Shown here: positions 1-64,000 of the stretch, piece after piece
Numbering within the stretch: position 1 is the first letter of the stretch
How the letters are laid out: every line of letters starts with the position of its first letter
Notes under the pieces: generated by a model
The model's input: the letters and a program-made list of their open reading frames with translations, nothing else
Told to the model about the DNA's origin: nothing
Databases searched by the model: none
Position numbers and translations under genes: made by a program
DNA from: Escherichia phage AV115
Reading direction: 5' to 3' (one strand)
Length of the DNA stretch: 64,000 nucleotides
Sequence record: OR352945.1

Positions 1-2317
<2,317 letters not shown>

Positions 2318-2344
2318 AAATAAAGCAAATTAAGAGGAATTAAA

Positions 2345-4327
2345 ATGGCACTTCTCTCTCCGGGCGTTGAGCTCAAAGAAACTACCGTACAGAGTACTGT
2401 AGTTAATAACTCCACTGGTACTGCTGCCCTGGCTGGAAAATTCCAATGGGGACCTGCATTCCAGATTAAACAAATCACTGATGAAGTTGCATTGGTTGAT
2501 ATGTTTGGTACTCCTAATACGGATACAGCAGATTATTTCATGTCTGCTATGAACTTCCTTCAATATGGTAATGACCTTCGTGTCGTACGCGCAGTTGATC
2601 GTGATACTGCTAAGAACTCATCTCCTGTGGCAGGCAATATTGAATTCACAATCTCTGCTACTGGTAGTAACTATGCGGTTGGTGATAAAATTATCGTTAA
2701 GTATTTGACCGAAACTGTTGAAGCAGATGGTTATGTCACTTCAGTTGATGTCGATGGTAAAATTCTTAACATTTATATCCCAACCGGTAAAATTATTGCT
2801 CGTGCAAAAGAAATTAATGAATATCCGGCATTGGGTTCTAACTGGACCGCCGAAGTTGCCAGTTCTTCTTCTGGACTTTCTGGCGTTATTACAATTGGTT
2901 CTATCGTAACTGATTCGGGTATTCTGTTAACTGAAGTTGAAACTTCTGAAGAAGCTATTACTTCTCTAACTTTCCAAGAATCTATTAAAAAATATGGTGT
3001 CCCAGGCGTAGTTGCTCTTTATCCTGGTGAACTTGGCGACCAGCTCGAAATTGAAATCGTATCTAAAGCAGACTATGACAAAGGTGCTTCAGCCCAGTTA
3101 AAAATTTATCCTGATGGTGGTACTCGTGCATCTACTGCTAAAGCAATCTTTGGGTATGGCCCACAAACTGATGACCAATATGCAATTATCGTTCGTCGTA
3201 ACGATGCTGTAGTTCAGAGCGTAGTTCTTTCTACTAAACGCGGTGAACGAGATATTTATGGTAGTAATATCTTTATTGATGATTTCTTTGCTAAAGGCGC
3301 AAGCAATTATATTTTCGCTACTGCACAAGGTTGGCCAAAAGGTTTCTCTGGCGTAATCAAACTGGGTGGCGGCTTATCATCTAATGAAACTGTTGACGCT
3401 GGTGATTTAATGGAAGCTTGGGATTTGTTTGCTGACCGCGAATCTGTTAATGCGCAGTTGTTTATTGCCGGTTCTTGTGCAGGTGAATCTTTAGAAGTTG
3501 CTTCTACAGTTCAGAAACATGTTGTAGCAATTGGTGATTCTCGCCAAGATTGCTTGGTTCTTTGCTCACCGCCACGTGCAACTATAGTCGGTATTCCTGT
3601 TAATCGTGCAGTTGATAATCTGGTTGATTGGCGTACTGCGTCAGGAACTTACACTGATAATAACTTTAATGTAAGTTCTACTTATGCCGCTATTGACGGT
3701 AACTATAAATATCAATATGACAAATATAATGATGTGAATCGTTGGGTTCCATTAGCTGCTGATATTGCTGGTCTTTGTGCTCGCACAGACAATATTTCTC
3801 AGCCTTGGATGTCTCCTGCCGGTTATAACCGTGGACAAATTCTTAATGTTATTAAGCTTGCAATTGAAACTCGCCAAGCGCAGCGTGATCGTTTGTACCA
3901 GGAAGCTATTAACCCTGTTACTGGTACCGGTGGTGATGGGTATGTTCTGTACGGTGATAAAACTGCCACTTCTGTTCCTTCACCATTTGACCGTATTAAC
4001 GTTCGTCGTTTGTTCAATATGGTTAAAACGAACATTGGTTCAGCATCTAAATATCGCCTGTTTGAATTGAACAACGCATTTACCCGTTCTTCTTTCCGTA
4101 CAGAGACTTCTCAATATCTACAGGGTATTAAAGCTCTCGGTGGTGTATATAACTTTAAAGTTGTTTGTGATACTACCAATAACACACCAGCAGTTATCGA
4201 CCGTAATGAGTTTGTAGCTACTTTCTACTTACAACCTGCAAGATCGATAAATTATATTACGTTGAACTTTGTAGCAACAGCAACGGGTGCCGATTTCGAC
4301 GAACTAATTGGTGCTGTAGGTGCCTAA
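2345..4327 (+). CDS. 18: contractile tail sheath protein
   Basis: 660 aa, T4 gp18 length and gene order; SD AGAGGA upstream; late promoter at 2310. Confidence 0.95.
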   Translation: MALLSPGVELKETTVQSTVVNNSTGTAALAGKFQWGPAFQIKQITDEVALVDMFGTPNTDTADYFMSAMNFLQYGNDLRVVRAVDRDTAKNSSPVAGNIEFTISATGSNYAVGDKIIVKYLTETVEADGYVTSVDVDGKILNIYIPTGKIIARAKEINEYPALGSNWTAEVASSSSGLSGVITIGSIVTDSGILLTEVETSEEAITSLTFQESIKKYGVPGVVALYPGELGDQLEIEIVSKADYDKGASAQLKIYPDGGTRASTAKAIFGYGPQTDDQYAIIVRRNDAVVQSVVLSTKRGERDIYGSNIFIDDFFAKGASNYIFATAQGWPKGFSGVIKLGGGLSSNETVDAGDLMEAWDLFADRESVNAQLFIAGSCAGESLEVASTVQKHVVAIGDSRQDCLVLCSPPRATIVGIPVNRAVDNLVDWRTASGTYTDNNFNVSSTYAAIDGNYKYQYDKYNDVNRWVPLAADIAGLCARTDNISQPWMSPAGYNRGQILNVIKLAIETRQAQRDRLYQEAINPVTGTGGDGYVLYGDKTATSVPSPFDRINVRRLFNMVKTNIGSASKYRLFELNNAFTRSSFRTETSQYLQGIKALGGVYNFKVVCDTTNNTPAVIDRNEFVATFYLQPARSINYITLNFVATATGADFDELIGAVGA

Positions 4328-4338
4328 TAAGACGCCTG

Positions 4339-4360
4339 ATGGGCTATTTCGGTAGCCCAT
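4339..4360 (+). terminator. stem-loop after gene 18
   Basis: ATGGGCTA-tttcgg-TAGCCCAT, 8-bp stem. Confidence 0.5.
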
Positions 4361-4367
4361 ATAAATA
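4360..4367 (+). promoter_or_regulatory. late promoter TATAAATA (gene 19)
   Basis: Exact TATAAATA directly after gene 18 terminator hairpin. Confidence 0.65.
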
Positions 4368-4439
4368 TACTATATCGTTTAAAAATTAATTCTATGGGCA
4401 TCCGGTTAATCCTAAGCCCATATTACTACAGAGGCTAAT

Positions 4440-4931
4440 ATGTTTGTAGATGACGTAACTCGTGCCTTCGAATCAGGTGATTTCGCTCGCCCTAACCTGT
4501 TCGAAGTAGAAATCTCTTATCTTGGGCAAAACTTTAGCTTCCAGTGTCGTGCTACGGCTCTTCCTGCTGCGATTGTTGAAAAGGTTCCTGTTTCTTATAT
4601 GAACCGTAAAATTAACGTGGCCGGTGATCGTACATTCGATGATTGGACTATTACAGTAATGAACGATGATGCTCATAGCATTCGTCAGAAATTTGTTGAT
4701 TGGCAAGGTATTGCAGCAGGACAAGGTAATGAAATTACCGGTGGTAAACCTGCTGAATATAAAAAGTCTGCTATCGTTCGTCAATTTGCTCGTGATGCTA
4801 AAACGGTCACTAAAGAAGTTGAAATTGTCGGCTTGTGGCCTACTAACGTTGGCGAAGTATCTCTTGACTGGGACAGCAATAACGAGATTGAAACGTTCGA
4901 AGTAACTCTTGCTCTTGATTGGTGGGAATAA
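4440..4931 (+). CDS. 19: tail tube protein
   Basis: 163 aa; MFVDDVTRAFESGDFARPNLF matches T4 gp19. Confidence 0.95.
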   Translation: MFVDDVTRAFESGDFARPNLFEVEISYLGQNFSFQCRATALPAAIVEKVPVSYMNRKINVAGDRTFDDWTITVMNDDAHSIRQKFVDWQGIAAGQGNEITGGKPAEYKKSAIVRQFARDAKTVTKEVEIVGLWPTNVGEVSLDWDSNNEIETFEVTLALDWWE

Positions 4932-4937
4932 TCTGGT

Positions 4938-4953
4938 TGGGGAGAAATCCCCA
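4938..4953 (+). terminator. stem-loop after gene 19
   Basis: TGGGGA-GAAA-TCCCCA, GNRA tetraloop. Confidence 0.45.
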
Positions 4954-4979
4954 GCTTCCCGTGATGACGGAGAAGTCCA

Positions 4980-4987
4980 TATAAATA
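4980..4987 (+). promoter_or_regulatory. late promoter TATAAATA (gene 20)
   Basis: Exact TATAAATA ~29 nt before gene 20 ATG. Confidence 0.7.
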
Positions 4988-5015
4988 TAACTATAATTCC
5001 CATTCGGAGAATACA

Positions 5016-6587
5016 ATGAAATTTAATATCTTAAGTTTGTTTGCTCCATGGGCAAAAATGGACGAACGTGATTACAAAGACCAAGAAAAAGAAAATTTAG
5101 AATCTATCACCGCACCAAAATTAGACGACGGCGCTAAAGAATACGAAGTATCTGAAAATGAAGCACAGCAAACATATAATGCTATGTTTCAGAGAATGTT
5201 CGGTAGTCAAGAACCAGGGCTCAAATCAACCCGTGAATTAATCGATACGTATCGAAATTTGATGACGAACTATGAAGTGGATAATGCAGTCTCTGAAATA
5301 GTTTCCGATGCTATCGTATATGAAGATGATACAGAAGTCGTTTCTATAAATTTAGACAACACAAAATTTAGTCCAAATATCAAATCAATGATGTTGTATG
5401 AATTTAATGAAGTGTTAAATCATTTATCTTTCCAACGTAAAGGTTCAGATCATTTTAGACGTTGGTATGTGGATTCTCGAATTTTCTTCCATAAAATTAT
5501 TGACCCTAAACGCCCTAAAGAAGGTATTAAAGAGCTTCGTCGTTTAGACCCACGTCAAGTTCAATATGTCCGTGAAGTTATTACAACTACTGAAGCAGGT
5601 GTTAAAATAGTCAAGGGTTATAAAGAATATTTCATTTATGACACATCACACGAATCTTATGCTTGTGATGGTCGCATATATGAAGCTGGCACAAAAATAA
5701 AAATCCCTAAAGCCGCGATTGTTTACGCCCATTCTGGTTTAGTTGATTGTTGTGGTAAAAATATCATTGGTTATTTGCATCGGGCTATTAAGCCAGCGAA
5801 CCAATTAAAACTTCTTGAAGATGCCGTCGTAATTTATCGTATTACTCGTGCCCCCGATCGTCGTGTATGGTACGTTGATACAGGTAATATGCCTTCAAGA
5901 AAAGCAGCAGAACATATGCAACATGTTATGAATACGATGAAAAACCGTATTGCGTATGATGCTACTACAGGCAAGATTAAAAACCAGCAGCATATTATGT
6001 CGATGACCGAAGATTATTGGTTACAACGACGTGATGGTAAAGCGGTAACAGAAGTTGACACATTACCAGGTGCAGATAATACTGGAAATATGGAAGATGT
6101 ACGTTGGTTCCGTAATGCGCTTTATATGGCTTTACGTATTCCTATTACCCGTATTCCAAGTGACCAAGGTGGTATACAGTTTGATGCCGGTACTTCTATT
6201 ACACGAGATGAATTGTCATTTGGTAAATTTATTCGTGAGCTGCAACATAAATTTGAAGAGATATTCCTAGACCCGCTTAAAACTAATTTAATTCTTAAAG
6301 GAATTATTACAGAAGATGAGTGGAATGATGAAATAAATAATATTAAGATAAAATTTCATCGGGATAGTTATTTCTCGGAATTAAAGGATGCTGAGATTCT
6401 GGAGCGTCGCATTAATATGCTTCAGATGGCCGAACCATTTATTGGTAAATATATTTCTCACAGAACAGCTATGAAAGATATTCTTCAGATGTCTGACGAG
6501 GAAATTGAACAAGAGGCTAAGCAAATTGAAGAAGAGTCGAAAGAGGCTCGTTTCCAAGACCCCGACCAAGAACAAGAGGATTTTTAA
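5016..6587 (+). CDS. 20: portal vertex protein
   Basis: 523 aa; position and length as T4 gp20; late promoter at 4980. Confidence 0.95.
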
Positions 6588-6823
6588 TGGACGATTTAAT
6601 TCAAGCTATTAAATCAAACGACCTCGTTGCTACTCGAAAGTTTTTTGAAAGTGCAATGGCAGAAAAAACGGTTCGTTTGATTGAAGCACGCAAAGCAGAA
6701 ATCGCTTCTCAATTTTTGATTGAAGGCGAAGAACCTGAAGAAGAAAAGAAAGCTAAAGCTTCGGAAGACGACGCTGATGAAGGCGATGACGACGAAGACG
6801 AAGATGATGAGGACGATGAATAA
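6587..6823 (+). CDS. 67: prohead core protein with acidic C-terminal tail
   Basis: 78 aa, poly-D/E C-terminus; start overlaps gene 20 stop; synteny 20-67-68-21. Confidence 0.8.
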
Positions 6824-7248
6824 TGTATCTTATCCCTGAATCTTATGAATTGGTACTCGAAAATGTCGAAGCACTTATTCCTGAAGCACAGGGCCGAATC
6901 GATGCATTGTCTTCTGCTCTCGATATTGACGATATAAATACTATTATCGAGAACATGCTTGAAACTGAAACGGATTTAGCTGTTGCAATGGCTTCCATTA
7001 TTAATGAAGAACAGTTAAATGAGTTTATCGTTAAACATGTTTCTTCTCGTGGTGAAGTCACTCGCACTAAAGACCGTAAAACTCGTGAACGTAACGCGTT
7101 CCAAACCACTGGTCTTTCTAAAGCAAAACGTAGACAAATCGCTCGTAAGGTCGTTAAAGCTAAAAAAGCTAACCCTTCAGGCCAAGTTAAAGGCTTGCGT
7201 AAGCGTAAAAAAGCTCTTAAACGTCGTAAAGCATTAGGATTAAGCTAA
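6823..7248 (+). CDS. 68: prohead core protein with basic C-terminus
   Basis: 141 aa; K/R-rich tail; synteny. Confidence 0.8.
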
Positions 7249-7889
7249 TGAATAAACCCGAGTTACTTATTGAAACTTGGGGTCAACCCGGTGAGATTAT
7301 TGATGGCGTTCCAATGTTGGAATCTCATGATGGAAAAGATTCTGGCTTAAAACCAGGGCTTTATATAGAAGGTATTTTTCTTCAGGCAGAGGTTGTTAAC
7401 CGAAATAAACGTTTATATCCTAAACGCGTTTTGGAAAAAGCAGTAAGTGACTATATTAAAGAACAAGTCGCAACCAAACAAGCCCTTGGAGAATTAAACC
7501 ATCCACCTCGTGCAAATGTTGACCCTATGCAAGCCGCTATCATTATTGAAGATATGTGGTGGAAAGGAAACGATGTATATGGACGTGCTAGAATTATTGA
7601 AGGCGACCATGGTCCCGGCGATAAATTAGCTGCTAATATACGAGCTGGTTGGATTCCAGGTGTTTCCTCTCGTGGTCTTGGTTCTTTAACCGACACCAAT
7701 AAAGGGTACCGTATCGTGAACGAAGGATTTAAATTAACCGTCGGTGTAGATGCCGTATGGGGACCTTCGGCTCCAGATGCTTGGGTTACTCCTAAACAAA
7801 TATCAGAATCAGAAAATTCGGTGGAAATCACCAAAAACAGTGCTGACGAAGCATTTAAAGCTCTCGCAGAGAGTTTAAAAGCATTATAA
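7248..7889 (+). CDS. 21: prohead core scaffold/protease
   Basis: 213 aa; synteny and length as T4 gp21. Confidence 0.9.
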   Translation: MNKPELLIETWGQPGEIIDGVPMLESHDGKDSGLKPGLYIEGIFLQAEVVNRNKRLYPKRVLEKAVSDYIKEQVATKQALGELNHPPRANVDPMQAAIIIEDMWWKGNDVYGRARIIEGDHGPGDKLAANIRAGWIPGVSSRGLGSLTDTNKGYRIVNEGFKLTVGVDAVWGPSAPDAWVTPKQISESENSVEITKNSADEAFKALAESLKAL

Positions 7890-7892
7890 ATA
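7885..7892 (+). promoter_or_regulatory. late promoter TATAAATA (gene 22)
   Basis: Exact TATAAATA ~31 nt before gene 22 ATG. Confidence 0.7.
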
Positions 7893-7922
7893 ATAATGTA
7901 ATCTAAACCACAGGACACTAAA

Positions 7923-8735
7923 ATGATCAAAGAACAACTTTTGAAAGAAGCTCAGAACATCGAGACTTCAGTTGCTCTTAATAGTGTTTTCGAATCAGTA
8001 GAACTGTCTCCGGACGTTAAAGCTAATTTCAGCACTGTATTCGAAGCCACCGTTAAGCAGGAAGCAGTCAAACTAGCTGAATCTCATATCAAAGCCATCG
8101 CCGAAAAAGCCGAAGAAGAAGTTGAAAAGGCTAAAGAAGATGCTGAAGAGAAAGCTGATAAAAAATTGGCTGAACAAGCTTCTAAATTCCTAGACCATCT
8201 TGCAAAAGAATGGCTCGCAGAAAACCAAATCGCAGTTGATAAAGGCATTAAAGCTGATTTGTTCGAATCCATGCTTGGTGGTCTGAAAGAACTGTTTGTT
8301 GAACATAACGTTGTTGTTCCAGAAGAATCTGTAGATGTTGTAGCAGAAATGGAAGAAGAGCTGGCCGAACATAAAGAAGAAACCGCTCGTTTGTTCGAAG
8401 AAGTTACCAAACGTGATGCATATATCAATTACGTTCAGCGTGAAACCGCTATTAATGAAAGCGTAAAAGACCTGACTGAATCTCAGAAAGAAAAAGTTAT
8501 TGGCCTGGTTGAAGGTATGGATTATTCTGACGCATTTGGTACTAAGTTAACTGCTATTGTAGAAATGGTTAAAGGTTCTACTAAAGAAGAAGCCGCTATT
8601 ACCGAAAGTATAAATACAGTTGACAATGACGCTGCCGGTCTTAATTTTGTTGCCGAAGCAGTTGACACTACCACAACTCAGGTAGAACAGAATTCTAATG
8701 TAAGTTTATATGCGAAAGTCGCATCTCGTTTCTAA
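7923..8735 (+). CDS. 22: prohead core scaffold protein
   Basis: 270 aa, highly acidic coiled-coil-like; late promoter at 7885; immediately upstream of gene 23. Confidence 0.85.
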   Translation: MIKEQLLKEAQNIETSVALNSVFESVELSPDVKANFSTVFEATVKQEAVKLAESHIKAIAEKAEEEVEKAKEDAEEKADKKLAEQASKFLDHLAKEWLAENQIAVDKGIKADLFESMLGGLKELFVEHNVVVPEESVDVVAEMEEELAEHKEETARLFEEVTKRDAYINYVQRETAINESVKDLTESQKEKVIGLVEGMDYSDAFGTKLTAIVEMVKGSTKEEAAITESINTVDNDAAGLNFVAEAVDTTTTQVEQNSNVSLYAKVASRF

Positions 8736-8752
8736 TTTAAAGGTTAACACAA

Positions 8753-10321
8753 ATGACTACTATCAAAACTAAAGCTCAGCTCGTAGACAAATGGAAAGAA
8801 CTGCTGGAAGGTGAAGGCCTGCCGGAAATCGCTAATAGCAAGCAGGCTATTATCGCTAAAATCTTCGAAAACCAGGAAAAAGATTTCGAAGTATCCCCTG
8901 AATATAAAGACGAGAAAATCGCTCAGGCATTTGGTTCTTTCTTGACCGAAGCTGAAATTGGTGGTGACCACGGTTATAATGCTCAGAACATCGCAGCGGG
9001 TCAAACCTCTGGTGCAGTAACCCAAATTGGGCCGGCAGTTATGGGTATGGTTCGTCGTGCTATTCCTAATCTGATCGCTTTTGATATTTGTGGTGTTCAG
9101 CCTATGAACAGCCCGACCGGTCAGGTATTTGCTCTCCGTGCAGTATATGGTAAAGACCCTATCGCTGCTGGCGCTAAAGAAGCTTTCCATCCGATGTATG
9201 CCCCGGACGCGATGTTCTCTGGTCAGGGTGCTGCTAAGAAATTCCCAGCTCTGGCTGCTGACACTACTACTGTTGTAGGTGATATCTATACTCACTTCTT
9301 CCAAGAAACTGGTACTGTATATCTGCAAGCTTCTGCTGTCGTAACACTTGATTCTGGTGCAACTGATGCAGCTAAATTAGATGCAGAAGTTAAGAAACAA
9401 ATGGAAGCTGGTGCACTGGTAGAAATCGCTGAAGGTATGGCTACTTCTATCGCTGAACTCCAGGAAGGTTTCAACGGTTCTACCGATAACCCATGGAATG
9501 AAATGGGCTTCCGTATCGATAAACAAGTTATCGAAGCTAAATCTCGCCAGCTGAAAGCTGCTTACTCTATCGAATTAGCACAAGACCTCCGTGCAGTACA
9601 CGGTATGGATGCTGATGCTGAACTGAGCGGTATTCTGGCTACAGAAATTATGCTAGAAATCAACCGTGAAGTTGTTGATTGGATTAACTACTCAGCACAG
9701 GTTGGTAAATCTGGTATGACCCTGACTCCTGGTTCTAAAGCTGGTGTATTTGACTTCCAGGACCCGATTGATATCCGTGGTGCTCGTTGGGCCGGTGAAA
9801 GCTTTAAATCTCTGTTGTTCCAGATTGATAAAGAAGCAGTTGAAATTGCTCGTCAAACCGGTCGTGGTGAAGGTAACTTCATTATCGCTTCCCGTAACGT
9901 AGTTAACGTACTGGCTTCAGTTGATACTGGTATTTCTTACGCTGCACAGGGTCTGGCTTCCGGTTTTAATACCGACACTACTAAGTCTGTATTTGCCGGT
10001 GTACTTGGTGGTAAATACCGCGTATACATCGACCAGTATGCTAAACAGGATTATTTCACCGTTGGTTACAAAGGCGCTAACGAAATGGATGCAGGTATTT
10101 ACTATGCTCCTTACGTTGCACTTACCCCACTGCGTGGTTCCGATCCTAAGAACTTCCAGCCGGTAATGGGCTTTAAAACTCGTTACGGTATCGGTGTTAA
10201 CCCGTTTGCTGAAAGTTCCCTGCAGGCTCCAGGTGCTCGCATCCAGTCCGGTATGCCGTCTATCCTGAACAGCCTTGGTAAGAACGCTTACTTTAGACGC
10301 GTCTACGTTAAAGGAATTTAA
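8753..10321 (+). CDS. 23: major capsid protein
   Basis: 522 aa; near-identical to T4 gp23 throughout. Confidence 0.97.
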   Translation: MTTIKTKAQLVDKWKELLEGEGLPEIANSKQAIIAKIFENQEKDFEVSPEYKDEKIAQAFGSFLTEAEIGGDHGYNAQNIAAGQTSGAVTQIGPAVMGMVRRAIPNLIAFDICGVQPMNSPTGQVFALRAVYGKDPIAAGAKEAFHPMYAPDAMFSGQGAAKKFPALAADTTTVVGDIYTHFFQETGTVYLQASAVVTLDSGATDAAKLDAEVKKQMEAGALVEIAEGMATSIAELQEGFNGSTDNPWNEMGFRIDKQVIEAKSRQLKAAYSIELAQDLRAVHGMDADAELSGILATEIMLEINREVVDWINYSAQVGKSGMTLTPGSKAGVFDFQDPIDIRGARWAGESFKSLLFQIDKEAVEIARQTGRGEGNFIIASRNVVNVLASVDTGISYAAQGLASGFNTDTTKSVFAGVLGGKYRVYIDQYAKQDYFTVGYKGANEMDAGIYYAPYVALTPLRGSDPKNFQPVMGFKTRYGIGVNPFAESSLQAPGARIQSGMPSILNSLGKNAYFRRVYVKGI

Positions 10322-10350
10322 TGCTTTAACGTTAAAATACATAACCTTAT

Positions 10351-10368
10351 GGGAGACTCCGGTCTCCC
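10351..10368 (+). terminator. intrinsic terminator after gene 23
   Basis: GGGAGAC-tccg-GTCTCCC followed by T-rich tract. Confidence 0.6.
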
Positions 10369-10378
10369 ATTCTTGTTT

Positions 10379-11038
10379 CTATAGCTTAAAACAATCATCG
10401 CGTTCATTAATCCAATTTCTTATAGTTTTTGCGGATACGTTAAAGAATTCGGCAGCGTAATCGTAGTGGTTAAATTCATGGCCTTTAATAGAAATATCCA
10501 CAAATACAAATTTCTTACCTTTATTAGAATTCTTTCTAATTTTTGCTTTATGCTCTTCTGATAGTTTTCTACCTTTAAGATGAGAATCTCTATTTTTATA
10601 AAACTTTTTATTTGCTATAGATTTGTTTTCTCGATGTTCTTTAGATTCTTTAGAACCTAATTTCTTTTTAGATATTTTGGCCCGAACTTCTTCAGTCATA
10701 CCAGCTTTTGTCTTTTCGGATAACATCTCACGATACCCAGGTTCCTGTAAAGCTACTATAACAGGATTACCCTTGCCGCCTAAGGCTGCATTATAAGTAT
10801 CTGTTCTCATGACAAAAGCCTCGTCAACTAGTTCGGCTTCCTTAGCATACATCTCTTCAGATGTTTCGAAATTGAAAAGGATTTCCTTTTTAAAATTCTC
10901 TAAGCCGTATTTCTTTATGGATTTTACTATGTTAACCCCGGAACCCATATAAGAATCGTTAACATCTGTGGTGGCATGGGCTCCAACATAAATCTTGTTA
11001 TTAATGAGATTGGTTATTTTGTAAATTAAATAATTCAT
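10379..11038 (-). CDS. segD: GIY-YIG homing endonuclease (SegD-like)
   Basis: 219 aa; N-terminal IYKITNLINNKIYVG GIY-YIG motif, K-rich C-terminal DNA-binding region; same 23-24 intergenic position as T4 segD. Confidence 0.8.
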   Translation of the reverse strand: MNYLIYKITNLINNKIYVGAHATTDVNDSYMGSGVNIVKSIKKYGLENFKKEILFNFETSEEMYAKEAELVDEAFVMRTDTYNAALGGKGNPVIVALQEPGYREMLSEKTKAGMTEEVRAKISKKKLGSKESKEHRENKSIANKKFYKNRDSHLKGRKLSEEHKAKIRKNSNKGKKFVFVDISIKGHEFNHYDYAAEFFNVSAKTIRNWINERDDCFKL

Positions 11039-11041
11039 ATT

Positions 11042-11308
11042 TTATGCTGCTTTGACACGTCGGTTGATGATATCACGGAAGTCAATACGATTTTCTTGGA
11101 TTTTCAGCCAGTTACCAGATTTGTCTTTGGTATGGGTAGAATATTCACCGTTCCACCAGAAGTCAGTTTCATAAGCCAGGGCTTCGTATTTCTTAACCAA
11201 TGCATTAACTGCATTACCGTTAGGATTGGTACCAAATTTTTCTACCAGAGCTTTGATGTCTTTGTCAAGGTTAGAAAGTGTGGTACGGATAAAGTTTAAT
11301 TTGTTCAT
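11042..11308 (-). CDS. hypothetical early protein
   Basis: ORF track starts at 11323 but SD GAGGAG precedes ATG at 11308 (MNKLN...); early promoter directly upstream. Confidence 0.45.
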   Translation of the reverse strand: MNKLNFIRTTLSNLDKDIKALVEKFGTNPNGNAVNALVKKYEALAYETDFWWNGEYSTHTKDKSGNWLKIQENRIDFRDIINRRVKAA

Positions 11309-11337
11309 TTTTAATCTCCTCATGTTTTGATAGGTCT

Positions 11338-11367
11338 ATAGTAACACGACGCTTTTTGTGTGTAAAC
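11338..11367 (-). promoter_or_regulatory. early sigma70-type promoter (GTTTAC-N18-TACTAT)
   Basis: Minus strand GTTTAC ... TACTATAGAC followed by conserved leader ...CATGAGGAG... and ATG 11308. Confidence 0.6.
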
Positions 11368-11373
11368 CACTTT

Positions 11374-11381
11374 TATAAATA
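11374..11381 (+). promoter_or_regulatory. late promoter TATAAATA (gene 24)
   Basis: Exact TATAAATA ~31 nt before gene 24 ATG. Confidence 0.7.
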
Positions 11382-11411
11382 AAATTATATTCTCAATAAG
11401 GAAAAAATGCA

Positions 11412-12692
11412 ATGAGTAAAATCCAAAAATTATTGCGTGAATCTACAACGTCTACTAGCAACTCAATTGGTCGCCCAAATCTCGTTGCTTTGACTCGCGC
11501 TACGACTAAATTAATATATTCTGACATTGTAGCAACACAAAGAACTAATCAACCTGTTGCTGCTTTTTATGGTATCAAATATCTTAACCCAGATAACGAA
11601 TTCACATTTAAAACCGGTGCTACTTATGCGGGTGAAGTTGGATATGTAGACCGAGAAAAAATTACTGAACTCACAGAAGAATCAAAAGTCACACTAAATA
11701 AAGGTGATTTTTTCAAATATAATAATATCGTCTATAAAGTGTTAGAAGATACACCATTTGCAGATATTCAAGAAAGTGATCTAGAATTAGCTCTTCAGAT
11801 TGCAGTCGTTCATTTAAAGGTACGGTTATTTTCAGATGCAGCGGTAACAAGCAAATTTGAAAGCTCTGGTAGCGAAATTTCTGATGCAAGATTCCAGATT
11901 AATAAATGGCAAACTTCAGTCAAATCTCGTAAACTTAAAACTGGCCTCACAGTTGAATTAGCGCAAGATTTGGAAGCGAATGGATTTGATGCCCCTAACT
12001 TCTTAGAAGATTTGCTTGCAACTGAAATGGCAGATGAAATTAATAAAGATATTCTTCAGTCTTTAATTACTGTATCGAAACGTTATAAAGTTACTGGAAT
12101 TACTGACACTGGATTTATTGACTTGAGCTATGCATCCGCTCCAGAAGCAGGTCGTTCATTATATCGAATGGTGTGTGAAATGGTATCACACATTCAAAAA
12201 GAGTCAACTTATACTGCAACGTTTTGTGTAGCCTCAGCTCGTGCAGCTGCTATTCTTGCTGCTTCTGGTTGGTTAAAACATAAGCCGGAAGATGATAAGT
12301 ATCTTTCACAAAATGCTTATGGATTCTTGGCAAATGGATTACCTCTTTACTGCGATACCAACAGTCCGTTAGATTATGTTATTGTGGGTGTTGTAGAAAA
12401 TATCGGCGAAAAAGAAATTGTAGGGTCCATCTTTTATGCTCCATACACTGAAGGAGTAGATTTAGATGACCCGGAACATGTCGGTGCATTTAAAGTTGTA
12501 GTTGATCCAGAAAGCTTGCAACCGTCTATCGGATTATTGGTTAGATATGCTTTATCAGCAAATCCTTACACAGTAGCAAAAGACGAAAAAGAAGCGAGAA
12601 TAATTGATGGCGGGGACATGGATAAAATGGCAGGACGTTCAGACTTGTCTGTTTTACTCGGTGTTAAATTGCCTAAAATTATTATAGATTAA
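11412..12692 (+). CDS. 24: capsid vertex protein
   Basis: 426 aa; gp23 paralogue at T4 gene 24 position; late promoter at 11374. Confidence 0.93.
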   Translation: MSKIQKLLRESTTSTSNSIGRPNLVALTRATTKLIYSDIVATQRTNQPVAAFYGIKYLNPDNEFTFKTGATYAGEVGYVDREKITELTEESKVTLNKGDFFKYNNIVYKVLEDTPFADIQESDLELALQIAVVHLKVRLFSDAAVTSKFESSGSEISDARFQINKWQTSVKSRKLKTGLTVELAQDLEANGFDAPNFLEDLLATEMADEINKDILQSLITVSKRYKVTGITDTGFIDLSYASAPEAGRSLYRMVCEMVSHIQKESTYTATFCVASARAAAILAASGWLKHKPEDDKYLSQNAYGFLANGLPLYCDTNSPLDYVIVGVVENIGEKEIVGSIFYAPYTEGVDLDDPEHVGAFKVVVDPESLQPSIGLLVRYALSANPYTVAKDEKEARIIDGGDMDKMAGRSDLSVLLGVKLPKIIID

Positions 12693-12693
12693 T

Positions 12694-12719
12694 AAAAAGG
12701 GACCGTAAGGTCCCTTTTT
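12694..12719. terminator. bidirectional terminator between gene 24 and rnlB
   Basis: A5-GGGACC-gtaa-GGTCCC-T5 between convergent genes. Confidence 0.7.
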
Positions 12720-12721
12720 CG

Positions 12722-13720
12722 TTATGATACTAATTCAATCCATGCAGGACGCAGAACATCTTGCACCATTCGGACTAATTCTTTCTTAACAAGATTCGGA
12801 TTATCAGATGATGTTAATACAATACCTTCACGAGAAGTTTCTTCCAGAATATCTTGAACAGTCAATCCCATCACTTTGCCAAAATCTTTTGGAGTTACAG
12901 CCCCAATCTTAGAAATCACATTATTAACACGATTTAATGTAACATAACAAGCTAGAACATCAAGCAAGTTTTTGTCAATTTCGGTTAATGGAACCTGAGT
13001 TTTAATAGGCTTATCAGACTTTTTCTTTTCACTGAATTTAGAGTTCTTGCACTTAATAGCTACACGAGTACCGTTTGGCAGCCATTTAGGGAAACAAGGC
13101 TTCAGAACATAACCTTCCGCCGTATTATCGCCAATAACATTAGCATCAAATACACAATTATTTGCTTCTACAAGGTCTTCTGACGCAGTAGCATTATAAG
13201 CGGCTAAAACGGAATCAAGGTCATTTGGAATCATGATAAGAGAATCAAATGTTCCACGACCAAGCATTGGTGCCATTTTAAAACCGAATTCATTACAGAA
13301 ATCTTGCATTTCATAATCGGTCAAATACGTATTATCACCACTTTCTGTATTGATAAGGATATCGAACACATAAAAATCTTTTTCACCGTAGTCAACACCT
13401 TTCTGGATTCCACCACCAGCGAATTCACCGAATACTTGATATGATACTGCTCGATCTGCATGCATTAATTCCTGAACGGCTTTAATAGCTTTATCATACT
13501 TCTTGAGTACGATTTCATAGCCGTAAAAATCTTCTGCTGGAAGAATAGGGCCTGTGCGCTTGGCGCATGTGACGTTGTCACGTTCAATTATTAACGAGAA
13601 GTTAGTCCCATGGATTTTCTCACGTGCTACCCAAACACCAGTAGTCAAACCATTAGTGTAGAGTTTTTCAATAAACTTAGAGTTGTAGTGGTTTTCAAGA
13701 CTGCTGTATTTCTTAAACAT
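12722..13720 (-). CDS. rnlB: RNA ligase 2
   Basis: 332 aa; nucleotidyltransferase motifs (KIHGTN), T4 RnlB length and position. Confidence 0.88.
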
Positions 13721-13839
13721 AAATCACCATTATAAATAATAATATCAAAATAATTAGCAGAGACTCTATCTCCGACCCGATGTTTAATTTGAATGGATAG
13801 AACCTAGATTCATTATACCATCAAAAAATGTAAAGCATA

Positions 13840-14091
13840 TTAGAACTTGATTTCTATCCAATGTCCGTCACGTTGGTCATGATTAATTTTGTACTGAAAG
13901 CCATTATCACGTAACCACTGCCCGACTTGCTCGGTGATAGTTAAATCATTCTTTGATGGATAGTACGTGAATTGTGTCTGACCTTTGTCAGCGGCTTTCT
14001 CTGCCATCACAGAGAAGTTAGCAATAAAATCTTTCAACAAATTGGCTTTAGTGGCCAGAGCCCTTTCTCTTAATTCCTGTGCAAAACTCAT
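13840..14091 (-). CDS. hypothetical protein
   Basis: 83 aa ORF in rnlB-hoc gap, overlaps next ORF by 4 nt. Confidence 0.4.
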   Translation of the reverse strand: MSFAQELRERALATKANLLKDFIANFSVMAEKAADKGQTQFTYYPSKNDLTITEQVGQWLRDNGFQYKINHDQRDGHWIEIKF

Positions 14092-14294
14092 TTCTTCACC
14101 TTTTTGTTAATCAAACGTTTACGGTATACAACTTTTTCTTTTACTTTAAACTTTGACCGAGCTGTCTCGGCTTTAGTCCATAGTAATCCAACTTCTTTAG
14201 GTTGTAAACCAATTTTTTGAGCAATTTCTACGAATGAAAATCCCGCCTCATGTAATGTATAAACTTCAACTTCAGCTCTCATAATCAATCCCAT
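14088..14294 (-). CDS. hypothetical protein
   Basis: 68 aa ORF, basic C-terminus; co-oriented with rnlB. Confidence 0.4.
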   Translation of the reverse strand: MGLIMRAEVEVYTLHEAGFSFVEIAQKIGLQPKEVGLLWTKAETARSKFKVKEKVVYRKRLINKKVKK

Positions 14295-14363
14295 ATTATT
14301 TGGTTTGTGCCATTATACACATCAATCTCAAGTTGTGTTTTGTATGCTTTAAAAACGAAGAAA

Positions 14364-14377
14364 GGGGCCGAAGCCCC
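14364..14377 (-). terminator. stem-loop after hoc
   Basis: GGGGC-cgaa-GCCCC with T-rich run on minus strand. Confidence 0.55.
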
Positions 14378-14383
14378 TTACGA

Positions 14384-15520
14384 TTATGGATATGTATAGA
14401 TGATACCAGTTTCCAAAGCAGTTTTATGGATGACGTATCCATTACGTGATTCTTGAACATCAACTTCTGGATAGTCTTTCATCATCTTCTGAAGAGTGTA
14501 ACGATGCAGGTAGTATTTACTATCTGGATCGTCAATTTTCCAATCTTTACCTTCTTCAGTCATTTTTTGTATTTCATCCATAACCCACCAACCGCACCAG
14601 ATGTAAGCTGAAGTACGATGTGGAAGAGGATGAACATAAGGTAATTCACCTTCTGGTTCCGGAGCAACTTTATCAGTCACTTGAACTTGACCTTCTGCTG
14701 TAATAGTTTTGCTATCATAGTCATCTGCAGTAACGACGGCAGTCACTTCAATAGTTTGACTTCCAACAGATGAAGTATCAACAGTATATACATTAGTTGA
14801 TCCTTCTACTGGAGAAGAATCTTTCTTCCATGAATAAGTAATTTGTGCCGGTTCCGGTGCACCAGTAACATTAGCTGTAAATGTAGCCGAAGCATCTTGT
14901 TGAACATTAATAGAAGGAGGAGTCAATGTAACCCGTGGATTCATTGTCTTCTTATTAACCGTTAATGATACTTCATTCGAAGTAACTTCCTTTGCATCAT
15001 AATCTGTCGCAGTTACTTGGGCTACACATTTAATTCTTTTTACTCCACTTGTAGTTGGAGTATAGCTAAATGTAGAGTTAGTTTCTCCACCAACCTGTGA
15101 ATCATCTACATACCACTGATACGTAGCAGACGCTCCAACCGGTTGAGAAGCTAAGGCGGCAGTAAATTGAACTGTGGTTCCAATTACTCCGGCTGAAGGA
15201 CTATTGGGAGTTACTGCCAACGTAGTCGTTTGTGTCTTGTTTTGAACTGTGATAGTTGTAGAAGCTTCTGCTGTTTCAGCTTCAGCTTCAGCTTCTGGAA
15301 CTGTATTTGTTGCAACTACTTTAATAGTCTTTTGACCGGCAGGTCCTTTTAGTACATAACTAAAAGTTGCTTCAGCTCCATCTTGCGGAACATCATCTAC
15401 AGTCCAAGCATATGTAATAGTTCCGCCTCCAGTTTCACCACCAGGTGTAGCAGTAAACTGCTGAGTCTGATCTATAACTCCAGTAGGTGTTTTAGGAGTT
15501 ATATCAACTGTAAAAGCCAT
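14384..15520 (-). CDS. hoc: highly immunogenic outer capsid protein (Ig-like domains)
   Basis: 378 aa; repeated Ig-like segments (TxTATDYDAKE..), T4 Hoc length and position. Confidence 0.85.
   Translation of the reverse strand: MAFTVDITPKTPTGVIDQTQQFTATPGGETGGGTITYAWTVDDVPQDGAEATFSYVLKGPAGQKTIKVVATNTVPEAEAEAETAEASTTITVQNKTQTTTLAVTPNSPSAGVIGTTVQFTAALASQPVGASATYQWYVDDSQVGGETNSTFSYTPTTSGVKRIKCVAQVTATDYDAKEVTSNEVSLTVNKKTMNPRVTLTPPSINVQQDASATFTANVTGAPEPAQITYSWKKDSSPVEGSTNVYTVDTSSVGSQTIEVTAVVTADDYDSKTITAEGQVQVTDKVAPEPEGELPYVHPLPHRTSAYIWCGWWVMDEIQKMTEEGKDWKIDDPDSKYYLHRYTLQKMMKDYPEVDVQESRNGYVIHKTALETGIIYTYP
15277..15295 (-). repeat. hexanucleotide tandem repeat inside hoc
   Basis: (AGCTTC)x3+ on plus strand, encoding EAEAEAE in Hoc. 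Confidence 0.5.
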
Positions 15521-15529
15521 AAGTTATCC

Positions 15530-16198
15530 TTATTTTAATGTTACGAAAGAAGAATTACGAGTTTCACGAATTAGAACTGATCCATCGCGATTAATATAAT
15601 AAATTAAGCTAAATAATGTTTGGTGAGCAGAAGCGTGCACAAAACTGGTTGGGCGAGATTTCCAATCTGGAGTTTCGGCTATCCATTGATAAATCCACCA
15701 AGGAACAGTAACATATCCTGGGCCTTTGCCTAATTTAATGAGTGTAGGACTAAAATTTTCAGGCAGAACAAATTTTACTTCTTTATTTACCTCTGTCACA
15801 GGCTCTTTTTCAGATTCAACAACCTGAGTAATTGCTTCTTCGAATTTATCATGGTCGAATTCTTTTTCTTGTTCGACAACTTCTAGTACTTCAACTTGTT
15901 CTGTTGGAGAATCAAACAAAAGAATAGCTTCTTCTTTAACTTCTTCGTTGGTGAAATTAACACCGTCCACATCATCTGCGGCAGTAATTAAATCGGTGAT
16001 AGATAATCCATCAGTTTCAGGTAATGGTTCATCAGCCAGTGCGTTAAGAGCTTCTTCGATATCAATAACAATATTATCGAATGATTTTGTTTTCTTAACA
16101 CTAATGCCAAATTGTTCCGCATATTCAAACAGTTTAGCTTTGGCTTCCTTTTTATCAGAAAGAGCACGTAACTCTTCAATATAGTCTTTATCGATCAT
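15530..16198 (-). CDS. inh: inhibitor of prohead protease
   Basis: 222 aa acidic protein downstream of hoc, as T4 inh. Confidence 0.6.
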   Translation of the reverse strand: MIDKDYIEELRALSDKKEAKAKLFEYAEQFGISVKKTKSFDNIVIDIEEALNALADEPLPETDGLSITDLITAADDVDGVNFTNEEVKEEAILLFDSPTEQVEVLEVVEQEKEFDHDKFEEAITQVVESEKEPVTEVNKEVKFVLPENFSPTLIKLGKGPGYVTVPWWIYQWIAETPDWKSRPTSFVHASAHQTLFSLIYYINRDGSVLIRETRNSSFVTLK

Positions 16199-16211
16199 GA
16201 TATTTCCTCAT

Positions 16212-16219
16212 TATAAATA
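16212..16219 (+). promoter_or_regulatory. late promoter TATAAATA (uvsW)
   Basis: Exact TATAAATA ~30 nt before uvsW ATG. Confidence 0.65.
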
Positions 16220-16248
16220 TAACTATATTTATTACATGGTAATTTGAC

Positions 16249-17763
16249 ATGACTGACATTAAAGTACATTTTCATGATTTTAGTCACGTGCGCATTGAAT
16301 GCGACGAAAGTACGTTTTACGAACTTCGTGACTTTTTTAGCTTTGAAGCTGACGGGTATAAATTTAACCCGCGTTACAAATATGGGAACTGGGATGGTAG
16401 AATTCGACTTTTAGATTACAACCGTTTGTTACCATATGGACTTGTAGGACAAATAAAAAAGTTCTGTAGCAATATGAGTTATTCTGTATGGATTGACCCT
16501 AAAATCTTTGAGACCGAAGACCTTACCAGGGAAGATTTTGACGCATGGCTTTCTAAACAAGAAATTTATTCGGGCAACTCCAAAATCGAACCACATTGGT
16601 ATCAAAAAGATGCAGTATATGAAGGACTAGTTAATCGTCGTCGAATTTTAAACCTTCCGACATCAGCAGGTAAATCACTAATCCAAGCACTTTTAGCTCG
16701 GTATTATCTAGAGAACTATGAAGGTAAAATTCTCATTATCGTCCCTACAACAGCATTGACAACCCAGATGGCTAATGATTTTGTTGATTATCGCTTGTTT
16801 AGTCATTCGATGATTAAGAAAATTGGCGGTGGCGCTGATAAAGCAGACAAATCTAAAAACGACGCTCCAATTATTGTTGGCACATGGCAAACGGTAGTTA
16901 AGCAGCCTAAAGAATGGTTCTCTCAGTTCGGTATGATGATGAACGATGAATGCCACTTAGCAACAGGCAAAAGTATTTCTTCAATCATCTCAGGATTAAA
17001 TAATTGCATGTTTAAATTCGGTTTATCTGGCTCATTAAGAGACGGAAAGGCCAATGTAATGCAGTACGTAGGTATGTTCGGCGAAATCTTCCGTCCTGTT
17101 AGCACGTCTAAATTAATGGAAGATGGACAGGTAACTGAGCTTAAGATTAATAGTATTTTCCTTCGTTATCCAGACGAATTCACTGTTAAATTAAAAGGTA
17201 AAACATACCAAGAAGAAGTTAAAATTATTACCGGACTAAAACGTCGTACAAAGTGGATTGCTCAACTTTCAGTCAAATTGGCTAAGAAAGACGAGAACGC
17301 CTTTGTAATGTTTAAACACGTTACACACGGTAAAGAAATATTTGAAGCTATTAAAGAGCTTGGATACGAAAAAGTTTATTACGTATCAGGTGAAGTTGAT
17401 ACCGAAACACGTAACGCGCTTAAAGTCATGGCAGAAAATGGTAAAGGCATTATTATTGTCGCATCATATGGAGTATTCTCTACCGGTATTTCAGTCAAGA
17501 ATCTTCATCATGTTATTTTTGCCCATGGTGTTAAATCAAAAATTATTGTACTTCAAACCGTAGGTCGTGTGCTTCGTAAGCATGGTTCTAAAGCTGTTGC
17601 TACAGTTTGGGATCTCATCGACGATGCAGGTGTAAAACCTAAATCATTAAATACTAAAAAGAAGTATACTCATCTTAATTACTTGTTAAAACACGGTATT
17701 GATCGTATCCAACGTTACGCTGATGAGAAATTTAACTATGTAATGAAAACAATTAATTTATAA
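16249..17763 (+). CDS. uvsW: UvsW DNA/RNA helicase
   Basis: 504 aa; SF2 helicase motifs (DECH, TSAGKS); late promoter at 16212. Confidence 0.95.
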   Translation: MTDIKVHFHDFSHVRIECDESTFYELRDFFSFEADGYKFNPRYKYGNWDGRIRLLDYNRLLPYGLVGQIKKFCSNMSYSVWIDPKIFETEDLTREDFDAWLSKQEIYSGNSKIEPHWYQKDAVYEGLVNRRRILNLPTSAGKSLIQALLARYYLENYEGKILIIVPTTALTTQMANDFVDYRLFSHSMIKKIGGGADKADKSKNDAPIIVGTWQTVVKQPKEWFSQFGMMMNDECHLATGKSISSIISGLNNCMFKFGLSGSLRDGKANVMQYVGMFGEIFRPVSTSKLMEDGQVTELKINSIFLRYPDEFTVKLKGKTYQEEVKIITGLKRRTKWIAQLSVKLAKKDENAFVMFKHVTHGKEIFEAIKELGYEKVYYVSGEVDTETRNALKVMAENGKGIIIVASYGVFSTGISVKNLHHVIFAHGVKSKIIVLQTVGRVLRKHGSKAVATVWDLIDDAGVKPKSLNTKKKYTHLNYLLKHGIDRIQRYADEKFNYVMKTINL

Positions 17764-17777
17764 GGGCTTCGGCCCTT
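17762..17777 (+). terminator. stem-loop after uvsW (UUCG loop)
   Basis: AAGGGC-ttcg-GCCCTT; no strong T-run, may be stability/processing element. Confidence 0.4.
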
Positions 17778-17788
17778 AGGAGATAAAA

Positions 17789-18022
17789 ATGGTACTTGAA
17801 TTTAAACAATTTTTATACGAAGCATCTATTGACGAATTCATGGGTAAAATTGCTAGTTGTCATACCCTAGAAGGGCTTGAAGAATTGGAAGCTTATTATA
17901 AGAAACGTATAAAAGAAACGGAATTAAAAGATACAGATGATATTTCTGTCAGGGATGCCTTAGCAGGTAAGCGTGCCGAACTTGAAGGCGACGATGATGA
18001 GGATGTGGAAGAAGACTTCTAA
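17789..18022 (+). CDS. uvsW.1: UvsW.1 small acidic protein
   Basis: 77 aa, immediately after uvsW with SD AGGAG. Confidence 0.7.
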   Translation: MVLEFKQFLYEASIDEFMGKIASCHTLEGLEELEAYYKKRIKETELKDTDDISVRDALAGKRAELEGDDDEDVEEDF

Positions 18023-18024
18023 TT

Positions 18025-18056
18025 AAAAAAAGGCCCGACCTTTTTGGAAGGGCCAA
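18025..18056. terminator. imperfect hairpin between convergent uvsW.1 and uvsY.-2
   Basis: A7-GGCCC...GGGCC-A5, flanked by A/T runs. Confidence 0.4.
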
Positions 18057-18081
18057 AAACCATAGGCAAAAAAAGGTAACA

Positions 18082-18249
18082 CTATAGTAAAAGTTGGGTT
18101 TCGTTCAATTGCTCTTCTGAACTTTCTGAAACCGGCAATTGTTGGACATAATTATAACAAGGACCAGGATGTGCTGGACCTTTGTCTGTTTCAACAACCA
18201 ATGCAGAATCGATTGGAGTTTTACAGACAACACAAATCTTATCTGACAT
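18082..18249 (-). CDS. small Cys-containing protein (uvsY.-2-like)
   Basis: 55 aa ORF absent from ORF track (below 60 aa); strong SD AGGAGG 6 nt before ATG; CxxC...C pattern. Confidence 0.5.
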   Translation of the reverse strand: MSDKICVVCKTPIDSALVVETDKGPAHPGPCYNYVQQLPVSESSEEQLNETQLLL

Positions 18250-18281
18250 GATTGCCTCCTAAGTTGAAATTACATATCTAT

Positions 18282-18506
18282 TTATACAACTCTCATATGC
18301 ATATCAATGCCCATATCTTTAGAATAAAAATATTCATCAAGATATCCGGCAAATTTTCCTTTAATATAAAGGACGTCTTCGCCACAAGGATGGTCTGCCA
18401 GGATACGAATATCCTGACGACGTAGACGATACTTTTCCATTAAGAATTTAATTTCAGTTTCAAATTCTTCGTCATTATTAAAGGCATCTTCAATTGAATA
18501 ACGCAT
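18282..18506 (-). CDS. hypothetical protein (uvsY.-1-like)
   Basis: 74 aa ORF directly downstream of uvsY, start overlaps uvsY stop. Confidence 0.55.
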   Translation of the reverse strand: MRYSIEDAFNNDEEFETEIKFLMEKYRLRRQDIRILADHPCGEDVLYIKGKFAGYLDEYFYSKDMGIDMHMRVV

Positions 18507-18919
18507 TATTGCCCCGCTTCAAATTCTCGCATATCCTGGATATGTTTAAGTGCAAAACTACGAGACTTAACTGCGTCAAGTGCACCACTACAGAACTCAA
18601 GTAAAATTCCCCAGTATTGTAAAGTAGTCTCTATTTTAAGCACATCTTTATCTGCAGCCAGGACAGTTTTCATTTCAGATTTCTCGTATCGGTCCATACT
18701 GAATTCATCACCGTCACCTCGTCCCGAGTAGTAGTCTAATCTTGCTTTTAGAGCAGTTTTCTTCTGAGTCTCTATACGCAACATTTCTTTACGAATAAAT
18801 GAGTGCTTACGTAGCCATTTGCTGTATAACTTAACATTATTCGCCGTCTCGTATTGCAACTTTGTCGTATCAATAGCTAAGTCTGCGTCTAACTCTTCCT
18901 GTAAATCTTCCAGCTTCAT
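18506..18919 (-). CDS. uvsY: recombination mediator UvsY
   Basis: 137 aa, T4 UvsY length; MotA-type middle promoter upstream. Confidence 0.9.
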   Translation of the reverse strand: MKLEDLQEELDADLAIDTTKLQYETANNVKLYSKWLRKHSFIRKEMLRIETQKKTALKARLDYYSGRGDGDEFSMDRYEKSEMKTVLAADKDVLKIETTLQYWGILLEFCSGALDAVKSRSFALKHIQDMREFEAGQ

Positions 18920-18974
18920 AATATTCTCTCTTTAACTAATAATCTCCCGGCTGTATCGGAAGGACCTAAAACCA

Positions 18975-18999
18975 TTATACATAGGTCGCCTTGAAGCAT
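18975..18999 (-). promoter_or_regulatory. middle (MotA-dependent) promoter for uvsY
   Basis: Minus strand aaTGCTTCA (MotA-box-like) 12 nt upstream of TATAAT; ~55 nt before uvsY ATG. Confidence 0.5.
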
Positions 19000-19397
19000 T
19001 ACACTCTATTGCTTGACGCTAACTGAAGTTTAATTTGTTCAATATCGTCAGGGTTGTCTACGACCGAAAATCTAATCTCTACTATAACCGTATAGTCATC
19101 ATATACTGGCGTTACACTTACAGAAAGTTTGTCGATGCGTGGCTCATAGTTACGAACAGCTGCCTGGATATTACGCTCAATCGTATCGGCTGTAAGTGGT
19201 GTCATGTTCTCGAAAAGTTCATCAACCAAATCGCAACCAAATTCAGGGTCGAAGGGGCGTGAGCCTTTTCTAGTTGTCACTATGCCAAGAAGACTATTTT
19301 TAATAGAACGAAGTCCTACAGAACGAGCAACGTCCTTGTTCCAATCCATACGCATTTCTGGGTCGATATCTGAATAAAGTTTATTGATATTAGACAT
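18999..19397 (-). CDS. 25: baseplate wedge protein
   Basis: 132 aa; T4 gp25 length and position. Confidence 0.9.
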   Translation of the reverse strand: MSNINKLYSDIDPEMRMDWNKDVARSVGLRSIKNSLLGIVTTRKGSRPFDPEFGCDLVDELFENMTPLTADTIERNIQAAVRNYEPRIDKLSVSVTPVYDDYTVIVEIRFSVVDNPDDIEQIKLQLASSNRV

Positions 19398-20023
19398 TAT
19401 AGTAACTCAAAGAATTCTTTGAGGCCTCGTATTGTGTGAACGTGTGACGCCCCACATTTGGGACATTTAATAGGGGTTGCCAGATAAATTGATGGCGACA
19501 CCAAAAGATTTTTAATATTGATCATATCATCTTCTGTTATAAGGCCGTAAAGGTCGTTTATTTCTGCTTCAGTTAAATCTTCAACAGGGATGGACTCTCC
19601 ATTGACAAAAACGGCCTCAATACATGAAGCAATCATTAATGCGATATTTTTATCGTCAAATAATTTAGGTTGACGGAACTTAATTTTAATACCACTAAAC
19701 GAATACCAGGGATCGGCCTGTTCATCTAATTGAGTGTGCAATAAATTCATATAGACTTGAAATGAATGCCCACAGGAACAATTCCAGGTGTGTTCTTGAT
19801 TCACTTCACCTAATGAATGTGCCCACAGATTTACCAACAATAACTCGGCTTCTTGTTTAGTCAAGTTTTTAGCATTAGAGCAATTAGTGATAATATTGTT
19901 CACTGCGGATTCAATAGTACCGGTAGCCCGCGCACCTATGAGTCCTAAATATTCTTTTAAAGTAAAGGCTCTACAATTCACTTCTTTATCGCCTAAACGT
20001 ACTGTAAACGTATATTTGTACAT
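19397..20023 (-). CDS. 26: baseplate hub protein
   Basis: 208 aa; synteny 26-25; divergent from gene 51. Confidence 0.85.
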   Translation of the reverse strand: MYKYTFTVRLGDKEVNCRAFTLKEYLGLIGARATGTIESAVNNIITNCSNAKNLTKQEAELLLVNLWAHSLGEVNQEHTWNCSCGHSFQVYMNLLHTQLDEQADPWYSFSGIKIKFRQPKLFDDKNIALMIASCIEAVFVNGESIPVEDLTEAEINDLYGLITEDDMINIKNLLVSPSIYLATPIKCPKCGASHVHTIRGLKEFFELL

Positions 20024-20041
20024 GTTAACTCCTTTATTGTG

Positions 20042-20049
20042 TATTTATA
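20042..20049 (-). promoter_or_regulatory. late promoter TATAAATA (genes 26/25)
   Basis: Plus-strand TATTTATA = TATAAATA on minus strand, ~19 nt before gene 26 ATG. Confidence 0.6.
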
Positions 20050-20053
20050 AATA
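20046..20053 (+). promoter_or_regulatory. late promoter TATAAATA (gene 51)
   Basis: TATAAATA ~18 nt before gene 51 ATG; overlaps minus-strand copy. Confidence 0.65.
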
Positions 20054-20070
20054 ATAGAAAAGGAGTAATT

Positions 20071-20823
20071 ATGGCTAATATAATTCGTTGTAAATTACCG
20101 GATGGTGTTCATCGTTTCAAGCCGTTCACCGTAGCGGATTATAGAGACTTTTTACTAGTTAGAAATGATATCGAACATCGTTCGCCACAAGAACAAAAAG
20201 AAATAATTGCCGATCTGATTGATGATTATTTTGGCGAGTACCCTAAAACATGGCAACCATTTATATTCCTGCAAGTTTTTGCAGGCTCTATAGGCAAAAC
20301 AAAAGTTCCCGTTATTTTCACTTGCCCTAAATGCTCTAAAGAAAAAACTGCACCATTTGAGATATATCAAAAAGAACTAGTCGAACCTGAACTTGATGTT
20401 GCTGGTATAAAAATACGTTTTTCTTTCCCTGAAAAGTTTTATGACAACAAGGCATTAATGATAAGTGAAAACATAAAAGAAATATATTATAATGATGAAT
20501 GGTACCCATGGAATGATTTGACTGAAGAGAACCAAATCCAAGTAATAGAAGCAATAGACATTGACTCGCTCGAGAAGGTTATTGCTTCTATGAATCCTAT
20601 TAATTTGACCCTTAGATTAGGTTGTTGTGAACGACATGTTAAAACATATACTGATATCTTAGAGGTTTTTAAATTGTTAGTTAACCCTGATGAGATTTTT
20701 ACATTCTATCAGATAAACCATTCACTAGTAAAGAGCCAATACACATTGGATTCTATTATGCAAATGATTCCTGTTGAACGTGGTATTGCTTTAACATTAG
20801 TAGAAAAGGACCATAAAAAATGA
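20071..20823 (+). CDS. 51: baseplate hub assembly protein
   Basis: 250 aa; synteny; late promoter at 20046. Confidence 0.85.
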
Positions 20824-21992
20824 AAGTATTCCAACGTCCAGGATATCCTAACTTAAGCGTTAAATTATACCAAGATTATTCGGCTTGGCAAGAAAATAGA
20901 TACGTTGAACTCGCGGCAACAATAACAACTTTAACCATGCGAGATTCGCTATATGGAAGAAATGAAGGGATTCTTCAATTTTATGACACTAAAAACATCC
21001 ACACTAAAATGGACGGTAGACAGATAGTTCAAATCTCTGTTTCAAATTCAAACACACCTCTCCAAGTTAGAACTCGAATTTATGGATGTAGACATTATTC
21101 TGTGTCTGTGGACTCAAAAGGTGACAATATTATTGCAATTGAGCTTGGAACAATACATTCTATAGAGAACCTTAAATTTGGGCGTCCATTCTTCCCGGAC
21201 GCAGGCGAATCTATACGTGAAATGTTAGGTGTCATATACAAAGACCGTGCGTTAATTACTCCGCCAATAAACACTATTAATGCTTATGTTCCTGATATCC
21301 CTTGGACAAGCACATTTGATGATTATTTGGCATATGTCAGAGAATTAGGACTTGCTACAGCGAGTGATAAGTTCGTATTCGTATGGCAAGATATTTTAGG
21401 CGTAAACATGATTGACTATGATACTCTTATTGGTCAAGAAGGCGTTAAGATGGTTGTAGGCGAGCCAAATACCGTAGGTCAGTATATTCAAGAGCTTGAG
21501 TATCCATTAGTATGGGATTTCACCTGGATGACTAAAGCTAACCAATTTACAAGAGACCCTATTAAAAACGCCACGATATTCGCTCATTCATTTTTAGATA
21601 CATCTATTCCGGTTATTGTTACAGGCGATGGTGATAATGCTATTCTTGTGTCAAGATCCGGTGGATATTCCGAAATGACCTATCGTAATGGATTTGAAGA
21701 AGCAAGTCGTCTTCAGACAATGGCTCAATATGACGGATATGCTAAATGCACTACTACAGGCAATTTTAACATAACGCCTGCTACTAAAATTATATTTGTT
21801 GACCAAAAGAACCAATTCAAATCCGAATTTTACGTAGATGAAGTTATTCATGAGTTATCAAATAACAACTCACAAACTCATCTGTACATGTTTACCAACT
21901 CAATGGTGTTAGAACCTGTTAACCCAGTTAAGGTTAAAAATGAACTTAAATCTGATTCTACCTCTAAAGAAAATAATTCTACCACAGTCTAA
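20820..21992 (+). CDS. 27: baseplate hub protein
   Basis: 390 aa; T4 gp27 length and position. Confidence 0.9.
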
Positions 21993-22473
21993 TAAAAAGG
22001 TAATGATTCCTAAATTAGGGCTCAAACATTATAATCTTTTAAAGGACGTTAAAGGTCCTGATGAAAACATGAAAATCTTAGCTGATTCTATTTGTAAAAA
22101 TATGAGTCCCGCAGATTTTGATTTTGCATGTCTACACATATTGGAATTTAATAACAAACTTAAGTCTGAAGTTGAAAAAGATGGATTCACTTATAAACTA
22201 GATGACGTCTATGTATGCCAACGAACAGAATTCCAATTCCAAGGTAATACTTTTTATTTTAGACCACCAGGCAAATTTGAACAATTCGCTACAATCAGTG
22301 AAATGCTATCAAATTGCTTAATAAAAGTTAATGACGAAGAGAAAGAAATTTCTTTCCTTGAGATGCCTGCTTTTGTAATCAAATGGGCAGAAGACCTTTC
22401 GACAACTATTGCTATTCCAGGCCCTAATGGTCCTATTAAGGGTATAGCAGAAATTATTGGATTGCTTGAATGA
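21940..22473 (+). CDS. 28: baseplate hub distal subunit
   Basis: 177 aa; ATG with AAGG SD; overlaps 3' end of gene 27 by 53 nt. Confidence 0.8.
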
Positions 22474-24242
22474 AACCTGAAGAAATGAAATCCATGCGTA
22501 GAAATAAGGTCATTGCCGATAATAAACCACAAAAAGTAGCTGCAACAGCAGCTACCGATTCATTAGAAGCATTGAATGATATTTCATCAAAACTAGACGA
22601 TGTCCAAGCTGCGTCTGAACTCACATCACAAAGTGTAGAAGATAAAGGCAATGGAATTATTGAATCAATTGGAGACTTAAAGAATTCGACAGATAATACT
22701 GCTGAAGGCACAGAGCTTATCGCAGAAGTTATTGAAAAACAAACTGAAGTCACTAAAAGTATAAACGAAGTTTCTAGTGCAATAAGCTCTAAGTTAGACC
22801 GATTAGCTACATTATTAGAGCAAAAATTACAAACATCTACCGCTATTCAAAATACAGGAGGCACCTCTCTTGAAGTAATTGAGAACGCAATACCTGTTAA
22901 AGTGGTTGAGAACGAAACTTCCGATGAGTTGTTTAAAGCATTCCCTACACCTGAAAAGATTGATAATAAGCCAGACGAAGATTTCTTCCCAGCCCCGGTT
23001 CAAGAAAGTGCTAATTCTACTTCCGATTCTAAAGGCGGAATTAGCTTTAAATTGAGCGATAAAATTGCAATGCTCACCAAAACAGTTCAAACCGGGTTTA
23101 ATAAATCAATATCAATTTCAGACAGAATTGCTGGAATGCTTTTCAAATACACTATAACGGCTGCTATTGAAGCAGCAAAAATGGCCGCACTTATTCTTGG
23201 TATTGTTATCGGTATTGATTTATTGATAGTCCATTTCAAATATTGGACAGACAAGTTCACTTCTGCCTGGGATTTATTTGATGAAAACTTTACTAAATTC
23301 TCCGATGAAGCTAAAGAGTGGGGTAAATTCTTAAGTGATATATTCACTTCTATTGACTCTATAAAACAATTGTGGGAAGCTGGAGACTGGGGTGGTTTAA
23401 CCGTTGCTATTGTCAAAGGTGTAGGAACAGCATTAATGAACTTAGGTGAACTAATTCAATTAGGAATGGCTAAACTCTCTGCGTCTATATTGCGTGCTAT
23501 AGGTTTTGGCGATACCGCGGACGAAATAGAAGGACGTGCTTTGGAAGGATTCCAAGAAACTACTGGGAACAAATTAAAGAAAGAAGACCAAGAGAAAGTC
23601 GCTAAATATCAAATGAAACGTGACGATGGGGAATTAGGAACCGTTTCTAAAGGTCTTGATATGTTACAACGCGGCAAAACATTCGTTACTAACTGGGTTC
23701 GTGGTAATGACAATAAAGAAGAGTTTAGTACAAGCGATGAGCGTGCTGCGGAATCAGCAAAATTAAAAGAGTTACCTGAAGAGGAACGTAAAGAGGCGTA
23801 CATAAAAGCGAATGAAACTCGTGCTGCACTGGTTAGATTTGAGGATTATATCGATAAAATCGATATGACTAATCCAGAAAATGCTAAAAACGTCGAGAAG
23901 TCTTATGCTGATTTAAGTAAACTTATTAAAGACCCTGAACTTAATAAAACTCCTGTTGTTAAAAAGGAAATAGATGCTAGATTTGAAAAGCTAAATAATA
24001 AAATGGCTGAAGCCAAAAAGGCTCAGACAACAGTTAAGCCTGAATCTTCGTCTAAATCTCCAGAAGCAAAACAAGTTCAGTCAATAGAGAAAGGACGTGC
24101 TTCTGAATCTAAACAACAGCAACCGGTAGCGGCGATTAGTAACACAAATAATGTCGTCAAAAAGAATACCGTAGTCCAGAATATGACCCCTGTAACAAGT
24201 ACAACGGCTCCTGGAATTTTCCATGCCACCGGTGTTAATTAA
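22470..24242 (+). CDS. 29: baseplate hub / tail length determinator
   Basis: 590 aa, T4 gp29 length and position. Confidence 0.9.
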   Translation: MKPEEMKSMRRNKVIADNKPQKVAATAATDSLEALNDISSKLDDVQAASELTSQSVEDKGNGIIESIGDLKNSTDNTAEGTELIAEVIEKQTEVTKSINEVSSAISSKLDRLATLLEQKLQTSTAIQNTGGTSLEVIENAIPVKVVENETSDELFKAFPTPEKIDNKPDEDFFPAPVQESANSTSDSKGGISFKLSDKIAMLTKTVQTGFNKSISISDRIAGMLFKYTITAAIEAAKMAALILGIVIGIDLLIVHFKYWTDKFTSAWDLFDENFTKFSDEAKEWGKFLSDIFTSIDSIKQLWEAGDWGGLTVAIVKGVGTALMNLGELIQLGMAKLSASILRAIGFGDTADEIEGRALEGFQETTGNKLKKEDQEKVAKYQMKRDDGELGTVSKGLDMLQRGKTFVTNWVRGNDNKEEFSTSDERAAESAKLKELPEEERKEAYIKANETRAALVRFEDYIDKIDMTNPENAKNVEKSYADLSKLIKDPELNKTPVVKKEIDARFEKLNNKMAEAKKAQTTVKPESSSKSPEAKQVQSIEKGRASESKQQQPVAAISNTNNVVKKNTVVQNMTPVTSTTAPGIFHATGVN

Positions 24243-24250
24243 GGATTATT

Positions 24251-25360
24251 ATGATTAGTGTAAAAGAAATAGTAGTAGATGCAAAGGATTTAAATAAAGC
24301 AATCCCAGTCTCAGAAAGTGCTGGGCAAAGCACTAAAACCGAAACAACTACTAAAACTTATGTTGCTCAATTTCCTACAGGAAGAGCAGCCGGAAATGAC
24401 TCCACAGGAGACTTCCAGGTAACAGACCTTTATAAGAATGGATTATTATTTACCGCGTACAATATGTCTGCACGCGATTCAGGATCCCTCAGGAATTTAC
24501 GTCCGGCATATGCCGGGACTTCATCTAATGGTATCATATCAGATTTAACTGATAATGTGAAAGATGCAGTGACTAAATTCTCTAATGGGTTGCTTCCTGC
24601 CGGAGCTAATAAATCTACTATAAATAAAACTCCTGTTGCTAATATCCTTTTGCCGCGTTCCAAATCTGACGTTGATACAACTTCACATCGTTTTAATGAT
24701 ATTGGTGATAGCCTTATTACTAAAGGTGGAGGTACTGCTACGGGCGTTTTAAGTAACATTGCTTCTACTGCAGTTTTTGGTGCATTAGATTCTATTACTC
24801 AAGGGCTTATGGCTGATAATAACGAACAGATTTATACGACTTCTCGTAGTATGTACGGCGGTGCTGAGAACCGTACTAAAGTCTTTACATGGGATTTAAC
24901 TCCACGTTCAACTGAAGACCTTATGGCTATTATAAACATTTACCAGTATTTTAACTATTTCTCATATGGTGAGACCGGTAAATCACAGTACGCCCAAGAG
25001 ATTAAAAGTTATTTAGACGAATGGTACCGTTCAACGTTTATTGAGCCTATGACACCAGACGATGCTGTAAAAAATAAGACATTGTTTGAAAAGATTACTG
25101 CGTCATTAACAAACGTATTAGTTGTAAGCAACCCTACGATTTGGATGGTTAAAAACTTTGGACACACATCTAAATTTGACGGGTTAACTGATGTATTTGG
25201 CCCATGTCAAATTCAAAGCGTACGTTTTGATAAAACTCCAAATGGACAATTTAATGGTCTCGCTGTTGCTCCTAACTTACCGTCAACATTTACGTTAGAG
25301 ATAACAATGCGAGAAATTATTACATTAAACCGTTCTTCACTTTATGCGGGGACTTTCTAA
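24251..25360 (+). CDS. 48: baseplate tail tube junction protein
   Basis: 369 aa; synteny 29-48-54. Confidence 0.9.
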   Translation: MISVKEIVVDAKDLNKAIPVSESAGQSTKTETTTKTYVAQFPTGRAAGNDSTGDFQVTDLYKNGLLFTAYNMSARDSGSLRNLRPAYAGTSSNGIISDLTDNVKDAVTKFSNGLLPAGANKSTINKTPVANILLPRSKSDVDTTSHRFNDIGDSLITKGGGTATGVLSNIASTAVFGALDSITQGLMADNNEQIYTTSRSMYGGAENRTKVFTWDLTPRSTEDLMAIINIYQYFNYFSYGETGKSQYAQEIKSYLDEWYRSTFIEPMTPDDAVKNKTLFEKITASLTNVLVVSNPTIWMVKNFGHTSKFDGLTDVFGPCQIQSVRFDKTPNGQFNGLAVAPNLPSTFTLEITMREIITLNRSSLYAGTF

Positions 25361-26322
25361 TGTACTCTTTAGAAGAATTTAATAACCAAGCTATAAATGC
25401 AGATTTCCAACGAAACAATATGTTTAGTTGTGTATTTGCTACTACGCCATCGACCAAATCGTCTTCACTAATTTCGTCAATTGGTAGTTTTGCTTATAAT
25501 AACTTAGGGTTGGATTCAGATTGGCTAGGATTGACTCAAGGTGATATCAATCAGGGCGTAACAACCCTGATTACAGCAGGAACACAGAAATTAATTCGAA
25601 AATCAGGTGTAAGTAAATATCTGATTGGAGCAATGAGTCAACGTACGGTACAAAGCTTGTTAGGTGAGTTCACAGTAGGAGCTTATCTGATAGACTTCTT
25701 CAATATGGCATATAATAATACAGGTTTAATGATTTATTCTGTAAAAATGCCTGAGAACAGATTATCCTATGAAACGGATTTCAACTATAACTCCCCGAAC
25801 ATCCGAATTACCGGTCGAGAAATGGATCCGTTAGTAATAAGCTTTAGAATGGATTCTGAAGCATCTAACTTTAGAGCAATGCAGGACTGGGTAAACTCAG
25901 TCCAAGACCCTGTAACAGGTCTTCGCGCTTTACCACAAGACGTCGAAGCAGATATTCAGGTTAATTTACATGCACGAAATGGTTTACCACATACCGCTGT
26001 CATGTTCACCGGATGTATTCCTGTTAGTGTCTCTTCTCCTGAGTTAACGTATGATGGTGATAATCAGATAACAGTTTTTGATGTAACATTTGCTTATCGC
26101 GTTATGCAATCAGGTGCTGTAAATAGACAGGCTGCTTTAGAATGGCTGGAATCAGGACTTATTAGTAGTGTTTCAGGAATGTTTGGAAATAATCAGAATG
26201 ATTCTGGACTAGGAAGTGCAGTATCAAGACTTTCTAGATTAGGTGGGACTGCTGGTGGTGTGTCTAATATAAACACATTGACAGGCGTGGTGAATTCTGC
26301 ATCAAGAGTTTTAGGACTATAA
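25360..26322 (+). CDS. 54: baseplate tail tube initiator
   Basis: 320 aa; synteny. Confidence 0.9.
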   Translation: MYSLEEFNNQAINADFQRNNMFSCVFATTPSTKSSSLISSIGSFAYNNLGLDSDWLGLTQGDINQGVTTLITAGTQKLIRKSGVSKYLIGAMSQRTVQSLLGEFTVGAYLIDFFNMAYNNTGLMIYSVKMPENRLSYETDFNYNSPNIRITGREMDPLVISFRMDSEASNFRAMQDWVNSVQDPVTGLRALPQDVEADIQVNLHARNGLPHTAVMFTGCIPVSVSSPELTYDGDNQITVFDVTFAYRVMQSGAVNRQAALEWLESGLISSVSGMFGNNQNDSGLGSAVSRLSRLGGTAGGVSNINTLTGVVNSASRVLGL

Positions 26323-26329
26323 GAAAAAA

Positions 26330-26346
26330 GGGAGACGTTGTCTCCC
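26330..26346. terminator. bidirectional terminator between gene 54 and alt-side operon
   Basis: A-run GGGAGAC-gtt-GTCTCCC T-run between convergent genes. Confidence 0.6.
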
Positions 26347-26355
26347 TTTAGGGGT

Positions 26356-26649
26356 TTATTTACGGAATGAAAGGAATGCTGGTGCTCGGAATGGAGTATC
26401 ATCTTTAGAGTATTTAACTAATACGACCATTGGTACCTCTGTTTCTAAATGACCTGTCACTACACCTATAAAAATTTGGTCGGTGTGCTCAGGGTCACGA
26501 AAGTTTTTAAGAGGTTCCATAGCAATATGGAATGCACCTGGGAATACTCGATTCAATTCGTCAATCACAGCTTCATTAAAAACATCATCTGCCGGAATAA
26601 CATTTTCAACTACTAGTTCTTGACCATTAAAGCGAAGCATAGATTTCAT
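26356..26649 (-). CDS. hypothetical early protein (downstream of alt)
   Basis: Track ORF starts 26721, but early promoter lies inside that extension; SD AGGAAA precedes ATG at 26649 (MKSMLRF...). Confidence 0.45.
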   Translation of the reverse strand: MKSMLRFNGQELVVENVIPADDVFNEAVIDELNRVFPGAFHIAMEPLKNFRDPEHTDQIFIGVVTGHLETEVPMVVLVKYSKDDTPFRAPAFLSFRK

Positions 26650-26678
26650 AACGTTTTCCTCATGTTGTTGATGGGATG

Positions 26679-26708
26679 ATAGTATCACACATCCGTGTGC
26701 TTGTAAAC
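26679..26708 (-). promoter_or_regulatory. early sigma70-type promoter
   Basis: GTTTAC-N18-TACTAT on minus strand, conserved leader CAACAACATGAGGAAA before ATG 26649. Confidence 0.6.
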
Positions 26709-28795
26709 TATCCTTGGACAAATTTAAACGGAACTGATTCTAAATCCATTAAAGATGCTAACAATTTCAATCCTTTAGGAGCACTGTTTATTTCTACGAA
26801 TGAGGCAAAAGATACCGGCTCATCTGATTCAATTTCACCCGTCATAGCAACCACCTCGCCTGTTTCCATGAGAACATCACCATCATAAATGACAGCTTCG
26901 TCCAACTGGTCCGAGGACATGACTTCAGCTTGAATAAATTTAAGGTTGGATTCTAAACCTGCACCAGTGTCAGATGACGCATCTGTAATTTTATTTATCT
27001 GCAAGAGAATGCCTCTAGGCAAAATAATTTCTTGCTCATTAGGGTGATTACTCAACTGTCCTGGATAAACCACGTTAACTTTATGGGCGCCATCAATAGC
27101 CCATCCGACGTTAACACGGATTTGTTCTGGCGCATGCATAGCTGTTCTTACTTGACTAGGAGAAATGGTAACACCTTCGTCATTATTGTCAATGTTAAGC
27201 TCTTTGCGAACTTCTTCAGGAGCAAGTCCAAGGGCAACGTTCTCTTTAAACCCACCGAAAATAATAGGAGCTAGTGAAGTGGAAACATAGTTTCTGAAGT
27301 AGAATACCTTATTTTTAACCATTGCTTCGTAAATAGGCATTCTGATAGACTGAGCTCTATATAACGTTAGTCCTTCAGGTAAACGGTCTCCATTTAAAAA
27401 CGCCGAATCAAGACCATCAATAGCGCGTTTAACTTCATCTTCATCCGCAACATCGTAAAAATCTGGTTTATAACGACCTAACAACATATTATTGATATCG
27501 GTATACGCAGAAGAGGCATATTCACGAATAGCTCGTTTTTCAGCAACAGAGTATTGTTTAGGGTCACGATTCATTGTTATATTAAAGGTGCCTCTAGCCG
27601 ATTCTCGTGCATAAGTATACATCACATTAGACAAGAACGCTGATTTACGTTGTTTCCAAGTTTTTTCAGATACTTCAGCTAAAACGTCGTCAGCCAGTTG
27701 GAAATTATCTCGTCTAAAATCTTCAAACCATTCGTCTCTAATAGAGTCTGCAATTTCATTTGCAGCTTCAACAAAAGCAGCTAATGCTTTAACAGATGTT
27801 GTTTTTTCGGTTTTAATTTTCTTAGCAAACTTTTCTAAAGTTGGCTTAATAACACTACCATAAGAAACTTCATCAGCAAATCTAAAGGATTCATCAATAC
27901 GATTATAAATCTTATTTTCGATATCAGCAACTAAAGTGCCTTTTGCTGTGGACGATGCTTGGGCTAGTACGATTTCATATGCTTCAGGAAGTAATTCGGC
28001 CGTAGCCGGGCCACTAACTTCTTTAGCAGAATTTTCGTATTTCTGGAATAACTCACCTTCTTGGCGGTCAGCTTCTAAAGATTGGCTTGCGGCAATAGCA
28101 CGACGAGAAATTTTAGTACGAGCAATAACAGGCTTATCTTTACGTTTTTCTTCTACAGCAGCAATAGAACCAGCGATAGCCGTTTCTTTGGTGACTTTTT
28201 CGCCGGTCTTTTTACTCACATAAACTTCGCCAACATCAGAATCTACTTTCGTGTACAACTCTGTGTTAATGTTAGGGATGCCTTTAATATCTTCAATGTT
28301 GGCATTTTTACGAACCATCATCACATAGGTGTGTTTACCTGTGAATTGATACATTGCCGACAATACTTTAAAACGACCAGCGGTTTTAGTAGAAACTAAA
28401 CGAGCAAGAAGAGTTTGAAGCTGCTGTCCGCGTCCTTTCAATTTCTTGGTAGGGAATCGGAACAGAACTGCATCCATACGAAGAGCTTTAACCTGTTCAT
28501 ATACTGTATTGAAAATAGTGTTGATTGCATCAATAGGAGCAGGACCAAGGCCATTTTTCAATTCAGCGAGATTACCCTTTTCAGACAGACTCATAATAAC
28601 AACATGAGCGTATTTGTCGCCAAGTTTAACTTGTTTTACAGCATCGCCTTCAGAAAGGTAAGAGAATAAGCGAACTACGATGTTTGTATCGATATCACCA
28701 ATTTTCCAGACTTGTGGAACTTTAGCTTTAGGGTTCAAATTGACGACAGGAAGACTGCCTTCAGATTCAAACACTTCGTTTATTTGTTCAGACAT
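26708..28795 (-). CDS. alt: ADP-ribosyltransferase Alt
   Basis: 695 aa; position between gene 54 and gene 30 and size match T4 Alt. Confidence 0.85.
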   Translation of the reverse strand: MSEQINEVFESEGSLPVVNLNPKAKVPQVWKIGDIDTNIVVRLFSYLSEGDAVKQVKLGDKYAHVVIMSLSEKGNLAELKNGLGPAPIDAINTIFNTVYEQVKALRMDAVLFRFPTKKLKGRGQQLQTLLARLVSTKTAGRFKVLSAMYQFTGKHTYVMMVRKNANIEDIKGIPNINTELYTKVDSDVGEVYVSKKTGEKVTKETAIAGSIAAVEEKRKDKPVIARTKISRRAIAASQSLEADRQEGELFQKYENSAKEVSGPATAELLPEAYEIVLAQASSTAKGTLVADIENKIYNRIDESFRFADEVSYGSVIKPTLEKFAKKIKTEKTTSVKALAAFVEAANEIADSIRDEWFEDFRRDNFQLADDVLAEVSEKTWKQRKSAFLSNVMYTYARESARGTFNITMNRDPKQYSVAEKRAIREYASSAYTDINNMLLGRYKPDFYDVADEDEVKRAIDGLDSAFLNGDRLPEGLTLYRAQSIRMPIYEAMVKNKVFYFRNYVSTSLAPIIFGGFKENVALGLAPEEVRKELNIDNNDEGVTISPSQVRTAMHAPEQIRVNVGWAIDGAHKVNVVYPGQLSNHPNEQEIILPRGILLQINKITDASSDTGAGLESNLKFIQAEVMSSDQLDEAVIYDGDVLMETGEVVAMTGEIESDEPVSFASFVEINSAPKGLKLLASLMDLESVPFKFVQG

Positions 28796-28835
28796 AGTGT
28801 TTTCCTTTTAGTAATAATTTATATTTATGCCAAAA

Positions 28836-28851
28836 AGAGCCCGAAGGCTCT
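28836..28851 (-). terminator. stem-loop upstream of alt
   Basis: GAGCC-cgaa-GGCTC with T-run on minus strand. Confidence 0.5.
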
Positions 28852-29039
28852 TAATCCACAATCGGGAGCAAAGTACGATAAACTTCAAAATTAGGGCCTT
28901 TTTCGTACCCATCAACGTTATCTACGAAAACCCGATACGAATTTTCATTAGGAAAATCTAATATAATCTGAGAGCAAGAGGTGGAAACATCTCCACCATC
29001 CTTCTTAGCTACAATAACTGTTTCTAAATAAGCTTTCAT
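28851..29039 (-). CDS. hypothetical protein
   Basis: Track start is GTG at 29060; first ATG (MKAYLET) at 29039 overlaps ligase stop (TAATG). Confidence 0.35.
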   Translation of the reverse strand: MKAYLETVIVAKKDGGDVSTSCSQIILDFPNENSYRVFVDNVDGYEKGPNFEVYRTLLPIVD

Positions 29040-30532
29040 TATAAACCTGTCTGGGACCACGGTCCAAATACGTCTTCAAACGAATCCGCTTCTGTTTTAT
29101 CAAAACGGAACCCTTTAATAATTGGAAGGAAAATACCTACAGTACCTTCACGGCCTTTGGAATGAACCCAACCATTACATTCACAATCAGCGATACGTCC
29201 AATTAATTTACCTTCACGAGCTTCGGTCATTAATCGTTCACGGTCTAAATCATGACGCTCGTCTAAAGGAATAAGAACCTTTACACCGTCAACTGTTTTA
29301 TGAGTTGTATCTTTAAAACCTGAACCACAATCGGTTGTAATACGACGACAACGTGATACGAGTTCGACACCACCTAATTTGTTAGGGTCTTTAGAGTGTT
29401 CATAGTATCCTACAACTTCTAAAGCGATATCAATAACTTCTTTAAATTTAATTAGGTTCTTAGAGCGTTTGTTTTCCCAATATGAATCACGGTTTTTAAG
29501 GATAATACCTTCAAGACCTTGGTCAACATATTTTTTATAAACCACTTTAGCTTCATCAAGATTACGAACTAACTGATTTTCAATTGGTTCAATTCGCTTA
29601 AAGCCTTCAGCCATATTTTCAAGAGCAGCAAAACGAACATCGTATTTCTGACCTTTAATTTTGCCATCAGAATAGACTTCATCTAAAGGAACATAGTCCC
29701 AGGCTTGAAGAACCATACCTTCAGCTTCTTTAGGAGAAATAGTCCCTTGAAGAGATTTATTTGCTAAACCATTTGAAGTGCTACGGTCTGCAACTTGTAC
29801 TTCTTCGGATTCTTCATTATCACCAAATAAGAACGACAGGTCATTTCCTGAGCTCACAGCCTTTTTAATATAAAATGAATGATAAACTAATTCACCGTCG
29901 ATTAAAACCCCATTAGGGTGTCTTTCACGAGCTTCTTTAGTCATTTCCATTAGTTCATCCGCTAATAGAGTAAGACCATGATATTCGTTACCAGCACGAG
30001 AAAAGAATTGAACACCATCATCGCGAACTTCAGCGAAACAACGAGCACCATCTGCCTTTAATTGAGCAAATGCAGGCCATTTAATATTTTTAGTAATCAA
30101 TTTCTCGTCATATGCAGATGCTAACATCTGTGGTTGCAATTGAATAAGTCCAGGCCATACCTTATTCGCGATAGACACTGAAGCACCTACTTCAAGGTCG
30201 CGCATCATTACACGACGAAGGACTTCTACATCATCAGGTTTACCGTCAGCGATATAACCCATGAGCTCTTTAATTGCAGCATTACCAGTGAGTTTACGAG
30301 TGGCTAATGTGAACTCAATAAAATCCAACATGTCATCTAATTCAAGAAGACCATATGCTTGGGACCTTTCACCTGGTCCTGGCCATTTCTTAATATAATA
30401 CTGAATGCCACGTGCATACGTTAAACGATATACACGTTCAAGTAATTTGTTGTCCTTATTTTTCTTAAGGATTTCTTGTTTTGTTTTAGTAGAACCGATC
30501 GCAGCTATTTGGTTTAAAATATCTAAAATCAT
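29039..30532 (-). CDS. 30: ATP-dependent DNA ligase
   Basis: 497 aa; close match to T4 DNA ligase incl. KADGAR adenylation motif. Confidence 0.97.
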   Translation of the reverse strand: MILDILNQIAAIGSTKTKQEILKKNKDNKLLERVYRLTYARGIQYYIKKWPGPGERSQAYGLLELDDMLDFIEFTLATRKLTGNAAIKELMGYIADGKPDDVEVLRRVMMRDLEVGASVSIANKVWPGLIQLQPQMLASAYDEKLITKNIKWPAFAQLKADGARCFAEVRDDGVQFFSRAGNEYHGLTLLADELMEMTKEARERHPNGVLIDGELVYHSFYIKKAVSSGNDLSFLFGDNEESEEVQVADRSTSNGLANKSLQGTISPKEAEGMVLQAWDYVPLDEVYSDGKIKGQKYDVRFAALENMAEGFKRIEPIENQLVRNLDEAKVVYKKYVDQGLEGIILKNRDSYWENKRSKNLIKFKEVIDIALEVVGYYEHSKDPNKLGGVELVSRCRRITTDCGSGFKDTTHKTVDGVKVLIPLDERHDLDRERLMTEAREGKLIGRIADCECNGWVHSKGREGTVGIFLPIIKGFRFDKTEADSFEDVFGPWSQTGL

Positions 30533-30798
30533 TTGATGTCCTCGATTTTGGTTACGGTTCTATTATAAGCAACTTCATCTAGAAGCGATTTCAGCGTTTT
30601 CTGATAAGTGGTAATCCATTTACCGAGCCCTTCAACATAGTATTCTGAAATGTAGATGAACCCTTGTTCAACACACTCTTTAAATATTTCTGCGTCTTTT
30701 ACTGAACGAAACAATGGCCAGTCTCGAAAGAACATGTTAACGTGACCGTAGTCACGCGTTGTGTTTTTGCCATCTGTAATATCATGAACTACAAACAT
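30529..30798 (-). CDS. hypothetical protein (30.x cluster)
   Basis: 89 aa, start overlaps gene 30 upstream region. Confidence 0.5.
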   Translation of the reverse strand: MFVVHDITDGKNTTRDYGHVNMFFRDWPLFRSVKDAEIFKECVEQGFIYISEYYVEGLGKWITTYQKTLKSLLDEVAYNRTVTKIEDIK

Positions 30799-30807
30799 AA
30801 TTATCCC

Positions 30808-31623
30808 TTAACAATTTATAGACCAAGTCCATTTAGACGAATCTAAAGGAAAGTTTTGAATCGTCCACCATGGCTGCATATTGGTTGGTCCTGGGGTTCG
30901 CCAGGTATACGGATTCGACGGACCGCCAATTTGATTAGGCCATGCACCTGGACTTGTTGCACCAGATTCTTTAAGCAAATCCGCCAATCGTTTTAAAAGG
31001 TCTTCACGATCTGAATCTGAATTATGCTCGGGTGGAACCAAACGAGATTCAATATCATCCCACGTGTGTACACGTTGTGCAGTGCGAGGAATATCATCAC
31101 GTTCACCACGAGCCAACCAATAAATCGGTACATTAAGAATTTCTGCCGCATGGTCACAATGATGAGCTAAATCGTCAACGTAACAAATCACGTTATATTT
31201 TGTTTTAGCTAGTTCAAATAATTGTTCCTTTGACGAATCATGACCACACATCATTACTTCAGAAAAAGCGCCTGGGAACAAAGCATTCAAATTAAATTGT
31301 CTATTCAATCGAGCATCAATTGAATCACCTAGCGCCGTCACGGCTACAAAATTATAGTCTTCTTTTAGTTTATTGATAACTCGAAGAGCATCCGAATAAG
31401 GCGCTAAGTAACGAATAAAATCAGAGCGATTATATTTTTCTATTAATTGTTTACCAAGGTTATCGTCGGTATTGAATAGTTTACCAGGAGAAATAAATTT
31501 TTCGTCCTGGATCATTTTTAAAATATGTTCTAATGGAAGATTATATTTTTGGGCAAAATAAGGAAGTCCAGATTGCCAGCTTAAACATACACCATCAATA
31601 TCAGTCAAAATAGTAGGCTTCAT
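30808..31623 (-). CDS. hypothetical protein with N-terminal DxDGV motif (HAD-like?)
   Basis: 271 aa; TDIDGV near N-terminus resembles HAD motif I; 30.2 position. Confidence 0.5.
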   Translation of the reverse strand: MKPTILTDIDGVCLSWQSGLPYFAQKYNLPLEHILKMIQDEKFISPGKLFNTDDNLGKQLIEKYNRSDFIRYLAPYSDALRVINKLKEDYNFVAVTALGDSIDARLNRQFNLNALFPGAFSEVMMCGHDSSKEQLFELAKTKYNVICYVDDLAHHCDHAAEILNVPIYWLARGERDDIPRTAQRVHTWDDIESRLVPPEHNSDSDREDLLKRLADLLKESGATSPGAWPNQIGGPSNPYTWRTPGPTNMQPWWTIQNFPLDSSKWTWSINC

Positions 31624-32087
31624 AAAGAGTCTCTTAATAGGTTTAACACATCAATAAATTCAGCTTCGGTTAGTATTGTATCATCTTTTGTTAGACCACT
31701 AGCCATGCTGTGCTTCAAAATTTTTCCTTTAGAGGCTTGTAAGGCATCACGAAACCCCTTGTTTTGGATCGCTGCTTCAAAATATGCATTTGTATATAAT
31801 TCTTTCCACGCTTCAGAGTATCTTGAAAATGGAACTCCTAACCAGAAGAGAGTCCCATGGTCCTGAGCTCTTGCATAAGACCTTCCAGCTTGCTGTGCAG
31901 CCAGTCCTGACAGCCCAAATATACGTTTTTGTTGTTCAACATTTCTCACCTTACATCCTTGGAGAAATCCTTCAAGACCTCCGAATTGAATATCGTCCAT
32001 AACGAAAGGCCACCGGGCAAAATTACTTAATGCACATGACGGCCACTTAAAATTGCTTCTTATTTCTAATTCAGACATCTTTAACAC
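31620..32087 (-). CDS. YbiA/NADAR (DUF1768)-like protein
   Basis: 155 aa; LSNFARWPF resembles YbiA FSNFAAWPI signature. Confidence 0.55.
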   Translation of the reverse strand: MLKMSELEIRSNFKWPSCALSNFARWPFVMDDIQFGGLEGFLQGCKVRNVEQQKRIFGLSGLAAQQAGRSYARAQDHGTLFWLGVPFSRYSEAWKELYTNAYFEAAIQNKGFRDALQASKGKILKHSMASGLTKDDTILTEAEFIDVLNLLRDSL

Positions 32088-32289
32088 TTATAATTTCAAT
32101 ATCAGCCCAATGACCGTATCCAGGTATACGGTCTTCGATAGATAAATTTCCGTCATTTTTAGGCATTTTAATTGACGTAACGTATGGTTCTAGACGGTTT
32201 TCTGCATAATACGGAAAAACGTCTGTTACACGATAAGTAACTTCGATCATTTCTGTACCCAACAATTTCTGAATTAATTTCTTTAACAT
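32071..32289 (-). CDS. hypothetical protein
   Basis: 72 aa ORF, co-oriented in 30.x cluster. Confidence 0.4.
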   Translation of the reverse strand: MLKKLIQKLLGTEMIEVTYRVTDVFPYYAENRLEPYVTSIKMPKNDGNLSIEDRIPGYGHWADIEIISVKDV

Positions 32290-32290
32290 A

Positions 32291-32485
32291 TTATCCTCGC
32301 TTTAAACATTTGATTACAGACAGTTCACCACCCATGCGAACGTCTTCAGTTCCATCGACCCATAGGACGGTGTAGGCTTCTTTAATAGTAGCATTACCTA
32401 ATTTAAAAGCAGGTAAAACCTTTGAAATCATACCAGGAATACCTATACCTTTTAACTGGACAGTTTGTGATAAGAATAGTTGCAT
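32291..32485 (-). CDS. hypothetical protein
   Basis: 64 aa ORF, tightly packed. Confidence 0.4.
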   Translation of the reverse strand: MQLFLSQTVQLKGIGIPGMISKVLPAFKLGNATIKEAYTVLWVDGTEDVRMGGELSVIKCLKRG

Positions 32486-32772
32486 TAGAACCTCATCTGA
32501 AATCCGTGTGATTTAACATTACCGCCATAAATGTCAGAGGTATTGACTTCACGTGCGGCGCTAGGGTCGATGTTAATATCATGGTTGAGCTTAGTGATTG
32601 CTAAGGTGTCACGACCGTTAACAGTACGGAATTCTACCGGGCACACATCATCAGCATAAGCCTTAATGGATTCATGAGTAGGTTGTTTGTCGACAGGAAC
32701 GTCTTTACCTGCTTTAGAGAAAACAACTTCACAGAAATTTTTACGGGTATCAAAATAAGTGGTCATAAACAT
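32485..32772 (-). CDS. hypothetical protein
   Basis: 95 aa ORF with SD GAGGAA upstream. Confidence 0.45.
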   Translation of the reverse strand: MFMTTYFDTRKNFCEVVFSKAGKDVPVDKQPTHESIKAYADDVCPVEFRTVNGRDTLAITKLNHDINIDPSAAREVNTSDIYGGNVKSHGFQMRF

Positions 32773-32787
32773 AATATTTTCCTCAAA

Positions 32788-32809
32788 GGAGGCCGAAGCC
32801 TCCTTTTTT
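32788..32809 (+). terminator. plus-strand-oriented intrinsic terminator inside minus-strand gene cluster
   Basis: GGAGGC-cgaa-GCCTCC followed by T6 on plus strand. Confidence 0.5.
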
Positions 32810-32813
32810 AAGA

Positions 32814-33179
32814 TTAGATATCGAATTCGTTAAGAACTACATCAAAGATTGCTTCGAGATGTTCAGGTTTAGCTCGGTTACTCAGGATATGACGAATCCA
32901 AGTTTTAACCAGAAGTTTACGATTAACACCGTTCCAGCAAGGATGAGTACCTAAATCACGTTGACGGAAATCATCATCTAATGCAATTTTGAAGTTGGAA
33001 CCTTCCATCATGATTGAAACAGTAATGCCATTTTCAAATCGCATATAAACGTAATTAGGAGTCATATACTGCTCAATTTCACATACTGAACCATTTTTAT
33101 GCTTCCACAAGCAAACCATGTCGATAGAACCAGCGATACCGTTAGAAACATATTTACGTTCGAAGTTGATGTAGTTCAT
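32814..33179 (-). CDS. hypothetical early protein
   Basis: 121 aa; early promoter and hairpin directly upstream. Confidence 0.5.
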   Translation of the reverse strand: MNYINFERKYVSNGIAGSIDMVCLWKHKNGSVCEIEQYMTPNYVYMRFENGITVSIMMEGSNFKIALDDDFRQRDLGTHPCWNGVNRKLLVKTWIRHILSNRAKPEHLEAIFDVVLNEFDI

Positions 33180-33220
33180 TTTATTCTCCGGTTGTTTTAT
33201 TGATTAGGTGGTACAAGTCT

Positions 33221-33249
33221 ATAGTAACACATCCTACAGGAGAGTAAAC
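33221..33249 (-). promoter_or_regulatory. early sigma70-type promoter
   Basis: GTTTAC-N17-TACTATAGAC on minus strand, preceded by hairpin 33286-33303. Confidence 0.6.
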
Positions 33250-33285
33250 ATCTTTTTAAACTTTTTCTGCCCTAAACGCACAAAA

Positions 33286-33303
33286 GGGAGACCGAAGTCT
33301 CCC
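33286..33303 (-). terminator. stem-loop GGGAGACCGAAGTCTCCC (copy 1)
   Basis: Perfect 7-bp stem, CGAA loop, T-run on minus strand; precedes early promoter. Confidence 0.55.
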
Positions 33304-33308
33304 TAAAA

Positions 33309-33488
33309 TTATGCAACAACCTTTCCAAAACGAGAAGCATCATCTCGAAGAACTGCACGTGCTCTGCGCATGATCTTCTCAACGGTTTGATTAATACGAG
33401 AGTTCGACCCACGCTTGTATCCAGCGCGTTTAGAGGTACCATCAACTTTCTTTTCAACTGCTTTCTTTGCTTTAGCTTGTTTTGCCAT
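33309..33488 (-). CDS. small basic protein (59 aa)
   Basis: ORF not in track (59 aa): MAKQAKAKKAVEKK...; followed by hairpin terminator at 33286-33303. Confidence 0.4.
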   Translation of the reverse strand: MAKQAKAKKAVEKKVDGTSKRAGYKRGSNSRINQTVEKIMRRARAVLRDDASRFGKVVA

Positions 33489-33651
33489 TATAAATTCTCT
33501 TTAAATGAAAATGCAGGACTTATTGACATTGCCTGCTCAAGCCCTCAATGGGAACATAGGTTTTGGATATTTAACGACAGGATAACCATAAACCCGTCAT
33601 CATACCTACCATGACTTACACAGCTAACCTTTTGCTGACGCATGATAGCAA

Positions 33652-33900
33652 TTATTTCAAAGTAATAACAAAATGACGTACTGCTTTACGAGCTGCAGAA
33701 GCCAAAGGCTTAGCATATTTCAGTTCATCTTTTGCTTCCAGTTCAGAAGCCAAAGCTGCCTGGACCGGGTTCAGATGTTTGAAATAACGAAGGATTTCAA
33801 GAGCTTCGGCTTCAACATCAATAGATGCGCCATAGTTTTCATGACCATTATTCCATGCGTTTCGTTGCAGTTCAAGAGCGTGTTGTAATTGTTTAATCAT
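33652..33900 (-). CDS. rIII: rIII lysis-inhibition accessory protein
   Basis: 82 aa, T4 rIII length, position between 30.x cluster and gene 31. Confidence 0.7.
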   Translation of the reverse strand: MIKQLQHALELQRNAWNNGHENYGASIDVEAEALEILRYFKHLNPVQAALASELEAKDELKYAKPLASAARKAVRHFVITLK

Positions 33901-34024
33901 TTTAAATTCTCAATTCGAGATAATATTTAGTAGCCACGTTCGTCTGAATTTCACCTTCTTTCGACAAGTCTCTCAGTTGTAGGCTACCGCTTAGAAGAGT
34001 GTTCTCTTCATATAGTTATTTATA

Positions 34025-34357
34025 TCACTTATAAAGACACGGAATAGCTTTATAGTGGCATGTTACGAATTTCTGTTTAATTTCTTTAGGTTGTTTAAGT
34101 CCCAAAGCCACAAATGGATGTGGAACATTTCGAATTTGTCCAACTGGTAGTGGAGTCAAATCACCGACTTCAACAAAACCTTCAGGAACATCAGGACCTA
34201 CAGAATGAACTACACATAGTTCAGGAACTTCACCTTGAACACGTTTACCAATCACAAGTCCTGATTCGGTAACTTCTTCATCACCTGCTTGAGCGGGTTC
34301 AGAAACCAGAATGACATATTCACCAACAGCACGAATTGGGAGTTGTACTTCAGACAT
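34025..34357 (-). CDS. 31: co-chaperonin (GroES analogue)
   Basis: 110 aa; near-identical to T4 gp31. Confidence 0.92.
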
Positions 34358-34414
34358 CTTATTTCCTTGTTGTTTGACGATAGATTAATAATACCATACT
34401 ATTCGTAAAGCATA

Positions 34415-34723
34415 TTACATAAGAAGCAAACGTTCTACCGGAGTACCATCAACCGAAATTACTTTATCAAGGCGGAAAGAACGCCACTGACCTAACTCGG
34501 TATCGAATGCTCGAACTGATTCACGAGGTTCAGAACGAACTTCTGTTGATGGGTTACTATTTTCATATTTGACTTCAAGTTCGTCGCGGGAAGCAAACAT
34601 CGTACGAACATCACCGTTAGCCTTTTCAAATACAACACAATGAACGCCTACAGACAGAATAGTTTTAATACGTTCACGAAGAACCATAGTTTCTTGTTCA
34701 GTTAAAATCATATTATTCACCAC
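34415..34723 (-). CDS. hypothetical protein
   Basis: 102 aa ORF between cd and gene 31. Confidence 0.45.
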   Translation of the reverse strand: MVNNMILTEQETMVLRERIKTILSVGVHCVVFEKANGDVRTMFASRDELEVKYENSNPSTEVRSEPRESVRAFDTELGQWRSFRLDKVISVDGTPVERLLLM

Positions 34724-35294
34724 AAAAGTTTCGAATTTGTTCCCAATTCAGAGAACGAAGATTATTACGAGAGTACTGAATTACTTCAATACCGGCTTTT
34801 TTTAGAATGTCTGCCCAATTTTCAGGAGATCGGTCATATAATTCTGCATATACAACCTTTTTAATACCTGACTGTGTAATAGCTTTAGTGCAATCAGGAC
34901 ATGGAGAAAGCGTCGTATACAACGTAGCACCTTCAATAGAATTACCTTTACGAGCTGCAAACAAAATTGCATTCAATTCCGCATGGATTTCGTTATTAGC
35001 AGACCATGCACTATGAGCGGCCCGATGTTCTTTAGCCAAAACAAAATTATCCACCCGTCCAAATGCTGTAGTGCCTTCTTTATGCCCAGCAACGATGACC
35101 GGGCTTGGTTTATTCTTCAACCAACCATTTTCGGATGCATGTTCGCAACAGTTTGTACCACCTGAAGGAGAGCCATTATAACCTGTAGAAATAATGCGTC
35201 CATCTTTTTCAATGACGGCGCCAACTTTCCATGAACAACATTTTGATTCTTGAGAAATCAGATAAGCAATCTGAAGATATGTGCTAGCTTTCAT
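34713..35294 (-). CDS. cd: dCMP deaminase
   Basis: 193 aa; HAELNAI and PCPDC zinc-binding motifs. Confidence 0.95.
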   Translation of the reverse strand: MKASTYLQIAYLISQESKCCSWKVGAVIEKDGRIISTGYNGSPSGGTNCCEHASENGWLKNKPSPVIVAGHKEGTTAFGRVDNFVLAKEHRAAHSAWSANNEIHAELNAILFAARKGNSIEGATLYTTLSPCPDCTKAITQSGIKKVVYAELYDRSPENWADILKKAGIEVIQYSRNNLRSLNWEQIRNFCGE

Positions 35295-36286
35295 TATTGA
35301 ACCTTATTAATATAAGTTAACAGCTCTTTAGTTTGTTCCCAACTGATGCACGCATCGGTAATGGAAACGCCATAGGACATATTATCAGAAATTTTTTGAT
35401 TTCCTTCATGTAGGAATGATTCTATCATAATTCCTTTGACCAAATCATTAGCTGCTAAATTTTTACCAATACCAATTTGATTGCTATAATGCCCATCAGC
35501 GTTTGCATGGCTACAGTCAACCATTACATAATGATTCAGACCTACTGCCCTTGCTTTGTTAGAAGCTTCTTGAATATCAGAAGAATGATAGTTCGGGCCG
35601 TTGGTCCCGCCACGCAATACGATATGCGTATTCTGATTACCTTCAGCTTCAACAATGCCTACAGTACCATCGACGTCCATACCCATATACCGATGAGGCC
35701 AGGCGGCACTATACATCGCGTCTGTAGCTACTTTAATAGAACCATTGGTTGCGTTCTTGAAGCCTACGCACATCGGTAGACCTGAAGCAATTTCACGATG
35801 TGTCTGACTTTCAGTCGTACGGGCGCCAATAGCAACCCATGAGAAAATACCAGAAAGATACTTAATCGTGAATGGGTCTAATACTTCAGTTGCTAATGGA
35901 AGTCCCATACGTAGAAGTTTACGACACAATGTTCGTGCAACTATAAGACCGTGGTTCATATCAAAACTTCCGTCAAGATATGGATCATTTACAAGACCTT
36001 TCCAACCTACGGTAGTTCGAGGCTTTTCAAAATAAACGCGCATCACTAACAGAACATTAGGAAGACGAGTTTGAAGTTCAGCCAGACGTTTGCCGTATTC
36101 AACAGCAGCAATAGGGTCATGAATTGAACAAGGACCTACAACAATAAGTTTGCGTGGGTCTTCACCGTTCATAATCGAATTAACTTGTTCGCGATGAGAA
36201 GCCACTTGTGATGCGTAAGCTTCCGACAAAGGAATAATCTCAGCCAGTTCTTTTGGAGAAATAAGTTTTCCGACGACAGGTAACAT
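35294..36286 (-). CDS. 3-deoxy-D-arabino-heptulosonate 7-phosphate (DAHP) synthase, class I
   Basis: 330 aa; full-length similarity to AroG/AroF (GPCSIHD, VYFEKPRTTVGWKGL, IGARTTESQ, KPGxxD motifs); stop overlaps cd start. Confidence 0.88.
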   Translation of the reverse strand: MLPVVGKLISPKELAEIIPLSEAYASQVASHREQVNSIMNGEDPRKLIVVGPCSIHDPIAAVEYGKRLAELQTRLPNVLLVMRVYFEKPRTTVGWKGLVNDPYLDGSFDMNHGLIVARTLCRKLLRMGLPLATEVLDPFTIKYLSGIFSWVAIGARTTESQTHREIASGLPMCVGFKNATNGSIKVATDAMYSAAWPHRYMGMDVDGTVGIVEAEGNQNTHIVLRGGTNGPNYHSSDIQEASNKARAVGLNHYVMVDCSHANADGHYSNQIGIGKNLAANDLVKGIMIESFLHEGNQKISDNMSYGVSITDACISWEQTKELLTYINKVQ

Positions 36287-36406
36287 AACAATCCTTAGGA
36301 GATATAAACAGATTCTGATTCAACAATACCTTTAACCGGATTAGACAGGCTAAGTTGGTAGTGCTCAGATTTATGACCATTCTCGATAGTAATGAGATAG
36401 CTCTCA

Positions 36407-36643
36407 TTATAGTGTTCCATATACTCGAGTTGCTTCAACAAGACCATCACTGCCTAATTTAAGATTAGTAATTTGGTCACCATCTTTAGGATTAACGATT
36501 ATGAGAAAAGAACGTGGAGATTCTTGAATAACTCGTAATGTTGCATCTTGGAAACGTTCAGACACTTTATTGATGAGTGCTTGAGCAAATTCTTTTACTT
36601 TAATCTGAAATTCGTGTACTGTAATTGGGTTTTCACTTAGCAT
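36407..36643 (-). CDS. hypothetical early protein
   Basis: 78 aa; ATG with SD GAGGAA; early promoter at 36672-36701. Confidence 0.45.
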   Translation of the reverse strand: MLSENPITVHEFQIKVKEFAQALINKVSERFQDATLRVIQESPRSFLIIVNPKDGDQITNLKLGSDGLVEATRVYGTL

Positions 36644-36671
36644 TTCTATTTCCTCATTTGTTGGTAGAGTT

Positions 36672-36701
36672 ATAGTATCACAACTCCACCATGTTGTAAA
36701 C
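36672..36701 (-). promoter_or_regulatory. early sigma70-type promoter (operon containing DAHP synthase and cd)
   Basis: GTTTAC-N18-TACTAT(AAC) on minus strand; leader CAACAAATGAGGAAA before ATG 36643. Confidence 0.55.
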
Positions 36702-36703
36702 CA

Positions 36704-36979
36704 TTAAATTGCTTTGCATTCAATTTTTTGTGTACCGAAATTGATATCACATTGGATAACTAAATCGCCGTCAAGATCAAATACCACTATGACGTGTGCA
36801 GACCCAGGGAGAAGAGTAATAGCAATAGAATCTACTTGGTCTGGGAGCAAAGCATTGAGTACATGAGTTAGTTGAGCATGAACTCTGAGTTCGGCTGCAA
36901 TATCAAGCACTTCAAACATATTATTAGCAATAATCTGACTGAAGACTACCTTTACAATTTCAGAATATTTAGGGAACAT
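36704..36979 (-). CDS. hypothetical protein
   Basis: 91 aa ORF. Confidence 0.4.
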   Translation of the reverse strand: MFPKYSEIVKVVFSQIIANNMFEVLDIAAELRVHAQLTHVLNALLPDQVDSIAITLLPGSAHVIVVFDLDGDLVIQCDINFGTQKIECKAI

Positions 36980-36986
36980 AATTACC

Positions 36987-37211
36987 TCAGTGCACAGTAT
37001 TTACTTTAACTCGAACAACAAATCGCTCGGTTGGTTCACCGACGGGAACAAACTCTACATGATATTCACCTTTGTAACGAGTATTCAGATCATTACGAAT
37101 TCCTGCGAGTTTGTTGATTAATGTAGGACTCATATTAAGTCCCACTAGTTTACGAAGCATTTTGTATGCTTCATCTTCGATTTCATGATGTTTATCGTAC
37201 ATAGTTTTCAT
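36987..37211 (-). CDS. hypothetical protein
   Basis: 74 aa ORF. Confidence 0.4.
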   Translation of the reverse strand: MKTMYDKHHEIEDEAYKMLRKLVGLNMSPTLINKLAGIRNDLNTRYKGEYHVEFVPVGEPTERFVVRVKVNTVH

Positions 37212-37382
37212 TTAACCATTCAATTGCCTGGTCGACGTTATCAAATATACCGCCGTCCAAACGTTCTTCACGCTCATAGTCCATCACATCAATACCGAAC
37301 TGTCCATTTACTAAAGGCCAGGCTACAAACAAATATTCTTTATGATGTTCGATGGCCTCAATCACTTCATATAATCGTTTCA

Positions 37383-37383
<1 letters not shown>
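37192..37383 (-). CDS. hypothetical protein
   Basis: 63 aa ORF directly downstream of pseT. Confidence 0.4.
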
Positions 37384-38469
<1,086 letters not shown>

Positions 38470-38470
<1 letters not shown>

Positions 38471-38769
38471 TATTTTATTCCTAAGAAAGTTTCAAGAATA
38501 CGAATGTTATGCTCGCGCCGGTCTTTATTAATTTCAGCAACGTTTTTATTGATTGACGTACTTCTAACGTTTGAAGAAATAAATTTAATCATATGACTTT
38601 TGAGTTGTTGCAAATCCAACCCTTTTTCTTTAGCAGCTTTACGAAGAGCTTTACCTGCTTCATCTAGTGCCTTTGCTGCATCTTTGTCATAATCGACAAG
38701 TGACATTCCACGGCAGATATCAATATACTCATCAGACCGTTTGATGTAATTCTCTAGTAATGTTTTCAT
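38470..38769 (-). CDS. hypothetical protein
   Basis: 99 aa ORF. Confidence 0.4.
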
Positions 38770-38826
38770 TTAGATTTCCTCAATTATCCATAGGAGCATT
38801 ATACTCTGCTCCCGAGAGTTTGTAAA

Positions 38827-39051
38827 CTATTTTACTAAAGATTCAATATACTCATGAAGAGCTTTAGTAGCTACTGCCCACTTATTCTGATATTCATTTT
38901 TCAGATTAGCACGAGACTGAACTAACAAGCGGTCATTAGTCGGAGGCAAAGATTCTAATCGTTGAATCTGGCGCCCATAAATCATAGCCGCCATTTCAGA
39001 TTCATAGATAAGCCCTTTAATGTATTCATGCTGTTCTTTAGTCATTGGCAT
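38827..39051 (-). CDS. hypothetical protein
   Basis: 74 aa ORF. Confidence 0.4.
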   Translation of the reverse strand: MPMTKEQHEYIKGLIYESEMAAMIYGRQIQRLESLPPTNDRLLVQSRANLKNEYQNKWAVATKALHEYIESLVK

Positions 39052-39332
39052 TTTTCCTCTTTTAAACCACTACGATAATAACATAACATAGTCTTCTGGT
39101 CATGTACATATCTTTTTATGTCGTTTAACCAGATACGAAATTCTTGAGAGTCTTCAAATGGCATTCCAACCCATGGATTACCATCAATAACCTTTACTTG
39201 CCATTTCTGGTTATATTCAGCAATAGATTCAGGCCATGGCGGATGTAAAGTTTCTTTAGGGCTTAAGGGCACATCCTGGGCACATCCAGCCAAAATGCCA
39301 ATAGATAATACAACTGCGGTTAATTTAATCAT
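39042..39332 (-). CDS. pseT.2: outer-membrane spanin (lipoprotein)
   Basis: 96 aa; signal peptide with lipobox ILAGC, Pro-rich; overlaps upstream partner. Confidence 0.65.
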   Translation of the reverse strand: MIKLTAVVLSIGILAGCAQDVPLSPKETLHPPWPESIAEYNQKWQVKVIDGNPWVGMPFEDSQEFRIWLNDIKRYVHDQKTMLCYYRSGLKEEKCQ

Positions 39333-39685
39333 TCTGAGAGCTTCCTGAGGTCTTCTGCAAAGGAATCGAAGGACCTGTTGATTTGTTTTTCGACCAATCC
39401 TGGCTTACTTGCCACCACGTTCTTCTTCTTCGAATCCTGACGGAGCTTTTCATTTTCGGCCTTAAGTTGGTCAACTAAAACACGGTTCTTATAAGTCATT
39501 TCTTCGATTGACTGATATTGAACCTTGAAGTCGTCTAATACTTTAGCATTGTTTTTAGCGGTCTCTTTGACAGAAGCTAATTCAGTATTCAACGAATCAA
39601 CTTTGTTGTTTAAGACCACTATTGTTACCGTAGAAACTAGAGCAAAAGCTGCTACTATAGCATAAATCGGATTTACTTTAAGCAT
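39329..39685 (-). CDS. pseT.3: inner-membrane spanin
   Basis: 118 aa; N-terminal TM helix (IYAIVAAFALVSTVTIVVL) then coiled-coil. Confidence 0.65.
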   Translation of the reverse strand: MLKVNPIYAIVAAFALVSTVTIVVLNNKVDSLNTELASVKETAKNNAKVLDDFKVQYQSIEEMTYKNRVLVDQLKAENEKLRQDSKKKNVVASKPGLVEKQINRSFDSFAEDLRKLSE

Positions 39686-40173
39686 GTTTTAATAATCTCA
39701 ATGATTTCATCTCGGGATAAACCATTAATAAGAACGGTTTTCAAACCATCACACTGGACTTTGTATGATTCAAACAATACACACAACTCTTCTGCTGTAT
39801 GATATGGACTTGAAATTCCAAGGCGGTTGAATTTGTCGGTAAGAGGGTCGCAAATGATGTAGAATTTTATACCTGCGATATGTACGTTTGGTTGACTAAT
39901 ATTAATGAACACATTAGCGTCGTATTTAGTCAAATTGTTTTGAAGAAATTCTACCATGGCATTAACTGCTTCCGGCATCGCTTCGCGTTTCTCTTCAGCG
40001 TATCGGGTGGAATACTCTTTTTGTTTTACTTTCTTTTTAAGATTTTTGGCCAGTGTAACACGTAGGTCAGTAAGATAACCAACTGGACGTCCTTTCTTAA
40101 AGACCCGGATTCCGTCAGTTGTATCTCCAAAAGCGGTTACGACCATATCGTTAGTAATCAATTGCATATTCAT
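39673..40173 (-). CDS. alc: Alc-like protein (host transcription elongation inhibitor)
   Basis: Position between rnlA and spanins as T4 alc; start moved from 40236 to ATG 40173 (SD GAGGAG, 166 aa) because early promoter lies inside the longer ORF. Confidence 0.5.
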   Translation of the reverse strand: MNMQLITNDMVVTAFGDTTDGIRVFKKGRPVGYLTDLRVTLAKNLKKKVKQKEYSTRYAEEKREAMPEAVNAMVEFLQNNLTKYDANVFINISQPNVHIAGIKFYIICDPLTDKFNRLGISSPYHTAEELCVLFESYKVQCDGLKTVLINGLSRDEIIEIIKTCLK

Positions 40174-40203
40174 AATTTTCTCCTCTGGTTGTTGATAAAA
40201 GCC

Positions 40204-40233
40204 ATAGTAACACCTTCCTTGGTGTTTGTAAAC
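40204..40233 (-). promoter_or_regulatory. early sigma70-type promoter (alc)
   Basis: GTTTAC-N18-TACTATGGC on minus strand upstream of SD GAGGAG / ATG 40173. Confidence 0.55.
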
Positions 40234-40235
40234 CA

Positions 40236-41369
<1,134 letters not shown>

Positions 41370-41386
41370 TCAGTTAGTTTTTTTAA

Positions 41387-41416
41387 ATTGTACCACAATC
41401 CTTGTGGTGTGTAAAC
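41387..41416 (-). promoter_or_regulatory. putative early promoter (rnlA)
   Basis: GTTTAC -35 with TACAAT 18 nt downstream, ~27 nt before rnlA ATG; overlaps denA 3' end. Confidence 0.4.
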
Positions 41417-41826
41417 TACTTTTTCTTATGTTGGATATTCCAAGGCGGGTTGAACTTTTTGATAAAAAGTGGTTCTTCAAGGTCCATTGTTGCGATGGTC
41501 ATTGAACCAAGTTCGTTGGTGACTGAAAGGTCAAAACATTGGCGGGCCCAGAATTCAACCTTTTTGCCTTGCATTAAGGCATCCAAAATCATAAGTGATT
41601 TTCTTGAATCTGAAGTCTGGTCTTTTCGATTTATGGCTGTTCGATAATAGTTAATGCGTTTCTTTAAATTCTTGGTTTTACCAATATACACAAGTTCGTC
41701 ATCTATAGCAATAGCATATATAACATTTTTCTTATTAGGGGCATCAATGGTTTTAATTGTTGCATCTTCTAATAGCTCCAATTCTATATATTTAATAAAG
41801 GAATATTCGGCGGCAATATCTTTCAT
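41416..41826 (-). CDS. denA: endonuclease II (GIY-YIG)
   Basis: 136 aa, GIY-YIG-like motif (VIYAIAIDDELVYIGKTKNL); T4 denA length and position. Confidence 0.85.
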   Translation of the reverse strand: MKDIAAEYSFIKYIELELLEDATIKTIDAPNKKNVIYAIAIDDELVYIGKTKNLKKRINYYRTAINRKDQTSDSRKSLMILDALMQGKKVEFWARQCFDLSVTNELGSMTIATMDLEEPLFIKKFNPPWNIQHKKK

Positions 41827-41834
41827 AATAAAGT

Positions 41835-41848
41835 GGGACCGAAGTCCC
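41835..41848 (-). terminator. stem-loop between nrdB and denA
   Basis: GGGAC-cgaa-GTCCC immediately upstream of denA start. Confidence 0.4.
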
Positions 41849-41852
41849 GTCC

Positions 41853-42355
41853 TTAGAAATATTTTTTGTATGAATTGATTACATTTTGGTCTACATCATT
41901 ATCAATTTGTGCGACAAGATAAGAACTGATTTCAACTTCCTGAGGAGCTGCTTGAACTAAATCAGAGTTCAGATATTCACGAATCCAAGGATAAGGATGT
42001 TTGGTCGGAGCATCAGTAATTGGACACGGCAAACCACACTGTTTCATACGAGACACAGTCAAGTAATCAACAAAAGCACACATACTCTGTGTATTGATAC
42101 CTGGACATGTACCGTCTTTAAAGAGGTGTGCAGCCCATTCCTTCTCTTGACTATTTACTTCCATAAAAATGTCAACTGCTTCTTGTTCACATTCTTTAGC
42201 AATTTGAACCCACTCATCACCATCAGTACCGGATTGAAGTTGACGGATAATGTACTGAGTACCCTTGAGATGGAGTTGTTCGTCACGAGCAATGAACTTC
42301 ATAATCTTTGCATTGCCTTCCATAATTTCCATATTCTTATGGAAATTAAATGTAC
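41853..42355 (-). CDS. nrdB: ribonucleotide reductase small subunit, exon 2
   Basis: C-terminal NrdB (MEGNAKI..., ARDE..H iron ligands); exon start inferred at 42355 to restore conserved FAC(T)F junction. Confidence 0.8.
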
Positions 42356-42947
42356 CGTTATGTTCGATTGAGCTCGCTAATTCTCAACCCGTTCTCTTAT
42401 GAACTGCTGCATATTACTATGCAGACCAGACTATATCACAATCCCGGAGGGATTCTCCCCATTTCGAGTCGCTTGACCCTACGTCCGAAGACTAGTCGTT
42501 GAACCTTGCTTTGCAATTGTCGCCGTGCCATCGTTTATATGTCGATGGTGATAAATCTTTCTTTTCACAATATGGACAATTCAATTGAATTCTATTTGGA
42601 TTTAATTTGCATCTGTCATTATGTTTTAGATAAAACCCAGGACCTTTACCAATGTGACCGCAGAAATCACATGTGATTTCTTTTTGTGCAGGATGGGTTC
42701 CGTTCTTAACCATTTCTAATGTTTTTGCTGATGTTCTTCCATCAGAATCTTTAGGTATAGGCCCGTTAGCATCCATCCAAATTTTTCTATAATTCAATTG
42801 TGCATCCTCTTAAAAGTATAATCATATTTATTTTATAATATACTAATTAAAGGTGCAAGCAAAACCTTGGCTGCTAGTTTTCCTATAAAGGACTTTCCAG
42901 CAATTAAAGGAGTTTTCGATAAACGTTACCGTTTAAAGGCGCATTTT
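42356..42947 (-). mobile_element. group I self-splicing intron in nrdB
   Basis: ~592 nt interrupting conserved NrdB sequence between YVSFA and MEGNAKI; 5' exon ends in U, intron ends in G; boundaries approximate. Confidence 0.75.
42492..42797 (-). pseudogene. I-TevIII-like homing endonuclease remnant (intron ORF)
   Basis: 101 aa ORF inside intron with TTG start; CxxC...CxxC zinc-finger-like region but no HNH catalytic motif. Confidence 0.5.
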
Positions 42948-43623
42948 ACGCAAAAGATACATAAAAACGAATAGCTTCCAATGCATTGATGACATGCAAA
43001 CAAAGATAAAGAGATTTCATTAGGTCTCGTTTAGCTTCGGTCTCTTGTTTAATAGCTCGGTTTAAACGAAGGTCGGCATCAGGAGATTCTTTAGCTTGTT
43101 CTACAAATTCTTTAGCATTTTCCCAATTACGAGTCTTGACTAGAACATCATCATAATATTTACCTATTGATTCAGCTCGTTTCATGATTGCTTCGTCTAA
43201 TACAATCTCATCAAATACTTTGGATGGATCGGTATAAAGATTTCGCATAATATGAGTATACGAACGAGAGTGAATAGTTTCACTGAATGTCCATGTTGCA
43301 ACCCACGTATCTAATGAAGGGTCGGAAAGCAGTGCCATAAGTACCGCAGATGGGGCCCTGCCTTGGATAGAATCTAATAATGATTGATACTTAAGGTTGT
43401 TTGTAAAGATGTCCTGTTGGAACTGAGGAAGCTTATTGAACTGGGCCGAATCCAGCATCAGGTTTACTTCTTCTGGTCGCCAGAAAAACGACAATTGCTT
43501 TTCAATAAGTTCTTCAAAAACTTTATGTCGCTGAATATCATAACGTGCGAGGCCAAGACCAGAACCAAAGAACATTGGTTCATTCAAAACATCGACTTGT
43601 TGTGTGTTAAAAACTGTACTCAT
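42948..43623 (-). CDS. nrdB: ribonucleotide reductase small subunit, exon 1
   Basis: N-terminal NrdB (...EAIRFYVSFA); in-frame stop lies within intron. Confidence 0.85.
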
Positions 43624-43678
43624 TATATTTTCTCACTTAGTTATTAACTCATCCATGAGTAAATTATAATCAAAAGTC

Positions 43679-45943
43679 TTAAAGCTTACAAGCAGAACAA
43701 TCTTCAGCTTTAGGTGTTTCTAATTCATAGTCATCTGTACCTGACCCATCACGAGTGTTATGATAGTAGAGGTTTTTTCCGCCAAAGTACCAGAAGTAAA
43801 GCAGATCGTCAAGCATTACTGACATTGGCACTTTACCTTTCTCAAATACTGCAGGGTCATAGTAAGTATTAGCAGAAGCAGATTGGCACACCCATTTCAA
43901 CATGATAGCAACTTGGGTCAAATAAGGTTTATTACCTTTCTTAGCAAGTTTCCACGCGTAGTCGTAAAGACTCATGTTATGTTCTATATTAGGAACAACC
44001 TGTCGGAAGTTGCCTTCTTTAGATTCTTTAATACTTACAGGTCCACGAGGTGGTTCTATACCATTTGTGCTATTTGAGACTTGACTGCTTGACTCACAAG
44101 GCATGAGTGCAGACAACGTTGAGTTACGAATTCCATGTTCTTTGAGTTCAGCTCGAAGTTCTTCCCAGTCACAGACATAGTTCGGGGCTGCGATTTGGTC
44201 AATCTTTTTATTGTACCAGTCGATAGGTAATTCGCCTCTAGACCATTTAGTGTCTGAATAATACTCACAAGGTCCTTTTTCTTTGGCGAGTTTGATTGAT
44301 GCTTTGATAAGGCCATATTGCAATCTCTCGAACAATTCATGGGTCAAATCGTTAGCGTCTTCATATGAAGCAAAGTTAGAAGCTAACCATGCAGCATAGT
44401 TCGTCACACCAACACCGAGATTTCGACGCTTTTTAGCTTTTAAAGCTTCTGGAACCGGATAATCTTGATAGTCTAACAGGTTATCAAGTGCACGTACTTG
44501 TACTTCAGCAAGTTCATTAATTTTATCTTGGTCTTGCCAATCAAATTTATCTAATACAAAAGCAGATAATGTGCATAAACCAATTTCAGCATCAGGACCA
44601 TTCACATCATTAGTTGGAATAGCGATTTCACAACATAAGTTACTCTGACGAATTGGAGCTTTTTCACGAATAAACGGAGTGTAGTTATTCGTGTTATCAA
44701 CAAACTGTGGATAAATTCGAGCAGTGCCAGAACGTTCAGTCATGAACAATTCAAAGAGTTCTAGTGCTTTGATTCTTTTCTTTCTGATTGTTGGGTCTTT
44801 TTCAGCTTTCTCATAAAGCTCACGGAATTTATCTTGATCTTCAAAGAACGAGTAGTATAGTTCACCTGACATTTCGTGAGGGCTAAATAAAGTAATATAA
44901 TCATTTTTACCAAGGCGTTCCATCATAAGGTCATTAATCTGAATTCCGTAGTCCATATGTCGAATACGGTTTTCATCCACGCCTTTGTTATTTTTCAGAA
45001 CTAATAGGTTCTCTACTTCTAAGTGCCACATCGGATAATACGCTGTAGCAGCACCACCACGAATACCACCTTGAGAACAAGATTTTACTGCAGTTTGGAA
45101 ATGTTTCCAGAATGGAATAACACCTGTATGTCGAACTTCACCCGTACCGATCTTAGAACCTTCTGCACGAAGCATACCAACGTTGATACCGATACCAGCT
45201 CGTTTAGAAATATATTCAATAATTGATGCTGAAGTTTTGTTAATAGATTTTAACGAATCACCTGCTTCAATAACTACACAACTAGAGAACTGGCGAGTTG
45301 GAGTACGAGCACCTGCCATAATTGGGGTTGGCAATGAAACTTGATGAGTAGAAACGGCATCATAAAAACGAATAATATGTTTCAAACGGTCATGAGTTTC
45401 GTCTTGGTGTAAGGCCATGCCAATAGCCATGATAGCAAACTGGGGAGTTTCATAAATCTTCCCAGTTGTTTTATCTTTAACTAGATATTTTTCTTTAAGC
45501 TGCATAGCACCAGCATAAGTCAGGTCAAAGTCTCGTTCATGTTTAATCTGTGAATCGAGATAAATGATTTCTTCTGCTGAATATTGAGACAACAGCTCAG
45601 GGTCATATTTGCCTTCATTAACACAGTAAGAAATATGGTCTATAAAAGCAGGCGGTTCAAACTGCCCATATACATCTTTACGAAGTGCAAACATTAGCCC
45701 TTTGGCGGCGACATACTGATAATCAGGTTCTTCGACAGAAATCAAGTTAGCTGCAACTTTAATACAAATCTTCTGAATATCTTTGGTGCTCATCCCGTCG
45801 ACAAGATGGGTCTTAATTTCTTCATACAATTCGTATGGGTCGATTTGTGTTCCTTCACACTGCCAAGTTAATACTTGAATAATTTTCTGTGCATCAAAAT
45901 TTTGGGATACACCTGAATTTTTCACTACTTTAAAATTATACAT
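43679..45943 (-). CDS. nrdA: ribonucleotide reductase large subunit
   Basis: 754 aa; close to T4 NrdA; C-terminal CxxC. Confidence 0.97.
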   Translation of the reverse strand: MYNFKVVKNSGVSQNFDAQKIIQVLTWQCEGTQIDPYELYEEIKTHLVDGMSTKDIQKICIKVAANLISVEEPDYQYVAAKGLMFALRKDVYGQFEPPAFIDHISYCVNEGKYDPELLSQYSAEEIIYLDSQIKHERDFDLTYAGAMQLKEKYLVKDKTTGKIYETPQFAIMAIGMALHQDETHDRLKHIIRFYDAVSTHQVSLPTPIMAGARTPTRQFSSCVVIEAGDSLKSINKTSASIIEYISKRAGIGINVGMLRAEGSKIGTGEVRHTGVIPFWKHFQTAVKSCSQGGIRGGAATAYYPMWHLEVENLLVLKNNKGVDENRIRHMDYGIQINDLMMERLGKNDYITLFSPHEMSGELYYSFFEDQDKFRELYEKAEKDPTIRKKRIKALELFELFMTERSGTARIYPQFVDNTNNYTPFIREKAPIRQSNLCCEIAIPTNDVNGPDAEIGLCTLSAFVLDKFDWQDQDKINELAEVQVRALDNLLDYQDYPVPEALKAKKRRNLGVGVTNYAAWLASNFASYEDANDLTHELFERLQYGLIKASIKLAKEKGPCEYYSDTKWSRGELPIDWYNKKIDQIAAPNYVCDWEELRAELKEHGIRNSTLSALMPCESSSQVSNSTNGIEPPRGPVSIKESKEGNFRQVVPNIEHNMSLYDYAWKLAKKGNKPYLTQVAIMLKWVCQSASANTYYDPAVFEKGKVPMSVMLDDLLYFWYFGGKNLYYHNTRDGSGTDDYELETPKAEDCSACKL

Positions 45944-46571
45944 AATAATTCCATGTTGGATAATTTGATGATTTTAGACGGCGTCTAACCGTTTGGGTGC
46001 TCATAGATAAAATTATTGACGCTTCATTTAATGTATCATATATTACGTCGTTTATAATTACTTTCTTTGCAAATGGATTCTTAGCTCCTATCATAGCGTT
46101 AGAAATAGCTTGCTTAGTTGATTCTTTTAATGGGACTCCTTTAGAAATTTTTGTTTTAATTTTTATATTGTATTGTCCGCGTTTTTTACCTAATAAAGAA
46201 TTTCGTATCTTTTCTTTAGTCTCTTCAGATTTAACATGTCCTAGTTTGGAACGAGATATTTTATCTTTTGTTTTTTGGTCTAATTTTCGCCCTTTAAGCA
46301 AATCAACCATTTTTGCTCTAGCCCATCCAAATTCTTTATTATTTCTAGAACTCATTAAATTAACCGCGGTTGCTAAACCTAAATTGTTCGGATATATTTT
46401 TAATAAAAGAAGATGAGCCAAATAATGTTCTGAATATGTTAATTTAACTAGATTGTATGACTCATTGGTGCCACCTAAACATTTTGGGATTATATGATGC
46501 CATTCACCATCGATATCTTCAAAATTTCTTTCTTTATTTACTAAGTTTTTATATATTTTTAAATAATCCAT
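45936..46571 (-). CDS. HNH homing endonuclease (MobE-like)
   Basis: HNH motif EWHHIIPKCLGG...NLV; repeated K-rich NUMOD-like segments; track start GTG 46583, ATG at 46571; 3' end overlaps nrdA start. Confidence 0.8.
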   Translation of the reverse strand: MDYLKIYKNLVNKERNFEDIDGEWHHIIPKCLGGTNESYNLVKLTYSEHYLAHLLLLKIYPNNLGLATAVNLMSSRNNKEFGWARAKMVDLLKGRKLDQKTKDKISRSKLGHVKSEETKEKIRNSLLGKKRGQYNIKIKTKISKGVPLKESTKQAISNAMIGAKNPFAKKVIINDVIYDTLNEASIILSMSTQTVRRRLKSSNYPTWNYYV

Positions 46572-46646
46572 AGTATAATCCACTTTGTAGTATCAACGGG
46601 ATAGTATTTATCCCGTTAATTTATTATACACTTTTAAACTGAAGCG

Positions 46647-46901
46647 TTAATTATCCTCAGCAATAATTTCTTCGTATTCTTTAGGTGTCAAGACCGTGAT
46701 ATTGAAATAAACCAACGGTTCTTTTTCCACACCGTAACCACCACAGAATTCACGATATTCATAAATTCGTTCATGTGAATAACAAATGAATCGTTCACCT
46801 TTAACTATGATTTCACTATTCGGTGAAGGGATATCTAGTTCGGTAGGATTTTTCATTTCAAAAATTGTGGTGCCATATGAATTAATAAAACGTAAAATCA
46901 T
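46647..46901 (-). CDS. hypothetical protein
   Basis: 84 aa; ATG 1 nt after td stop. Confidence 0.4.
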   Translation of the reverse strand: MILRFINSYGTTIFEMKNPTELDIPSPNSEIIVKGERFICYSHERIYEYREFCGGYGVEKEPLVYFNITVLTPKEYEEIIAEDN

Positions 46902-46902
46902 T

Positions 46903-47214
46903 TTATACCGCCATTTTAGCTTTGATAGCTGGATGTGATTCGTAATTTTTAAGAACGAAATCAGAATGTGTCATCGTTCCGGTAACCCAGTCCATTTGGA
47001 TTTTTGTAGGCCAATTCTCAAAATTACTAGGCCAATTAATTTCAAGAGAACATAACTCTTTAGGTTCATGACGAAGAACTTCTTTGCATTGTTCTACATG
47101 ATTGCTGTAGATATGCGTGTTGCCGCCTGAGAACACTAAATCACCTGGGATAAGGTTACACATCTTCGCTACAATATGTGTCAAGGCAGCGTACGAGGCG
47201 ATGTTGAACGGTAG
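46903..47214 (-). CDS. td: thymidylate synthase, exon 2
   Basis: C-terminal TS (LPFNIASYA...); track ATG at 47215-47217 is the last 3 nt of the intron (cataATG|CTACCG). Confidence 0.93.
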   Translation of the reverse strand, partial: LPFNIASYAALTHIVAKMCNLIPGDLVFSGGNTHIYSNHVEQCKEVLRHEPKELCSLEINWPSNFENWPTKIQMDWVTGTMTHSDFVLKNYESHPAIKAKMAV

Positions 47215-48230
47215 CATTATGTTCAGATAAGGTCGTTAATCTTATCCCGGAATTATATCCAGCTGCATGTCACCATGCAGAGCAGACTATATCTCCAACT
47301 TGTTAAAGCAAGTTGTCTATCGTTTCGAGTCACTTGACCCTACTCCCTAAAGGGATAGTCGTTAGGCATTTATGTAGAACCAATTCCACTTATCAGATTT
47401 TACACGGTAAGTAACTAATCCTGATGAAATTTCAAAATGTCTAGCCGCATCGGCTGCACATTCAAAAATAATCCCATCGCATGAAATCTTTTTGATGTTA
47501 GCTGGCTTTTTGCCTTTCATCTTTTCAGATAGTTTAGTTTTAGTTTTTTCTGAATGTTTGTGATTAAAGAACGGGTTATTTTCACCTGAACGTTTTCGGC
47601 ACTTTCCACAAGTATCGGCCGAAGATGGTATGCGAACACCGCATTTACAAAACTTGTGGTTTTCTGGATTCCATCGGCCATTTTTACTTCCGTGTTTACC
47701 ATAAAGAGCTTTCCGACCATCAGGACCAAGCTTAAGCATCTTAGCTTTAACAGTTTCAGCTCGTTTCTTAGCAATTTCTTCTTTTAATGGATGATTTGAA
47801 AGCACATCGCCAAAAGACGCATCAGCAATATTATATCCATTAATTTTAGAATTTAGCTCTTTAATCCAAAAATTTTCTCGTTCAATAATCAAATCTTTCT
47901 CATATGGAATTTCTTCCAGTATAGAGCATTCAAAAACATTACCATGTTTATTAAAAGACCTTTGAAATTTTATAGAAGAGTGAACACCGTTTTCAAGGTC
48001 TTTAAAATGTCTCTTCCATCTTTTCTCAAAATCTTTAGCACTTCCAACATACACTTTACCGTTTAAAGTGTTTTTAATCTGATAAATTCCGCTTTTCATA
48101 AACACCTCTTTTTATATAGAAGTATTTATTAAAGGGTAGTCCTACAATTTAGCACGGGATTGTCTACTAGAGAGGTCCCCCGTTTAGATAGATTACAAGT
48201 ATAAGTCACCTTATACCTAGGCCTAAATTA
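47215..48230 (-). mobile_element. group I self-splicing intron in td
   Basis: 1016 nt; 5' and 3' intron sequences as I recall the T4 td intron; exon 1 ends ...GGT. Confidence 0.93.
47362..48099 (-). CDS. I-TevI: intron-encoded GIY-YIG homing endonuclease I-TevI
   Basis: 245 aa from ATG 48099 (track GTG start at 48105); MKSGIYQIKNT...; GIY-YIG plus zinc finger. Confidence 0.97.
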   Translation of the reverse strand: MKSGIYQIKNTLNGKVYVGSAKDFEKRWKRHFKDLENGVHSSIKFQRSFNKHGNVFECSILEEIPYEKDLIIERENFWIKELNSKINGYNIADASFGDVLSNHPLKEEIAKKRAETVKAKMLKLGPDGRKALYGKHGSKNGRWNPENHKFCKCGVRIPSSADTCGKCRKRSGENNPFFNHKHSEKTKTKLSEKMKGKKPANIKKISCDGIIFECAADAARHFEISSGLVTYRVKSDKWNWFYINA

Positions 48231-48779
48231 ACCTAAGAAAACATCTACACTGCGTTGATACCATTGTAAATCAAGATGACCATTACGCACATTGAACTGA
48301 TAGAACATATGGCAAGGAGGAAGAGCCATTTGATTTATTTCAGCCGGATTCCAGGCAGAAACAATTTGACGACGATCAGTTGGTAATTTTTTAATACGGT
48401 CGATTGTTTCAACTAATTGGTCTACACCACCAAAATCACGCCATTGCTTACCATAAATAGGACCAAGTTCGCCGCTATGATATCCAAGGTCTTTTGCCTG
48501 ATTTTCATAGTTGTCGTCCCAAATAGTTTTACCTTGAATAAGACTACCATGAGTACGAATACGCAAATCATTAACATTGGTAGAACCAGACATGAACCAC
48601 AGTAACTCGGCAATACAAGCTTTCCATGCTAATTTCTTAGTTGTTACTGCAGGAAATCCTTTAGTAAGGTCCCAACGTAATTTAGTTCCGAACAGGGCAA
48701 TAGTGCCGGTACCTGTACGGTCGTCTGTTTCGTAGCCATTTTCTAAGATATCTTTAATCAGGTATTGGTATTGTTTCAT
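48231..48779 (-). CDS. td: thymidylate synthase, exon 1
   Basis: N-terminal TS with active-site region PPCH; 183 codons. Confidence 0.95.
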
Positions 48780-49363
48780 TTATATACGCTCTCAGTAATT
48801 TCGGTGAGTTCATCGATTCTGTAGTAATGAGATTCTACCATAGAACGTTGAAGCATAATATCTTGGACGAAATCTTTATCAAGTTGAACATCGGAATTAA
48901 CACGACATTTCTTAATGATTTTAGTCATCACGATTTCATCGGCATAAGGCAGTGCTTGTTTTAATAGAGCAGGGCCACCAATAATAGATACATCAACATG
49001 TTCAGTAGAAAGTTTAAACGGTACGTCAGTTGCAGGGCTAAACAGGTTAATTTCACCACCCGTTACCAAGGTAATAAATTCTGCTTGGGTGATATAGAAC
49101 CGTGCAAGTTCGTTGGTTTTGGTCCTAGGCAGTTTTCTGGCCATATCAGTGACAACCACATGAGTACGATCCTGGAGTAGACGAGGTAATGATGCAAAAG
49201 TCTTAGCACCCATAACCATTACAGTGTTTTTAGTGCGAGCAACAAAGTTACTCATATCTTGTTTGATATGCTTCCATGGAAGTCCATCACCTAATCCAAA
49301 AGCATATTCCAGTTTATCATCAACTGTTTTAGTCGGAGCGCATGCGAATACTAATTTAAGCAT
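48776..49363 (-). CDS. frd: dihydrofolate reductase
   Basis: 195 aa; stop overlaps td start; T4 Frd length and position. Confidence 0.9.
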   Translation of the reverse strand: MLKLVFACAPTKTVDDKLEYAFGLGDGLPWKHIKQDMSNFVARTKNTVMVMGAKTFASLPRLLQDRTHVVVTDMARKLPRTKTNELARFYITQAEFITLVTGGEINLFSPATDVPFKLSTEHVDVSIIGGPALLKQALPYADEIVMTKIIKKCRVNSDVQLDKDFVQDIMLQRSMVESHYYRIDELTEITESVYK

Positions 49364-49366
49364 TTT

Positions 49367-49615
49367 TTATTTCCTCAGATTTTTCTTAACAACTTTCCAA
49401 TCAGCTTTAAACGATTCAACATCAGAGTGGTGAATCCAGAATCCTGCACTTTCACCATCTTCGTAGAGTGGACATCCATCGCATTCTTCGTTCCAACCCA
49501 TTTCACGTAAAGCTTCTTCAGCTTGTTCAAGGAGTTCAGCGTCTTTACCAACGATGTTGAAGTACCATTTACCTCTAACTTCAGAATCTTTGATGCTCTG
49601 GCGTTGCAATCTCAT
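49367..49615 (-). CDS. hypothetical protein
   Basis: Track ORF starts with a non-ATG codon at 49678; first ATG (MRLQRQ...) at 49615. Confidence 0.4.
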   Translation of the reverse strand: MRLQRQSIKDSEVRGKWYFNIVGKDAELLEQAEEALREMGWNEECDGCPLYEDGESAGFWIHHSDVESFKADWKVVKKNLRK

Positions 49616-49677
49616 TTTATTCTCCTTCACTTTTGATTTGATAGGGCTACTATAACATAACCCTATCTGATTATACA

Positions 49678-50070
49678 CTACTTTTTAAAAGTTTTTTGCA
49701 AAAGTTTGATGATTTCGTCGACGTTGGTTTCATCTACGATACAATGGATTTTTGTTACACCTAAAGTTATACCTTCGTTAGTAGGTTGAGGCTTTACTAA
49801 ATCTACTTCAATAAAGTATTTGAACTCGTCAGGATAAATCTCGAAATAAGTTTCAATTTCACCACCGGCAGAACATACAGTACCGTCTTCCATAGTTACA
49901 CTTACTACGTTTGACGTATCGCTATCATAATCAGGTTCCATTCCGTTTACAACAAAACTAGGCCCATGGAGTTCAATCAATTTTAACATCTTAGCGTTAT
50001 TGTGTGGTGCTTCTTGAACAAAGTCGTCTTTAAATAAAGGGTTAATGATATAAGATTTTCCGATTTCCAT
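49678..50070 (-). CDS. hypothetical early protein
   Basis: 130 aa; SD GAGGAA and early promoter upstream. Confidence 0.5.
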   Translation of the reverse strand: MEIGKSYIINPLFKDDFVQEAPHNNAKMLKLIELHGPSFVVNGMEPDYDSDTSNVVSVTMEDGTVCSAGGEIETYFEIYPDEFKYFIEVDLVKPQPTNEGITLGVTKIHCIVDETNVDEIIKLLQKTFKK

Positions 50071-50099
50071 TTTGATTTCCTCATGTTGTTGATAGGTCT

Positions 50100-50128
50100 A
50101 TACTAACACATCCAGGTAAGAAGTAAAC
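50100..50128 (-). promoter_or_regulatory. early sigma70-type promoter
   Basis: GTTTAC-N17-TAGTATAGAC on minus strand, preceded by hairpin 50160-50177; leader CAACAACATGAGGAAA. Confidence 0.6.
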
Positions 50129-50159
50129 AACTTTTTCGGCAATTTACAGATACTCAAAA

Positions 50160-50177
50160 GGGAGACCGAAGTCTCCC
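50160..50177 (-). terminator. stem-loop GGGAGACCGAAGTCTCCC (copy 2), after gene 32
   Basis: Identical 18-nt hairpin, T-run on minus strand, followed by early promoter. Confidence 0.6.
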
Positions 50178-50183
50178 AATTTA

Positions 50184-51083
50184 TTATAGACCAGCTAACA
50201 GGTCATCGAGGTCACCATCGTCAGAAGACGAGGAACTCATGAAGTCATCTTCAGTTTTTGCAGAACCAAAGGCTTCCATGTCTTTATCAAAATCGTCAAG
50301 GTCAGAAGCAACTTTATCTGCAACAGAAGCTGCTGCGGCTGCTGCACCACCAAGAGCGGCAGTACCAAGAACTTGATTAAATTTAGTATTCAATTCTTCA
50401 AACGATTTGAACTTATCTTTAGAAGTCATTTCAGAAAGGTCGACCATTTGTTCGAACAATTCTTTCTGGAAAGATTCATCATCAATGTTTGGAATCGCAG
50501 ATTGATTCAGGAATTTAGATTCGTCGTAGTTACTGAAACCAGAAACCTGTTTAACTTTCAGCACAAAGTTAGCACCTTCCCACGGGCAAGTTACATCAAC
50601 AGGAGTTTCACCCATTTCAGTATCGACTGCAATCATTGCATTGATTTTGTCCCAAATCTTTTTACCGAAACGATATTTGAATACTTTACCTTCATTATCT
50701 GGAGCTTGAGGGTCTTTAACAACCAGAATATTAGCCCAATAAGAAGTTTTACGTTTCAGTTGAGAATATTCAGTTTTGTTGGTATTGTACAGGTCATTTT
50801 TACTAATGTACTGACATACAGGACAAGAGTCATAATCGCCGTGTGTAGATGAACAGGTTTCAATATACCATTTACCATTTTTCTTGAACCCGTGGTTAAC
50901 AAGAATTGTAAACGGAAGTGCGTCATCTGTTTTTGCCGGCAGGAAACGAATTACCGCTTGACCATTACCGGATGCATCGAGTTTCAGCTTCCATTCACCT
51001 TTATCTTCTGAAGAGAAACCTTTGTTACCATTCAGTTTAGCCATCTGAGCTGCGAGGTCTGCGGTACTTTTACGTTTAAACAT
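50184..51083 (-). CDS. 32: single-stranded DNA-binding protein
   Basis: 299 aa; near-identical to T4 gp32 (zinc site, acidic C-terminal tail). Confidence 0.97.
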
Positions 51084-51160
51084 TTTATTTGCCTTTATTT
51101 AGATTATTAATTAAATTTTACAGTTGGTTGCTACGACACTTATACCTCGTAGCTGGTATG
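51084..51160 (-). promoter_or_regulatory. gene 32 5' leader (putative autoregulatory translational operator)
   Basis: Long A/U-rich leader with repeated UUAAA/UAAA elements upstream of weak SD AAAGG. Confidence 0.45.
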
Positions 51161-51163
51161 ATT

Positions 51164-51171
51164 TATTTATA
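51164..51171 (-). promoter_or_regulatory. late promoter TATAAATA (gene 32)
   Basis: Plus TATTTATA ~80 nt upstream of gene 32 start. Confidence 0.55.
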
Positions 51172-51200
51172 AAGTAATTTTAACACACAAGAAATAAAGC

Positions 51201-51854
51201 TTAATACTTACATGATTTGATTGTTTCTATGAACAATTTCTTAGCAGCATTTCTATCGATTTGAAGTATTTTTCGATATGCCTTTAATTTGGTAGAATAA
51301 TTTTGCCAGACTAAGTTATCGGTGAGTTCGTCGTGCTTATCTATAATATTCAAAAACGAGTCCAACAATAAGAAAGTTTCAAATGAAATTATATTGCTTT
51401 GTAGCAATTTAAATATGTAGCTCGACTGAACGTTGTTATTATAATCAAATATCTCTTGAAGCGCACTAACTTCAACTTTCTTACTGAAATAGTAGATGTT
51501 ACGTACGTCTTCAGCAAACGTCTCCTTGGCTTGTTTGAGACGTCCAATATATTCCCTATAGAAAACTAATGCATCAGCGTCTGATATCTCACCAATCCAT
51601 GCGTCTTGGTTAGCAACTAAGTTGCTTATGAATATCAAGGTGAGTTCCTTCAATTTATATTTCTCTGCTAGTTTTTCAAAGAAATATTTATCTCGGCGTT
51701 TTTGATACGCATTATCCGAAACACGCATGCACCAGTTATATTTGATTACGTCATACCGACCACCAAAGTGGTTTTTGCACATCAAGTATAGTTTATATAC
51801 TGATTTTCCATTAATATAACGTTCTCCGTCAGGAGGCATGCGTATTTTAATCAT
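51201..51854 (-). CDS. 59: helicase loader
   Basis: 217 aa; close to T4 gp59. Confidence 0.95.
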   Translation of the reverse strand: MIKIRMPPDGERYINGKSVYKLYLMCKNHFGGRYDVIKYNWCMRVSDNAYQKRRDKYFFEKLAEKYKLKELTLIFISNLVANQDAWIGEISDADALVFYREYIGRLKQAKETFAEDVRNIYYFSKKVEVSALQEIFDYNNNVQSSYIFKLLQSNIISFETFLLLDSFLNIIDKHDELTDNLVWQNYSTKLKAYRKILQIDRNAAKKLFIETIKSCKY

Positions 51855-52530
51855 AGTTCCATCCAGGCCATTTTGAAGATTTAAGTCTATATGTAACTAA
51901 AGACGCAGAAATATTAAAAACATTTGAAACTTCTTTACACGAGGCGTATTTTACACCATCAATAATTATAGGTTTTTGTTTTTTAATAGTTCTTTCTTTA
52001 GAATGCGGCTTTGAATTTGCTATTCTAAGAGCTTCTTTGGTTGAATCAGGCATCGGCTTATTCGTTTTTCGCCCTTTTCGGACTTTACTCAAGGCCAATT
52101 TGTGAGCTTCAGATAGTTTCTTACCCTTATTAGGTGACGGTATTTTTCTTTCTAGTCTTGTTTTAGATACTTTAGCCTTAGTCTCTTCAGATCTAGGTTT
52201 ACCTAATTTAGAAAGTGAAATAGACCTTTTAGCTTCATCACTTTGTTTTTTACCAGGACCACCTTTACCACCGGGAACTAAGTTATAAGTATCATCTCGC
52301 AAAACAAAATCTTCATTAACCAATTCTGCTTCTTTTTTATAGGCGTCCTTGTCATTATCATATTCATAAAGAATTTCGGTATAAAAATTTTTTAGTCCAT
52401 ATTTAGCTTTGGCCGCTAATATAGCGCGGCCTGATCCAATATACCAATCTTTCTCTTTATGTTTTTTGTGTACGCCTATATAAATTTTACCATTTATTTT
52501 ATTGGTAGTTTTATACACAACGTATTTCAT
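51847..52530 (-). CDS. GIY-YIG homing endonuclease (Seg-like)
   Basis: 227 aa; VYKTTNKINGKIYIG motif, K-rich C-terminal half; ATG overlaps gene 33 stop (ATGA), 3' end overlaps gene 59 start. Confidence 0.8.
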   Translation of the reverse strand: MKYVVYKTTNKINGKIYIGVHKKHKEKDWYIGSGRAILAAKAKYGLKNFYTEILYEYDNDKDAYKKEAELVNEDFVLRDDTYNLVPGGKGGPGKKQSDEAKRSISLSKLGKPRSEETKAKVSKTRLERKIPSPNKGKKLSEAHKLALSKVRKGRKTNKPMPDSTKEALRIANSKPHSKERTIKKQKPIIIDGVKYASCKEVSNVFNISASLVTYRLKSSKWPGWNYD

Positions 52531-52865
52531 AATAAGAAATCTAGCGTATTAGTTTTTTCACCACGAGCAACTGATGGGCGAAGCATGTTTTCGTCAATTG
52601 CTTCGCTTGTAATTTTTTCAACAATTCCTGTAGGAATAAATTTAGCAAATTGTGTTTCTGGAATAGAATTTTCTTCCAAGAAAGCAGTTGTTGCTTCTAA
52701 ATAAGACATACCAAATTGTTCAACCATGGATTCGATAATGAATCCGTTTTCTTGACGGTCAAGCAATTTAGCGATATCATCTTTATCGTGTTTTACTGCT
52801 AATTCTTGTTCAGATAAACCGGCCTCATCAACCGGTTTAATATCACTTAGTGAAAACTGTGTCAT
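52527..52865 (-). CDS. 33: late transcription accessory protein
   Basis: 112 aa; T4 gp33 length and position. Confidence 0.9.
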   Translation of the reverse strand: MTQFSLSDIKPVDEAGLSEQELAVKHDKDDIAKLLDRQENGFIIESMVEQFGMSYLEATTAFLEENSIPETQFAKFIPTGIVEKITSEAIDENMLRPSVARGEKTNTLDFLL

Positions 52866-53130
52866 AAAGCTCGACTACCTCTTCGTTTTCAGCTTCAAAT
52901 TGGTCACGAGCGTCTTTATGATAAAGAGCTAACAAACGATTAAACATTTTTCCATCGACACCAAGCTCTTCTTTAGCACGAGTACGAATGTCTTTAATCA
53001 GTTCATTATAACCAGAAATTTTAAGTTTGTTATCGGAAGCTTCCTTGACTAGTTTAGCCAGTTCTTCACCATGCACATCTTGATTAAATTCAACTGCTTC
53101 TTTCTTAGCCATGTTTACCTCAGAATTCAT
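52843..53130 (-). CDS. dsbA: double-stranded DNA-binding protein
   Basis: 95 aa ORF (possibly 89 aa from second Met at ~53112); position between rnh and gene 33. Confidence 0.8.
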   Translation of the reverse strand: MNSEVNMAKKEAVEFNQDVHGEELAKLVKEASDNKLKISGYNELIKDIRTRAKEELGVDGKMFNRLLALYHKDARDQFEAENEEVVELYDTVFTK

Positions 53131-54037
53131 TAATTACACTTGTCAATTTAGAAAGACCAGATTTTACAAAGTATGAATAAATCTTGCCTTTAGGTTGTGG
53201 TTTATATGAGTTATAATACTCTATAATGGTTGAAGCAATATTATCAGGGATATAATCAAAATCAATGAGAACCAAATTTTCTTGATACCGTTTATATTCT
53301 TCTGCACTTAATAATACTTCAGCTTGAGAGCGGTCATTGGCAATTGCTTCAATAATCGTTGTTTTCATGCTTGGAGTTCGTTCACCATCAACTCTGGTAA
53401 ACCAGAAGTCACCACGAACTCGAACCGATGCAACACCGTCTTTACGGTCACCTTTAAGAATTTTAGTCATGCAATCAATTTCAGCAGAACCGTTCTTAAT
53501 TTTAACCCATTTTTTCTGTGGTGGCGACCACTGTTTAACGTTAGGATATTTGTGTAATTGTGTAAAGTCACCATCTGATGCAACAATACATACTTTATGT
53601 CCAGCTAATGACAAATATTTAGTTAATACACCGATATGGTCATCCGCTTCATACTTGTCAATATCCATTACAACGTATGGCATGTATTTCTTAATCTCAT
53701 CAACAACTTGATGGAGTGCAGTAAAATATCCTTCCCAATCCCACTTTGAAGCTTCACGATCGGTTTTACGATTTTTCTTGTAATAGTAAGCAAAGTCACG
53801 TCGCCAATAACCTGAAGTAGCATTATCCATACACAATACAAATTTTGTATAGCCTTGCTTACGGAACATCACTACGTTTTTACGAATTGAATTCAAGATT
53901 ACATGGCGAACCATCGGAACAGTAATTTTATCGCCGTCTTCAAAGTTGTTTAATGCGGCTGCCAATGCAATGTTACTAAAGTCGGCAAGTGCAATACCTT
54001 CTTTGTAATCTTCATCCAACATCATTTCTAAATCCAT
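53120..54037 (-). CDS. rnh: RNase H / 5'-3' exonuclease
   Basis: 305 aa; close to T4 RNase H. Confidence 0.95.
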   Translation of the reverse strand: MDLEMMLDEDYKEGIALADFSNIALAAALNNFEDGDKITVPMVRHVILNSIRKNVVMFRKQGYTKFVLCMDNATSGYWRRDFAYYYKKNRKTDREASKWDWEGYFTALHQVVDEIKKYMPYVVMDIDKYEADDHIGVLTKYLSLAGHKVCIVASDGDFTQLHKYPNVKQWSPPQKKWVKIKNGSAEIDCMTKILKGDRKDGVASVRVRGDFWFTRVDGERTPSMKTTIIEAIANDRSQAEVLLSAEEYKRYQENLVLIDFDYIPDNIASTIIEYYNSYKPQPKGKIYSYFVKSGLSKLTSVINEF

Positions 54038-54069
54038 ATGAACCTCTTGTTCAGTTAGTCAACTTGTCT

Positions 54070-54099
54070 ATAGTAACACACTCATTTGAAAGCGTAAAC
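54070..54099 (-). promoter_or_regulatory. early sigma70-type promoter (rnh)
   Basis: GTTTAC-N18-TACTATAGAC on minus strand ~33 nt before rnh ATG; 4 nt from gene 34 late promoter on opposite strand. Confidence 0.55.
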
Positions 54100-54102
54100 T
54101 GG

Positions 54103-54110
54103 TATAAATA
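54103..54110 (+). promoter_or_regulatory. late promoter TATAAATA (gene 34)
   Basis: Exact TATAAATA ~30 nt before gene 34 ATG. Confidence 0.7.
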
Positions 54111-54140
54111 AGTATTATTGAAACAATAAAGGAAAAACGA

Positions 54141-57100
54141 ATGGCCGACATCAAACGTAAGTTCAGAGCCGAAGACGGTCTGGACGCCGGTGGCGACAAG
54201 ATTGTTAACGTAGCATTAGCCGACCGTACAGTAGGTACTGATGGCGTAAACGTTGACTTCCTGGTACAAGAAAACACCGTTCAAGTATATGATTCTACGC
54301 GTGGATATAACAGAGGATTTGTTGTTCTTTATGACAACCGCTTATATCAAGCAATAAATGATATCGTGTCTCCTTCCGGGGCATTTAACCTTTTACAATG
54401 GCGTGCAGTTCGTACTGATGCACAATGGATAACCGTCGCTTCTGGGACTTATCAACTTTCTTCAGGCGAATCGATTTCTGTTAACACTGGTGCCGGCAAT
54501 GATATGGTTTTCACGTTGCCAAATACTCCGGTTGATGGTGATACTGTTGTTTTGGCTGATATTGGTGGAAGAACCGGGACAGTTAAAGTACAGATTAACG
54601 CGTCTGTGCAGAGTATTTTAAACTTTAGAGGTGAACAAGTTCGTACAGTTTTAATGACGCGCCCACGTTCACAACTATTGTTTGTGTTTAGTAATCGTTT
54701 GTGGCAGATGTATATTATCGATTATGGTAAAGAATCAATCACTGTTACACCTGCGACACCATATCAAGCACAAGCAAATGATTTTATCGTTCGTCGTTTT
54801 ACTAGTGCAGCACCAATCAACATTACACTTCCACGTAATGCTAACAATGGTGATATAATCAGCCTAGTCGATTTAGATAGATTAAACCCACTGTATCATA
54901 CAATTGTTAAAACATTTGATGATACAACGTCTATTGGTGAAGTCGGGACTCATATTGCCGAAGGCAGAAATGACTCTGACGCGTTTTTTGTTTTTGATGC
55001 CGCAAATAGTTTATGGCGTATATGGGAAGGCGACCAGAAATCGCGTCTTCGTATTATCCGTGCGGATTCAAATATTCGTCCAAATGAAGAAGTTCTTATT
55101 TTTGGCACAAATAACGCTACAGCCGGAACTATTAATCTTACGCTGCCTTCCGGAATTTTGAGTGGTGACACTGTTAAAATTTCAATGAACTACATGCGTA
55201 AAGGCCAAACAGTAAAAATTAAAGCTGCCGAAGGTGATACAATTGCTTCTTCTGTCGCATTACTTCAGTTCCCTAAACGTTCTGAATATCCACCTGATGC
55301 TCAATGGGTTTCTGTTACTGAACTAGAATTCAATGGCACTACTTCATATGTTCCTGTGTTAGAATTAGCGTATATCGAAGACACTGTTGCTGGTACACGT
55401 TATTGGGTTGTTCAACAAAACGTCCCTACAGTAGAACGTGTTGATGCTGGAACTGATGCTACACGAGCTCGTTTAGGTGTTATTGCTCTTGCTACTCAAG
55501 CGCAAGCAAATGTTGATTTAGAGAATACTCCAGCTAAAGAAGTGGCTATTACTCCGGAAACATTGGCAAATCGTACAGCAACTGAAGCTCGACGTGGTAT
55601 CGCTAAAATTGCTACAACAGCACAAGTTAACCAGAATTCCACAGCATCATTTGTGGACGATACTATTGTTACGCCTAAAAAACTAAATGAGCGTACAGCA
55701 ACTGAAACTCGTCGCGGTCTTGCTGAAATTGCTACTCAGACCGAAACCGATGCTGGTCTTGATGACACAACGATTATTACACCTAAGAAATTGCAGGCAC
55801 GTCAGGGTTCTGAAACACTATCGGGTATAGTTAAATATGTATCAACTACTTCTGCTACTCCTGCTGAAACTCGTGGGGCTGCAGGCACTAACGTTTATAA
55901 TAAAGACACAACTACGTTAACTATTTCGCCTAAAGCTCTCGATCAGTATAAAGCGACTTCTACTCAACAGGGTGCTACTATTCTGGCTCTTGAAAGTGAA
56001 GTAATTGCTGGTCAATCCCAAGCAGGTTATTCTCATGCTGTAGTAACTCCTGAAACACTACATAAGAAAACTTCTACTGATGGACGTATTGGTTTAATTG
56101 AAATTGCTACGCAAGCAGAAACTAATGCTGGGACTGATTATACACGTGCAGTAACGCCTAAGACGTTAAATGATAGGAAAGCTACGGAAGGATTATCCGG
56201 CATAGCCGAACTTGCTACGCAAGTTGAATTTGATACTGGAACTGATGATACTCGTATCTCGACTCCACTGAAAATTAAAACTCATTTTGATTCTTCTGAC
56301 CGTACCAGTGTTAATTCTGATTCCGGACTTATTGAAGAAGGAACCTTGTGGAACCATTATACTCTTGATATTTCTAAAGCAAATGAAACACAACGTGGTA
56401 CACTTCGCGTAGCGACCCAGGCAGAATCTAATGCAGGAACTTTAGATGATGTTCTTATTACTCCTAAAAAGCTTTTAGGGACTAAGTCCACTGAAACGTC
56501 TGAAGGCGTAATTAAGGTTGCTACTCAGGCTGAAACTGTAACAGGAACTTCTGCTAATACTGCTGTATCTCCTAAGAATTTAAAATGGATTGTCCAGAAA
56601 GAACCAACATGGGCTGCTACTACAGCAATTCGCGGATTCGTTAAAACTTCATCCGGTTCTATTACATTCGTTGGTAATGATACAGTCGGTTCTACCCAAG
56701 ATTTAGAACTGTATGAGAAAAATAGCTATGCAGTATCACCATATGAATTAAACCGTGTATTGGCAAATTATTTGCCGTTAAAAGCAAAAGCCGTAGATAG
56801 TAATTTATTGGATGGTCTAGATTCATCTCAGTTCATTCGTAGGGACATCGCCCAGTCAGTTAATGGTTCACTAACCTTAACCCAACAAACGAATCTGAGT
56901 GCCCCTCTTGTATCATCTAGTACTGCTACGTTTGGTGGTTCAGTTTCGGCAAATAGTACATTAACTATTTCTAACTCTGGAACAGCTACTCGTCTGATTT
57001 TTGAAAAAGGACCTCAGTCCGGAACAAATCCTGCTCAAACGATGACTATCAGAGTTTGGGGAAATGAATTTGGTGGTGGTTCAGATACAACACGTTCTAC

Positions 57101-58016
57101 TGTATTTGAAGTTGGTGATGAAACATCTAATCACTTTTATTCTCAACGTAATAAAGCTGGGAATATAACGTTTAGCATTAATGGTACTGTGATGCCAATA
57201 AATGTTAACGCTTCAGGCACGTTAAATGCGAATGGTGTAGCAACATTTGGTCGTTCAGTTACAGCCAATGGTGAATTCATTAGCAAGTCTGCAAATGCTT
57301 TTAGAGCAATAAACGGTGATTATGGATTCTTTATTCGTAATGATGCCTCTAATACCTATTTTTTGCTCACTGCAGCCGGTGATCAGACTGGTGGTTTTAA
57401 TGGATTACGCCCATTATTAATTAATAATCAATCCGGTCAGATTACAATTGGTGAAGGCTTAATCATCGCCAAAGGTGTTACTATAAATTCAGGCGGTTTG
57501 ACTGTTAACTCGAGAATTCGTTCTCAGGGTATTAAAACATCTGATTTATATACTCGTGCGCCAACATCTGATACTGTAGGATTCTGGTCAATCGATATTA
57601 ACGATTCAGCCACTTATAACCAGTTCCCAGGTTATTTTAAAATGGTTGAAAAAACTAATGAAGTGACTGGGCTTCCATACTTAGAACGCGGCGAAGAAGT
57701 TAAATCTCCTGGTACATTGACTCAGTTTGGTAATACACTTGATTCACTTTACCAAGATTGGATTACTTATCCAACAACTCCAGAAGCACGTACCACTCGC
57801 TGGACACGTACATGGCAGAAAACTAAAAATTCTTGGTCAAGTTTTGTTCAGGTATTTGATGGAGGTAACCCTCCTCAACCATCTGATATTGGTGCTTTAC
57901 CATCTGATAATGCTACAATGGGGAATCTTACTATTCGTGATTTCTTAAGGATTGGTAATGTCCGCATTATTCCAGACCCTGTGAATAAATCTGTTAAATT
58001 CGAGTGGATTGAATAA
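54141..58016 (+). CDS. 34: long tail fibre proximal subunit
   Basis: 1291 aa; repeated TPKxL..R.ATE..G.A.IAT fibre motifs; late promoter at 54103. Confidence 0.95.
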   Translation: MADIKRKFRAEDGLDAGGDKIVNVALADRTVGTDGVNVDFLVQENTVQVYDSTRGYNRGFVVLYDNRLYQAINDIVSPSGAFNLLQWRAVRTDAQWITVASGTYQLSSGESISVNTGAGNDMVFTLPNTPVDGDTVVLADIGGRTGTVKVQINASVQSILNFRGEQVRTVLMTRPRSQLLFVFSNRLWQMYIIDYGKESITVTPATPYQAQANDFIVRRFTSAAPINITLPRNANNGDIISLVDLDRLNPLYHTIVKTFDDTTSIGEVGTHIAEGRNDSDAFFVFDAANSLWRIWEGDQKSRLRIIRADSNIRPNEEVLIFGTNNATAGTINLTLPSGILSGDTVKISMNYMRKGQTVKIKAAEGDTIASSVALLQFPKRSEYPPDAQWVSVTELEFNGTTSYVPVLELAYIEDTVAGTRYWVVQQNVPTVERVDAGTDATRARLGVIALATQAQANVDLENTPAKEVAITPETLANRTATEARRGIAKIATTAQVNQNSTASFVDDTIVTPKKLNERTATETRRGLAEIATQTETDAGLDDTTIITPKKLQARQGSETLSGIVKYVSTTSATPAETRGAAGTNVYNKDTTTLTISPKALDQYKATSTQQGATILALESEVIAGQSQAGYSHAVVTPETLHKKTSTDGRIGLIEIATQAETNAGTDYTRAVTPKTLNDRKATEGLSGIAELATQVEFDTGTDDTRISTPLKIKTHFDSSDRTSVNSDSGLIEEGTLWNHYTLDISKANETQRGTLRVATQAESNAGTLDDVLITPKKLLGTKSTETSEGVIKVATQAETVTGTSANTAVSPKNLKWIVQKEPTWAATTAIRGFVKTSSGSITFVGNDTVGSTQDLELYEKNSYAVSPYELNRVLANYLPLKAKAVDSNLLDGLDSSQFIRRDIAQSVNGSLTLTQQTNLSAPLVSSSTATFGGSVSANSTLTISNSGTATRLIFEKGPQSGTNPAQTMTIRVWGNEFGGGSDTTRSTVFEVGDETSNHFYSQRNKAGNITFSINGTVMPINVNASGTLNANGVATFGRSVTANGEFISKSANAFRAINGDYGFFIRNDASNTYFLLTAAGDQTGGFNGLRPLLINNQSGQITIGEGLIIAKGVTINSGGLTVNSRIRSQGIKTSDLYTRAPTSDTVGFWSIDINDSATYNQFPGYFKMVEKTNEVTGLPYLERGEEVKSPGTLTQFGNTLDSLYQDWITYPTTPEARTTRWTRTWQKTKNSWSSFVQVFDGGNPPQPSDIGALPSDNATMGNLTIRDFLRIGNVRIIPDPVNKSVKFEWIE

Positions 58017-58024
58017 GAGGTATT

Positions 58025-59152
58025 ATGGAAAAATTTATGGCTAAGTTTGGACAAGGATACGTCCAAACGCCATTTTTATCGGAAAGCAATTCAGTACGAT
58101 TTAAATTAAGCATAGCGGGCTCTTGCCCGCTATCAACATCTCCTGCTTATATTAAGTTCCAGGATAATCCACTTGGTTCCCAGGTTTTTTCCGTTGGATT
58201 AAACGTTCGTGTAATAAATCCTACAACAGGTGCAGTAGTTGAATCTAAGTCATATAATTTCTCTACTGAAAACGACGCCACGTCAAGTGCATTTGTTACT
58301 TACATGGATACATATGCTTCAAATTTTATATTTGCTCTTGTTACTAACGCTAAAACAAACTTTCCTCCTGAAGTTCTCGCATGGTTTACCAAAGCTGGGA
58401 GTTCTGCTATTCCATTAGCTCAACAAGTTTTAAATATAGTGGACATTTCTTATTCTGCATTTTATATTTCTGGTAAGAACGCTATAGCACTAGAACATAT
58501 TAAGTATAGTAATAAGAAAACTTCAACCGACTATAGTACACCACTTGATGTTGTGTACGACACTATCGATGATATTGGTGCTACCGGCTTCCCTAGTCGT
58601 ACGTACGAATCGACAGACACATTTTTATCTGCTGTTGGAGGTACTAATAACGAAATTAAAAGGATGCCTACAACATCCCTTATTACACCTCTCGCTGGGT
58701 ATAAATTGAAGCCTGGAGATTTCCTTTATATGAAATTCCAACTAATGGCCGATGCTGATTTGTTAGCACAAGGGACGACACGACTCTCTATTCGTTTCTT
58801 TAAATCTCCTTCTACTTCACCTATTTCATTTAAGGATATAAACTTTGATGGGGCTGCAGGTGAATGGAAGATATATGAAGACTACATAGAAATTCCTGCT
58901 GGTGCTGACGGGTTCACGATTTATTGTTATCGTACAGCTCCAGTCGGGCAAGGTGGATTAAGAAACGTTATATTCACTGAAGTATCATGTAATGGAAGCG
59001 TTTCAAAACCTGCTGAGTTTGGTATAAATGGTATTCGTGTAAATTATGTTTCAGAATCTTTAAGTGCCCCAGACATAATGACATTACCTACTCAATCTTC
59101 AACTGATACCGGTAAGGTATTTGGACAAGAATTTAAAGAAGCATCAGAATAA
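58025..59152 (+). CDS. 35: long tail fibre hinge protein
   Basis: 375 aa; synteny 34-35-36-37. Confidence 0.9.
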   Translation: MEKFMAKFGQGYVQTPFLSESNSVRFKLSIAGSCPLSTSPAYIKFQDNPLGSQVFSVGLNVRVINPTTGAVVESKSYNFSTENDATSSAFVTYMDTYASNFIFALVTNAKTNFPPEVLAWFTKAGSSAIPLAQQVLNIVDISYSAFYISGKNAIALEHIKYSNKKTSTDYSTPLDVVYDTIDDIGATGFPSRTYESTDTFLSAVGGTNNEIKRMPTTSLITPLAGYKLKPGDFLYMKFQLMADADLLAQGTTRLSIRFFKSPSTSPISFKDINFDGAAGEWKIYEDYIEIPAGADGFTIYCYRTAPVGQGGLRNVIFTEVSCNGSVSKPAEFGINGIRVNYVSESLSAPDIMTLPTQSSTDTGKVFGQEFKEASE

Positions 59153-59157
59153 ATTTA

Positions 59158-59175
59158 GGGAGACCGAAGTCTCCC
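59158..59175 (+). terminator. stem-loop GGGAGACCGAAGTCTCCC (copy 3), after gene 35
   Basis: Identical 18-nt hairpin followed by ATTTTTG, then late promoter. Confidence 0.6.
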
Positions 59176-59182
59176 ATTTTTG

Positions 59183-59190
59183 TATAAATA
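59183..59190 (+). promoter_or_regulatory. late promoter TATAAATA (gene 36)
   Basis: Exact TATAAATA ~25 nt before gene 36 ATG, after gene 35 terminator. Confidence 0.7.
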
Positions 59191-59214
59191 TGGTATACAT
59201 ATAAGGAGACAACT

Positions 59215-59877
59215 ATGGCCGATTTAAAAGCTGGTAGTACAACTGGCGGTGCCGTTATATGGCATCAAGGTAATTTCCCTTTAATGCCAGCAGGTGATGA
59301 CGTCCTGTATAAAACGTTTAAACTCTATTCAGAATATAATAAACCACAAGCTGCTGATAATGATTTCGTTTCTAAAGCTAATGGTGGTACTTACGCTGCA
59401 ACTGTTCGATTTAACGGAGGCGTACATGTTCCTACTGTAGGTAGTAGTCAACAGTGTGGTGTTTATCCAGGTAACGGTGATGCAGCTACTTTTGATATGG
59501 CAAATATTGACATCGTTTCGTGGAATGGTATTGGTTTTAAGTCATCACAAGGTTCAGCAGACCGAACTGTTGTTATTAACGCTCGTAATGGTGATATTAG
59601 TACAAAAGGCGTTGTGACAGCAGTAGGTCAAGTAAGAAGCGATGCGACTTCTCCTATAGCAGCGAATGATCTCACAAGAAAAGATTATGTTGATGGACGA
59701 ATAAATATTGTTACGGATAACGCAAATTCCCGTGTATTGCGTAAAGGCGATACCATGATTGGTACTTTAACAGCACCAAACTTTTTCTCACAGAATCCGG
59801 CGTCTGAGGCTAATCATGTTCCTCGTTTCGACCAGATTGTAATTAAAGATTCTGTTCAAGATTTCGGCTATTATTAA
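59215..59877 (+). CDS. 36: long tail fibre proximal-distal connector
   Basis: 220 aa; late promoter at 59183. Confidence 0.9.
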   Translation: MADLKAGSTTGGAVIWHQGNFPLMPAGDDVLYKTFKLYSEYNKPQAADNDFVSKANGGTYAATVRFNGGVHVPTVGSSQQCGVYPGNGDAATFDMANIDIVSWNGIGFKSSQGSADRTVVINARNGDISTKGVVTAVGQVRSDATSPIAANDLTRKDYVDGRINIVTDNANSRVLRKGDTMIGTLTAPNFFSQNPASEANHVPRFDQIVIKDSVQDFGYY

Positions 59878-59885
59878 GAGGACTT

Positions 59886-62800
59886 ATGGCTACATTAAAA
59901 CAGATACAATTTAAAAGAAGCAAAGTAGCAGGAGTTAATCCTACTGCAGCACAATTAGCCGAAGGCGAATTAGCGATAAACTTAAAAGATCGAACTCTTT
60001 TTACTAAAGATGACCTCGGTAATATTATTAGCCTAGGCTTTGCTAAGGGTGGGGATATTAACGGTAATGTAACTCAAACTGGCGATTATTTACAAAACGG
60101 CACGTATAATCTCAATGGAAATCAGTTTGTTTACGCAGGAAAATACATTGAATTTTTACCTAAAACCACTGGAAATGGCGCTTGGGCTAACCAACATTCG
60201 AATAAAGCCCCTATCTTTACAGATTTAAGTTCAACTACTTCTGTTTCAGAATACCATCCACTGATTAAACAACGTTATAAAGATGGAACTTTTTCTGCTG
60301 GTACATTAGTAAACGAAGGTAGTTTTAAATTCCATTATATTGATGAAACCGGGACTTCAAAATACTGGACTTTTAATCGAAACGGTAATTTTCAAGTTGA
60401 TTCCGGAAGTTTATTAGTATCTAATGGATATTTAGTTACTCAAAGTAATATTGAAACTAAAGCTGGTTCTTTAATTGGTCCTAAAGTTATTACCAAAAAT
60501 ATCAATGTGAGTACTAAATCTTGGGACACTAATATTGATACTGCATATGATTTAGTTTCATTACCGACTTGGCACTATACTCCAACCGAAACAGATTTGG
60601 ATACTAATGGTATAAACTACCTTCGTAAATTCCGCGGACATGTTTCTTCTGCTATTTTCCATGAAGTTGCTGATGCTCGTTCAGGTAAACCACAGAATAT
60701 TTCGTATTGGACGGGACGTAATGCTGAAGTTTATCAATGGTCTTATACCACAGACGGGCGTATGTCTGTTGCTAATTCGATAGGTATAGGTCTTGCTGAT
60801 GTTGGTGACCAAGGACGTTATCCATTGGTTTCGTTTGGTAAAGGTATTGCAATTGGTGACAATGATACTGGTATTAAATGGGTTCGTGACGGCGTTATTG
60901 ATTTGATTGCTAACGGTGTTTCGACCGGTACAATAAACAGTACTGGTGTTAATAGTACAAAGAAATTAACAGTTGGGTATAGCCGTGATTCTGGATCTAC
61001 TTGGGATTATCCGAATACCAACCAGGCAATGTTCAGCGCTAGAACAGAAGTTGATGGTAATAATAACGGTGATGGTCAAACTCACATTGGTTATAGTTCT
61101 AATGCTAAGATGTATCATTATTTCCGTGGCGCTGGCCGCATGGCCATCAGCATGGGTGAAGGTCTTATTGTCGAACCAGGAATTCTTGATATTAAAACCG
61201 GTTCAAATTCGTTAAATTTGCGTGCTGATGGTACCATCGCTTCTGTTCAAACGTTAAAACTTAATAATGGATTATATTTTAATGGTGATGGAACTAATGC
61301 TTCTCTAATTTTTAAAGCAGCTTCAGGTATTGATGGTACTAAGCAAATTTTGTGGGAAGGCGGTACTCGTGCAGGTCAGAACAAAAGTTATGTGACCGTG
61401 AAAGCATGGGGTAACTCATTTAATGCTACTGGTGATAAAGCTCGAGAAACCGTATTTGAGGTTTCTGATGGCCAAGGTTATTATTTCTATTCTCAACGCG
61501 TAGCTCCGACCGGTTCTGAAACTACAGGCCCTGTTGTAACTCAGTTCAATGGACAGGTTAATGCTAGAGGAAGCTTAATAACCGACGGAAGTCTTAGAGT
61601 TAACGGATTAAGCACTCTAGTTGGCAACGTTACAATGAATAATGGATTGTTTGTTCAAGGCGGTTCTTCTATTACTGGACAAGTTAAAATTGGTGGAACA
61701 GCTGATGCATTAAGAATTTGGAATGCTGAATACGGTGCTATTTTCCGTCGTTCTGAAGATAAGCTTTATATTATTCCAACTCCGCAGAATGCTGGTGAAT
61801 CAGGTGGTATTTCTAATTTACGTCCGTTCTATATTGCATTAAGTAATGGTAAAGTTTCTATGGATCATGATGTAGATATCGGCGGCGGCAGATTTAAAGT
61901 AGAAGCTGCTGGAACTACGGCTGGTCAACGCATAACAGTAAATATGGCATCAGATGCTATTAGAATAAATGCTCCAACACAAGAGTCTTCTAACTTCATT
62001 CAAGGACGTAAAGCAGATGTTCCGAAATGGTATTTAGGTATTGGCGACGGCGGCAACGTCGTTCGTATGCACAGTTACACATATTCACATGGTATTGCAT
62101 TAAACTCTGATTCTGTCGATATTACTAAACCTCTTAAAGTCGGAAATGCCCAACTAGGAACCGATGGCAATATCACGGGCGGTTCAGGAAACTTTGCTAA
62201 CTTGAATACAACTTTAAACCGTAAAGTGAATTCTGGTTTTATTACTTATGGAGCAACTGCAGGTTGGTACAAGTTTGCAACAGTAACAATGCCTCAAGCT
62301 ACATCAACCGTTTCAATTACAGTCACTGGCGGAAATGGATCTAATTCTGGATCATTTAATCAGTGCGCAATTTCTGAAATTGTTCTTCGTACAGGAAACA
62401 ATACTCCTAAAGGATTAAATGCTGTTCTATATAGAAGAGGACTAAATTCATTTAGAGATATTGCTTGGGTTAATACATCTGGCGATACATATGACATTTA
62501 TGTCAATATGGGAACATATGCTAATCAGTTAATATTCAATTACAGTTCTGTTGATAATGCAACAGTTCAAATAATTGGCGCATTTAGCTCAGCTCAAAGT
62601 CCTGTTGATACATTACCGGAAACAAATGTTAAAGGACAGGTAGCAGATGTATTGACTAACTTAGTTGATTCAGGAAAAACAAAGCGTTTTGTTGCTGAAT
62701 CTGAAATAGCTGTTAATAATCAAACTGGATTACGTATTACGAGTAATGGTGATAAATCTGGTTCAAATTCAGTATTATTTAGAAATGACGGTGGAAGCTT

Positions 62801-63779
62801 CTATATTTTACTGACCGACAAAAACTCTTCAGACGGCGATAATAAAGCAACTGAAGGTGGTTGGAATGGAAAACGACCATTTTCAATTGATATGACTGCT
62901 GGTACTGTTCGTCTTGGCGAAAATACTTCTTTTGGTAAAGATGTTACTATTGATGGAAGCATTAATTCACGAGTTAAAGTTGTCGGACAGTGGAGTGTTA
63001 GCTTTTCTGATATTTCAGATGTGACTCGTGACCGTTCTGCATTTTTAGTGAATACGGGTGGCATTTCCAAGACAAGTCAATCTTATTACCCGCTATTTTC
63101 TGGATACAGTTTTTTAACTGACGCAGGTTATCGCCAATCGTTTGAATTTGGATGGTTAGGTGTTTCTGGTACTTGGCGTCAAGGCATTATTCGCATGCGT
63201 GGTGACAACCCATCGGGGCAACAGGCTCGTTGGACTTTTGATATGGACGGAACATTTTATGCTCCTATACTATCATGCGGATCTGCGAGAGCATTCGGTG
63301 TCAATACAACAAATGGATGGGGTGGTAACTCAATTGCGATAGGTGATAGTGATACTGGTTTTAGACAAGTAGGCGATGGGCTTTTAGAAACATGGGCAAA
63401 CAACGTTAAGGTCGTTCGTTATACTTCAAGTGAAGTTTATTCCGAGAAAAACGTCAACGCTCCTAACGTTTATATTCGTTCTGATATTCGTTTGAAATCT
63501 AATTTCAAGCCTATTGAAAACGCGCTCGAAAAGGTTGAACAACTTGATGGTTTAATCTATGACAAAGCTGAATATATAGGCGGTGAACCTGTCCAAACAG
63601 AAGCGGGTATTGTGGCTCAAACACTGCAAGATGTTTTACCAGAAGCAGTTCGTGAAGTTGAAGATATTAAGGGTAATAAAATACTCACTGTTTCTTCTCA
63701 ATCCCAGATTGCTCTTCTGGTTGAAGCTGTGAAAACACTTTCTTCTCGTGTAAAAGAACTTGAATCTAAACTTATGTAA
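59886..63779 (+). CDS. 37: long tail fibre distal subunit with C-terminal intramolecular chaperone
   Basis: 1297 aa; C-terminal ~100 aa (from ...YIRSDIRLKSNF to end) resembles self-cleaving chaperone domain. Confidence 0.93.
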   Translation: MATLKQIQFKRSKVAGVNPTAAQLAEGELAINLKDRTLFTKDDLGNIISLGFAKGGDINGNVTQTGDYLQNGTYNLNGNQFVYAGKYIEFLPKTTGNGAWANQHSNKAPIFTDLSSTTSVSEYHPLIKQRYKDGTFSAGTLVNEGSFKFHYIDETGTSKYWTFNRNGNFQVDSGSLLVSNGYLVTQSNIETKAGSLIGPKVITKNINVSTKSWDTNIDTAYDLVSLPTWHYTPTETDLDTNGINYLRKFRGHVSSAIFHEVADARSGKPQNISYWTGRNAEVYQWSYTTDGRMSVANSIGIGLADVGDQGRYPLVSFGKGIAIGDNDTGIKWVRDGVIDLIANGVSTGTINSTGVNSTKKLTVGYSRDSGSTWDYPNTNQAMFSARTEVDGNNNGDGQTHIGYSSNAKMYHYFRGAGRMAISMGEGLIVEPGILDIKTGSNSLNLRADGTIASVQTLKLNNGLYFNGDGTNASLIFKAASGIDGTKQILWEGGTRAGQNKSYVTVKAWGNSFNATGDKARETVFEVSDGQGYYFYSQRVAPTGSETTGPVVTQFNGQVNARGSLITDGSLRVNGLSTLVGNVTMNNGLFVQGGSSITGQVKIGGTADALRIWNAEYGAIFRRSEDKLYIIPTPQNAGESGGISNLRPFYIALSNGKVSMDHDVDIGGGRFKVEAAGTTAGQRITVNMASDAIRINAPTQESSNFIQGRKADVPKWYLGIGDGGNVVRMHSYTYSHGIALNSDSVDITKPLKVGNAQLGTDGNITGGSGNFANLNTTLNRKVNSGFITYGATAGWYKFATVTMPQATSTVSITVTGGNGSNSGSFNQCAISEIVLRTGNNTPKGLNAVLYRRGLNSFRDIAWVNTSGDTYDIYVNMGTYANQLIFNYSSVDNATVQIIGAFSSAQSPVDTLPETNVKGQVADVLTNLVDSGKTKRFVAESEIAVNNQTGLRITSNGDKSGSNSVLFRNDGGSFYILLTDKNSSDGDNKATEGGWNGKRPFSIDMTAGTVRLGENTSFGKDVTIDGSINSRVKVVGQWSVSFSDISDVTRDRSAFLVNTGGISKTSQSYYPLFSGYSFLTDAGYRQSFEFGWLGVSGTWRQGIIRMRGDNPSGQQARWTFDMDGTFYAPILSCGSARAFGVNTTNGWGGNSIAIGDSDTGFRQVGDGLLETWANNVKVVRYTSSEVYSEKNVNAPNVYIRSDIRLKSNFKPIENALEKVEQLDGLIYDKAEYIGGEPVQTEAGIVAQTLQDVLPEAVREVEDIKGNKILTVSSQSQIALLVEAVKTLSSRVKELESKLM

Positions 63780-63780
63780 A

Positions 63781-63798
63781 AGAGGGCTTCGGCCCTCT
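63781..63798 (+). terminator. stem-loop between genes 37 and 38
   Basis: AGAGGGC-ttcg-GCCCTCT immediately after gene 37 stop, before gene 38 SD. Confidence 0.45.
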
Positions 63799-63809
63799 AA
63801 GGATTTTTA

Positions 63810-64000
63810 ATGGCAATTGTAGGTGTTCCTGGCTGGATTGGTGAATCTGCCGTGAATGAAACTGGACAACGTTGGATGGATGCTGCAATGAAAGCAGTTC
63901 GTGTTTCAGTTCCTGGTTGGATGAGTTCAATGGCTGGGCAATCTAAAGAGATTCATTATAGCATTGGTGCTAGCAATTCTTACAATAAAGACACACTAAT
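63810..64000 (+). CDS. 38: T2-type tail fibre adhesin, N-terminal fragment (partial)
   Basis: MAIVGVPGWIGESAVNETGQRWM resembles the gp37-binding N-terminus of T2-type gp38; runs off window end. Confidence 0.8.
   Translation, partial: MAIVGVPGWIGESAVNETGQRWMDAAMKAVRVSVPGWMSSMAGQSKEIHYSIGASNSYNKDTL

Follow-up and report, generated by a model that had tools for sequence, protein, structure and literature searches.

A td group I intron with a full-length I-TevI gene in the thymidylate synthase gene of the Mosigvirus Escherichia phage AV115

Mobile group I introns of bacteria have their founding example in the td intron with its endonuclease I-TevI. In the window analysed here, by which we mean the whole stretch of 64,000 nt from Escherichia phage AV115 (OR352945.1), a T4-like (RB69-type) coliphage of the genus Mosigvirus, the td region was read directly and recomputed; it lies on the minus strand, and an ORF finder returns three pieces: an ORF of 183 aa (48228..48779), one of 247 aa (47362..48105, with an ATG at 48099) and one of 104 aa (46903..47217). 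The question raised by this locus is what separates the pieces of thymidylate synthase, and whether the separating element could still splice and move. Our answer, given with high confidence, is that a Mosigvirus td gene is interrupted at the canonical site by a self-splicing td group I (IA) intron, with a functional-looking I-TevI gene looped out from P6; nothing in the sequence contradicts this explanation. The evidence from AV115 consists of sequence anatomy, homology, conserved pairing, purifying selection and a presence/absence polymorphism. The flanking genes are frd (48776..49363) on one side, its stop codon overlapped by the start of td, and an nrdA.2-like ORF followed by nrdA on the other.

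Exon 1 of td (48779..48231, minus strand) comprises 549 nt, codons 1-183 of thymidylate synthase, and ends in ...TTC TTA GGT, that is ...CAACGCAGTGTAGATGTTTTCTTAGGT; exon 2 (47214..46903, minus strand) comprises 312 nt including the stop codon, supplies codons 184-286 and begins CTACCGTTCAAC. Between them lies an intron of 1016 nt (48230..47215, minus strand), running from U1 at 48230 to the terminal G at 47215, which starts TAATTTAGGCC and ends ...GAACATAATG. The stop codon that closes the 183-aa ORF is formed by the first three bases of the intron, and the ATG of the exon-2 ORF (47215-47217) is, as the initial annotation had claimed, nothing but its final three bases. Joined, the exons encode 286 aa with no internal stop, and the in-frame thymidylate synthase of that length on which the initial annotation had staked its reading is thus obtained from the 549/1016/312 split. 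The expected spliced sequence reads ...TTCTTAGGT|CTACCGTTC..., and the corresponding protein junction, …RSVDVFLG|LPFNIASYA…, is identical in T4 and in the uninterrupted td of related phages.

That the gene is td was confirmed by two matches of the spliced product: it aligns end to end with the Pfam family Thymidylat_synt (PF00303; 1-266/266, E 1.9e-96), and over residues 1-286 with the structure of T4 thymidylate synthase (1tis; E 1.5e-164). The active-site Cys stands in the PPCH motif of ALPPCHMFYQF, encoded in exon 1. Annotated joins in GenBank place the intron in the same way: td of phage U5 is given as 1..549, 1566..1877, and the td intron of TuIa as 190..1205; both introns are 1016 nt long and have the boundaries found in AV115. 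Alternative boundaries were unneeded, as only the 549/1016/312 arrangement fits the annotated joins of U5 and TuIa and restores the conserved FLG|LPFN.

The interruption sits at the T4 td insertion site and has the ends of a group I intron: the 5' splice site lies at a U, and the last base, at 47215, where the 3' end reads ...AACAUAAUG, is the omega G. In calling it a group I intron the initial annotation was right. Its further statement, that the intron ends match those of T4, is true of the 3' end, where the last 37 nt are identical, and needs correction at the 5' end, where TAATTTAGGCCTAGGT in AV115 compares with TAATTGAGGCCTGAGT in T4, three differences in 16 nt. The claim of equal length likewise survives in part: 1016 nt is found in the U5 and TuIa records, whereas the T4 RefSeq (NC_000866.4) gives 1017 nt by alignment, the extra base of the T4 intron lying upstream of the ORF. 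The length of 1016 nt is also the figure in the literature; a literature search for a td intron length of 1016 or 1017 nt gave no hit.

Does the intervening sequence have the anatomy of a group I ribozyme? A td-type structure (P1-P9, P7.1, P7.2, P9.1 and P9.2, together with a hairpin ahead of the ORF) was written from the AV115 sequence and the T4 model, and pairs were counted in an alignment of ten td introns (AV115, T4, TuIa, U5, LF82-4, G2285, Lv5cm, HMGUkp2, Lutter and EcL8g). The 5' core (48141..48230, minus strand; intron 1-90) holds the 3' strand of P1, P2, the 5' strand of P3, P4, P5 and the 5' strand of P6; the 3' core (47215..47366, minus strand; intron 865-1016) holds, in order, the 3' strand of P6, P7, P7.1, P7.2, the 3' strand of P3, P8, the 3' strand of P7, P9, P9.1, P9.2 and the terminal G. 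Present, then, are a P3-P8 core with the P3/P7 pseudoknot, a P4-P6 domain and the P7.1/P7.2 typical of subgroup IA. We infer a td-type subgroup IA intron, and guanosine-dependent self-splicing with exon ligation would be expected from the in-frame junction and the 99.8% identity to the TuIa intron.

The P1 helix (48217..48235, minus strand) is formed by exon positions -5..-1 and intron U1, which pair with the guide GGCCUAG (intron 8-14); exon 1 ends in ...UUAGGU in the RNA, giving a U.G wobble at the splice site. Three features here differ from T4: the guide, which is of the GGCCUGAG type in T4, with AG at positions 13-14 in AV115 and GA in T4; the exon Leu codon at P1, TTA in AV115 and TTG in T4; and the P1 loop, with U6 in AV115 and G6 in T4. 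The three differences at the 5' end all preserve pairing in P1, which is fully paired (100%) in all ten introns, three of its positions varying on one side only. A compensatory double change in P1 (exon TTA with guide AG) was considered and dropped: the pair counts give one-sided, pair-preserving changes only.

Across the ten introns, the 13 helices and the hairpin ahead of the ORF have standard pairs in 99.6% of 825 cells, a share that drops to 32-46% once the 3' partners are shifted by 1-3 columns; the comparison favours the structure since this was written from the same sequence and the T4 model. All helices, those of the 5' core included, are 97.5-100% paired. Both partners have changed in three pairs, of which one is in P8 (U-A in place of A-U, U5) and the other two belong to P9.2 (EcL8g), besides eleven further pair types; most pairs are invariant in the ten introns, and the support is one of consistency, with thin covariation. 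An unconstrained MFE fold of a precursor from which the ORF had been deleted (intron 97-858 replaced by GAAA) recovered 12 of the 13 helices, including all of those in the 5' core; P7 is absent from it because it is the pseudoknot partner of P3, and the two cannot be predicted together.

Group I membership was based on boundaries, homology and these pair counts, and the Rfam model was not relied on. At the gathering threshold Rfam reported nothing in the entire 64,000-nt window; below it, Intron_gpI (RF00028) gives a partial match at 47263..47493 (minus strand; 36.2 bits, E 7.6e-07, gathering score 50) covering the P7-P9 half only. Both the low score and the restriction to the 3' half are attributable to the 738-nt ORF, which splits the core. 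The window holds a second intron, in nrdB, and on both the score of the group I model stays at 36 bits, in the 3' half.

The ORF within the intron (47362..48099, minus strand) has 245 codons and a stop at 47362-47364; its 3' end, including the TAA, lies within the 3' strand of P6. The initial annotation had described it as full-length I-TevI, 245 aa from the ATG at 48099, and this is borne out by four domains, by 89% identity to T4 I-TevI (218/245 residues, gapless) and by purifying selection. The Pfam matches, each exceeding its cut-off, are GIY-YIG (PF01541; residues 3-90, E 8e-17), the Cys4 zinc finger I-TevI_ZnF of the linker (PF22635; residues 149-179, E 1.8e-17), the minor-groove helix NUMOD3 (PF07460; residues 171-191, E 2.3e-05) and the C-terminal helix-turn-helix I-TevI_DNA-bd (PF20987; residues 192-242, E 1.9e-31). 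Among known structures, 1mk0/1ln0 match residues 1-97 (E ~2e-57) and 1i3j matches residues 130-245 (E 5e-66). In the alignment to T4 the catalytic residues are intact (GIY at 4-6, YVG at 17-19; Y6, Y17, R27, H40, E75 and N90), as are the four zinc-finger cysteines. When the ORF was compared pairwise with those of other td introns, dN/dS lay at 0.09-0.16 in the seven cases, from which we conclude that the protein is under purifying selection.

The sequence upstream of the ORF has the elements by which expression of I-TevI could be controlled. A predicted hairpin of 12 bp (48098..48129, minus strand; intron 102-133), from AUAAAUACUUCU…AGAGGUGUUUAU, would hide both the Shine-Dalgarno GAGG and the AUG in transcripts begun further upstream; it has a folding energy of -13 kcal/mol (z -5.8), resembles that of T4 in shape and energy, and is 99.2% paired across the ten introns. 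Its 5' arm is overlapped by a T4 late-promoter-like box, AATAAATA (48123..48130, minus strand), and the identical 8-mer carries a promoter annotation in phage Lutter. The box in turn overlaps a putative operator-like I-TevI site, GTAGGACTACCCTTTAATAAATAC (48121..48145, minus strand). With our own anchoring, the sequence surrounding this site, GGACTACCCTTTAATAAAT, is identical to the T4 homing-site core at 15 of 20 positions; as the AV115 intron is one base shorter than that of T4 ahead of the ORF, its operator-like site comes nearer to the T4 homing site (15/20 versus 12/20). At the operator-like site the equivalent of a CNNNG at -27..-23 is absent, and one occurs at -18..-14 only. Control of I-TevI by hairpin, late promoter and operator has been described for T4 (PMC2988022), and the AV115 site matches the published logic of an operator that is bound and left uncut, a function it would share by analogy.

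Splicing, regulation, cleavage and homing in AV115 can be drawn by analogy with T4 as follows. The pre-mRNA would fold into P1-P9.2, and an exogenous guanosine held in P7 would attack the phosphodiester after the U.G pair of P1; the freed exon 1 would in turn attack behind the terminal G, and ...TTA GGT would be ligated to CTA CCG... in an mRNA for the 286-aa thymidylate synthase. The hairpin that buries the ribosome-binding site would restrain translation of I-TevI until late in infection, when transcripts from the AATAAATA box, beginning within the hairpin, could permit it; I-TevI bound to the operator-like site over the late promoter may then repress its own synthesis. If a phage whose td lacks the intron infects the same cell, I-TevI should bind that td around its insertion site and cleave it 23/25 nt upstream, at CAACG; double-strand-break repair would then copy the intron into the cut td (homing).

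The rule for cleavage by I-TevI combines a CNNNG motif with its distance from the insertion site (PMC2988022). Direct reading of exon 1 places a predicted cleavage motif of this form, CAACG (5'-CNNNG-3'; 48253..48257, minus strand), at -27..-23 from the insertion site, where it encodes Gln-Arg of thymidylate synthase; it is kept at that position in all three intronless td sequences inspected, those of ST0, Shf125875 and APCEc01. As the intronless close relatives keep the motif, it is a reasonable inference that the intron is mobile, as was predicted for it; that this variant of I-TevI cleaves the Mosigvirus target is assumed from the known sequence tolerance of the enzyme.

An improbable alternative is that splicing has been retained and mobility lost, the I-TevI variant being catalytically dead or blind to the Mosigvirus td and its ORF a passenger or a repressor. 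Such a loss could lie in the 27 amino acid differences from T4 I-TevI, several of which fall in the linker, the zinc finger and the DNA-binding region, or in the target, as the region bound by I-TevI has several bases in the intronless Mosigvirus site that differ from those of T4 (CTGCCGTTCAACATT versus CTACCGTTTAATATT); defunct intron endonucleases do exist, I-TevIII of T4 among them (PMC2988022), and the nrdB intron ORF in the same window is short. The td intron ORF, however, is full length with every catalytic and zinc-binding residue present, and its dN/dS of about 0.1 recurs in all seven comparisons. Nearly the same intron (96-99.8% identity) is found moreover in the differing exon backgrounds of TuIa, Lv5cm and LF82-4 and is absent in close relatives, a pattern that active homing would leave.

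The distribution of the intron, on which the reading of a mobile td intron draws, is uneven. The whole region of 1877 nt is 99.9% identical to that of Escherichia phage AV116 (OR352946.1, Mosigvirus), at nearly equal coordinates, and 98-99.6% identical to those of several other Mosigviruses. A 500-nt query across the exon junction matched a continuous Mosigvirus-type td in no fewer than 153 phage records, the best being ST0 at 98.4%; given such uninterrupted genes in close relatives, the intron is polymorphic (present/absent) among them. ST0 was compared directly with the spliced AV115 td sequence: its intronless site reads …CAACGCAGTGTAGATGTTTTCTTGGGTCTGCCGTTCAACATT…, and the exon ends beside the insertion site are TTG GGT|CTG in ST0 versus TTA GGT|CTA in AV115. 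The two differing bases that flank the intron could reflect either a short co-conversion tract or selection for P1/P10 pairing.

Identity to the AV115 intron falls in steps among the other carriers, from 1014/1016 (99.8%) in TuIa (AY262157.1) to 96.2% in LF82-4, 95.7% in Lv5cm, 93.4% in HMGUkp2, about 90% in T4, Lutter and G2285, and 88.7% in U5. The near-twin in TuIa, whose record stems from the 2004 survey by Sandegren and Sjoberg, has the same length, the P1 guide GGCCUAG, the exon end TTA GGT and an identical 3' core; its two substitutions, at intron positions 221 and 309, both fall within the ORF. The exons are less alike, exon 2 being identical at 304/312 positions and the comparable part of exon 1 at only 164/189, and the host genome of the AV115 intron is, in contrast, that of a Mosigvirus close to AV116. 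G2285 is also a Mosigvirus and has exons near those of AV115, yet its intron is of the T4 type with T4-like exon flanks; this pattern suggests that Mosigvirus acquired the td intron on two or more separate occasions.

Compared with td of T4 (NC_000866.4), AV115 shares the insertion site, the architecture, the placing of the ORF in the P6 loop, the late-promoter box, the operator-like site and the hairpin over the ribosome-binding site. The exons have diverged far more than the intron: identity is 79% in exon 1 and 68% in exon 2, against 93% in the 5' core, 88% in the ORF (DNA) and 98.6% in the 3' core. At synonymous sites the ORF has diverged from T4 by 0.51 and exon 1 by 1.6; the intron in the AV115 lineage is therefore younger than the divergence of its host gene from that of T4. 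The lower value for the ORF is what a transfer of the intron between the lineages, later than their split, would be expected to produce. The survey of introns in T-even-like phages by Sandegren and Sjoberg in 2004 reportedly speaks in its title of the "recent transfer of old introns."

A review from 2010 placed the three intron-borne endonuclease genes in the T-even cluster and described RB69 as being without homing endonuclease genes, its cluster as devoid of both these and introns (PMC2993671). The td intron described here occupies an RB69-type genus, from which comparable Mosigvirus genomes are already public and annotated; our literature search found no paper that discusses a td intron in this genus. 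A speculative extension, which we think unlikely, is that the TuIa-type intron forms a distinct lineage which crossed from T-even-type phages into the RB69-type Mosigviruses, and that three of its parts may have become co-adapted to the td of the new host: the I-TevI variant (with 27 substitutions, many of them in the linker, the zinc finger and the DNA-binding region), the operator-like site CTACCCTTTAATA and the P1 guide. If true, this would be a natural case of an endonuclease, an operator and a ribozyme guide co-evolving following a host switch.

A wider comparison is offered by the group I intron in thyA of Bacillus mojavensis and its endonuclease I-BmoI, likewise a GIY-YIG homing endonuclease in an intron of a thymidylate synthase gene. 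I-BmoI has the same modular design as I-TevI and cleaves near conserved active-site codons; the intron is a different one, the enzyme a distantly related one and the host a bacterium.

That td is truly split, with the 183-aa and 104-aa fragments (the latter from the ATG at 47217) translated separately around a free-standing homing endonuclease gene, is scarcely credible: it takes up the ATG at 47215-47217 and the annotation of AV116 and many other records, in which "thymidylate synthase" appears as two CDSs, beside a "homing endonuclease," but the ATG belongs to the conserved intron end (…AUAAUG with its terminal G), the ribozyme core flanks the ORF, excision of exactly 1016 nt restores the frame and the ...DVFLG|LPFNI... 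of uninterrupted td genes, and the curated records of U5 and TuIa give a join, which leaves the two-CDS annotation as an artefact of automatic gene calling. Interruption of a single td by the intron has a practical consequence for annotation: td here is one spliced gene, where most GenBank relatives list two fragments, the second starting from the intron ATG.

The td intron of AV115 with its I-TevI is already known and is an ordinary textbook mobile element; its discovery value is low, because td/I-TevI is a classic system and the copy in AV115 shares 99.8% of its bases with a GenBank entry of 2004, the near-twin in TuIa having been deposited in 2003-2004. What the locus adds is the documentation of T-even-type cargo in RB69-type Mosigviruses, namely the td intron, the nrdB intron and a free-standing HNH gene. 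With alleles that have and lack the intron, and with two intron lineages, the Mosigviruses make a convenient natural system for the study of homing across diverged exons.

In the GenBank records of the closest relatives, td is entered as two distinct “thymidylate synthase” coding sequences, as in Escherichia phage AV116 (OR352946.1, 4001..5877 of the extracted locus), and some records carry the wording “unable to determine exon/intron boundaries.” The second of these coding sequences starts at the ATG that lies at the true 3′ end of the intron, corresponding to 46903..47217 on the minus strand of the window, and the first open reading frame corresponds to 48228..48779. The two-gene form of td is an annotation artefact, and is resolved by the present analysis.

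The td introns of the window (47215..48230), U5 and TuIa are each 1016 nt long, whereas alignment to the window shows that of the T4 RefSeq genome (NC_000866.4; 4548..5564 of the extracted locus) to be 1017 nt. The T4 RefSeq sequence has one additional T, in GGACTTGCCC, where the window, U5 and TuIa read GGACTACCC/GGACTGCCC. The intron of LF82-4 is also 1017 nt long, but through a different single-nucleotide insertion, located in a hairpin loop. In the Mosigvirus G2285 (201..2077 of the extracted locus) the td intron is of the T4 type and not of the TuIa type; the final ~50 nt of exon 1 and the initial ~40 nt of exon 2 are likewise T4-like, and the remaining exon sequence is Mosigvirus-like. 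This pattern suggests that the T4-like flanks were co-converted along with the intron, the donor being a Tequatrovirus.

A group I intron also appears to interrupt nrdB (41853..43623, minus strand), with an approximate extent of 42333..42945. The N-terminal (42946..43623) and C-terminal (41853..42332) reading frames are separated by an ORF of 101 aa (42492..42797), all on the minus strand, which matches the I-TevIII-like PHROGs 12324 and 27406. The Rfam group I intron model (Intron_gpI) gave a partial match here (42407..42644; 35.9 bits, E = 5e-07), under the gathering score. At the gathering threshold this model returned no hits in the 64 kb window, missing the ORF-containing introns of both td and nrdB, and in E-value mode only their 3′ halves were found, at ~36 bits; routine Rfam-based annotation would therefore overlook both of these introns.

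Between nrdA, whose start it overlaps, and an nrdA.2-like ORF lies a free-standing gene for an HNH-type homing endonuclease of 215 aa (45936..46583, minus strand; motif EWHHIIPK…N…H). The protein matches PHROG 655, “homing endonuclease” (E = 7e-46), and its C-terminal end is similar to NUMOD3 and the I-TevI DNA-binding domain. The intronless Mosigviruses ST0, Shf125875 and APCEc01 lack this ORF and have ~87 nt in its place. At an identity of at least 98.6% it was found in only 11 phage records, among them that of SSE1, in which td is intronless; its movement is thus independent of that of the td intron. The nrdA.2-like ORF (84 aa; 46647..46901, minus strand), assigned by family match to DUF5496/PHROG 2458, of unknown function, lies directly 3′ of td and is kept in relatives with and without the intron alike.

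What the first reader, a model, noticed from the sequence alone, without database searches (positions are those of the whole stretch)
50070..50177. Reiterated hairpin + early promoter + leader cassettes upstream of small early ORFs
A near-identical module recurs on the minus strand: GTTTAC, 17-18 nt, TA(C/G)TATAGAC, then leader ...CAACAACATGAGGAAA..., then ATG. Copies are at about 11338-11367, 26679-26708, 33221-33249, 36672-36701, 40204-40233, 50100-50128 and 54070-54099. Several are directly preceded by a stem-loop (33286-33303, 50160-50177). These look like the promoter-early-stem-loop cassettes reported in T4-type genomes as recombination hotspots, and each heads a small ORF of unknown function, a class that often contains host-takeover or anti-defence proteins.
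Basis: seen in the sequence. Interest (0 to 1): 0.45.

Follow-up and report, generated by a model that had tools for sequence, protein, structure and literature searches.

The report
T4-type early promoters with terminator hairpins
The repeated motif is the standard early-gene promoter of an RB69-like (T4-family) coliphage, here sitting just after the gene 32 terminator hairpin; it is real and probably functional, but it was already predicted at the same sites in phage RB69 in 2006, so it is ordinary.

Summary
The window is a Mosigvirus (RB69-like T-even phage), 99.8% identical to Escherichia phage AV116. All seven claimed copies exist. A strict scan finds ten sites (GTTTAC, 17-18 nt, TA..[AT]T), all on the minus strand and all directly upstream of minus-strand gene starts. 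The exact motif occurs 5 times against 0.10 expected. All ten sit at the same positions as early promoters predicted for RB69 by Nolan et al. 2006.

The focal element (50070-50177) has three parts: the gene 32 terminator hairpin GGGAGAC-UUCG-GUCUCCC, a sigma-70 early promoter, and a leader of about 22 nt ending at the ATG of frd.2. T4 and 28 of 29 other T-even-like loci have a hairpin at this position, and most also have the promoter.

Only 2 of 10 promoters have an upstream hairpin, so the composite PeSL form is the minority. The "leader" is largely the general Mosigvirus start-region consensus (CTATCAA; 30 of 57 RB69 promoters).

Comparison with RB69, G2469 and AV110 shows three indels whose junctions lie inside cassettes: loss of gene 30.8, absence of ORF245c, and a cargo swap between genes 23 and 24. 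This fits the published PeSL shuffling model, but the events are no more frequent than expected at gene boundaries.

Verdict: real, functional by homology, already known.

The parts
50184..51083 (-). Gene 32 (single-stranded DNA-binding protein, 299 aa). It is the upstream gene, and its transcript ends at the hairpin.
   Evidence: ORF listed; annotated in AV116 and RB69.
50150..50177 (-). Gene 32 terminator: 7-bp G+C-rich stem with a C(UUCG)G tetraloop (50160-50177), followed by UUUUGAGUAU. It begins 6 nt after the TAATAA stop of gene 32. Its tail on the other strand also passes the terminator scan.
   Evidence: Stem -12.0 kcal/mol. The 51-nt context folds at -13.9 kcal/mol, z = -2.2. Called terminator-like on both strands. 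A hairpin is conserved at this position in 28 of 29 T-even-like loci, with different stem sequences. T4 has GGGGACCctagaGGTCCCC-T6 here.
50129..50143 (-). A-rich upstream (UP-like) region, gccgAAAAAgtt.
   Evidence: Block consensus aaAAaA.T. just upstream of GTTTAC across the ten sites. Nolan et al. 2006 describe an A-rich -40 to -44 region.
50100..50128 (-). Early sigma-70 promoter: -35 region GTTTAC (50128-50123), 17-nt spacer ending in TGT (extended -10), and -10 TAGTAT (50105-50100).
   Evidence: Sits at the position of RB69 Pe:146013 and of the T4 promoter upstream of frd.3.
50071..50099 (-). Start region and leader. The start is inferred at A50093 (7 nt after the -10), giving the 5'UTR AUCAACAACAUGAGGAAAUCAAA, with SD GAGG at 50082-50079.
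   Evidence: Sequence. The offset is shared with 26708, 36701, 11367 and 40233. The CTATCAA-type start region occurs in 30 of 57 RB69 early promoters. The start position is inferred, not mapped.
49678..50070 (-). First gene of the unit: frd.2 homologue, 130 aa (phrog_622, function unknown). T4 Frd.2 is predicted to have an LSm-like fold.
   Evidence: RB69 frd.2 annotation; PMC12152347.
33221..33304 (-). Second composite cassette: identical hairpin (33285-33304) plus promoter (33249-33221), driving gene 30.7 (32814-33179). Its leader carries GGAGAATAAAA at 33189-33179.
54070..54099 (-). Early promoter of rnh (RNase H). No upstream hairpin.
   Evidence: T4 has the same promoter position. RB69 Pe:149309.
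41387..41416 (-). GTTTAC overlaps the denA stop codon. The spacer holds a 7-bp inverted repeat, ACCACAAggaTTGTGGT.
   Evidence: RB69 Pe:139277.
40204..40233 (-). Early promoter of alc, with leader uAUCAACAACCAGAGGAGA.
   Evidence: RB69 Pe:138093.
38798..38827 (-). A 6-bp inverted repeat GGAGCA/TGCTCC brackets the -10.
   Evidence: RB69 Pe:136687. Near-identical copies in RB69 at Pe:42515, 72069 and 165022.
36672..36701 (-). Early promoter of a cd.2-like 78-aa ORF, with leader ACCAACAAAUGAGGAAA.
   Evidence: RB69 Pe:134561.
26679..26708 (-). Early promoter of alt.-3 (97 aa). GTTTAC overlaps the alt stop codon. The leader CAUCAACAACAUGAGGAAA is the closest match to the focal copy (22 of 30 nt).
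   Evidence: RB69 Pe:125323.
14180..14209 (-). The leader is 88 nt long and contains a hairpin.
   Evidence: RB69 Pe:112451.
11338..11367 (-). Early promoter between genes 23 and 24, driving an 88-aa ORF plus segD. Leader uAUCAAAACAUGAGGAGA.
   Evidence: RB69 Pe:109605.
10349..10370 (.). Hairpin TGGGAGAC-TCCG-GTCTCCCA after gene 23, using the same stem as the gene 32 terminator. It marks the distal boundary of the cargo swap at the 11367 cassette.

Best explanation
The motif family is the set of early (host sigma-70 RNA polymerase) promoters of a Mosigvirus.

How each site is built:
- an A-rich UP-like tract
- the T-even-specific -35 region GTTTAC
- a 17-18 nt spacer ending in TGn
- a -10 hexamer, usually TACTAT
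- a conserved start region, (C)CTATCAA
- a short, C/A-rich leader of about 22 nt with a GAGG or GGAG Shine-Dalgarno 5-6 nt before the ATG

How it works (inferred by homology with T4): straight after infection the host polymerase fires from these sites and transcribes minus-strand early genes.

The focal element combines two functions. The UUCG-tetraloop hairpin plus U-run, 6 nt after the gene 32 stop, ends gene 32 transcripts. The promoter 31 nt further on starts a new early unit: frd.2, frd.1, frd and td.

In evolution, the repeated 25-95 nt promoter-leader sequences provide short homologies at which small early genes are gained, lost or swapped. This is the published PeSL model.

Shown here: the motif, its strand and position bias, its correspondence to RB69 and T4 promoter positions, the hairpins, and the junction sequences of three indels.
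Inferred: promoter activity, the start site, termination, and the recombination mechanism.
For: Motif and position
- The motif is far above chance and strictly co-oriented with the genes: 5 against 0.10 expected; ten strong sites, all on the minus strand.
- All ten lie 26-41 nt upstream of an ATG, one at 88 nt.
- 8 of 10 have TGn at -15 to -13, and the consensus includes an A-rich upstream tract.

Match to known promoters
- Nine RB69 sites that match the strict motif coincide with Nolan et al.'s Pe sites. The tenth (rnh) matches Pe:149309 by position.
- T4 has the same order after gene 32: terminator hairpin, GTTTAC-N18-TACTAT, then the first gene. T4 has the same promoter position before rnh.
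- T4 frd.3 mRNA, driven by the T4 counterpart of the focal promoter, is among the most abundant NAD-capped T4 RNAs. NAD capping requires a primary transcript with an A at +1.
- Hinton 2010 describes T4 early promoters as UP/-35/TGn/-10 promoters with additional regions of consensus.

Hairpin
- Stable, and called terminator-like.
- Present after gene 32 in 28 of 29 T-even-like loci, with different but complementary stems.
- Nolan 2006 reports a terminator after gene 32 conserved in 5 of 6 genomes.

Recombination
- Gene 30.8 is flanked in RB69 by two cassette copies (Pe:132117 and Pe:131670) that overlap over 94 nt. It is absent here, and the crossover maps to GGAGAATAAAATGAAC.
- ORF245c is flanked in RB69 and AV110 by leader repeats of about 26 nt. 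It is absent here and present in only about 9 phage genomes.
- The cargo between P11367 and the gene 23 hairpin is replaced.
- frd.3 follows the gene 32 cassette in T4 but sits behind a different early promoter in RB69.
Against: - No transcript 5' or 3' ends are available for this phage, so promoter and terminator activity rest on homology.
- The U-run after the hairpin is short (UUUU, then GAGUAU), and the z-score of the 51-nt context is modest (-2.2).
- Only 2 of 10 promoters here, and 6 of 57 in RB69, have an upstream hairpin, so the composite form is not the rule.
- Cassette junctions account for 3 of 15 indel events. Five events are homing-endonuclease insertions. Against a gene-boundary null the three give no enrichment.
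- The direction of each event (gain or loss) is unresolved.
Confidence: 0.9

Rival explanations
1. These are ordinary early promoters and ordinary terminators, and nothing more. Their similarity reflects selection for strong polymerase and ribosome binding. Their coincidence with indel junctions arises only because indels of whole genes must fall at gene boundaries. They have no special role as mobile or recombinogenic cassettes.
For: - Similarity is at consensus level (60-76% identity).
- The leader and start region is a genome-wide consensus (30 of 57 RB69 sites).
- Only 3 of 15 events touch a cassette, about the expectation for gene-boundary indels.
- Five events are homing-endonuclease insertions unrelated to the cassettes.
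- Another small-gene indel, between frd and frd.1 in G2469 and 348Ecol098PP, is not at a cassette.
Against: - Two junctions show the signature of recombination between two cassette copies that are both present in relatives (94-nt and 26-nt overlaps).
- Arbiol et al. 2010 demonstrated PeSL-mediated deletion and mini-circles experimentally in RB49 and phi1.
Confidence: 0.4
2. The sites are MotA/AsiA-dependent middle promoters rather than early promoters.
For: RB69-type phages encode MotA and AsiA and have predicted middle promoters. The -10 and TGn elements are shared by both promoter classes.
Against: - All ten sites carry GTTTAC in the -35 region with a sigma-70 spacing, and none has a MotA box.
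- None of the 16 TGCTT-N12-14-TANNNT matches in the window coincides with the ten sites, and that pattern is not enriched (16 against 11.9 expected).
Confidence: 0.03
3. The copies are remnants of a small mobile DNA element (MITE-like) or homing-endonuclease target sites, not regulatory signals.
For: The sequences are repeated and some lie next to variable genes. segD lies downstream of the 11367 copy.
Against: - The alignments of the copies show no terminal inverted repeats or target-site duplications.
- Every copy has one orientation, co-directional with the downstream gene, at a fixed distance from its ATG.
- Positions are conserved between this phage, RB69 and T4.
- The homing-endonuclease insertions in the window lie elsewhere.
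Confidence: 0.02

Closest known systems
Predicted early promoters of phage RB69 (Nolan, Petrov, Bertrand, Krisch and Karam 2006, Virol J 3:30; Additional file 3)
   Same: Same genus, same consensus (GTTTAC, A-rich -40 to -44, C-rich -3 to -1) and same genomic positions. Window sites 11367, 14209, 26708, 33249, 36701, 38827, 40233, 41416, 50128 and 54099 correspond to Pe:109605, 112451, 125323, 132117/131670, 134561, 136687, 138093, 139277, 146013 and 149309.
   Different: This phage has one cassette where RB69 has two (gene 30.8 is missing). It also lacks ORF245c after the gene 32 cassette, so the promoter directly drives frd.2.
T4 early promoters (UP/-35/TGn/-10 type; Hinton 2010, Virol J 7:289)
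   Same: Recognised by host sigma-70 polymerase, with GTTTAC in the -35 region, an extended -10 and A-rich upstream DNA. The positions after gene 32 and before rnh are the same in T4.
   Different: The -10 here is mostly TACTAT. The start region CTATCAA and the short C/A-rich leader are more strongly conserved than in the two T4 examples read here.
PeSL (promoter-early stem-loop) cassettes (Arbiol et al. 2010, Genome Biol Evol 2:140; Comeau et al. 2014, Genome Biol Evol 6:1611)
   Same: Composite of a stem-loop, an AT-rich tract, an early promoter, an SD and an ATG. Some indel junctions between close relatives lie in the cassettes. The T4/PST consensus TTTACW-N17-TAYWAT with an upstream stem-loop matches 50128 and 33249.
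   Different: Only 2 of 10 sites have the upstream stem-loop. Copies are less alike than the RB49/phi1 cassettes are described to be. Several sites drive conserved genes of known function. Mini-circles have not been tested.
T4 gene 32 transcription terminator and C(UUCG)G tetraloop hairpins of T4 intercistronic regions (my own knowledge: Prentki and Krisch 1984 omega interposon; Tuerk et al. 1988)
   Same: G+C-rich hairpin plus U-run immediately after gene 32. There are ten C(UUCG)G hairpins in the window.
   Different: The stem sequence differs from T4 (GGGAGAC/GUCUCCC against GGGGACC/GGUCCCC), and the loop is UUCG rather than CUAGA.

Membership tests
T4-type (Tevenvirinae) early sigma-70 promoter | GTTTAC at about -36 to -31 | tested here: met
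   Exact GTTTAC at all ten sites.
T4-type (Tevenvirinae) early sigma-70 promoter | Spacer of 17 +/- 1 nt to a TAnnnT -10 hexamer, usually with TGn (extended -10) | tested here: met
   All ten have a 17-18 nt spacer after GTTTAC and TA..[AT]T. Eight of ten have TG at -15/-14.
T4-type (Tevenvirinae) early sigma-70 promoter | A-rich UP-like tract around -40 to -45 | tested here: met
   Block consensus aaAAaA.T.GTTTAC. It is weaker where the tract lies inside the upstream coding sequence.
T4-type (Tevenvirinae) early sigma-70 promoter | Located 5' of, and co-oriented with, early genes | tested here: met
   10 of 10 on the minus strand, upstream of minus-strand ATGs; none on the plus strand.
T4-type (Tevenvirinae) early sigma-70 promoter | Same position as promoters described in reference phages | tested here: met
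   10 of 10 correspond to RB69 Pe sites. The T4 sites after gene 32 and before rnh also match.
T4-type (Tevenvirinae) early sigma-70 promoter | Primary 5' ends appearing immediately after infection | not testable with these tools
   Indirect evidence only: T4 frd.3 mRNA is an abundant NAD-capped (+1A primary) transcript.
PeSL (promoter-early stem-loop) cassette | Stem-loop within or next to the promoter | tested here: inconclusive
   Strong upstream hairpins at 2 of 10 sites; 6 of 57 in RB69. Short inverted repeats lie in the spacer or around the -10 at 41416 (7 bp, P = 0.013), 40233 and 38827 (6 bp, P about 0.07), which is not significant collectively.
PeSL (promoter-early stem-loop) cassette | Shine-Dalgarno and start codon at the 3' end of the cassette | tested here: met
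   The -10 end to ATG distance is 26-32 nt in 8 of 10, with GAGG or GGAG 5-6 nt before the ATG.
PeSL (promoter-early stem-loop) cassette | Preferentially upstream of variable genes or genes of unknown function | tested here: inconclusive
   7 of 10 first genes are PHROG families of unknown function. Three are rnh, alc and rnlA.
PeSL (promoter-early stem-loop) cassette | Indel junctions between close relatives fall in the cassettes | tested here: inconclusive
   3 of 15 events, two of them with repeat-overlap signatures. There is no excess over a gene-boundary null.
PeSL (promoter-early stem-loop) cassette | Excision of cassette-flanked genes as mini-circles | not testable with these tools
   Needs PCR on infected cells or virion DNA (method in Arbiol et al. 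2010).
Intrinsic (rho-independent) terminator of gene 32 | G+C-rich stem-loop followed by a U-run directly after the stop codon | tested here: met
   7-bp stem, UUCG loop, then UUUUGAGU, starting 6 nt after TAATAA.
Intrinsic (rho-independent) terminator of gene 32 | Structure conserved in relatives despite sequence change | tested here: met
   28 of 29 loci have a hairpin here, with at least seven different complementary stem sequences.
Intrinsic (rho-independent) terminator of gene 32 | Transcript 3' ends at the U-run | not testable with these tools
   No RNA data are available for this phage.
MotA-dependent middle promoter | MotA box (TGCTT) centred at -30 in place of a -35 element | tested here: not met
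   None of the ten sites has it, and none of the 16 pattern matches overlaps them.

The most novel reading that the evidence does not exclude
The conserved start region and short C/A-rich 5'UTR (AUCAA[A/C]A[A/C]...GAGG, start inferred at the A) may be more than a by-product of promoter consensus. It is shared by about half of Mosigvirus early promoters and recurs after gene 32 in other T-even genera. It could be a functional RNA or DNA element in its own right. One possibility is a translation or stability signal read by a host or phage RNA-binding protein; candidates are Hfq and the LSm-like Frd.2, GoF and MotB.1 family. Another is that it is the preferred crossover site for gene shuffling.
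Probability: 0.1. Interest if true: 0.45.

Novelty: already known. Interest (0 to 1): 0.15.

Why it matters
The finding has little novelty. It re-identifies the early promoter set of an RB69-like phage and the gene 32 terminator. It is useful mainly for annotation, because the deposited records shown here list no promoters.

Two modest points of value remain. First, the window gives two clean examples in the Mosigvirus group of gene loss or gain whose junctions lie in repeated promoter-leader sequences. This extends the PeSL idea, described for the RB49/phi1, T4/PST and nt-1/KVP40 pairs, to another genus. Second, it points to a set of promoter-proximal early genes of unknown function as candidates for host-takeover studies: frd.2, 30.7, alt.-3, a cd.2-like ORF, and the 99-aa and 88-aa ORFs.

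Tried and rejected
- Generic sigma-70 and terminator consensus scans do not discriminate: 67 against 61 and 77 against 59 promoter-like sites. Only the phage-specific extended motif is informative.
- An Rfam scan of the whole window gave no hit.
- The MotA-box search found no overlap with the ten sites.
- I looked for the T4 frd.3 start coordinate in the supplement of the NAD-cap preprint. Nothing is held there.
- Miller et al. 2003 (PMC150520) is not in the library, so the mapped T4 early promoter list could not be cited directly.
- I tested whether short inverted repeats inside the promoters (PeSL subclasses) exceed chance. They are individually marginal and collectively not significant.
- I tested whether relatives with about 250 extra bases in the 48-52 kb segment carry different cargo at the focal cassette. 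In G2469 and 348Ecol098PP the extra gene lies between frd and frd.1, not at the cassette.
- Cassette junctions among indels: 3 of 15 looks high against a uniform null. I set that comparison aside in favour of a gene-boundary null, under which there is no enrichment.
- The mobile-element (MITE-like) and homing-site readings were rejected on orientation, the fixed distance to the ATG and positional conservation.

Full report
**Identity of the window**

A 4-kb segment around the finding is 99.8% identical to Escherichia phage AV116 (genus Mosigvirus, the RB69 group of T-even phages), and 744 phage records match it. The AV116 and RB69 annotations show that the window runs from the small terminase gene to the tail-fibre and holin genes. 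Late structural genes are on the plus strand and early and middle genes on the minus strand. The finding lies between gene 32 (50184-51083, minus) and a frd.2 homologue (49678-50070, minus).

**Check of the observation**

All seven claimed copies are present as described.
- GTTTAC-N15-20-TANTATA occurs five times, all on the minus strand, against 0.10 expected.
- The full 33-nt pattern occurs twice against 0.06 expected.
- A strict scan gives ten strong sites, all on the minus strand. Looser matches occur at background frequency on both strands.
- All ten sites lie upstream of a minus-strand ATG. The distance from the -10 end to the ATG is 26-32 nt in eight of them, using the annotated start for 11367.
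- Eight have TG at -15/-14, and the upstream consensus is A-rich.

The exact 16-mer occurs twice. ATGAGGARA occurs five times in the window, four of them at the same offset behind these promoters. Five of the ten sites share [TC]A[TC]CAA[CA]A at one fixed offset. Pairwise identity between copies is 60-76%, which is similarity at consensus level, not near-identity.

**The stem-loops**

Only two promoters have a strong hairpin within 110 nt upstream. Both hairpins share the 18-nt sequence GGGAGACTTCGGTCTCCC and end 31 and 35 nt before GTTTAC.

The same stem recurs at 10352, 26331 and 59159 (5 matches against 0.01 expected). The window holds ten C(UUCG)G tetraloop hairpins. The folds are stable (-12 to -19 kcal/mol, z from -2.2 to -5.0), and the focal hairpin is called terminator-like on both strands.

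In five of the eight promoters without a hairpin, the stop codon of the upstream gene abuts or overlaps GTTTAC. There is no room for a terminator at those sites, so these promoters sit inside operons.

**What it is**

Nolan et al. 2006 predicted 57-58 early promoters in RB69 with an HMM. They noted GTTTAC at -36 to -31, an A-rich -40 to -44 region, C at -3 to -1, and a terminator after gene 32 conserved in five of six genomes.
- Their coordinates coincide with every strict-motif site in the corresponding RB69 segment.
- The rnh site matches Pe:149309 by position.

T4 itself has the same order after gene 32: stop codon, hairpin GGGGACCctagaGGTCCCC-T6, GTTTAC-N18-TACTAT, then the first gene. T4 also has the same promoter position in front of rnh.

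In 29 T-even-like loci from IMG/VR, 28 have a G+C-rich hairpin right after gene 32, with at least seven different complementary stems. Most are followed by GTTTAC-N16-19-TAnn[AT]T.

Hinton 2010 describes T4 early promoters as UP/-35/TGn/-10 promoters with extra regions of consensus. A recent preprint lists T4 frd.3 mRNA among the most abundant NAD-capped T4 RNAs; that mRNA is driven by the T4 counterpart of the focal promoter. The preprint also shows that NAD-RNA 5' ends coincide with primary +1A starts.

None of the ten sites has a MotA box, so they are not middle promoters.

I therefore read the family as the early promoters of this phage. I read the focal element as the gene 32 terminator followed by the early promoter of frd.2, frd.1, frd and td. 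Activity, the start site (inferred at A50093) and termination are inferred by homology, not shown.

**The leader**

Across the 57 minus-strand RB69 Pe sites, 30 have a CTATC-type start region directly after the -10. Fourteen have the [TC]A[TC]CAA[CA]A motif. Similar leaders follow the gene 32 cassette in other genera.

It is not evidence that these particular copies are duplicates.

The 33249 leader carries GGAGAATAAAA, a perfect match to the strong RegB cleavage consensus GGAGRAYARAA quoted by Uzan and Miller 2010. This fits an early mRNA.

**Cargo**

The first genes behind the ten promoters are:
- rnh
- frd.2
- rnlA
- alc
- a 99-aa ORF
- a cd.2-like 78-aa ORF
- 30.7
- alt.-3
- 24.2
- an 88-aa ORF followed by segD

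The seven small ones all fall in PHROG families of unknown function. T4 Frd.2 has been assigned a predicted LSm-like fold.

**Recombination**

Aligning the window to RB69, G2469 and AV110 gives 15 distinct indel or replacement events. Three have junctions inside cassettes.
1. Window 33163-33256 matches two places in RB69, the cassettes Pe:132117 and Pe:131670 that flank gene 30.8. The window has a single hybrid. It is identical to Pe:132117 through ...GGAGAATAAAATGAAC and then continues as gene 30.7. This is the signature of recombination between two tandem cassettes.
2. Window 50068-50093, the leader, matches two places in RB69 and AV110 that flank ORF245c. That gene is absent here and occurs in only about nine phage genomes. 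Its last codons (ATC AAC AAA TGA) lie inside the leader motif.
3. Between P11367 and the gene 23 hairpin at 10352, the cargo differs (88-aa ORF plus segD here, two tiny ORFs in RB69). The promoter consensus and the hairpin are retained.

In addition, the frd.3 homologue follows the gene 32 cassette in T4. In RB69 it sits at 72055-72282, flanked by two other early promoters.

These observations fit the PeSL model of Arbiol 2010 and Comeau 2014. The limits are these:
- Five of the 15 events are homing-endonuclease insertions, and two are intragenic variation (hoc, gene 34).
- Ten of about 61 minus-strand gene starts carry such a promoter. Three of eight small-gene events touching one is therefore about what chance placement at gene boundaries would give.
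- Another small-gene indel in relatives is not at a cassette.
- Only 6 of 57 RB69 promoters have an upstream hairpin.

**Verdict**

The feature is already known: the corresponding sites were published for RB69 in 2006, and the PeSL concept covers the composite form. Interest is low.

The only reading with some novelty is that the conserved start region and C/A-rich leader is a functional element of its own, or the preferred crossover site. My evidence does not exclude this, and it does not support it beyond the two junctions.

Noticed in passing
window 35294-36286 (-): A 330-aa gene matches phospho-2-dehydro-3-deoxyheptonate aldolase (DAHP synthase; phrog_5045, E = 3e-182). It sits between cd and the cd.2-like ORF. 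It is absent from RB69 (1094-nt insertion) and present in AV110 and G2469. It may be an auxiliary metabolic gene of the shikimate pathway in a T-even phage.
   Followed up: partly
window 51847-52530 (-): A 227-aa homing-endonuclease-like ORF (phrog_314, E = 2e-56) lies between gene 59 and gene 33. It is absent from RB69 (671-nt insertion). AV116 annotates only a 138-aa hypothetical protein here.
   Followed up: partly
window 42355-42950 and 47214-48232: nrdB and td are each split by an insertion that carries a homing-endonuclease gene, relative to the uninterrupted RB69 genes. Even so, the Rfam scan at gathering thresholds reported no group I intron anywhere in the window.
   Followed up: no
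window 59158-59190 (+): The same 18-nt hairpin as the gene 32 terminator occurs after gene 35 in the opposite orientation (loop CGAA on the plus strand). It is followed by AUUUUUG and then directly by a late-promoter motif TATAAATA (59183-59190). This makes a terminator plus late-promoter composite.
   Followed up: partly
window 11367/11374-11381 and 54099/54103-54110: There are two back-to-back divergent promoter pairs. The A/T-rich tract just upstream of two minus-strand early promoters contains TATAAATA on the plus strand, the late-promoter motif, for genes 24 and 34.
   Followed up: no
window 33179-33189 (-): The leader of the 33249 cassette reads GGAGAATAAAA, a perfect match to the strong RegB endoribonuclease consensus GGAGRAYARAA. 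The 11367 and 40233 leaders also contain GGAG.
   Followed up: partly
L090:22055-22282 (RB69 72055-72282): RB69 carries its homologue of T4 frd.3 in the e.6-e.8 variable region, flanked on both sides by early promoters (Pe:72354 and Pe:72069), not after gene 32 as in T4. The same small gene therefore sits behind different cassettes in two phages.
   Followed up: partly
window 41387-41416, 40204-40233, 38798-38827 (-): Short inverted repeats lie inside the promoters: ACCACAAggaTTGTGGT in the spacer, AACACC/GGTGTT in the spacer, and GGAGCA/TGCTCC around the -10. They resemble the internal stem-loop subclasses of RB49/phi1 PeSLs but are only marginally above shuffles. RB69 has four near-identical copies of the 38827-type cassette.
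   Followed up: partly
window 32785-32806 (-): A 9-bp UUCG hairpin sits 13 nt before the ATG of the next gene, with the SD directly after the stem. The gene downstream of it (32483-32770) is replaced by a longer, unrelated gene in G2469 and AV110, with one breakpoint at 32766.
   Followed up: partly
window 55419-56255 (+): Diverged direct repeats of 48-67 nt lie within the proximal long-tail-fibre gene 34 (families D1 and D2, 60-79% identity). They probably encode a repeated structural motif.
   Followed up: no
AV116 record, features at 33307-33528 and 17784-18017: Some product names in the closest public record look implausible. For example, a 73-aa ORF is named '1,4-alpha-glucan branching enzyme'. 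This matters only as a caution when using that annotation.
   Followed up: no

Follow-up and report, generated by a model that had tools for sequence, protein, structure and literature searches.

The segment from 51171 to 51081 on the minus strand of the DNA analysed here (the window, 64,000 nucleotides of Escherichia phage AV115, sequence record OR352945.1) is, with high confidence, the promoter-proximal control region of gene 32 of an RB69-type phage, including its autogenous repression. The element at the heart of this region is the T-even gene 32 translational operator, which is already known, and the finding is real but ordinary. Lying at 51159-51081 (minus strand), the element forms the leader of a gp32-family gene on the same strand; its 5' end carries, at the level of sequence, an H-type pseudoknot with a one-nucleotide loop 1, and this is followed by an unstructured A/U-rich tract that includes the ribosome-binding site, though without an exact UUAAA. 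The first-pass annotation of this DNA had proposed an autoregulatory operator homologous to that of T4 and suggested alignment with the T4 leader as a check. The alignment bears the proposal out: from the pseudoknot to the AUG, 53/76 positions are identical to T4 (25/31 in the pseudoknot, 28/45 in the A/U tract) and 69/76 to RB69 (31/31 and 38/45, respectively). The relevant reference system is RB69 rather than T4, and the spacer is an RB69-type UAAA/UUAA variant that lacks UUAAA.

For the window itself this is of little consequence, as the region is orthologous to a textbook site of autoregulation, and its close relative in RB69 has been characterised experimentally. It does provide a clean annotation (promoter, pseudoknot, linker, A/U tract, Shine-Dalgarno sequence and terminator) of a region that is unannotated in the GenBank records of these phages. 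The comparative by-products are possibly more useful, namely a perfectly covarying pseudoknot in at least eight lineages that was not found elsewhere, a Mosigvirus leader in which the A/U spacer shifts by repeat-like indels with the pseudoknot, linker and promoter frozen, and short lineage-specific repeats (ACUGU, AAUACA) that mark gene 32 leaders far outside the T-even phages. These bear on questions raised in a 2010 review (PMC3014915), of how gp32 discriminates its own mRNA from other single-stranded nucleic acid and how widely autoregulation has spread among T4 relatives.

The gene 32 locus and its transcription signals

Gene 32 is the regulated gene and also that of the repressor. Genes 59 and 32, both on the minus strand, are separated by 117 nt of intergenic sequence (51200-51084), gene 59 coming first in the direction of transcription, and the features of the locus are as follows.

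50160-50177, minus strand: intrinsic terminator-like hairpin, GGGAGACUUCGGUCUCCC and then UUUUGAG (terminator scan)
50184-51083, minus strand: gene 32, encoding gp32, the single-stranded DNA-binding protein of 299 residues (ORF listing and Pfam PF08804)
51164-51171, minus strand: T4-type late promoter box TATAAATA, -13 to -6 (exact match)
51177-51200, minus strand: candidate MotA-type middle promoter, GCTTTA (51200-51195), a 12-nt spacer and a -10-like TAAAAT (51182-51177) (read from the sequence)
51201-51854, minus strand: gene 59 (Pfam T4_Gp59_N and T4_Gp59_C)
52530-52865, minus strand: gp33 late coactivator (PF16805, E = 3.5e-26)
52846-53130, minus strand: DsbA, encoded, like gp33, just upstream of the control region

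The reading frame at 50184-51083 (minus strand) matches the Pfam gp32 family (PF08804) with E = 4.7e-64. A near-identical gp32 had been claimed for this locus, which proves correct with respect to RB69, whose protein is identical at 297/299 residues (99%), but not with respect to T4, where identity is 89% over residues 1-268 and the C terminus has diverged. At the nucleotide level, Escherichia phage vB_EcoM_WFbE185 (Mosigvirus) matches the region with 100% identity, and RB69 matches it with 95% over 201 nt; the window is RB69-type Mosigvirus DNA. The terminator-like hairpin at 50160-50177 (minus strand) begins 6 nt past the gene 32 stop codon and marks the end of the transcription unit, and the annotation of WFbE185 places a putative terminator at the equivalent site.

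Several neighbouring features were observed in passing. A free-standing homing-endonuclease-like ORF of 227 aa occupies 51847-52530 (minus strand), with gene 33 on one side and gene 59 on the other, and its ends run a few bases into both. An I-TevI-type DNA-binding domain (E = 3.3e-12) and a weak SegE-type GIY-YIG match are recognised in it, and RB69, T2 and T4 have no gene at that position. In T4, segG is found between genes 59 and 32 instead. The thymidylate synthase (td) ORF, 48228-48779 (minus strand), which sits at the left limit of the region listed, ends after 183 aa, a stop that may reflect the group I intron of T4 td.

The late promoter motif that the first-pass annotation had reported is present as an exact copy in the intergenic region, 81 nt upstream of the gene 32 AUG, and AATCAT comes next. 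T4 late promoters consist of an 8-bp TATA box at the -10 position, from -13 to -6, about one helical turn before the start; A/T-rich sequence adjoins the box downstream, and no -35 element is required (PMC2988020), and the sequence at 51171-51164 conforms to this definition of a gp55-dependent promoter. The motif is also enriched in the window, with 18 copies against 7.3 +/- 2.9 expected and none of 100 shuffles reaching 18, and only 4 of these 18 copies sit on the minus strand. It is unchanged in 7/7 Mosigvirus leaders, and exact copies are found 3-5 nt upstream of the pseudoknot described below in Serratia phage CHI14, L023 and Erwinia phage Cronus, and 17 nt upstream of it in T2. The phage encodes late transcription machinery, since the gp33 coactivator is present in the window upstream of the leader. 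We infer that the box would act as a promoter. Because the T4 late box spans -13 to -6 (PMC2988020), transcription is predicted to start at about 51158, which is the first or second nucleotide of stem 1 of the pseudoknot; a start at 51157 or further downstream would shorten stem 1.

A second start site, of the MotA-dependent middle type, is a speculative reading of the sequence between 51200 and 51177 (minus strand), adjoining the gene 59 stop codon, and its naming relies on the MotA-box consensus. The T2-type counterpart reads TGCTTA, 12 nt and TATAAT, and in the T2-like Yersinia phage fPS-2 the equivalent site (L005, 1248-1270) is annotated as a 'predicted middle promoter'. The candidate is kept in 6/7 Mosigvirus leaders, with TAGAAT in mar009P5. 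A sigma-70 promoter scan returned 11 sites against 7.5 expected and was uninformative.

The leader pseudoknot

The leader opens with an H-type pseudoknot in which a 5-bp stem 1 and a 7-bp stem 2 abut and loop 1 is a single nucleotide. The complementarity was read directly and was also found by a scan, and its parts are arranged as follows.

51130-51159, minus strand: H-type RNA pseudoknot, proposed gp32 nucleation site
51159-51155, minus strand: stem 1, 5' strand, AUACC
51154, minus strand: loop 1, A
51153-51147, minus strand: stem 2, 5' strand, GCUACGA
51146-51142, minus strand: stem 1, 3' strand, GGUAU
51141-51137, minus strand: loop 3, AAGUG
51136-51130, minus strand: stem 2, 3' strand, UCGUAGC

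An upstream pseudoknot had been anticipated; it exists, but it sits inside the span that had been described as leader, at 51159-51130, rather than before it. The hairpin of stem 2 alone folds at -10.7 kcal/mol in ViennaRNA (z = -3.0). For the complete pseudoknot, an equally good structure arises in 1.9% of cases when the intergenic region is shuffled by dinucleotides, and about 20 chance sites with the same architecture occur in the 64-kb window. Since this single-sequence significance is weak, the case for the pseudoknot rests on covariation and on its identity to that of RB69, which it matches at 31/31 positions. The RB69 pseudoknot has been probed with RNase V1, DMS and DEPC, and the region is sensitive to RNase V1 (PMC535899). 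Rfam contributed nothing in either direction: its library holds no family for the gene 32 pseudoknot, and a permissive search of 50900-51400 gave three chance-level matches, all on the opposite strand (E = 2.5-9.4).

Covariation was assessed over ten variants from eight lineages, comprising the Mosigvirus sequence of the window, T4, T2, Klebsiella phage Marfa (L021), L035, CHI14 (L022), L023, Cronus (L029), Erwinia phage FBB1 (L112) and the Dhakavirus MX01 (L116), which were picked because a pseudoknot is visible in each. All ten carry the same architecture upstream of gene 32 with differing stem sequences. On a MAFFT alignment of the trimmed sequences, with the fifth pair of stem 1 left unscored, 110/110 base-pair cells pair and compensatory changes are seen in 9/11 pairs. 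None of 500 shuffles does as well, and sliding the 3' partners by 1-3 columns leaves 23-54% paired. The 3' strand of stem 2 of T2 is shifted in this alignment, yet it pairs in the shifted register too. The comparative evidence that the pseudoknot is real is decisive, and this sequence taken by itself would make a moderate case.

The same evidence disposes of the simplest alternative, that the region is ordinary A/T-rich sequence between two genes, in which TATAAATA and the complementarity arose by chance and which has no regulatory role. Phage intergenic regions are indeed A/T-rich, the count of short motifs in the tract (see below) is largely explained by composition, and pseudoknot-like complementarity of similar size recurs across the window, as noted above. 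However, chance does not account for perfect pairing with compensatory changes across eight lineages, nor for a pseudoknot, linker and promoter that are invariant in Mosigvirus while the neighbouring spacer varies by indels, and the RB69 orthologue is backed by direct experiments (PMC535899). We regard a chance spacer as scarcely credible and reject it as contradicted by the covariation and by the RB69 data.

The distribution of the pseudoknot appears restricted. A scan for the T-even architecture found none in the leaders of Karamvirus, Gelderlandvirus, Krischvirus FL38, JS98 and other Straboviridae. Scanning IMG/VR with a degenerate pseudoknot pattern gave 17 loci and no new variants, 10 being gene 32 leaders already in the set and 7 being chance matches that are unpaired and mostly coding. 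Two leaders missed by the T-even architecture scan, L033 and L034, contain a possible variant pseudoknot at about -80 to -25 of gene 32, with stem 1 AAUGA/UCAUU, stem 2 GGUGUAG/CUACAUC and longer loops (2, 5 and 11 nt).

A further possibility is that a pseudoknot at the 5' end serves mainly as an mRNA stabiliser or processing boundary, which would shield the message from 5'-end-dependent decay and mark the limit of RNase E trimming. According to PMC3014915, T4 gene 32 mRNA is unusually stable, RNase E cleaves every species of it at -71, which is 4 nt short of the first pseudoknot position at -67, and cleavage 5' of the pseudoknot is conserved in T4 relatives. In the window, the predicted late start falls at the same structural boundary, and in three other lineages the box lies at the short distance given above. 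Nevertheless, expression in RB69 went up, not down, when elements of the pseudoknot were deleted, which is what an operator would predict (PMC535899), and the sequence 5' of the pseudoknot is AAAUCAU here against the T4 cleavage context GAAUUAU (at the place of the RNase E site, T4 has GAAUUAUGCC and the window AAAUCAUACC). We therefore consider a mainly stabilising function possible, although on the unlikely side, and it could be an additional role rather than one that excludes the operator. The predicted late start in this phage and the RNase E cut in T4 may each yield a message with the pseudoknot at its extreme 5' end.

The A/U-rich tract and the linker motif

Downstream of the pseudoknot, the operator continues as a short linker and an A/U-rich tract that runs to the start codon.

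51084-51128, minus strand: unstructured A/U-rich operator tract (-45 to -1), where gp32 is proposed to bind cooperatively across the ribosome-binding site
51092-51096, minus strand: Shine-Dalgarno sequence AAAGG, 8 nt upstream of the AUG (51083-51081)
51120-51129, minus strand: invariant single-stranded linker AACCAACUGU (conservation)
51124-51120, minus strand: ACUGU motif inside the linker (-41 to -37)

About 75 nt of leader had been described as A/U-rich, and this holds for the 45 nt of the tail and not for the rest. The whole 88-nt span is 74% A+T, its parts including the 31-nt pseudoknot segment at 52% and the tail (51128-51084) at 82%, the latter ranking at the 99.6th percentile when all 45-nt windows of both strands are compared. 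The absence of structure implied in the first pass is borne out by prediction for the part that binds the ribosome: the minimum free energy of the 45-nt tract in ViennaRNA is 0 kcal/mol (z = +1.1), and 200/200 shuffles fold at least as well. The Shine-Dalgarno sequence that had been called is likewise found, at 51096-51092, and AAAGG is kept in 8/9 aligned leaders, the two G's of pEK20 having moved by one column.

The repeated UUAAA and UAAA elements that had been reported are in part confirmed. The tract holds four UAAA (starting at 51120, 51101, 51097 and 51087) and two UUAA (51114 and 51110), but exact UUAAA does not occur within its 45 nt, and the only TTAAA copies in the vicinity lie outside it, one upstream of the late promoter (51183-51179) and one in codons 2-3 (51079-51075). 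Mononucleotide shuffles contain 2.9 +/- 1.4 of the UAAA/UUAA motifs and 3.4% of them reach six, as against 3.8 +/- 1.3 and 10% for dinucleotide shuffles; the count is modestly above chance and not significant once composition is considered.

An A/U-rich tract of this kind could instead, or also, be the target of the general translational repressor RegA. SELEX with RB69 RegA gave AAUAAUAAUAAnA, that is, UAA triplets, and RegA sites are described as unstructured, A/U-rich and near the AUG (both PMC3014915); the tail contains seven UAA triplets, including UUAAUAAUCUAAAUAAA. On the other hand, gene 32 is not named among the RegA targets in the passages of the review that were consulted, gp32 itself has been shown to protect and repress the RB69 leader (PMC535899), and RegA sites need no pseudoknot, which is the best-conserved part of the leader here. 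RegA as the regulator in place of gp32, or alongside it, is thus very improbable in our view, and we retain the tract as a gp32 operator.

Along the leader, conservation is uneven. In the seven Mosigvirus leaders compared, no change is seen in the late box, the pseudoknot or AACCAACUGU, and the length of the spacer from ACUGU to AAUCUAAAUAAAGG changes by -4 to +9 nt through repeat-like indels. The hot spot for indels of the repeat unit lies in alignment columns 89-105, at loci that include L006, L087, L120 and L121. In Tequatrovirus the number of UUAAA copies differs from phage to phage, T2 having two, T4 three and SG1 (L087) five. These repeat-unit indels suggest that slippage tunes the length of the operator spacer. 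An extra AAAUAAAUU-type unit was also seen in LNA2 and in mogra (L006, 1342-1375), where it is the annotated repeat_region.

The linker is the other frozen part, with ACCAACTGT identical in the window, five other Mosigvirus, RB69, T4 and T2. We scanned the 80 nt upstream of gene 32 at loci L001-L035, L087-L093 and L111-L117 for ACUG(U/C), and found it in 36/39 distinct Straboviridae leaders at 1.6 per 80 nt against a background of 0.14-0.19, an enrichment of about 9-fold. Its usual form is AAAACUGU(U/A)AA. T4, T2, RB69 and the window each have one ACUGU, immediately 3' to the pseudoknot, and leaders in which the scan detected no pseudoknot (Karamvirus, Gelderlandvirus, JS98, LPCS28 and others) have two to four tandem copies of ACUG(U/C), 10-13 nt apart. 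In these tandem leaders some copies fall within the 3' end of gene 59, in differing codon phases. ACUG(U/C) is absent from the leaders of Krischvirus FL38 and L033/L034, and AAACTGT is not enriched across the whole window.

Distant environmental T4-like phages (L037-L086, IMG/VR contigs), whose gp32 is 37-45% identical, are without ACUGU and have arrays of AUAC(A/G) in the leader, mostly as AAUACA, at 3.1 per 80-nt leader against a background of 0.125. The spacing is typically 9-11 nt, as in L067 with copies at -69, -59, -50, -40 and -31; the gene 32 start codons of this group were guessed and the offsets are approximate. Literature searches for ACUGU with gene 32 returned only unrelated microRNA papers and no report of the pattern, and those on gp32 autoregulation in cyanophages and T4-like phages gave nothing on leader repeats, including AAUACA. 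A tentative suggestion, and one that we think will quite probably not hold, is that ACUGU is a sequence-specific element of the gp32 operator which has so far gone unremarked and which is both older than the pseudoknot and more widely distributed, and that lineage-specific repeats (UUAAA, AAAACUGU, AAUACA) co-evolve with the RNA preference of each gp32.

Proposed mechanism and comparison with RB69, T4 and T2

In the T4 model, gp32 nucleates on the pseudoknot and spreads cooperatively over the UUAAA/UAAA tract and the ribosome-binding site (PMC535899 and PMC3014915). Because the pseudoknot of the window is identical to that of RB69, the tail is 1 nt longer and the protein is 99% identical, we infer the same mechanism here with high confidence, and by analogy gp32 would bind the leader of this allele specifically and repress its own synthesis. 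Our own analysis contributes the sequence anatomy, the conservation, the covariation of the pseudoknot and a tail that lacks predicted structure. What comes from the RB69 system, whose operator is 91% identical to that of the window, is repression both in vivo and in vitro, together with structure probing and gp32 footprints.

We propose the following sequence of events. Late in infection, RNA polymerase directed by gp55, gp33 and gp45 would start at about 51158 from the TATAAATA box, and earlier read-through or middle transcripts from upstream would carry the leader too. The 5' end of the late RNA would be a compact H-type pseudoknot (5 bp plus 7 bp, with a single-A loop 1), followed by a 46-nt tail that would be single-stranded, very A/U-rich from AACCAACUGU onward, and would hold the Shine-Dalgarno sequence and the AUG. 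Free gp32 in excess of the available single-stranded DNA would first bind the pseudoknot and then spread cooperatively in the 3' direction over the tract, which would cover the ribosome-binding site and block the initiation of translation.

The closest characterised system is the RB69 gene 32 operator (Borjac-Natour, Petrov and Karam 2004, Virol J 1:4; PMC535899), which belongs to the same genus (Mosigvirus) and occupies the same position between genes 59 and 32. In RB69, expression rises about 4-fold when the leader is deleted or gp32 is mutated, the purified protein represses translation in vitro, residues A(-1) to A(-45) are hypersensitive to DMS and DEPC, i.e., single-stranded, and the gp32 footprint shows strong protection from U(-14) to G(-61) (PMC535899). 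The pseudoknot, the AACCAACUGU linker and the TATAAATA box are identical in the two phages and the repressor nearly so. The differences lie in the A/U tract, where 7/45 positions are affected by substitutions or indels (window AAAAUUUAAUUAAUAAUC, RB69 AAAUAAAUUAAAUAAUC): the tail is 46 nt in the window and 45 nt in RB69, the RB69 leader has one UUAAA and that of the window none, and AAAGGC and AAAUAAA in the window stand against AAAGGU and AAAUAUA in RB69. The U-to-C change after the Shine-Dalgarno sequence thereby removes one pair from the small AUCU/AGGU hairpin of RB69, which is predicted to form over the Shine-Dalgarno sequence and was proposed in PMC535899; none is predicted in the window.

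The T4 gene 32 site (McPheeters 1988 and Shamoo 1993, via PMC535899 and PMC3014915) has the same order of parts, with a pseudoknot from -67 and UUAAA/UAAA repeats. Overall identity between the two operators is 70%; the linker ACCAACUGU is identical, the context of the Shine-Dalgarno sequence and AUG is similar, and stem 2 is one compensatory pair apart (U-A to C-G). Stem 1 has 4 bp including a G-U pair in T4, as opposed to 5 Watson-Crick pairs in the window, and the T4 tail is 39 nt with three UUAAA rather than 46 nt with zero. No TATAAATA occurs within 140 nt upstream in T4. Its homology to the window begins just past the box, because the homing endonuclease gene segG is inserted between genes 59 and 32 in T4; the segG reading frame extends into the pseudoknot.

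The T2 pseudoknot, known from an NMR structure (2TPK; Holland et al. 1999, cited by PMC3014915), has the same H-type topology as that proposed here. Both have A as loop 1 and a 7-bp stem 2 abutting a 5-bp stem 1, and T2, like the window, is without segG and has an upstream TATAAATA. The two differ in the sequence of stem 1 (UGACC/GGUCA in T2, AUACC/GGUAU in the window), in the length of loop 3 (7 nt and 5 nt, respectively), in the tail, which is 34 nt in T2, and in the distance from the promoter box to the pseudoknot, which is 17 nt in T2 but only 4 nt in the window.

Follow-up and report, generated by a model that had tools for sequence, protein, structure and literature searches.

The window, 64,000 nucleotides from Escherichia phage AV115 (OR352945.1), belongs to a Mosigvirus genome (RB69-like). 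On its minus strand are found gene 33, which codes for the late-transcription co-activator (52527..52865; Pfam Trans_coact, 3.5e-26), and gene 59, which codes for the helicase loader (51201..51854; Pfam T4_Gp59_N, 1.9e-49, and T4_Gp59_C, 7.8e-44). According to the ORF listing of the window, an intact ORF of 227 aa with an ATG start lies between them (51847..52530); it is also on the minus strand, a detail missing from the sequence-only reading of this DNA. The ATG (52530-52528) shares an ATGA with the gene 33 stop codon TGA (52529-52527), i.e. a 4-nt overlap. At the other end, the TAA stop codon (51849-51847) is within codons 2-3 of gene 59, the ATG of which is at 51854-51852, and the two genes overlap by 8 nt (ATGATTAA). 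The ORF thus overlaps both neighbours and sits between genes, not in an intron or an intein. The sequence-only reading had described it as wedged between genes 59 and 33, with its ATG on the gene 33 stop and its 3' end over the gene 59 start; the ORF list, the Pfam assignment of both neighbours and the nucleotide positions all agree with that description. Farther along, a 59/32 spacer of 117 bp contains no ORF, and gp32 is encoded at 50184..51083 (from Pfam). A search of Rfam over 45000-54500 found no RNA family.

We identify the ORF as a free-standing GIY-YIG homing endonuclease gene (HEG below) of the Seg family with an I-TevI-like architecture, from profile matches, BLASTP similarity to SegD, an AlphaFold2 model and pN/pS values. 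The protein matches TIGR01453 ('group I intron endonuclease') over residues 4-224 with 74.2 bits (cutoff 56), PHROG 314 ('homing endonuclease') at 1.9e-56 and PF20987 (I-TevI_DNA-bd) with 46.5 bits (cutoff 27); judged by these three matches, the ORF is not a product of chance. The Pfam SegE_GIY-YIG profile, at 22.4 bits, remained slightly below its cutoff of 25. A Seg-like GIY-YIG homing endonuclease with an N-terminal GIY-YIG motif and a K-rich C-terminal half had been proposed from the letters alone, and the sequence, the domain architecture and the fold all support it: the motif reads VVY...IYIG at residues 4-19, and 27 of the 42 lysines present in the 227 residues fall between positions 91 and 227. 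Enzymes of this I-TevI/Seg type make site-specific double-strand cuts with 2-nt 3' overhangs.

Three segments, all encoded on the minus strand, can be delimited. The nuclease domain (about aa 1-89; 52264..52530) is defined by invariant columns, predicted fold and Foldseek matches. In an alignment of 30 homologues, Y6, Y17, G19, H21, Y30, G32, G34, E67, Y82 and N83 are invariant; they include both motif tyrosines (Y6, Y17), the catalytic Glu (E67) and the conserved Asn (N83). AlphaFold2 predicts a beta-beta-alpha-beta-alpha fold, and Foldseek pairs it with two structures of the catalytic domain of I-TevI, 1MK0 (probability 1.00; TM 0.67 normalised to the target) and 1LN0. The catalytic arginine of I-TevI is R27; no invariant Arg/Lys column was found in the 30-homologue alignment between the YIG and Y-x-GSG motifs. 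The second segment (aa 93-175; 52006..52254) is a Lys-rich linker made up of some four NUMOD3-like helical repeats, as suggested by a weak NUMOD3 match (18 bits, cutoff 20.4) and by four helices predicted at residues 98-173; it is about 30 aa shorter in some positional homologues, and with a single cysteine in the whole protein (C198) there is no zinc finger. The last segment (aa 183-226; 51853..51984) is an I-TevI-type helix-turn-helix (HTH) DNA-binding domain, recognized by PF20987, by phmmer (5e-4 against PDB 1I3J) and by Foldseek (probability 1.00 for the same structure). The top two Foldseek PDB matches of the protein are the DNA-binding and the catalytic domains of I-TevI. The AlphaFold2 model has a mean pLDDT of 84.6, with linker blocks around residues 91-110 falling to 58-73. 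On the strength of these matches and of the predicted fold, the two-domain build of the I-TevI/Seg enzymes is complete in this protein: a GIY-YIG nuclease, a Lys-rich NUMOD3-like linker and an I-TevI-type HTH. Comparison of eight alleles shows purifying selection on the ORF, with a pN/pS of 0.13 (0.09 for the nuclease domain) versus 0.05 for gene 59.

HEG is not universal at this site in relatives; the sequence-only reading had named universal presence as evidence against its proposal. Of 157 Mosigvirus records, 28 carry it (94.7-99.9% nucleotide identity), as do roughly 38 of 1473 gp59-encoding phage records. The records are not independent: RefSeq/GenBank duplicates are among them, as are 13 near-identical LF82 isolates. 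About 125 of the Mosigvirus records have a clean empty site. The synteny comparison of the 59-33 junction, suggested with that same reading, revealed an empty site in which gene 33 runs directly into gene 59 through an ATGA overlap, as in RB69 and T4. Both states exist within one ICTV species, with HEG present in WFbE185 and absent from NBG1 and mar005P1. The BASEL phage Bas45 PaulHMueller is a carrier, and so is AV116, where the HEG ORF contains a 1-nt indel. Alignment of eight occupied and eight empty Mosigvirus loci (1665 versus 989 bp) defined a 676-bp insertion on the minus strand (51851..52526); a direct TATGA repeat leaves a 5-bp ambiguity in its boundary. The left copy of the repeat (52527..52531, minus strand) is formed by the gene 33 stop together with the start of HEG, the right copy (51851..51855, minus strand) by the HEG 3' end and the start of gene 59. 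This genome comparison, with patchy occurrence within Mosigvirus and a clean empty site, shows HEG to be mobile. In the IMG/VR viral contigs, with only 12 gp33 loci, there was no close relative (best identity 38%), and GenBank phage records are therefore the basis of the population analysis.

Homologues with 47-58% identity are present at the exact 33/59 junction in several T4-like groups: in the Dhakavirus phages AnYang, IME540 and LQ5, in the Winklervirus/Serratia phages CHI14, CBH8 and LC53, in the Kosakonia phage Kc304, in the Karamvirus KMB20 and in the metagenomic contigs L103-L109 (P0002-P0015). Like HEG, they are inserted at precisely this point, overlap gene 33 by 4 nt, extend over the start of gene 59 and have their domains in the same order; those of 197-204 aa differ by one linker repeat fewer and by another HTH segment. 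The next-best homologues (38%) are located elsewhere, at capsid genes. Finding such diverged homologues at an identical junction shows, at the level of gene order and protein similarity, that HEG belongs to a site-specific Seg lineage and is not a one-off insertion. In the other lineages, the flanking repeat is 8-10 bp long and identical to the start of the resident gene 59 (mostly ATGATTAAR, ATGATTCGTC in L109), and the N-terminal MI(K/R) of the positional homologues is copied from gene 59. HEG of the window has lost codon 2 (Ile), which shortened the repeat to TATGA. The AAATACG found after the ATG in both HEG and gene 59 had been considered as the mark of a 4-nt deletion; this was rejected, since the other lineages show loss of the Ile2 codon from an ancestral MIK start. 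We also dropped the view of the KMB20 homologue as a decayed gene: it is annotated as 132 aa, and translation gives an intact ORF of 199 aa.

The late-promoter motif TATAAATA, which is present as the late promoter of gene 32 (51164..51171, minus strand), is absent inside and just upstream of HEG; a sigma-70 scan gave 22 sites, none of them obviously relevant, where shuffled sequences had 15.1 ± 3.7 (a difference of about 1.9 sd). HEG has no Shine-Dalgarno (SD) sequence. Start-sequestering hairpins occur in some T4 endonuclease mRNAs; RNA folding gave no evidence of one at HEG, as the HEG and gene 59 starts were no better folded than shuffles (z = -1.16 and +0.38). Given the ATGA overlap and the lack of both an SD sequence and a promoter, it is reasonable to infer that HEG is translated by coupling. 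The only SD-like sequence that gene 59 has, GGATGGAA, falls in the part of HEG coding for its conserved C-terminal GW motif.

The Mosigvirus carriers share a short block inside gene 59. At nt 82-92, a derived allele, AAAAACCAYTTTGGT (K-N-H-F-G), is opposed to an ancestral one, AAACAACATTTTAAT (K-Q-H-F-N), which corresponds to AAAAACCACTTTGGT in the derived allele; the result is a 4-5-nt substitution block giving Q28N and N31G in gp59. The derived residues are non-ancestral by comparison with gp59 of T4, RB69, Dhakavirus and Karamvirus. A further difference, derived TAT versus ancestral TAC at nt 60, was seen in the 16 aligned loci. All 28 carriers have the derived block and none the ancestral one, versus 30 derived and 96 ancestral among 126 non-carriers (Fisher p = 7e-15 on these non-independent records, an association for which shared ancestry or co-conversion could partly account). 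RB69, NBG1 and JS09 are examples of phages with the ancestral block; NRG-P0074 and LF82 isolates are non-carriers with the derived one. The markers located between HEG and the block (gene 59 nt 27, 45, 48 and 54) are shuffled, with five haplotypes in eight carrier sequences, and so are those immediately downstream of the block among carriers. The HEG alleles differ, with a pS of about 0.10, and the association between HEG and the block is therefore old and maintained. Since HEG was found in 0 of 96 ancestral-block records even though nearer markers are shuffled, it is likely that the target is situated some 60-95 bp inside the gene 59 sequence and that the block confers self-immunity; the predicted target/immunity patch, gene 59 nt 60-92, is at 51763..51795 on the minus strand.

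Other data bear on this region. One non-carrier, LF82-2, has the derived block without the adjacent nt-60 marker. The four Dhakavirus carriers share a private gene 59 variant spanning nt 50-109, with M25Q (ATG to CAA), absent in 45 non-carriers. Nucleotide diversity in Mosigvirus peaks at gene 59 nt 50-100 (0.071); for the same stretch, a small Tequatrovirus control gave zero. The Tequatrovirus phage sutha, otherwise T4-like, has a Mosigvirus patch of the derived type at gene 59 nt ~25-255; since gene 32 of this phage contains another Mosigvirus-like patch, both may reflect general mosaicism. In the Karamvirus-type carriers L103, L107 and KMB20, the gp59 peptide at residues 25-31 looks ancestral. 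Two leads were set aside or downgraded. A Dhakavirus divergence spike that seemed unique to nt 50-100 with three genomes became one of several peaks in the region with five, and is therefore kept as weak support. An I-TevI-type CNNNG cleavage motif, looked for by eye in the block, was inconsistent between alleles and was not used.

A more far-reaching reading, to which we give slightly less than even odds, is that HEG cuts within codons ~20-31 of the gene for gp59, the essential helicase loader, and that carriers escape through Q28N and N31G in Mosigvirus and M25Q in Dhakavirus. A selfish gene would then drive change in a replisome protein, and the breaks would seed cross-genus conversion patches such as that of sutha. 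A recognition site spanning the empty 33/59 junction, so that insertion alone immunises and the block is a hitch-hiking, co-converted marker, would suit the I-TevI-like architecture; I-TevI, an intron-encoded enzyme, binds where its intron is inserted and makes its cut at a distance of about 23-25 bp. The junction of carriers and non-carriers is, save for the insertion, identical, the repeat of the gene 59 start bounds the cassette in every lineage, and the Dhakavirus private variant is at most 110 bp from the insertion, which makes co-conversion plausible. We nevertheless hold a junction target to be rather unlikely: four markers nearer to HEG (nt 27 to 54) are shuffled whereas the more distant block is derived in 28 of 28 carriers, the 30 derived non-carriers and LF82-2 agree better with short conversion tracts around the block than with tracts that begin at the junction, and the sutha patch, starting about 24 nt inside gene 59, excludes the junction.

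HEG could also be a formerly mobile gene, now inactive or domesticated, kept for instance because gene 59 translation depends on it or because it acts as a DNA-binding regulator. The gene 59 start and its GGATGGAA do lie in HEG, so that an imprecise deletion would damage gene 59 expression, and an analogous retention through embedded promoters exists in T4 (PMC2988022). This is improbable in view of the catalytic-domain residues that are invariant across the 30 homologues and of the low pN/pS of the nuclease domain (0.09). Patchy presence within a single species is the opposite of fixation, most loci are clean empty sites, and HEG is not trapped since its flanking direct repeat could restore that site. 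The least credible alternative, to which we give very little weight, is a relocated variant of a named T4 endonuclease, SegG, SegH or SegD. Annotators' labels point that way ('SegH; similar to RB3 segH' for HEG of Shf125875 in GenBank, 'segD' for the CHI14 homologue), and in BLASTP, the check proposed in the sequence-only reading, SegD is the best T4 match. Yet the identity is only 39.5% over 200 aa for SegD (3e-37), 33% for SegC and 34-35% for SegH, and a separate SegD orthologue (58% identical) occupies the usual place of SegD in the window, at 10379..11038; the SegH locus is between nrdD and nrdG. SegA is at 39%, and SegB and SegE at 45-48% over the N-terminal 91 aa. Similarity to a SegG homologue was undetectable by BLASTP (E = 0.56), and HEG is therefore an independent element at a different site, as had been supposed. 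The placement of T4 segG beside gene 32 was also correct: the T4 genome has segG between 59 and 32, and its gene 33 runs straight into gene 59 (see also PMC2988022).

Taken as a whole, HEG is very probably a Seg-family, I-TevI-like endonuclease gene of a site-specific lineage, expressed by coupling, that cleaves the DNA of HEG-less co-infecting relatives, probably at a target in gene 59. It would be transcribed in the rnh-dsbA-33-59-32 unit without a promoter of its own. At the translational level, it would take over the ATGA site that couples gene 33 to gene 59, its own stop in the first gene 59 codons passing coupling on to gene 59. Upon co-infection of a carrier with a HEG-less relative, HEG would break both strands of the relative's DNA, and recombinational repair would copy HEG and flanking markers from the carrier. 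The population data suggest that the cut is made ~60-95 bp inside gene 59 and that the 4-5-nt block, with gp59 Q28N and N31G, shields the carriers. Preferential inheritance (marker exclusion) in mixed infection is a property of free-standing HEGs of T4-like phages.

Relatives of HEG are already annotated 'homing endonuclease'; HEG itself is uncharacterised, and we found in the literature no cleavage or homing experiment on it or on any positional homologue. To the catalogue of T4-type mobile endonucleases can be added a well-delimited Seg lineage, specific to the 33/59 junction and spread over at least five phage groups. The concrete target prediction, the 4-5-nt block in gene 59, is new; the concepts of the field are left unchanged. 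Bas45 PaulHMueller is a widely available carrier, and RB69 and many HEG-less Mosigviruses could act as natural recipients, so that homing, marker exclusion and co-conversion become testable in a second model genus. Mosigvirus DNA contains arabinosyl-hmC. HEG also marks a locus at which phylogenies as well as recombination maps of these therapeutic-candidate phages will show distortion.

Among known systems, I-TevI and HEG are alike in their N-terminal GIY-YIG domain, long linker and C-terminal HTH DNA-binding domain, as well as in the C-terminal motif LVTYRLKSxKW. They differ in that I-TevI is encoded by the td intron whereas HEG is free-standing, and in the linker, where NUMOD3-like repeats replace the Cys4 zinc finger. 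The I-TevI orthologue present in the same window is about 27% identical to HEG. The I-TevI target is ~25 bp from the insertion; that of HEG is predicted at 60-95 bp. SegD is, like HEG, a free-standing Seg-type gene, but in T4 it lies between 23 and 24, and its orthologue is a separate gene in the window; its activity is listed as not determined and its target as unknown (PMC2988022). SegH (LZ2/RB3/T6/PP01) resembles HEG over 98% of the length; with 276 aa it is longer, and at 34-35% identity the two cannot be called orthologues. SegG is on the other side of gene 59, but it has in common with HEG the neighbourhood and the lifestyle, namely a promoter-less free-standing GIY-YIG cassette on an existing transcript. 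SegG was shown to cleave gene 32 (PMC2988022): its target is within the coding part of an essential replication gene next to it and not at its own insertion point, and the same is predicted for HEG.

The 227-aa ATG ORF at 51847..52530 (minus strand) lies in a T4-type block, rnh-dsbA-33-[ORF]-59-32, in which every gene is on the minus strand; Pfam identified its neighbours as gp33, gp59, gp32, DsbA and RNase H. In the raw sequence its ATG (52530-52528) and the TGA that ends the upstream ORF (52527..52865) share bases as ATGA; at the other end, its TAA (51849-51847) falls inside codons 2-3 of the ORF downstream (51201..51854), so that the two overlap by 8 nt (ATGATTAA). The ORF list, the raw sequence and Pfam thus agree with the sequence-only reading as to the ORF, its overlaps and its neighbours. 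The sole late-promoter motif nearby is ahead of gene 32 (51164-51171), a terminator-like hairpin lies 3' of that gene (50160-50177), and the 117-bp 59/32 spacer contains no entry of the ORF list. No promoter motif or Shine-Dalgarno of its own was found for the 33/59 ORF, and no significant mRNA structure at its start or at that of gene 59. In genomes without the insertion (empty genomes), the ATGA at which this ORF starts is used by gene 59. The ORF's conserved C-terminal codons (…P-G-W-N-Y-D) give GGATGGAA, which lies 4-5 nt before the gene 59 ATG in its new position.

The protein is covered from residue 4 to 224 by TIGR01453, 'group I intron endonuclease' (74.2 bits for a cutoff of 56), and matches PHROG 314, 'homing endonuclease' (1.9e-56). 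Residues 183-226 correspond to Pfam I-TevI_DNA-bd (46.5 bits, cutoff 27); SegE_GIY-YIG and NUMOD3 score slightly below their cutoffs. An alignment with 29 database homologues revealed invariant columns (Y6, Y17, G19, H21, Y30, G32, G34, E67, Y82 and N83); no equivalent of the I-TevI catalytic Arg could be assigned. The AlphaFold2 model (mean pLDDT 84.6) predicts a beta-beta-alpha-beta-alpha N-terminal domain, a linker of four helices and, at the C-terminus, a small domain of beta-beta-helix-helix type. Its top Foldseek matches in the PDB were the I-TevI DNA-binding domain (1I3J) and catalytic domain (1MK0, 1LN0), then I-HmuI. Judged from these matches, the element is a so far uncharacterised member of the Seg/I-TevI family; the initial proposal of a Seg-like GIY-YIG homing endonuclease was borne out by TIGR01453, PHROG 314, Foldseek and the T4 Seg proteins.

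By megablast the window belongs to Mosigvirus, i.e. the RB69-like phages. Matches to the 684-bp ORF, 94.7-99.9% identical, occur in 28 records representing ~25 distinct phages, among them Shf125875, SHSML-52-1, several AV phages and BASEL Bas45 PaulHMueller. Its flanking genes were found in 157 records; in ~125 of these the match spans 989 bp rather than 1665 bp, so the 676-bp insertion is missing. Where the site is empty, gene 33 ends and gene 59 begins in a shared ATGA, likewise in RB69 and T4; zero homing endonuclease genes are reported in RB69 (PMC2993671). Occupied and empty states both occur inside a single ICTV species, Mosigvirus mar005p1, and the element is sporadically distributed. 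GenBank labels it 'homing endonuclease', 'putative Seg-like homing DNA endonuclease' or 'SegH-like'; a literature search for a characterisation of the 33/59 endonuclease found no such paper. The AV116 copy (OR352946.1, 51844..52528) carries a 1-nt indel (685 nt versus 684) that splits it into two tblastn pieces, a frameshift due to a sequencing error or else to the onset of decay.

Full-length homologues formed a graded series of 47-58% identity (tblastn and protein database). All those inspected lie between gp33 and gp59; each overlaps gene 33 by 4 nt and extends 8 nt into the beginning of gene 59, or ~26 nt in Serratia phage CHI14 and metagenomic contig L109. They were found in Dhakavirus AnYang (IME540 and LQ5, of the same genus, give the same tblastn match adjoining gene 33), CHI14 (CBH8 and LC53 likewise by tblastn), Kosakonia phage Kc304, Karamvirus KMB20, where the ORF is intact and only mis-annotated, and metagenomic contigs L103-L109. 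The next tier (38%) is located at capsid genes. Altogether, ~38 of 1473 gp59-encoding phage records have an endonuclease gene at the 33/59 junction. The element thus occupies a conserved insertion site of its own. The endonuclease gene and the resident gene 59 of each lineage open with the same codons, mostly ATGATTAAR (M-I-K) but ATGATTCGTC in both genes of L109, and the cassette therefore has the gene 59 start on either side as a direct repeat of 8-10 bp. In the window, the endonuclease gene has lost codon 2, which reduces the repeat to TATGA. The repeat provides both ORFs with an identical coupled start context, and could mediate precise cassette loss. Two of the junction proteins from the metagenomic and KMB20 loci (L103 versus L107/L094), P0002 (231 aa) and P0012 (199 aa), are identical through their first ~155 residues; beyond, the C-terminal segments differ, one linker repeat being absent and the HTH different, which looks like a recent swap of the DNA-binding-end module.

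The target was sought by aligning eight occupied and eight empty loci. Neither the junction nor gene 33 shows a fixed difference between carriers and non-carriers; a tight cluster was found at gene 59 nt 60, 82, 84, 91 and 92 (window 51795-51763). Carriers have the block AAA AAC CAY TTT GGT (K-N-H-F-G) and most non-carriers AAA CAA CAT TTT AAT (K-Q-H-F-N), the latter being ancestral by comparison with T4, Dhakavirus and Karamvirus. Of 154 records sorted with a 52-nt probe spanning the block, 58 have the derived and 96 the ancestral version: the derived block is present in 28/28 carriers and the endonuclease gene in 0/96 ancestral records (Fisher p = 7e-15, the records being not fully independent). 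Markers nearer the insertion (gene 59 nt 27, 45, 48 and 54) occur in five combinations in eight carriers, and also in non-carriers; those immediately past the block are likewise shuffled. Complete association despite linkage decay within tens of bases matches the prediction of self-immunity at the target: a carrier holding a sensitive target would cut itself, and either allele would be tolerable in non-carriers. The predicted cut site is probably in gene 59, around the nt 60-92 cluster. In support, the four Dhakavirus carriers have a common private variant at gene 59 nt 50-109, including a three-base codon change (M25Q), found in 0/45 non-carriers. Nucleotide diversity in Mosigvirus is maximal at nt 50-100 (0.071) and is zero there in five sequences of Tequatrovirus, where the endonuclease gene was not seen; in five Dhakavirus genomes this peak is only one among several, and in Karamvirus-type carriers the gp59 residue 25-31 peptide remains ancestral-looking. 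What is new here is the cassette limits, the multi-genus positional lineage and a falsifiable prediction of target and immunity mutations.

Phage sutha (PV245934.1) provides further support for this target. It is 0-4% diverged from T4 across rnh, dsbA, gene 33 and most of gene 59. At gene 59 nt ~25-255, the divergence is 0-4% relative to the derived Mosigvirus type and 16-32% relative to T4, which looks like a break-repair patch that ended 24 nt before reaching the insertion site. As a caveat, a second Mosigvirus-like patch is present in its gene 32 (~nt 150-450, locus ~2700-3000; 4-6% from Mosigvirus, 18-30% from T4), in a genome otherwise T4-like and without segG. It may cover the reported T4 SegG cut region, and would then be another endonuclease-escape conversion patch.

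Among eight Mosigvirus alleles, pN/pS was 0.13 overall (nuclease domain 0.09, linker 0.10, HTH 0.20), as compared with 0.05 for gene 59. Synonymous divergence between alleles is ~0.10; the gene has therefore resided long in the genus under purifying selection, and the endonuclease is apparently active.

Other endonuclease genes were noted in the window. The thymidylate synthase gene is seemingly split (46903..48779, minus strand): ORF 48228..48779 terminates in ...QRSVDVFLG, ORF 46903..47217 opens with (M)LPFNIASYA..., and the 247-aa ORF between them (47362..48105) is clearly orthologous to I-TevI (MKSGIYQIKNTLNGKVYVGSAKDFEKRWKRH...KSDKWNWFYINA). An RB69-like phage would here seem to have a td group I intron complete with its homing endonuclease, although RB69 itself is reported without such genes or introns; Rfam made no group I intron call at td at the gathering threshold. 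The 215-aa ORF at 45936..46583 (minus strand) combines an HNH motif (EWHHIIPK...N...H) with NUMOD3-like repeats and, at the C-terminus, an HTH of the I-TevI type (…RRRLKSSNYPTWNYYV). At its 3' end it runs 8 nt into the start of nrdA (43679..45943), the same arrangement as for the 33/59 endonuclease. Because it is 37% identical to residues 100-226 of the 33/59 protein, GIY-YIG and HNH endonucleases of AV115 would seem to share DNA-binding modules. A 219-aa SegD orthologue (10379..11038, minus strand; 58% identical to T4 SegD, 4e-78) lies antisense between capsid-gene ORFs 8753..10321 and 11412..12692 (both plus strand), as segD does in T4.

Of the T4 Seg proteins, SegD is the closest by E value (39.5% identity over 200 aa, 3e-37), followed by SegC (33%, 219 aa, 1e-28), SegB (48%, N-terminal 91 aa, 1.5e-24), SegE (45%, N-terminal 91 aa, 1.5e-21), SegA (39%, 157 aa, 1e-15) and, marginally, SegF (28%, 106 aa, 1.3e-6). 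No SegG match was reported in this comparison and the SP18 SegG homologue gave E = 0.56; there is therefore no detectable similarity to SegG. The insertion site is also separate from that of segG, so the initial distinction from segG was right. SegG-like ORFs lie between 59 and 32 in several Dhakavirus and Gaprivervirus phages (AnYang, locus L003, 4345..4962; Bp7, L096, 2169..2786; VR5, L112, 1920..2531; SP18, L097, 2151..2789), and in AnYang endonuclease genes therefore flank gene 59 on both sides; QL01 and JS98 have one on neither side. SegH of LZ2, T6 and PP01 is 34-35% identical to the 33/59 protein. The latter, with 42 Lys, has one Cys only and therefore no zinc finger, unlike I-TevI; NUMOD3-like linker repeats are found in its place.

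Follow-up and report, generated by a model that had tools for sequence, protein, structure and literature searches.

[quoted passage not shown] The S16 gp37-gp38 tip complex (PDB 6F45) was reportedly described by Dunne et al. in 2018. In T4, gp37 has a His-box needle tip and lacks an intramolecular chaperone domain (IMC); T4 gp38 is an unrelated protein, by annotation a chaperone that does not form part of the virion. The gp37 of T2 and T6 undergoes proteolytic cleavage and carries gp38 as its cap (PMC3157838), and C-terminal processing of T2 gp37 has been reported (Drexler 1986, as cited in PMC3157838). Cleavage of S16 gp37 at DLNVS^SDRRIKK frees the gp38 docking surface, while a cut at DVYIR^SDGRLKI is predicted for the fPS phages (PMC7917993).

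We analysed a stretch of 64,000 nucleotides (hereafter, the window) carrying gene 37 and the 5' end of gene 38 of a Mosigvirus-type T-even phage. These two genes very probably encode a long tail fibre tip of the T2 type, which would be processed and capped as in T2 and S16.

Gene order and intergenic elements

The synteny g34-g35-g36-g37-g38 is common to the window, T2, T6, T4, S16 and AV109 (Table 1). The length of 1297 aa that the initial annotation had assigned to gp37 was confirmed by the ORF, and the value of about 1026 aa that it gave for T4 gp37 agrees with the 1026 aa given by NC_000866. When compared to PHROGs, gp37 matched phrog_1699 (long tail fibre distal subunit) with 1046 bits from residue 1 to residue 1297. 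Its C-terminal sequence reads ...NVYIRSDIRLKSNF...KELESKLM. The shaft contains a Gp34_trimer-like module (PF21446, aa 514-650, E 2e-10) and a gp37_trimer module (PF20744, aa 691-765, E 5.6e-11), and residues 484-704 align to the T4 gp34 structures 4UXE/5NXF. The Pfam matches reported here (Peptidase_S74, gp37_trimer, Gp34_trimer and Gp38_N) each exceeded the curated cutoff of the model, and no NCBIfam model matched gp37 or gp38. Opposite-strand ORFs within g37, which are only 50-89 aa long and without support, were discarded.

Table 1. Position of the features of the distal fibre locus in the window.
Feature	Position (nt)	Strand	Basis or remark
T4-type late promoter box TATAAATA	59183..59190	+	exact match, 25 nt ahead of g36 ATG
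Gene 36, hinge/distal connector of long tail fibre, 220 aa	59215..59877	+	Phage_T4_gp36 E 2.9e-37; phrog_1425
Gene 37, long tail fibre distal subunit precursor, IMC included	59886..63779	+	ORF, 1297 aa
gp37 shaft trimerisation modules, Gp34_trimer-like and gp37_trimer	61425..62180	+	Pfam
Recombinant patch, gp37 aa ~768-1261	62186..63668	+	AV109-type flanks, Tequatrovirus FJ1-like/KIT06-like inside
Final beta-structured segment at the tip of gp37 in its predicted mature form, aa 1145-1198	63318..63479	+	aligns to 6F45_A
Predicted autoproteolytic cleavage site R1198-S1199	63477..63482	+	SDIRLK from aa 1199; aligned to S16 site mapped by experiment
Intramolecular chaperone domain (IMC, Peptidase_S74), gp37 aa 1199-1297, 99 aa	63480..63776	+	PF13884
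Putative intercistronic hairpin AGAGGGC-UUCG-GCCCUCU, directly past g37 stop codon	63781..63798	+	7-bp stem, UUCG loop, -13.4 kcal/mol
g38 Shine-Dalgarno AAGGA	63799-63803	+	next to hairpin
gp38 adhesin gene, 5' part	63810..64000	+	Gp38_N; ORF open at window end

The window contains 18 boxes with the sequence TATAAATA, as compared to 7.3 expected, and another of them is found at 54103, before g34. The box at 59183 is likely to be the start of a g36-g37-g38 late transcript. The spacer between g37 and g38 is 30 nt long. In T2 the hairpin and the Shine-Dalgarno sequence in this spacer are identical to those of the window, and in T4 and S16 a hairpin with another stem sequence occupies the equal position, in T4 likewise past the g37 stop. 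When evaluated in a 61-nt context, the stability of the hairpin was not above that of shuffled sequence (z = -1.0), and what argues for a real element would be its positional conservation and not its energy. Neither Rfam, used with its gathering thresholds, nor ARAGORN gave a hit anywhere in the window.

Mosaic structure of gene 37 and host range

From nt 59886 to nt 62185, no differences were observed with respect to AV109 (OR352939), which is a Mosigvirus, as is AV114 (OR352944). The patch that follows runs from the distal shaft across the tip and the cleavage site into the IMC, of which it takes in the first two thirds; here 598 of 1483 positions differ from AV109, corresponding to an identity of only about 60%. 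The larger part of this patch (nt 62186-63611) has 47 differences in 1426 nt with respect to the Tequatrovirus vB_EcoM_FJ1 (MZ170040; 96.7% identity), and nt 63612-63668 are KIT06-like. The sequence then returns to the AV109 type (3 differences in 331 nt from 63669 to 63999), and the first 63 residues of gp38 are identical in the two phages. The left crossover lies between 62169 and 62185. Neither AV109 and AV114 nor FJ1 carries the whole gp37 gene, and none of the phage records was near-identical over the whole query. A search of the protein-contig index did not turn up the exact gp37 protein, nor did IMG/VR give an exact match to a 56-nt probe over the left junction. On the basis of these comparisons, gp37 is to be regarded as a mosaic of recent origin, set in a Mosigvirus backbone. 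This fits the recombination pattern already known for the locus, where mosaicism of g37 through recombination between conserved blocks is said to be the norm (Tetart 1998, as cited in PMC3157838).

That gp38 would set host range agrees with what has been published for T2-like phages and for the nearest relatives (PMC3157838, PMC10844046). The close relatives AV114 and AV115 use Tsx, and their gp38 was grouped with that of AV109 (PMC10844046); like these two, the window probably has a gp38 of the Tsx-binding type. Given the mosaic locus, the remainder of gp38 may differ from the AV109 type.

The swapped distal shaft of gp37 (aa ~768-1198) might also shape host range, by binding LPS or another surface structure or by changing the reach of the fibre, in which case gp38 would not be the sole determinant. 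We consider this unlikely. A 1.48-kb patch with 60% identity to AV109, set in a gene that is otherwise identical to that of AV109 and followed by an AV109-type gp38 5' end, is a pattern that would fit selection on the shaft itself; the published norm of g37 mosaicism, however, needs no functional explanation (Tetart 1998, as cited in PMC3157838). The module at aa ~780-900 of the patch is common to many fibre families (phrog_22609, 21552, 3299, 6722 and 11029), but the patch has no recognisable binding domain. Moreover, although a narrow host range is reported for AV109 and a broader one for AV114 (PMC10844046), receptor use among the fPS phages tracked gp38 and not gp37 (PMC7917993). It also seems doubtful that the very recent swap of distal shaft, tip and most of the IMC, between AV109-identical flanks and with gp38 apparently unchanged, reflects selection on the shaft, with the gp37 portion next to the adhesin having a host-range role of its own (through contact with LPS or O-antigen, or through the geometry of the fibre) and the IMC-coding sequence, which is conserved, serving as the right-hand recombination handle.

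The gp37 chaperone domain and the start of gp38

The initial annotation had read the last ~100 residues of gp37, from about nt 63480, as an intramolecular chaperone, and had proposed to align them to Peptidase_S74. The alignment covers the entire model (PF13884, model positions 1-58 of 58, aa 1199-1256, 52.6 bits with a cutoff of 22, E 5.7e-14), and the reading is borne out by the catalytic Ser and Lys and by the alignments of the gp37 C-terminus to the S16 tip and IMC chain 6F45_A (E 2.6e-10 with the single sequence, 2.1e-13 with the profile) and to the S74 domain of MYRF, 7DC3_A (E 2.6e-4 with the profile). Matches of the same profile to influenza HA2 (E 0.01-0.2) were judged to reflect chance or coiled-coil-like similarity. 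The domain takes up the final 99 of the 1297 residues, in a protein that also contains gp37_trimer and Gp34_trimer modules, and it ends as a heptad-like helix, ...IALLVEAVKTLSSRVKELESKLM. A single-sequence AlphaFold2 prediction of aa 1141-1297 placed three helices past the cleavage site, in what is too poor a model (pLDDT 40.6, pTM 0.30) to establish the fold. The C-terminal position on a trimeric fibre and the Ser-Lys dyad are in common with the Peptidase_S74 proteins K1F endoNF, T5 pb1 and MYRF, whereas the rest of the sequence of the endosialidase and tailspike IMCs is distant from gp37. The T2 type is also unlike these in that removal of the IMC unmasks a docking site for a separate adhesin.

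The dyad S1199/K1204 (Ser-x4-Lys) lies in NVYIR^SDIRLK, with the S1199 codon at nt 63480-63482, and the residues S1199, D1200, R1202 and K1204 are invariant across the window, T2, T6 and S16. From this we infer that gp37 is cut between R1198 and S1199; the residue before the cut is Arg in the window gp37 and Ser in S16. The preceding segment, aa 1145-1198 (WGGNSIAIGDSDTGFRQVGDGLLE...NAPNVYIR), can be aligned with S16 gp37 in 6F45_A from residue 23 to residue 67 and beyond, the S16 tip having extra insertions with respect to the window gp37. In the fPS phages, the DVYIR strand, which is equivalent to NAPNVYIR, was described as the gp38 docking tip (PMC7917993), and aa 1145-1198 are predicted to form the gp38 docking surface after loss of the IMC.

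The ORF downstream of gp37 had been taken for the start of a gp38 adhesin lying mostly beyond the window. Both points hold: the ORF opens with an ATG at 63810, reads MAIVGVPGWIGESAVNETGQRWMDAAM... and runs for 63 codons to the window end, so that 63 of about 260 residues are inside. Its product matched the whole Gp38_N model (PF21721, positions 1-40 of 40, 69.4 bits with a cutoff of 25, E 2.6e-19), phrog_2056 and phrog_1121 ('tail fiber protein; host specificity', 'tail fiber adhesin') and the S16 gp38 crystal-structure chain 6F45_D (E 1.8e-7). The three docking tryptophans W9, W22 and W37 are kept, being invariant across the window, T2, T6 and S16. Glycine-rich gp38 motifs are present in AV109, in 236Ecol005PP (the first 63 aa of its gp38 being the same as in the window) and in the other relatives examined.

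It is very improbable that the S74 domain stays on the fibre uncleaved and that gp38 acts elsewhere or only transiently, considering that the catalytic Ser/Lys pair is unaltered and canonically spaced, that the domain differs very little from its counterpart in T2 gp37, for which processing has been reported (Drexler 1986, as cited in PMC3157838), and that the docking tryptophans of gp38 are conserved. If processing and capping occur as in T2 and S16, gp37 would be made as a 1297-aa precursor, in which the 99-residue Peptidase_S74 chaperone would be the nucleus from which the beta-structured distal shaft trimerises and folds. The S1199/K1204 dyad would then cut the R1198-S1199 bond and the chaperone would leave, exposing a flat hydrophobic tip made of three ...NAPNVYIR strands, on which gp38 may dock. 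The hypervariable loops of the glycine-rich C-terminal domain of gp38, a part encoded past nt 64000, would bind an outer-membrane protein and in this way set host range.

T2 subtype of the tip

The tip had been assigned to the T2 type, and the comparison upholds this. Identity with T2 is 80% over the C-terminal 157 residues of gp37 and about 83% (82.5%) over the 63 residues of the gp38 N-terminus, as compared to 36% and 54% with T6. A lock-and-key pairing of gp37 and gp38 by subtype was described for T2-like phages (PMC3157838), and the presence of the T2 subtype in both the gp37 C-terminus and the gp38 N-terminus matches it. The gp37 of T2 (MH751506), where the gene order is the same, aligned end to end with that of the window (50% identity), and the last ~130 residues, which take in NAPNVYIR^SDIRLKSNF as well as the complete IMC, are nearly identical. 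However, T2 gp37 is longer (1341 vs. 1297 aa), the middle of the shaft is strongly diverged, and the T2 genome is a Tequatrovirus whereas the backbone of the window is Mosigvirus. S16 is homologous in both the gp37 tip with IMC and the gp38 N-domain, and shares S-D-x-R-x-K and the three Trp prongs, but its identity is only about 30-46% and its gp37 is much shorter (749 aa).

A tip of the T4 type, with the gp37 C-terminus as receptor-binding needle and gp38 as a chaperone for assembly that is not found in the virion, is refuted by the sequence: although AV118, a Mosigvirus reported with T4-type gp37 and gp38 (PMC10844046), has a backbone 98.9% identical to that of the window outside the fibre locus, and the locus is the same as in T4, the homology to T4 gp37 is limited to the N-terminal half (window aa 1-662, 47% identity), the His-box (HxH) needle C-terminus of T4 has no counterpart in the alignment of the two gp37 proteins, and T4 gp38 gave no BLASTP alignment with the gp38 N-terminus at E<=10, Pfam and PHROGs giving instead the adhesin-type Gp38_N. 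Both fibre types therefore appear to circulate in this lineage.

The T2-type tip described here raises no new biological question. With the mosaic gp37, a further natural case is added of modules exchanged at the distal fibre locus of T-even phages, here between Mosigvirus and Tequatrovirus, and R1198, as the predicted mature end of gp37, is useful for annotation. Both in annotation and in the prediction of host range for phage therapy, receptor specificity would have to be read from gp38 and not from gp37.

Layout of the long tail fibre locus

The initial annotation had described the end of the window as a fibre tip made of a gp37 of 1297 residues with a C-terminal intramolecular chaperone (IMC), followed by a gp38 adhesin. 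An ORF of this length, encoding the distal subunit of the long tail fibre, was found downstream of gp34, gp35 and gp36, and the whole protein is matched by phrog_1699 of the PHROGs collection ('long tail fiber protein distal subunit', 1046 bits). The length given for T4 gp37 (about 1026 aa) agrees with the 1026 aa found in NC_000866, and each factual point of the annotation was confirmed. The protein ends with ...EKNVNAPNVYIRSDIRLKSNFKPIENALEKVEQLDGLIYDKAEYIGGEPVQTEAGIVAQTLQDVLPEAVREVEDIKGNKILTVSSQSQIALLVEAVKTLSSRVKELESKLM and, after a spacer of 30 nt from the g37 stop codon, the gp38 reading frame begins with MAIVGVPGWIGESAVNETGQRWMDAAMKAVRVSVPGWMSSMAGQSKEIHYSIGASNSYNKDTL and leaves the window after 63 codons, so that gp38 lies largely outside of it, as annotated.

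Features of the AV115 fibre locus, with the gp37 segments and their nearest relatives
Feature	Position	Strand	Remarks
T4-type late promoter box TATAAATA	nt 54103		before g34
gp34	nt 54141-58016		upstream of gp37; Pfam and PHROGs
gp35	nt 58025-59152		upstream of gp37; Pfam and PHROGs
7-bp hairpin, CGAA loop	nt 59158-59175		g35-g36 spacer
T4-type late promoter box TATAAATA	nt 59183		25 nt upstream of g36
gp36	nt 59215-59877		upstream of gp37; Pfam and PHROGs
gp37 ORF	nt 59886-63779	+	1297 aa
Gp34_trimer-like module	gp37 aa 514-650		Pfam
gp37_trimer module	gp37 aa 691-765		Pfam
Peptidase_S74 ('chaperone of endosialidase')	gp37 aa 1199-1256		Pfam
Segment, gp37 aa 1-~767	nt 59886-62185		nearest AV109; 0 differences in 2300 nt
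Segment, gp37 aa ~768-1242	nt 62186-63611		nearest Tequatrovirus vB_EcoM_FJ1; 47 differences in 1426 nt, 96.7% identity
Segment, gp37 aa ~1243-1261	nt 63612-63668		best match KIT06; one difference
Segment, gp37 aa ~1262-end, spacer, gp38 5' end	nt 63669-63999		nearest AV109; 3 differences in 331 nt
7-bp hairpin, UUCG tetraloop	nt 63781-63798		between g37 stop codon and g38 Shine-Dalgarno
gp38 5' end	nt 63810 (ATG) to window end	+	63 codons visible

The late promoter box before g36 suggests that g36, g37 and g38 share a late transcript. In the whole window, TATAAATA was observed 18 times as compared to 7.3 expected, and 12 of the 14 boxes on the + strand fall within the first 25 kb; this distribution is compatible with T-even late transcription units. 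Hairpins of the C(UUCG)G type have long been known from T4 intercistronic regions. The g37-g38 hairpin keeps its position in T4, in the T2 group and in S16, whereas its stem sequence differs from those of T4 (loop UUCG) and S16 (loop UACG). This hairpin may act on mRNA stability, or may adjust the level of gp38 against that of gp37 to reach their 1:3 stoichiometry.

gp37 has two copies of the motif IAIGDxDTGxxxxxDG...ANN, one in its proximal third (aa ~321-355, nt ~60846-60950) and the other directly before the tip (aa ~1145-1189, nt ~63318-63452). Segments of S16 gp37 match both copies, which suggests that a beta-helix module is duplicated within gp37. Pfam ILEI (interleukin-like EMT inducer domain) matched gp35 with 30.6 bits vs. 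a cutoff of 27, probably reflecting a shared small beta-domain fold with no functional link. ORFs on the opposite strand within g37 are short (50-89 aa) and none is supported; Rfam and tRNA scans of the entire window gave no matches.

The chaperone domain, the gp38 fragment and the T2 subtype

Peptidase_S74 matched gp37 over the complete model (1-58 of 58), with 52.6 bits vs. a gathering cutoff of 22 and an E value of 5.7e-14. The last ~150 residues aligned to chain A, the gp37 tip, of 6F45, the crystal structure of the gp37-gp38 tip complex of Salmonella phage S16, with E values of 2.6e-10 (single sequence) and 2.1e-13 (profile of six sequences); human MYRF was also found by this profile through its S74 domain (7DC3, E 2.6e-4). 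These matches bear out the likeness to an intramolecular chaperone, whose start had been placed around nt 63480: S1199, the serine of SDIRLK, is encoded at nt 63480-63482. The columns of S1199, D1200, R1202 and K1204 are invariant in the alignment of gp37 from the window, T2, T6 and S16, and S1199 and K1204 correspond to the S74-family Ser...Lys dyad. S16 gp37 is cut between both serines of DLNVS^SDRRIKK, and the cut predicted in Yersinia fPS phages is DVYIR^SDGRLKI (PMC7917993). By alignment, the predicted cut in AV115 is NVYIR(1198)^S(1199)DIRLK, which would give a mature gp37 of 1198 aa and a released chaperone of 99 aa. Single-sequence structure prediction of tip and IMC reached a pLDDT of only 40.6, too low for the model to be used.

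The 63-aa gp38 fragment was matched by Gp38_N of Pfam ('phage tail fibre adhesin Gp38 N-terminal domain'; 69.4 bits vs. a cutoff of 25, E 2.6e-19), by PHROGs 2056 and 1121 ('tail fiber protein; host specificity' and 'tail fiber adhesin') and by chain D of 6F45 (S16 gp38, E 1.8e-7), in agreement with the adhesin type initially proposed. W9, W22 and W37 are invariant in the window, AV109, T2, T6, S16 and FJ1; they correspond to the three tryptophans of the gp38 attachment domain that have been described as prongs entering hydrophobic pockets of the gp37 tip (PMC7917993).

The locus was compared to those of T2, T4, T6 and S16. T2 gp37 (1341 aa) aligns end to end with 50% identity and is nearly identical in its last ~130 residues, NAPNVYIRSDIRLKSNFKPIENAL included, and T2 gp38 shares 82.5% of the 63 visible residues. 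In contrast, only the N-terminal 662 aa align well with T4 gp37, which has short weak local matches further on and ends in a histidine-rich needle. A T4-type tip was rejected, because T4 gp37 has no S74 domain and T4 gp38 gave no alignment to the gp38 fragment even at E<=10. Over its C-terminal 157 aa, gp37 shares 80% identity with T2 and 36% with T6; for the gp38 N-terminus, the values are 83% and 54%, respectively. Both ends are closer to T2 than to T6 and lack T4 counterparts, as the T2-type assignment had anticipated; among adhesin-type fibres, the tip is classified by these identities as T2 subtype. The shared subtype fits the 'lock-and-key' pairing that Trojet et al. (PMC3157838) described between subtypes of the gp37 C-terminus and of the gp38 N-terminus.

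Relatives of the locus and mosaic structure of gp37

The window backbone (30-54 kb) is 98-99% identical to AV118, AV116, AV114 and AV109, Mosigvirus phages from Danish pig waste, AV118 being the closest (98.9% over 30000-54000). The best whole-region match of the fibre locus is AV109/AV114 (83% coverage, 93.8% identity), and AV109 gp38 is identical across the 63 visible residues. AV109, AV114 and AV115 are reported to carry T2-like gp38 adhesins, T4-type fibres are reported for AV118 and further members of the genus, and AV114 and AV115 were shown to need Tsx (PMC10844046). The backbone is nearest to AV118, with its reported T4-type fibre, whereas the fibre locus belongs to the AV109/T2 adhesin type, so that Mosigvirus backbones that are nearly identical circulate with either tip architecture. 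As receptor, Tsx can reasonably be guessed only if gp38 stays AV109/AV114-like beyond the window.

By the sources of the single gp37 segments, a ~1.5-kb cassette was exchanged between genera. Compared with AV109, the patch at nt 62186-63668 has 598 differences in 1483 nt (~60% identity). The left crossover lies between nt 62169 and 62185, within a block (gp37 aa 751-800) with conservation of at least 92% across the five relatives of a protein alignment made without T2, and the right-hand junctions (~63611 and ~63668) lie within the conserved IMC-coding region. The cassette covers distal shaft, tip, cleavage site and the larger part of the chaperone; as both partners are of T2 subtype, the gp37-gp38 docking pair is preserved. 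Recombination between conserved motifs is documented for this locus (Tetart et al., 1998, as cited in PMC3157838). A search of the contig index did not return the exact gp37, and in IMG/VR no exact match was found to a probe of 56 nt over the left junction. This gp37 joins known segments in a combination not recorded before, as is ordinary for the locus; a functional effect of the swap itself is a minor possibility.

Proposed maturation of the fibre tip

The ORFs, the domain memberships, the catalytic and docking residues, the synteny and the T2 subtype are established here. By analogy with T2 and S16, the IMC would drive the distal shaft to fold as a trimer, the Ser/Lys dyad would next cut R1198|S1199 and the IMC would then dissociate. 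The exposed tip, made of three NVYIR strands, would bind the N-domain of one gp38, whose polyglycine sandwich would present the hypervariable loops for binding to an outer-membrane protein. According to Trojet et al. (PMC3157838), who cite Drexler et al. (1986), gp37 of T2 and T6 undergoes proteolytic cleavage at its C-terminus and is capped by gp38. The results support the initial interpretation: the feature is a T2-type distal tail-fibre module of the standard kind, here in a Mosigvirus, and the architecture, mechanism and evolutionary behaviour of this module are already known.
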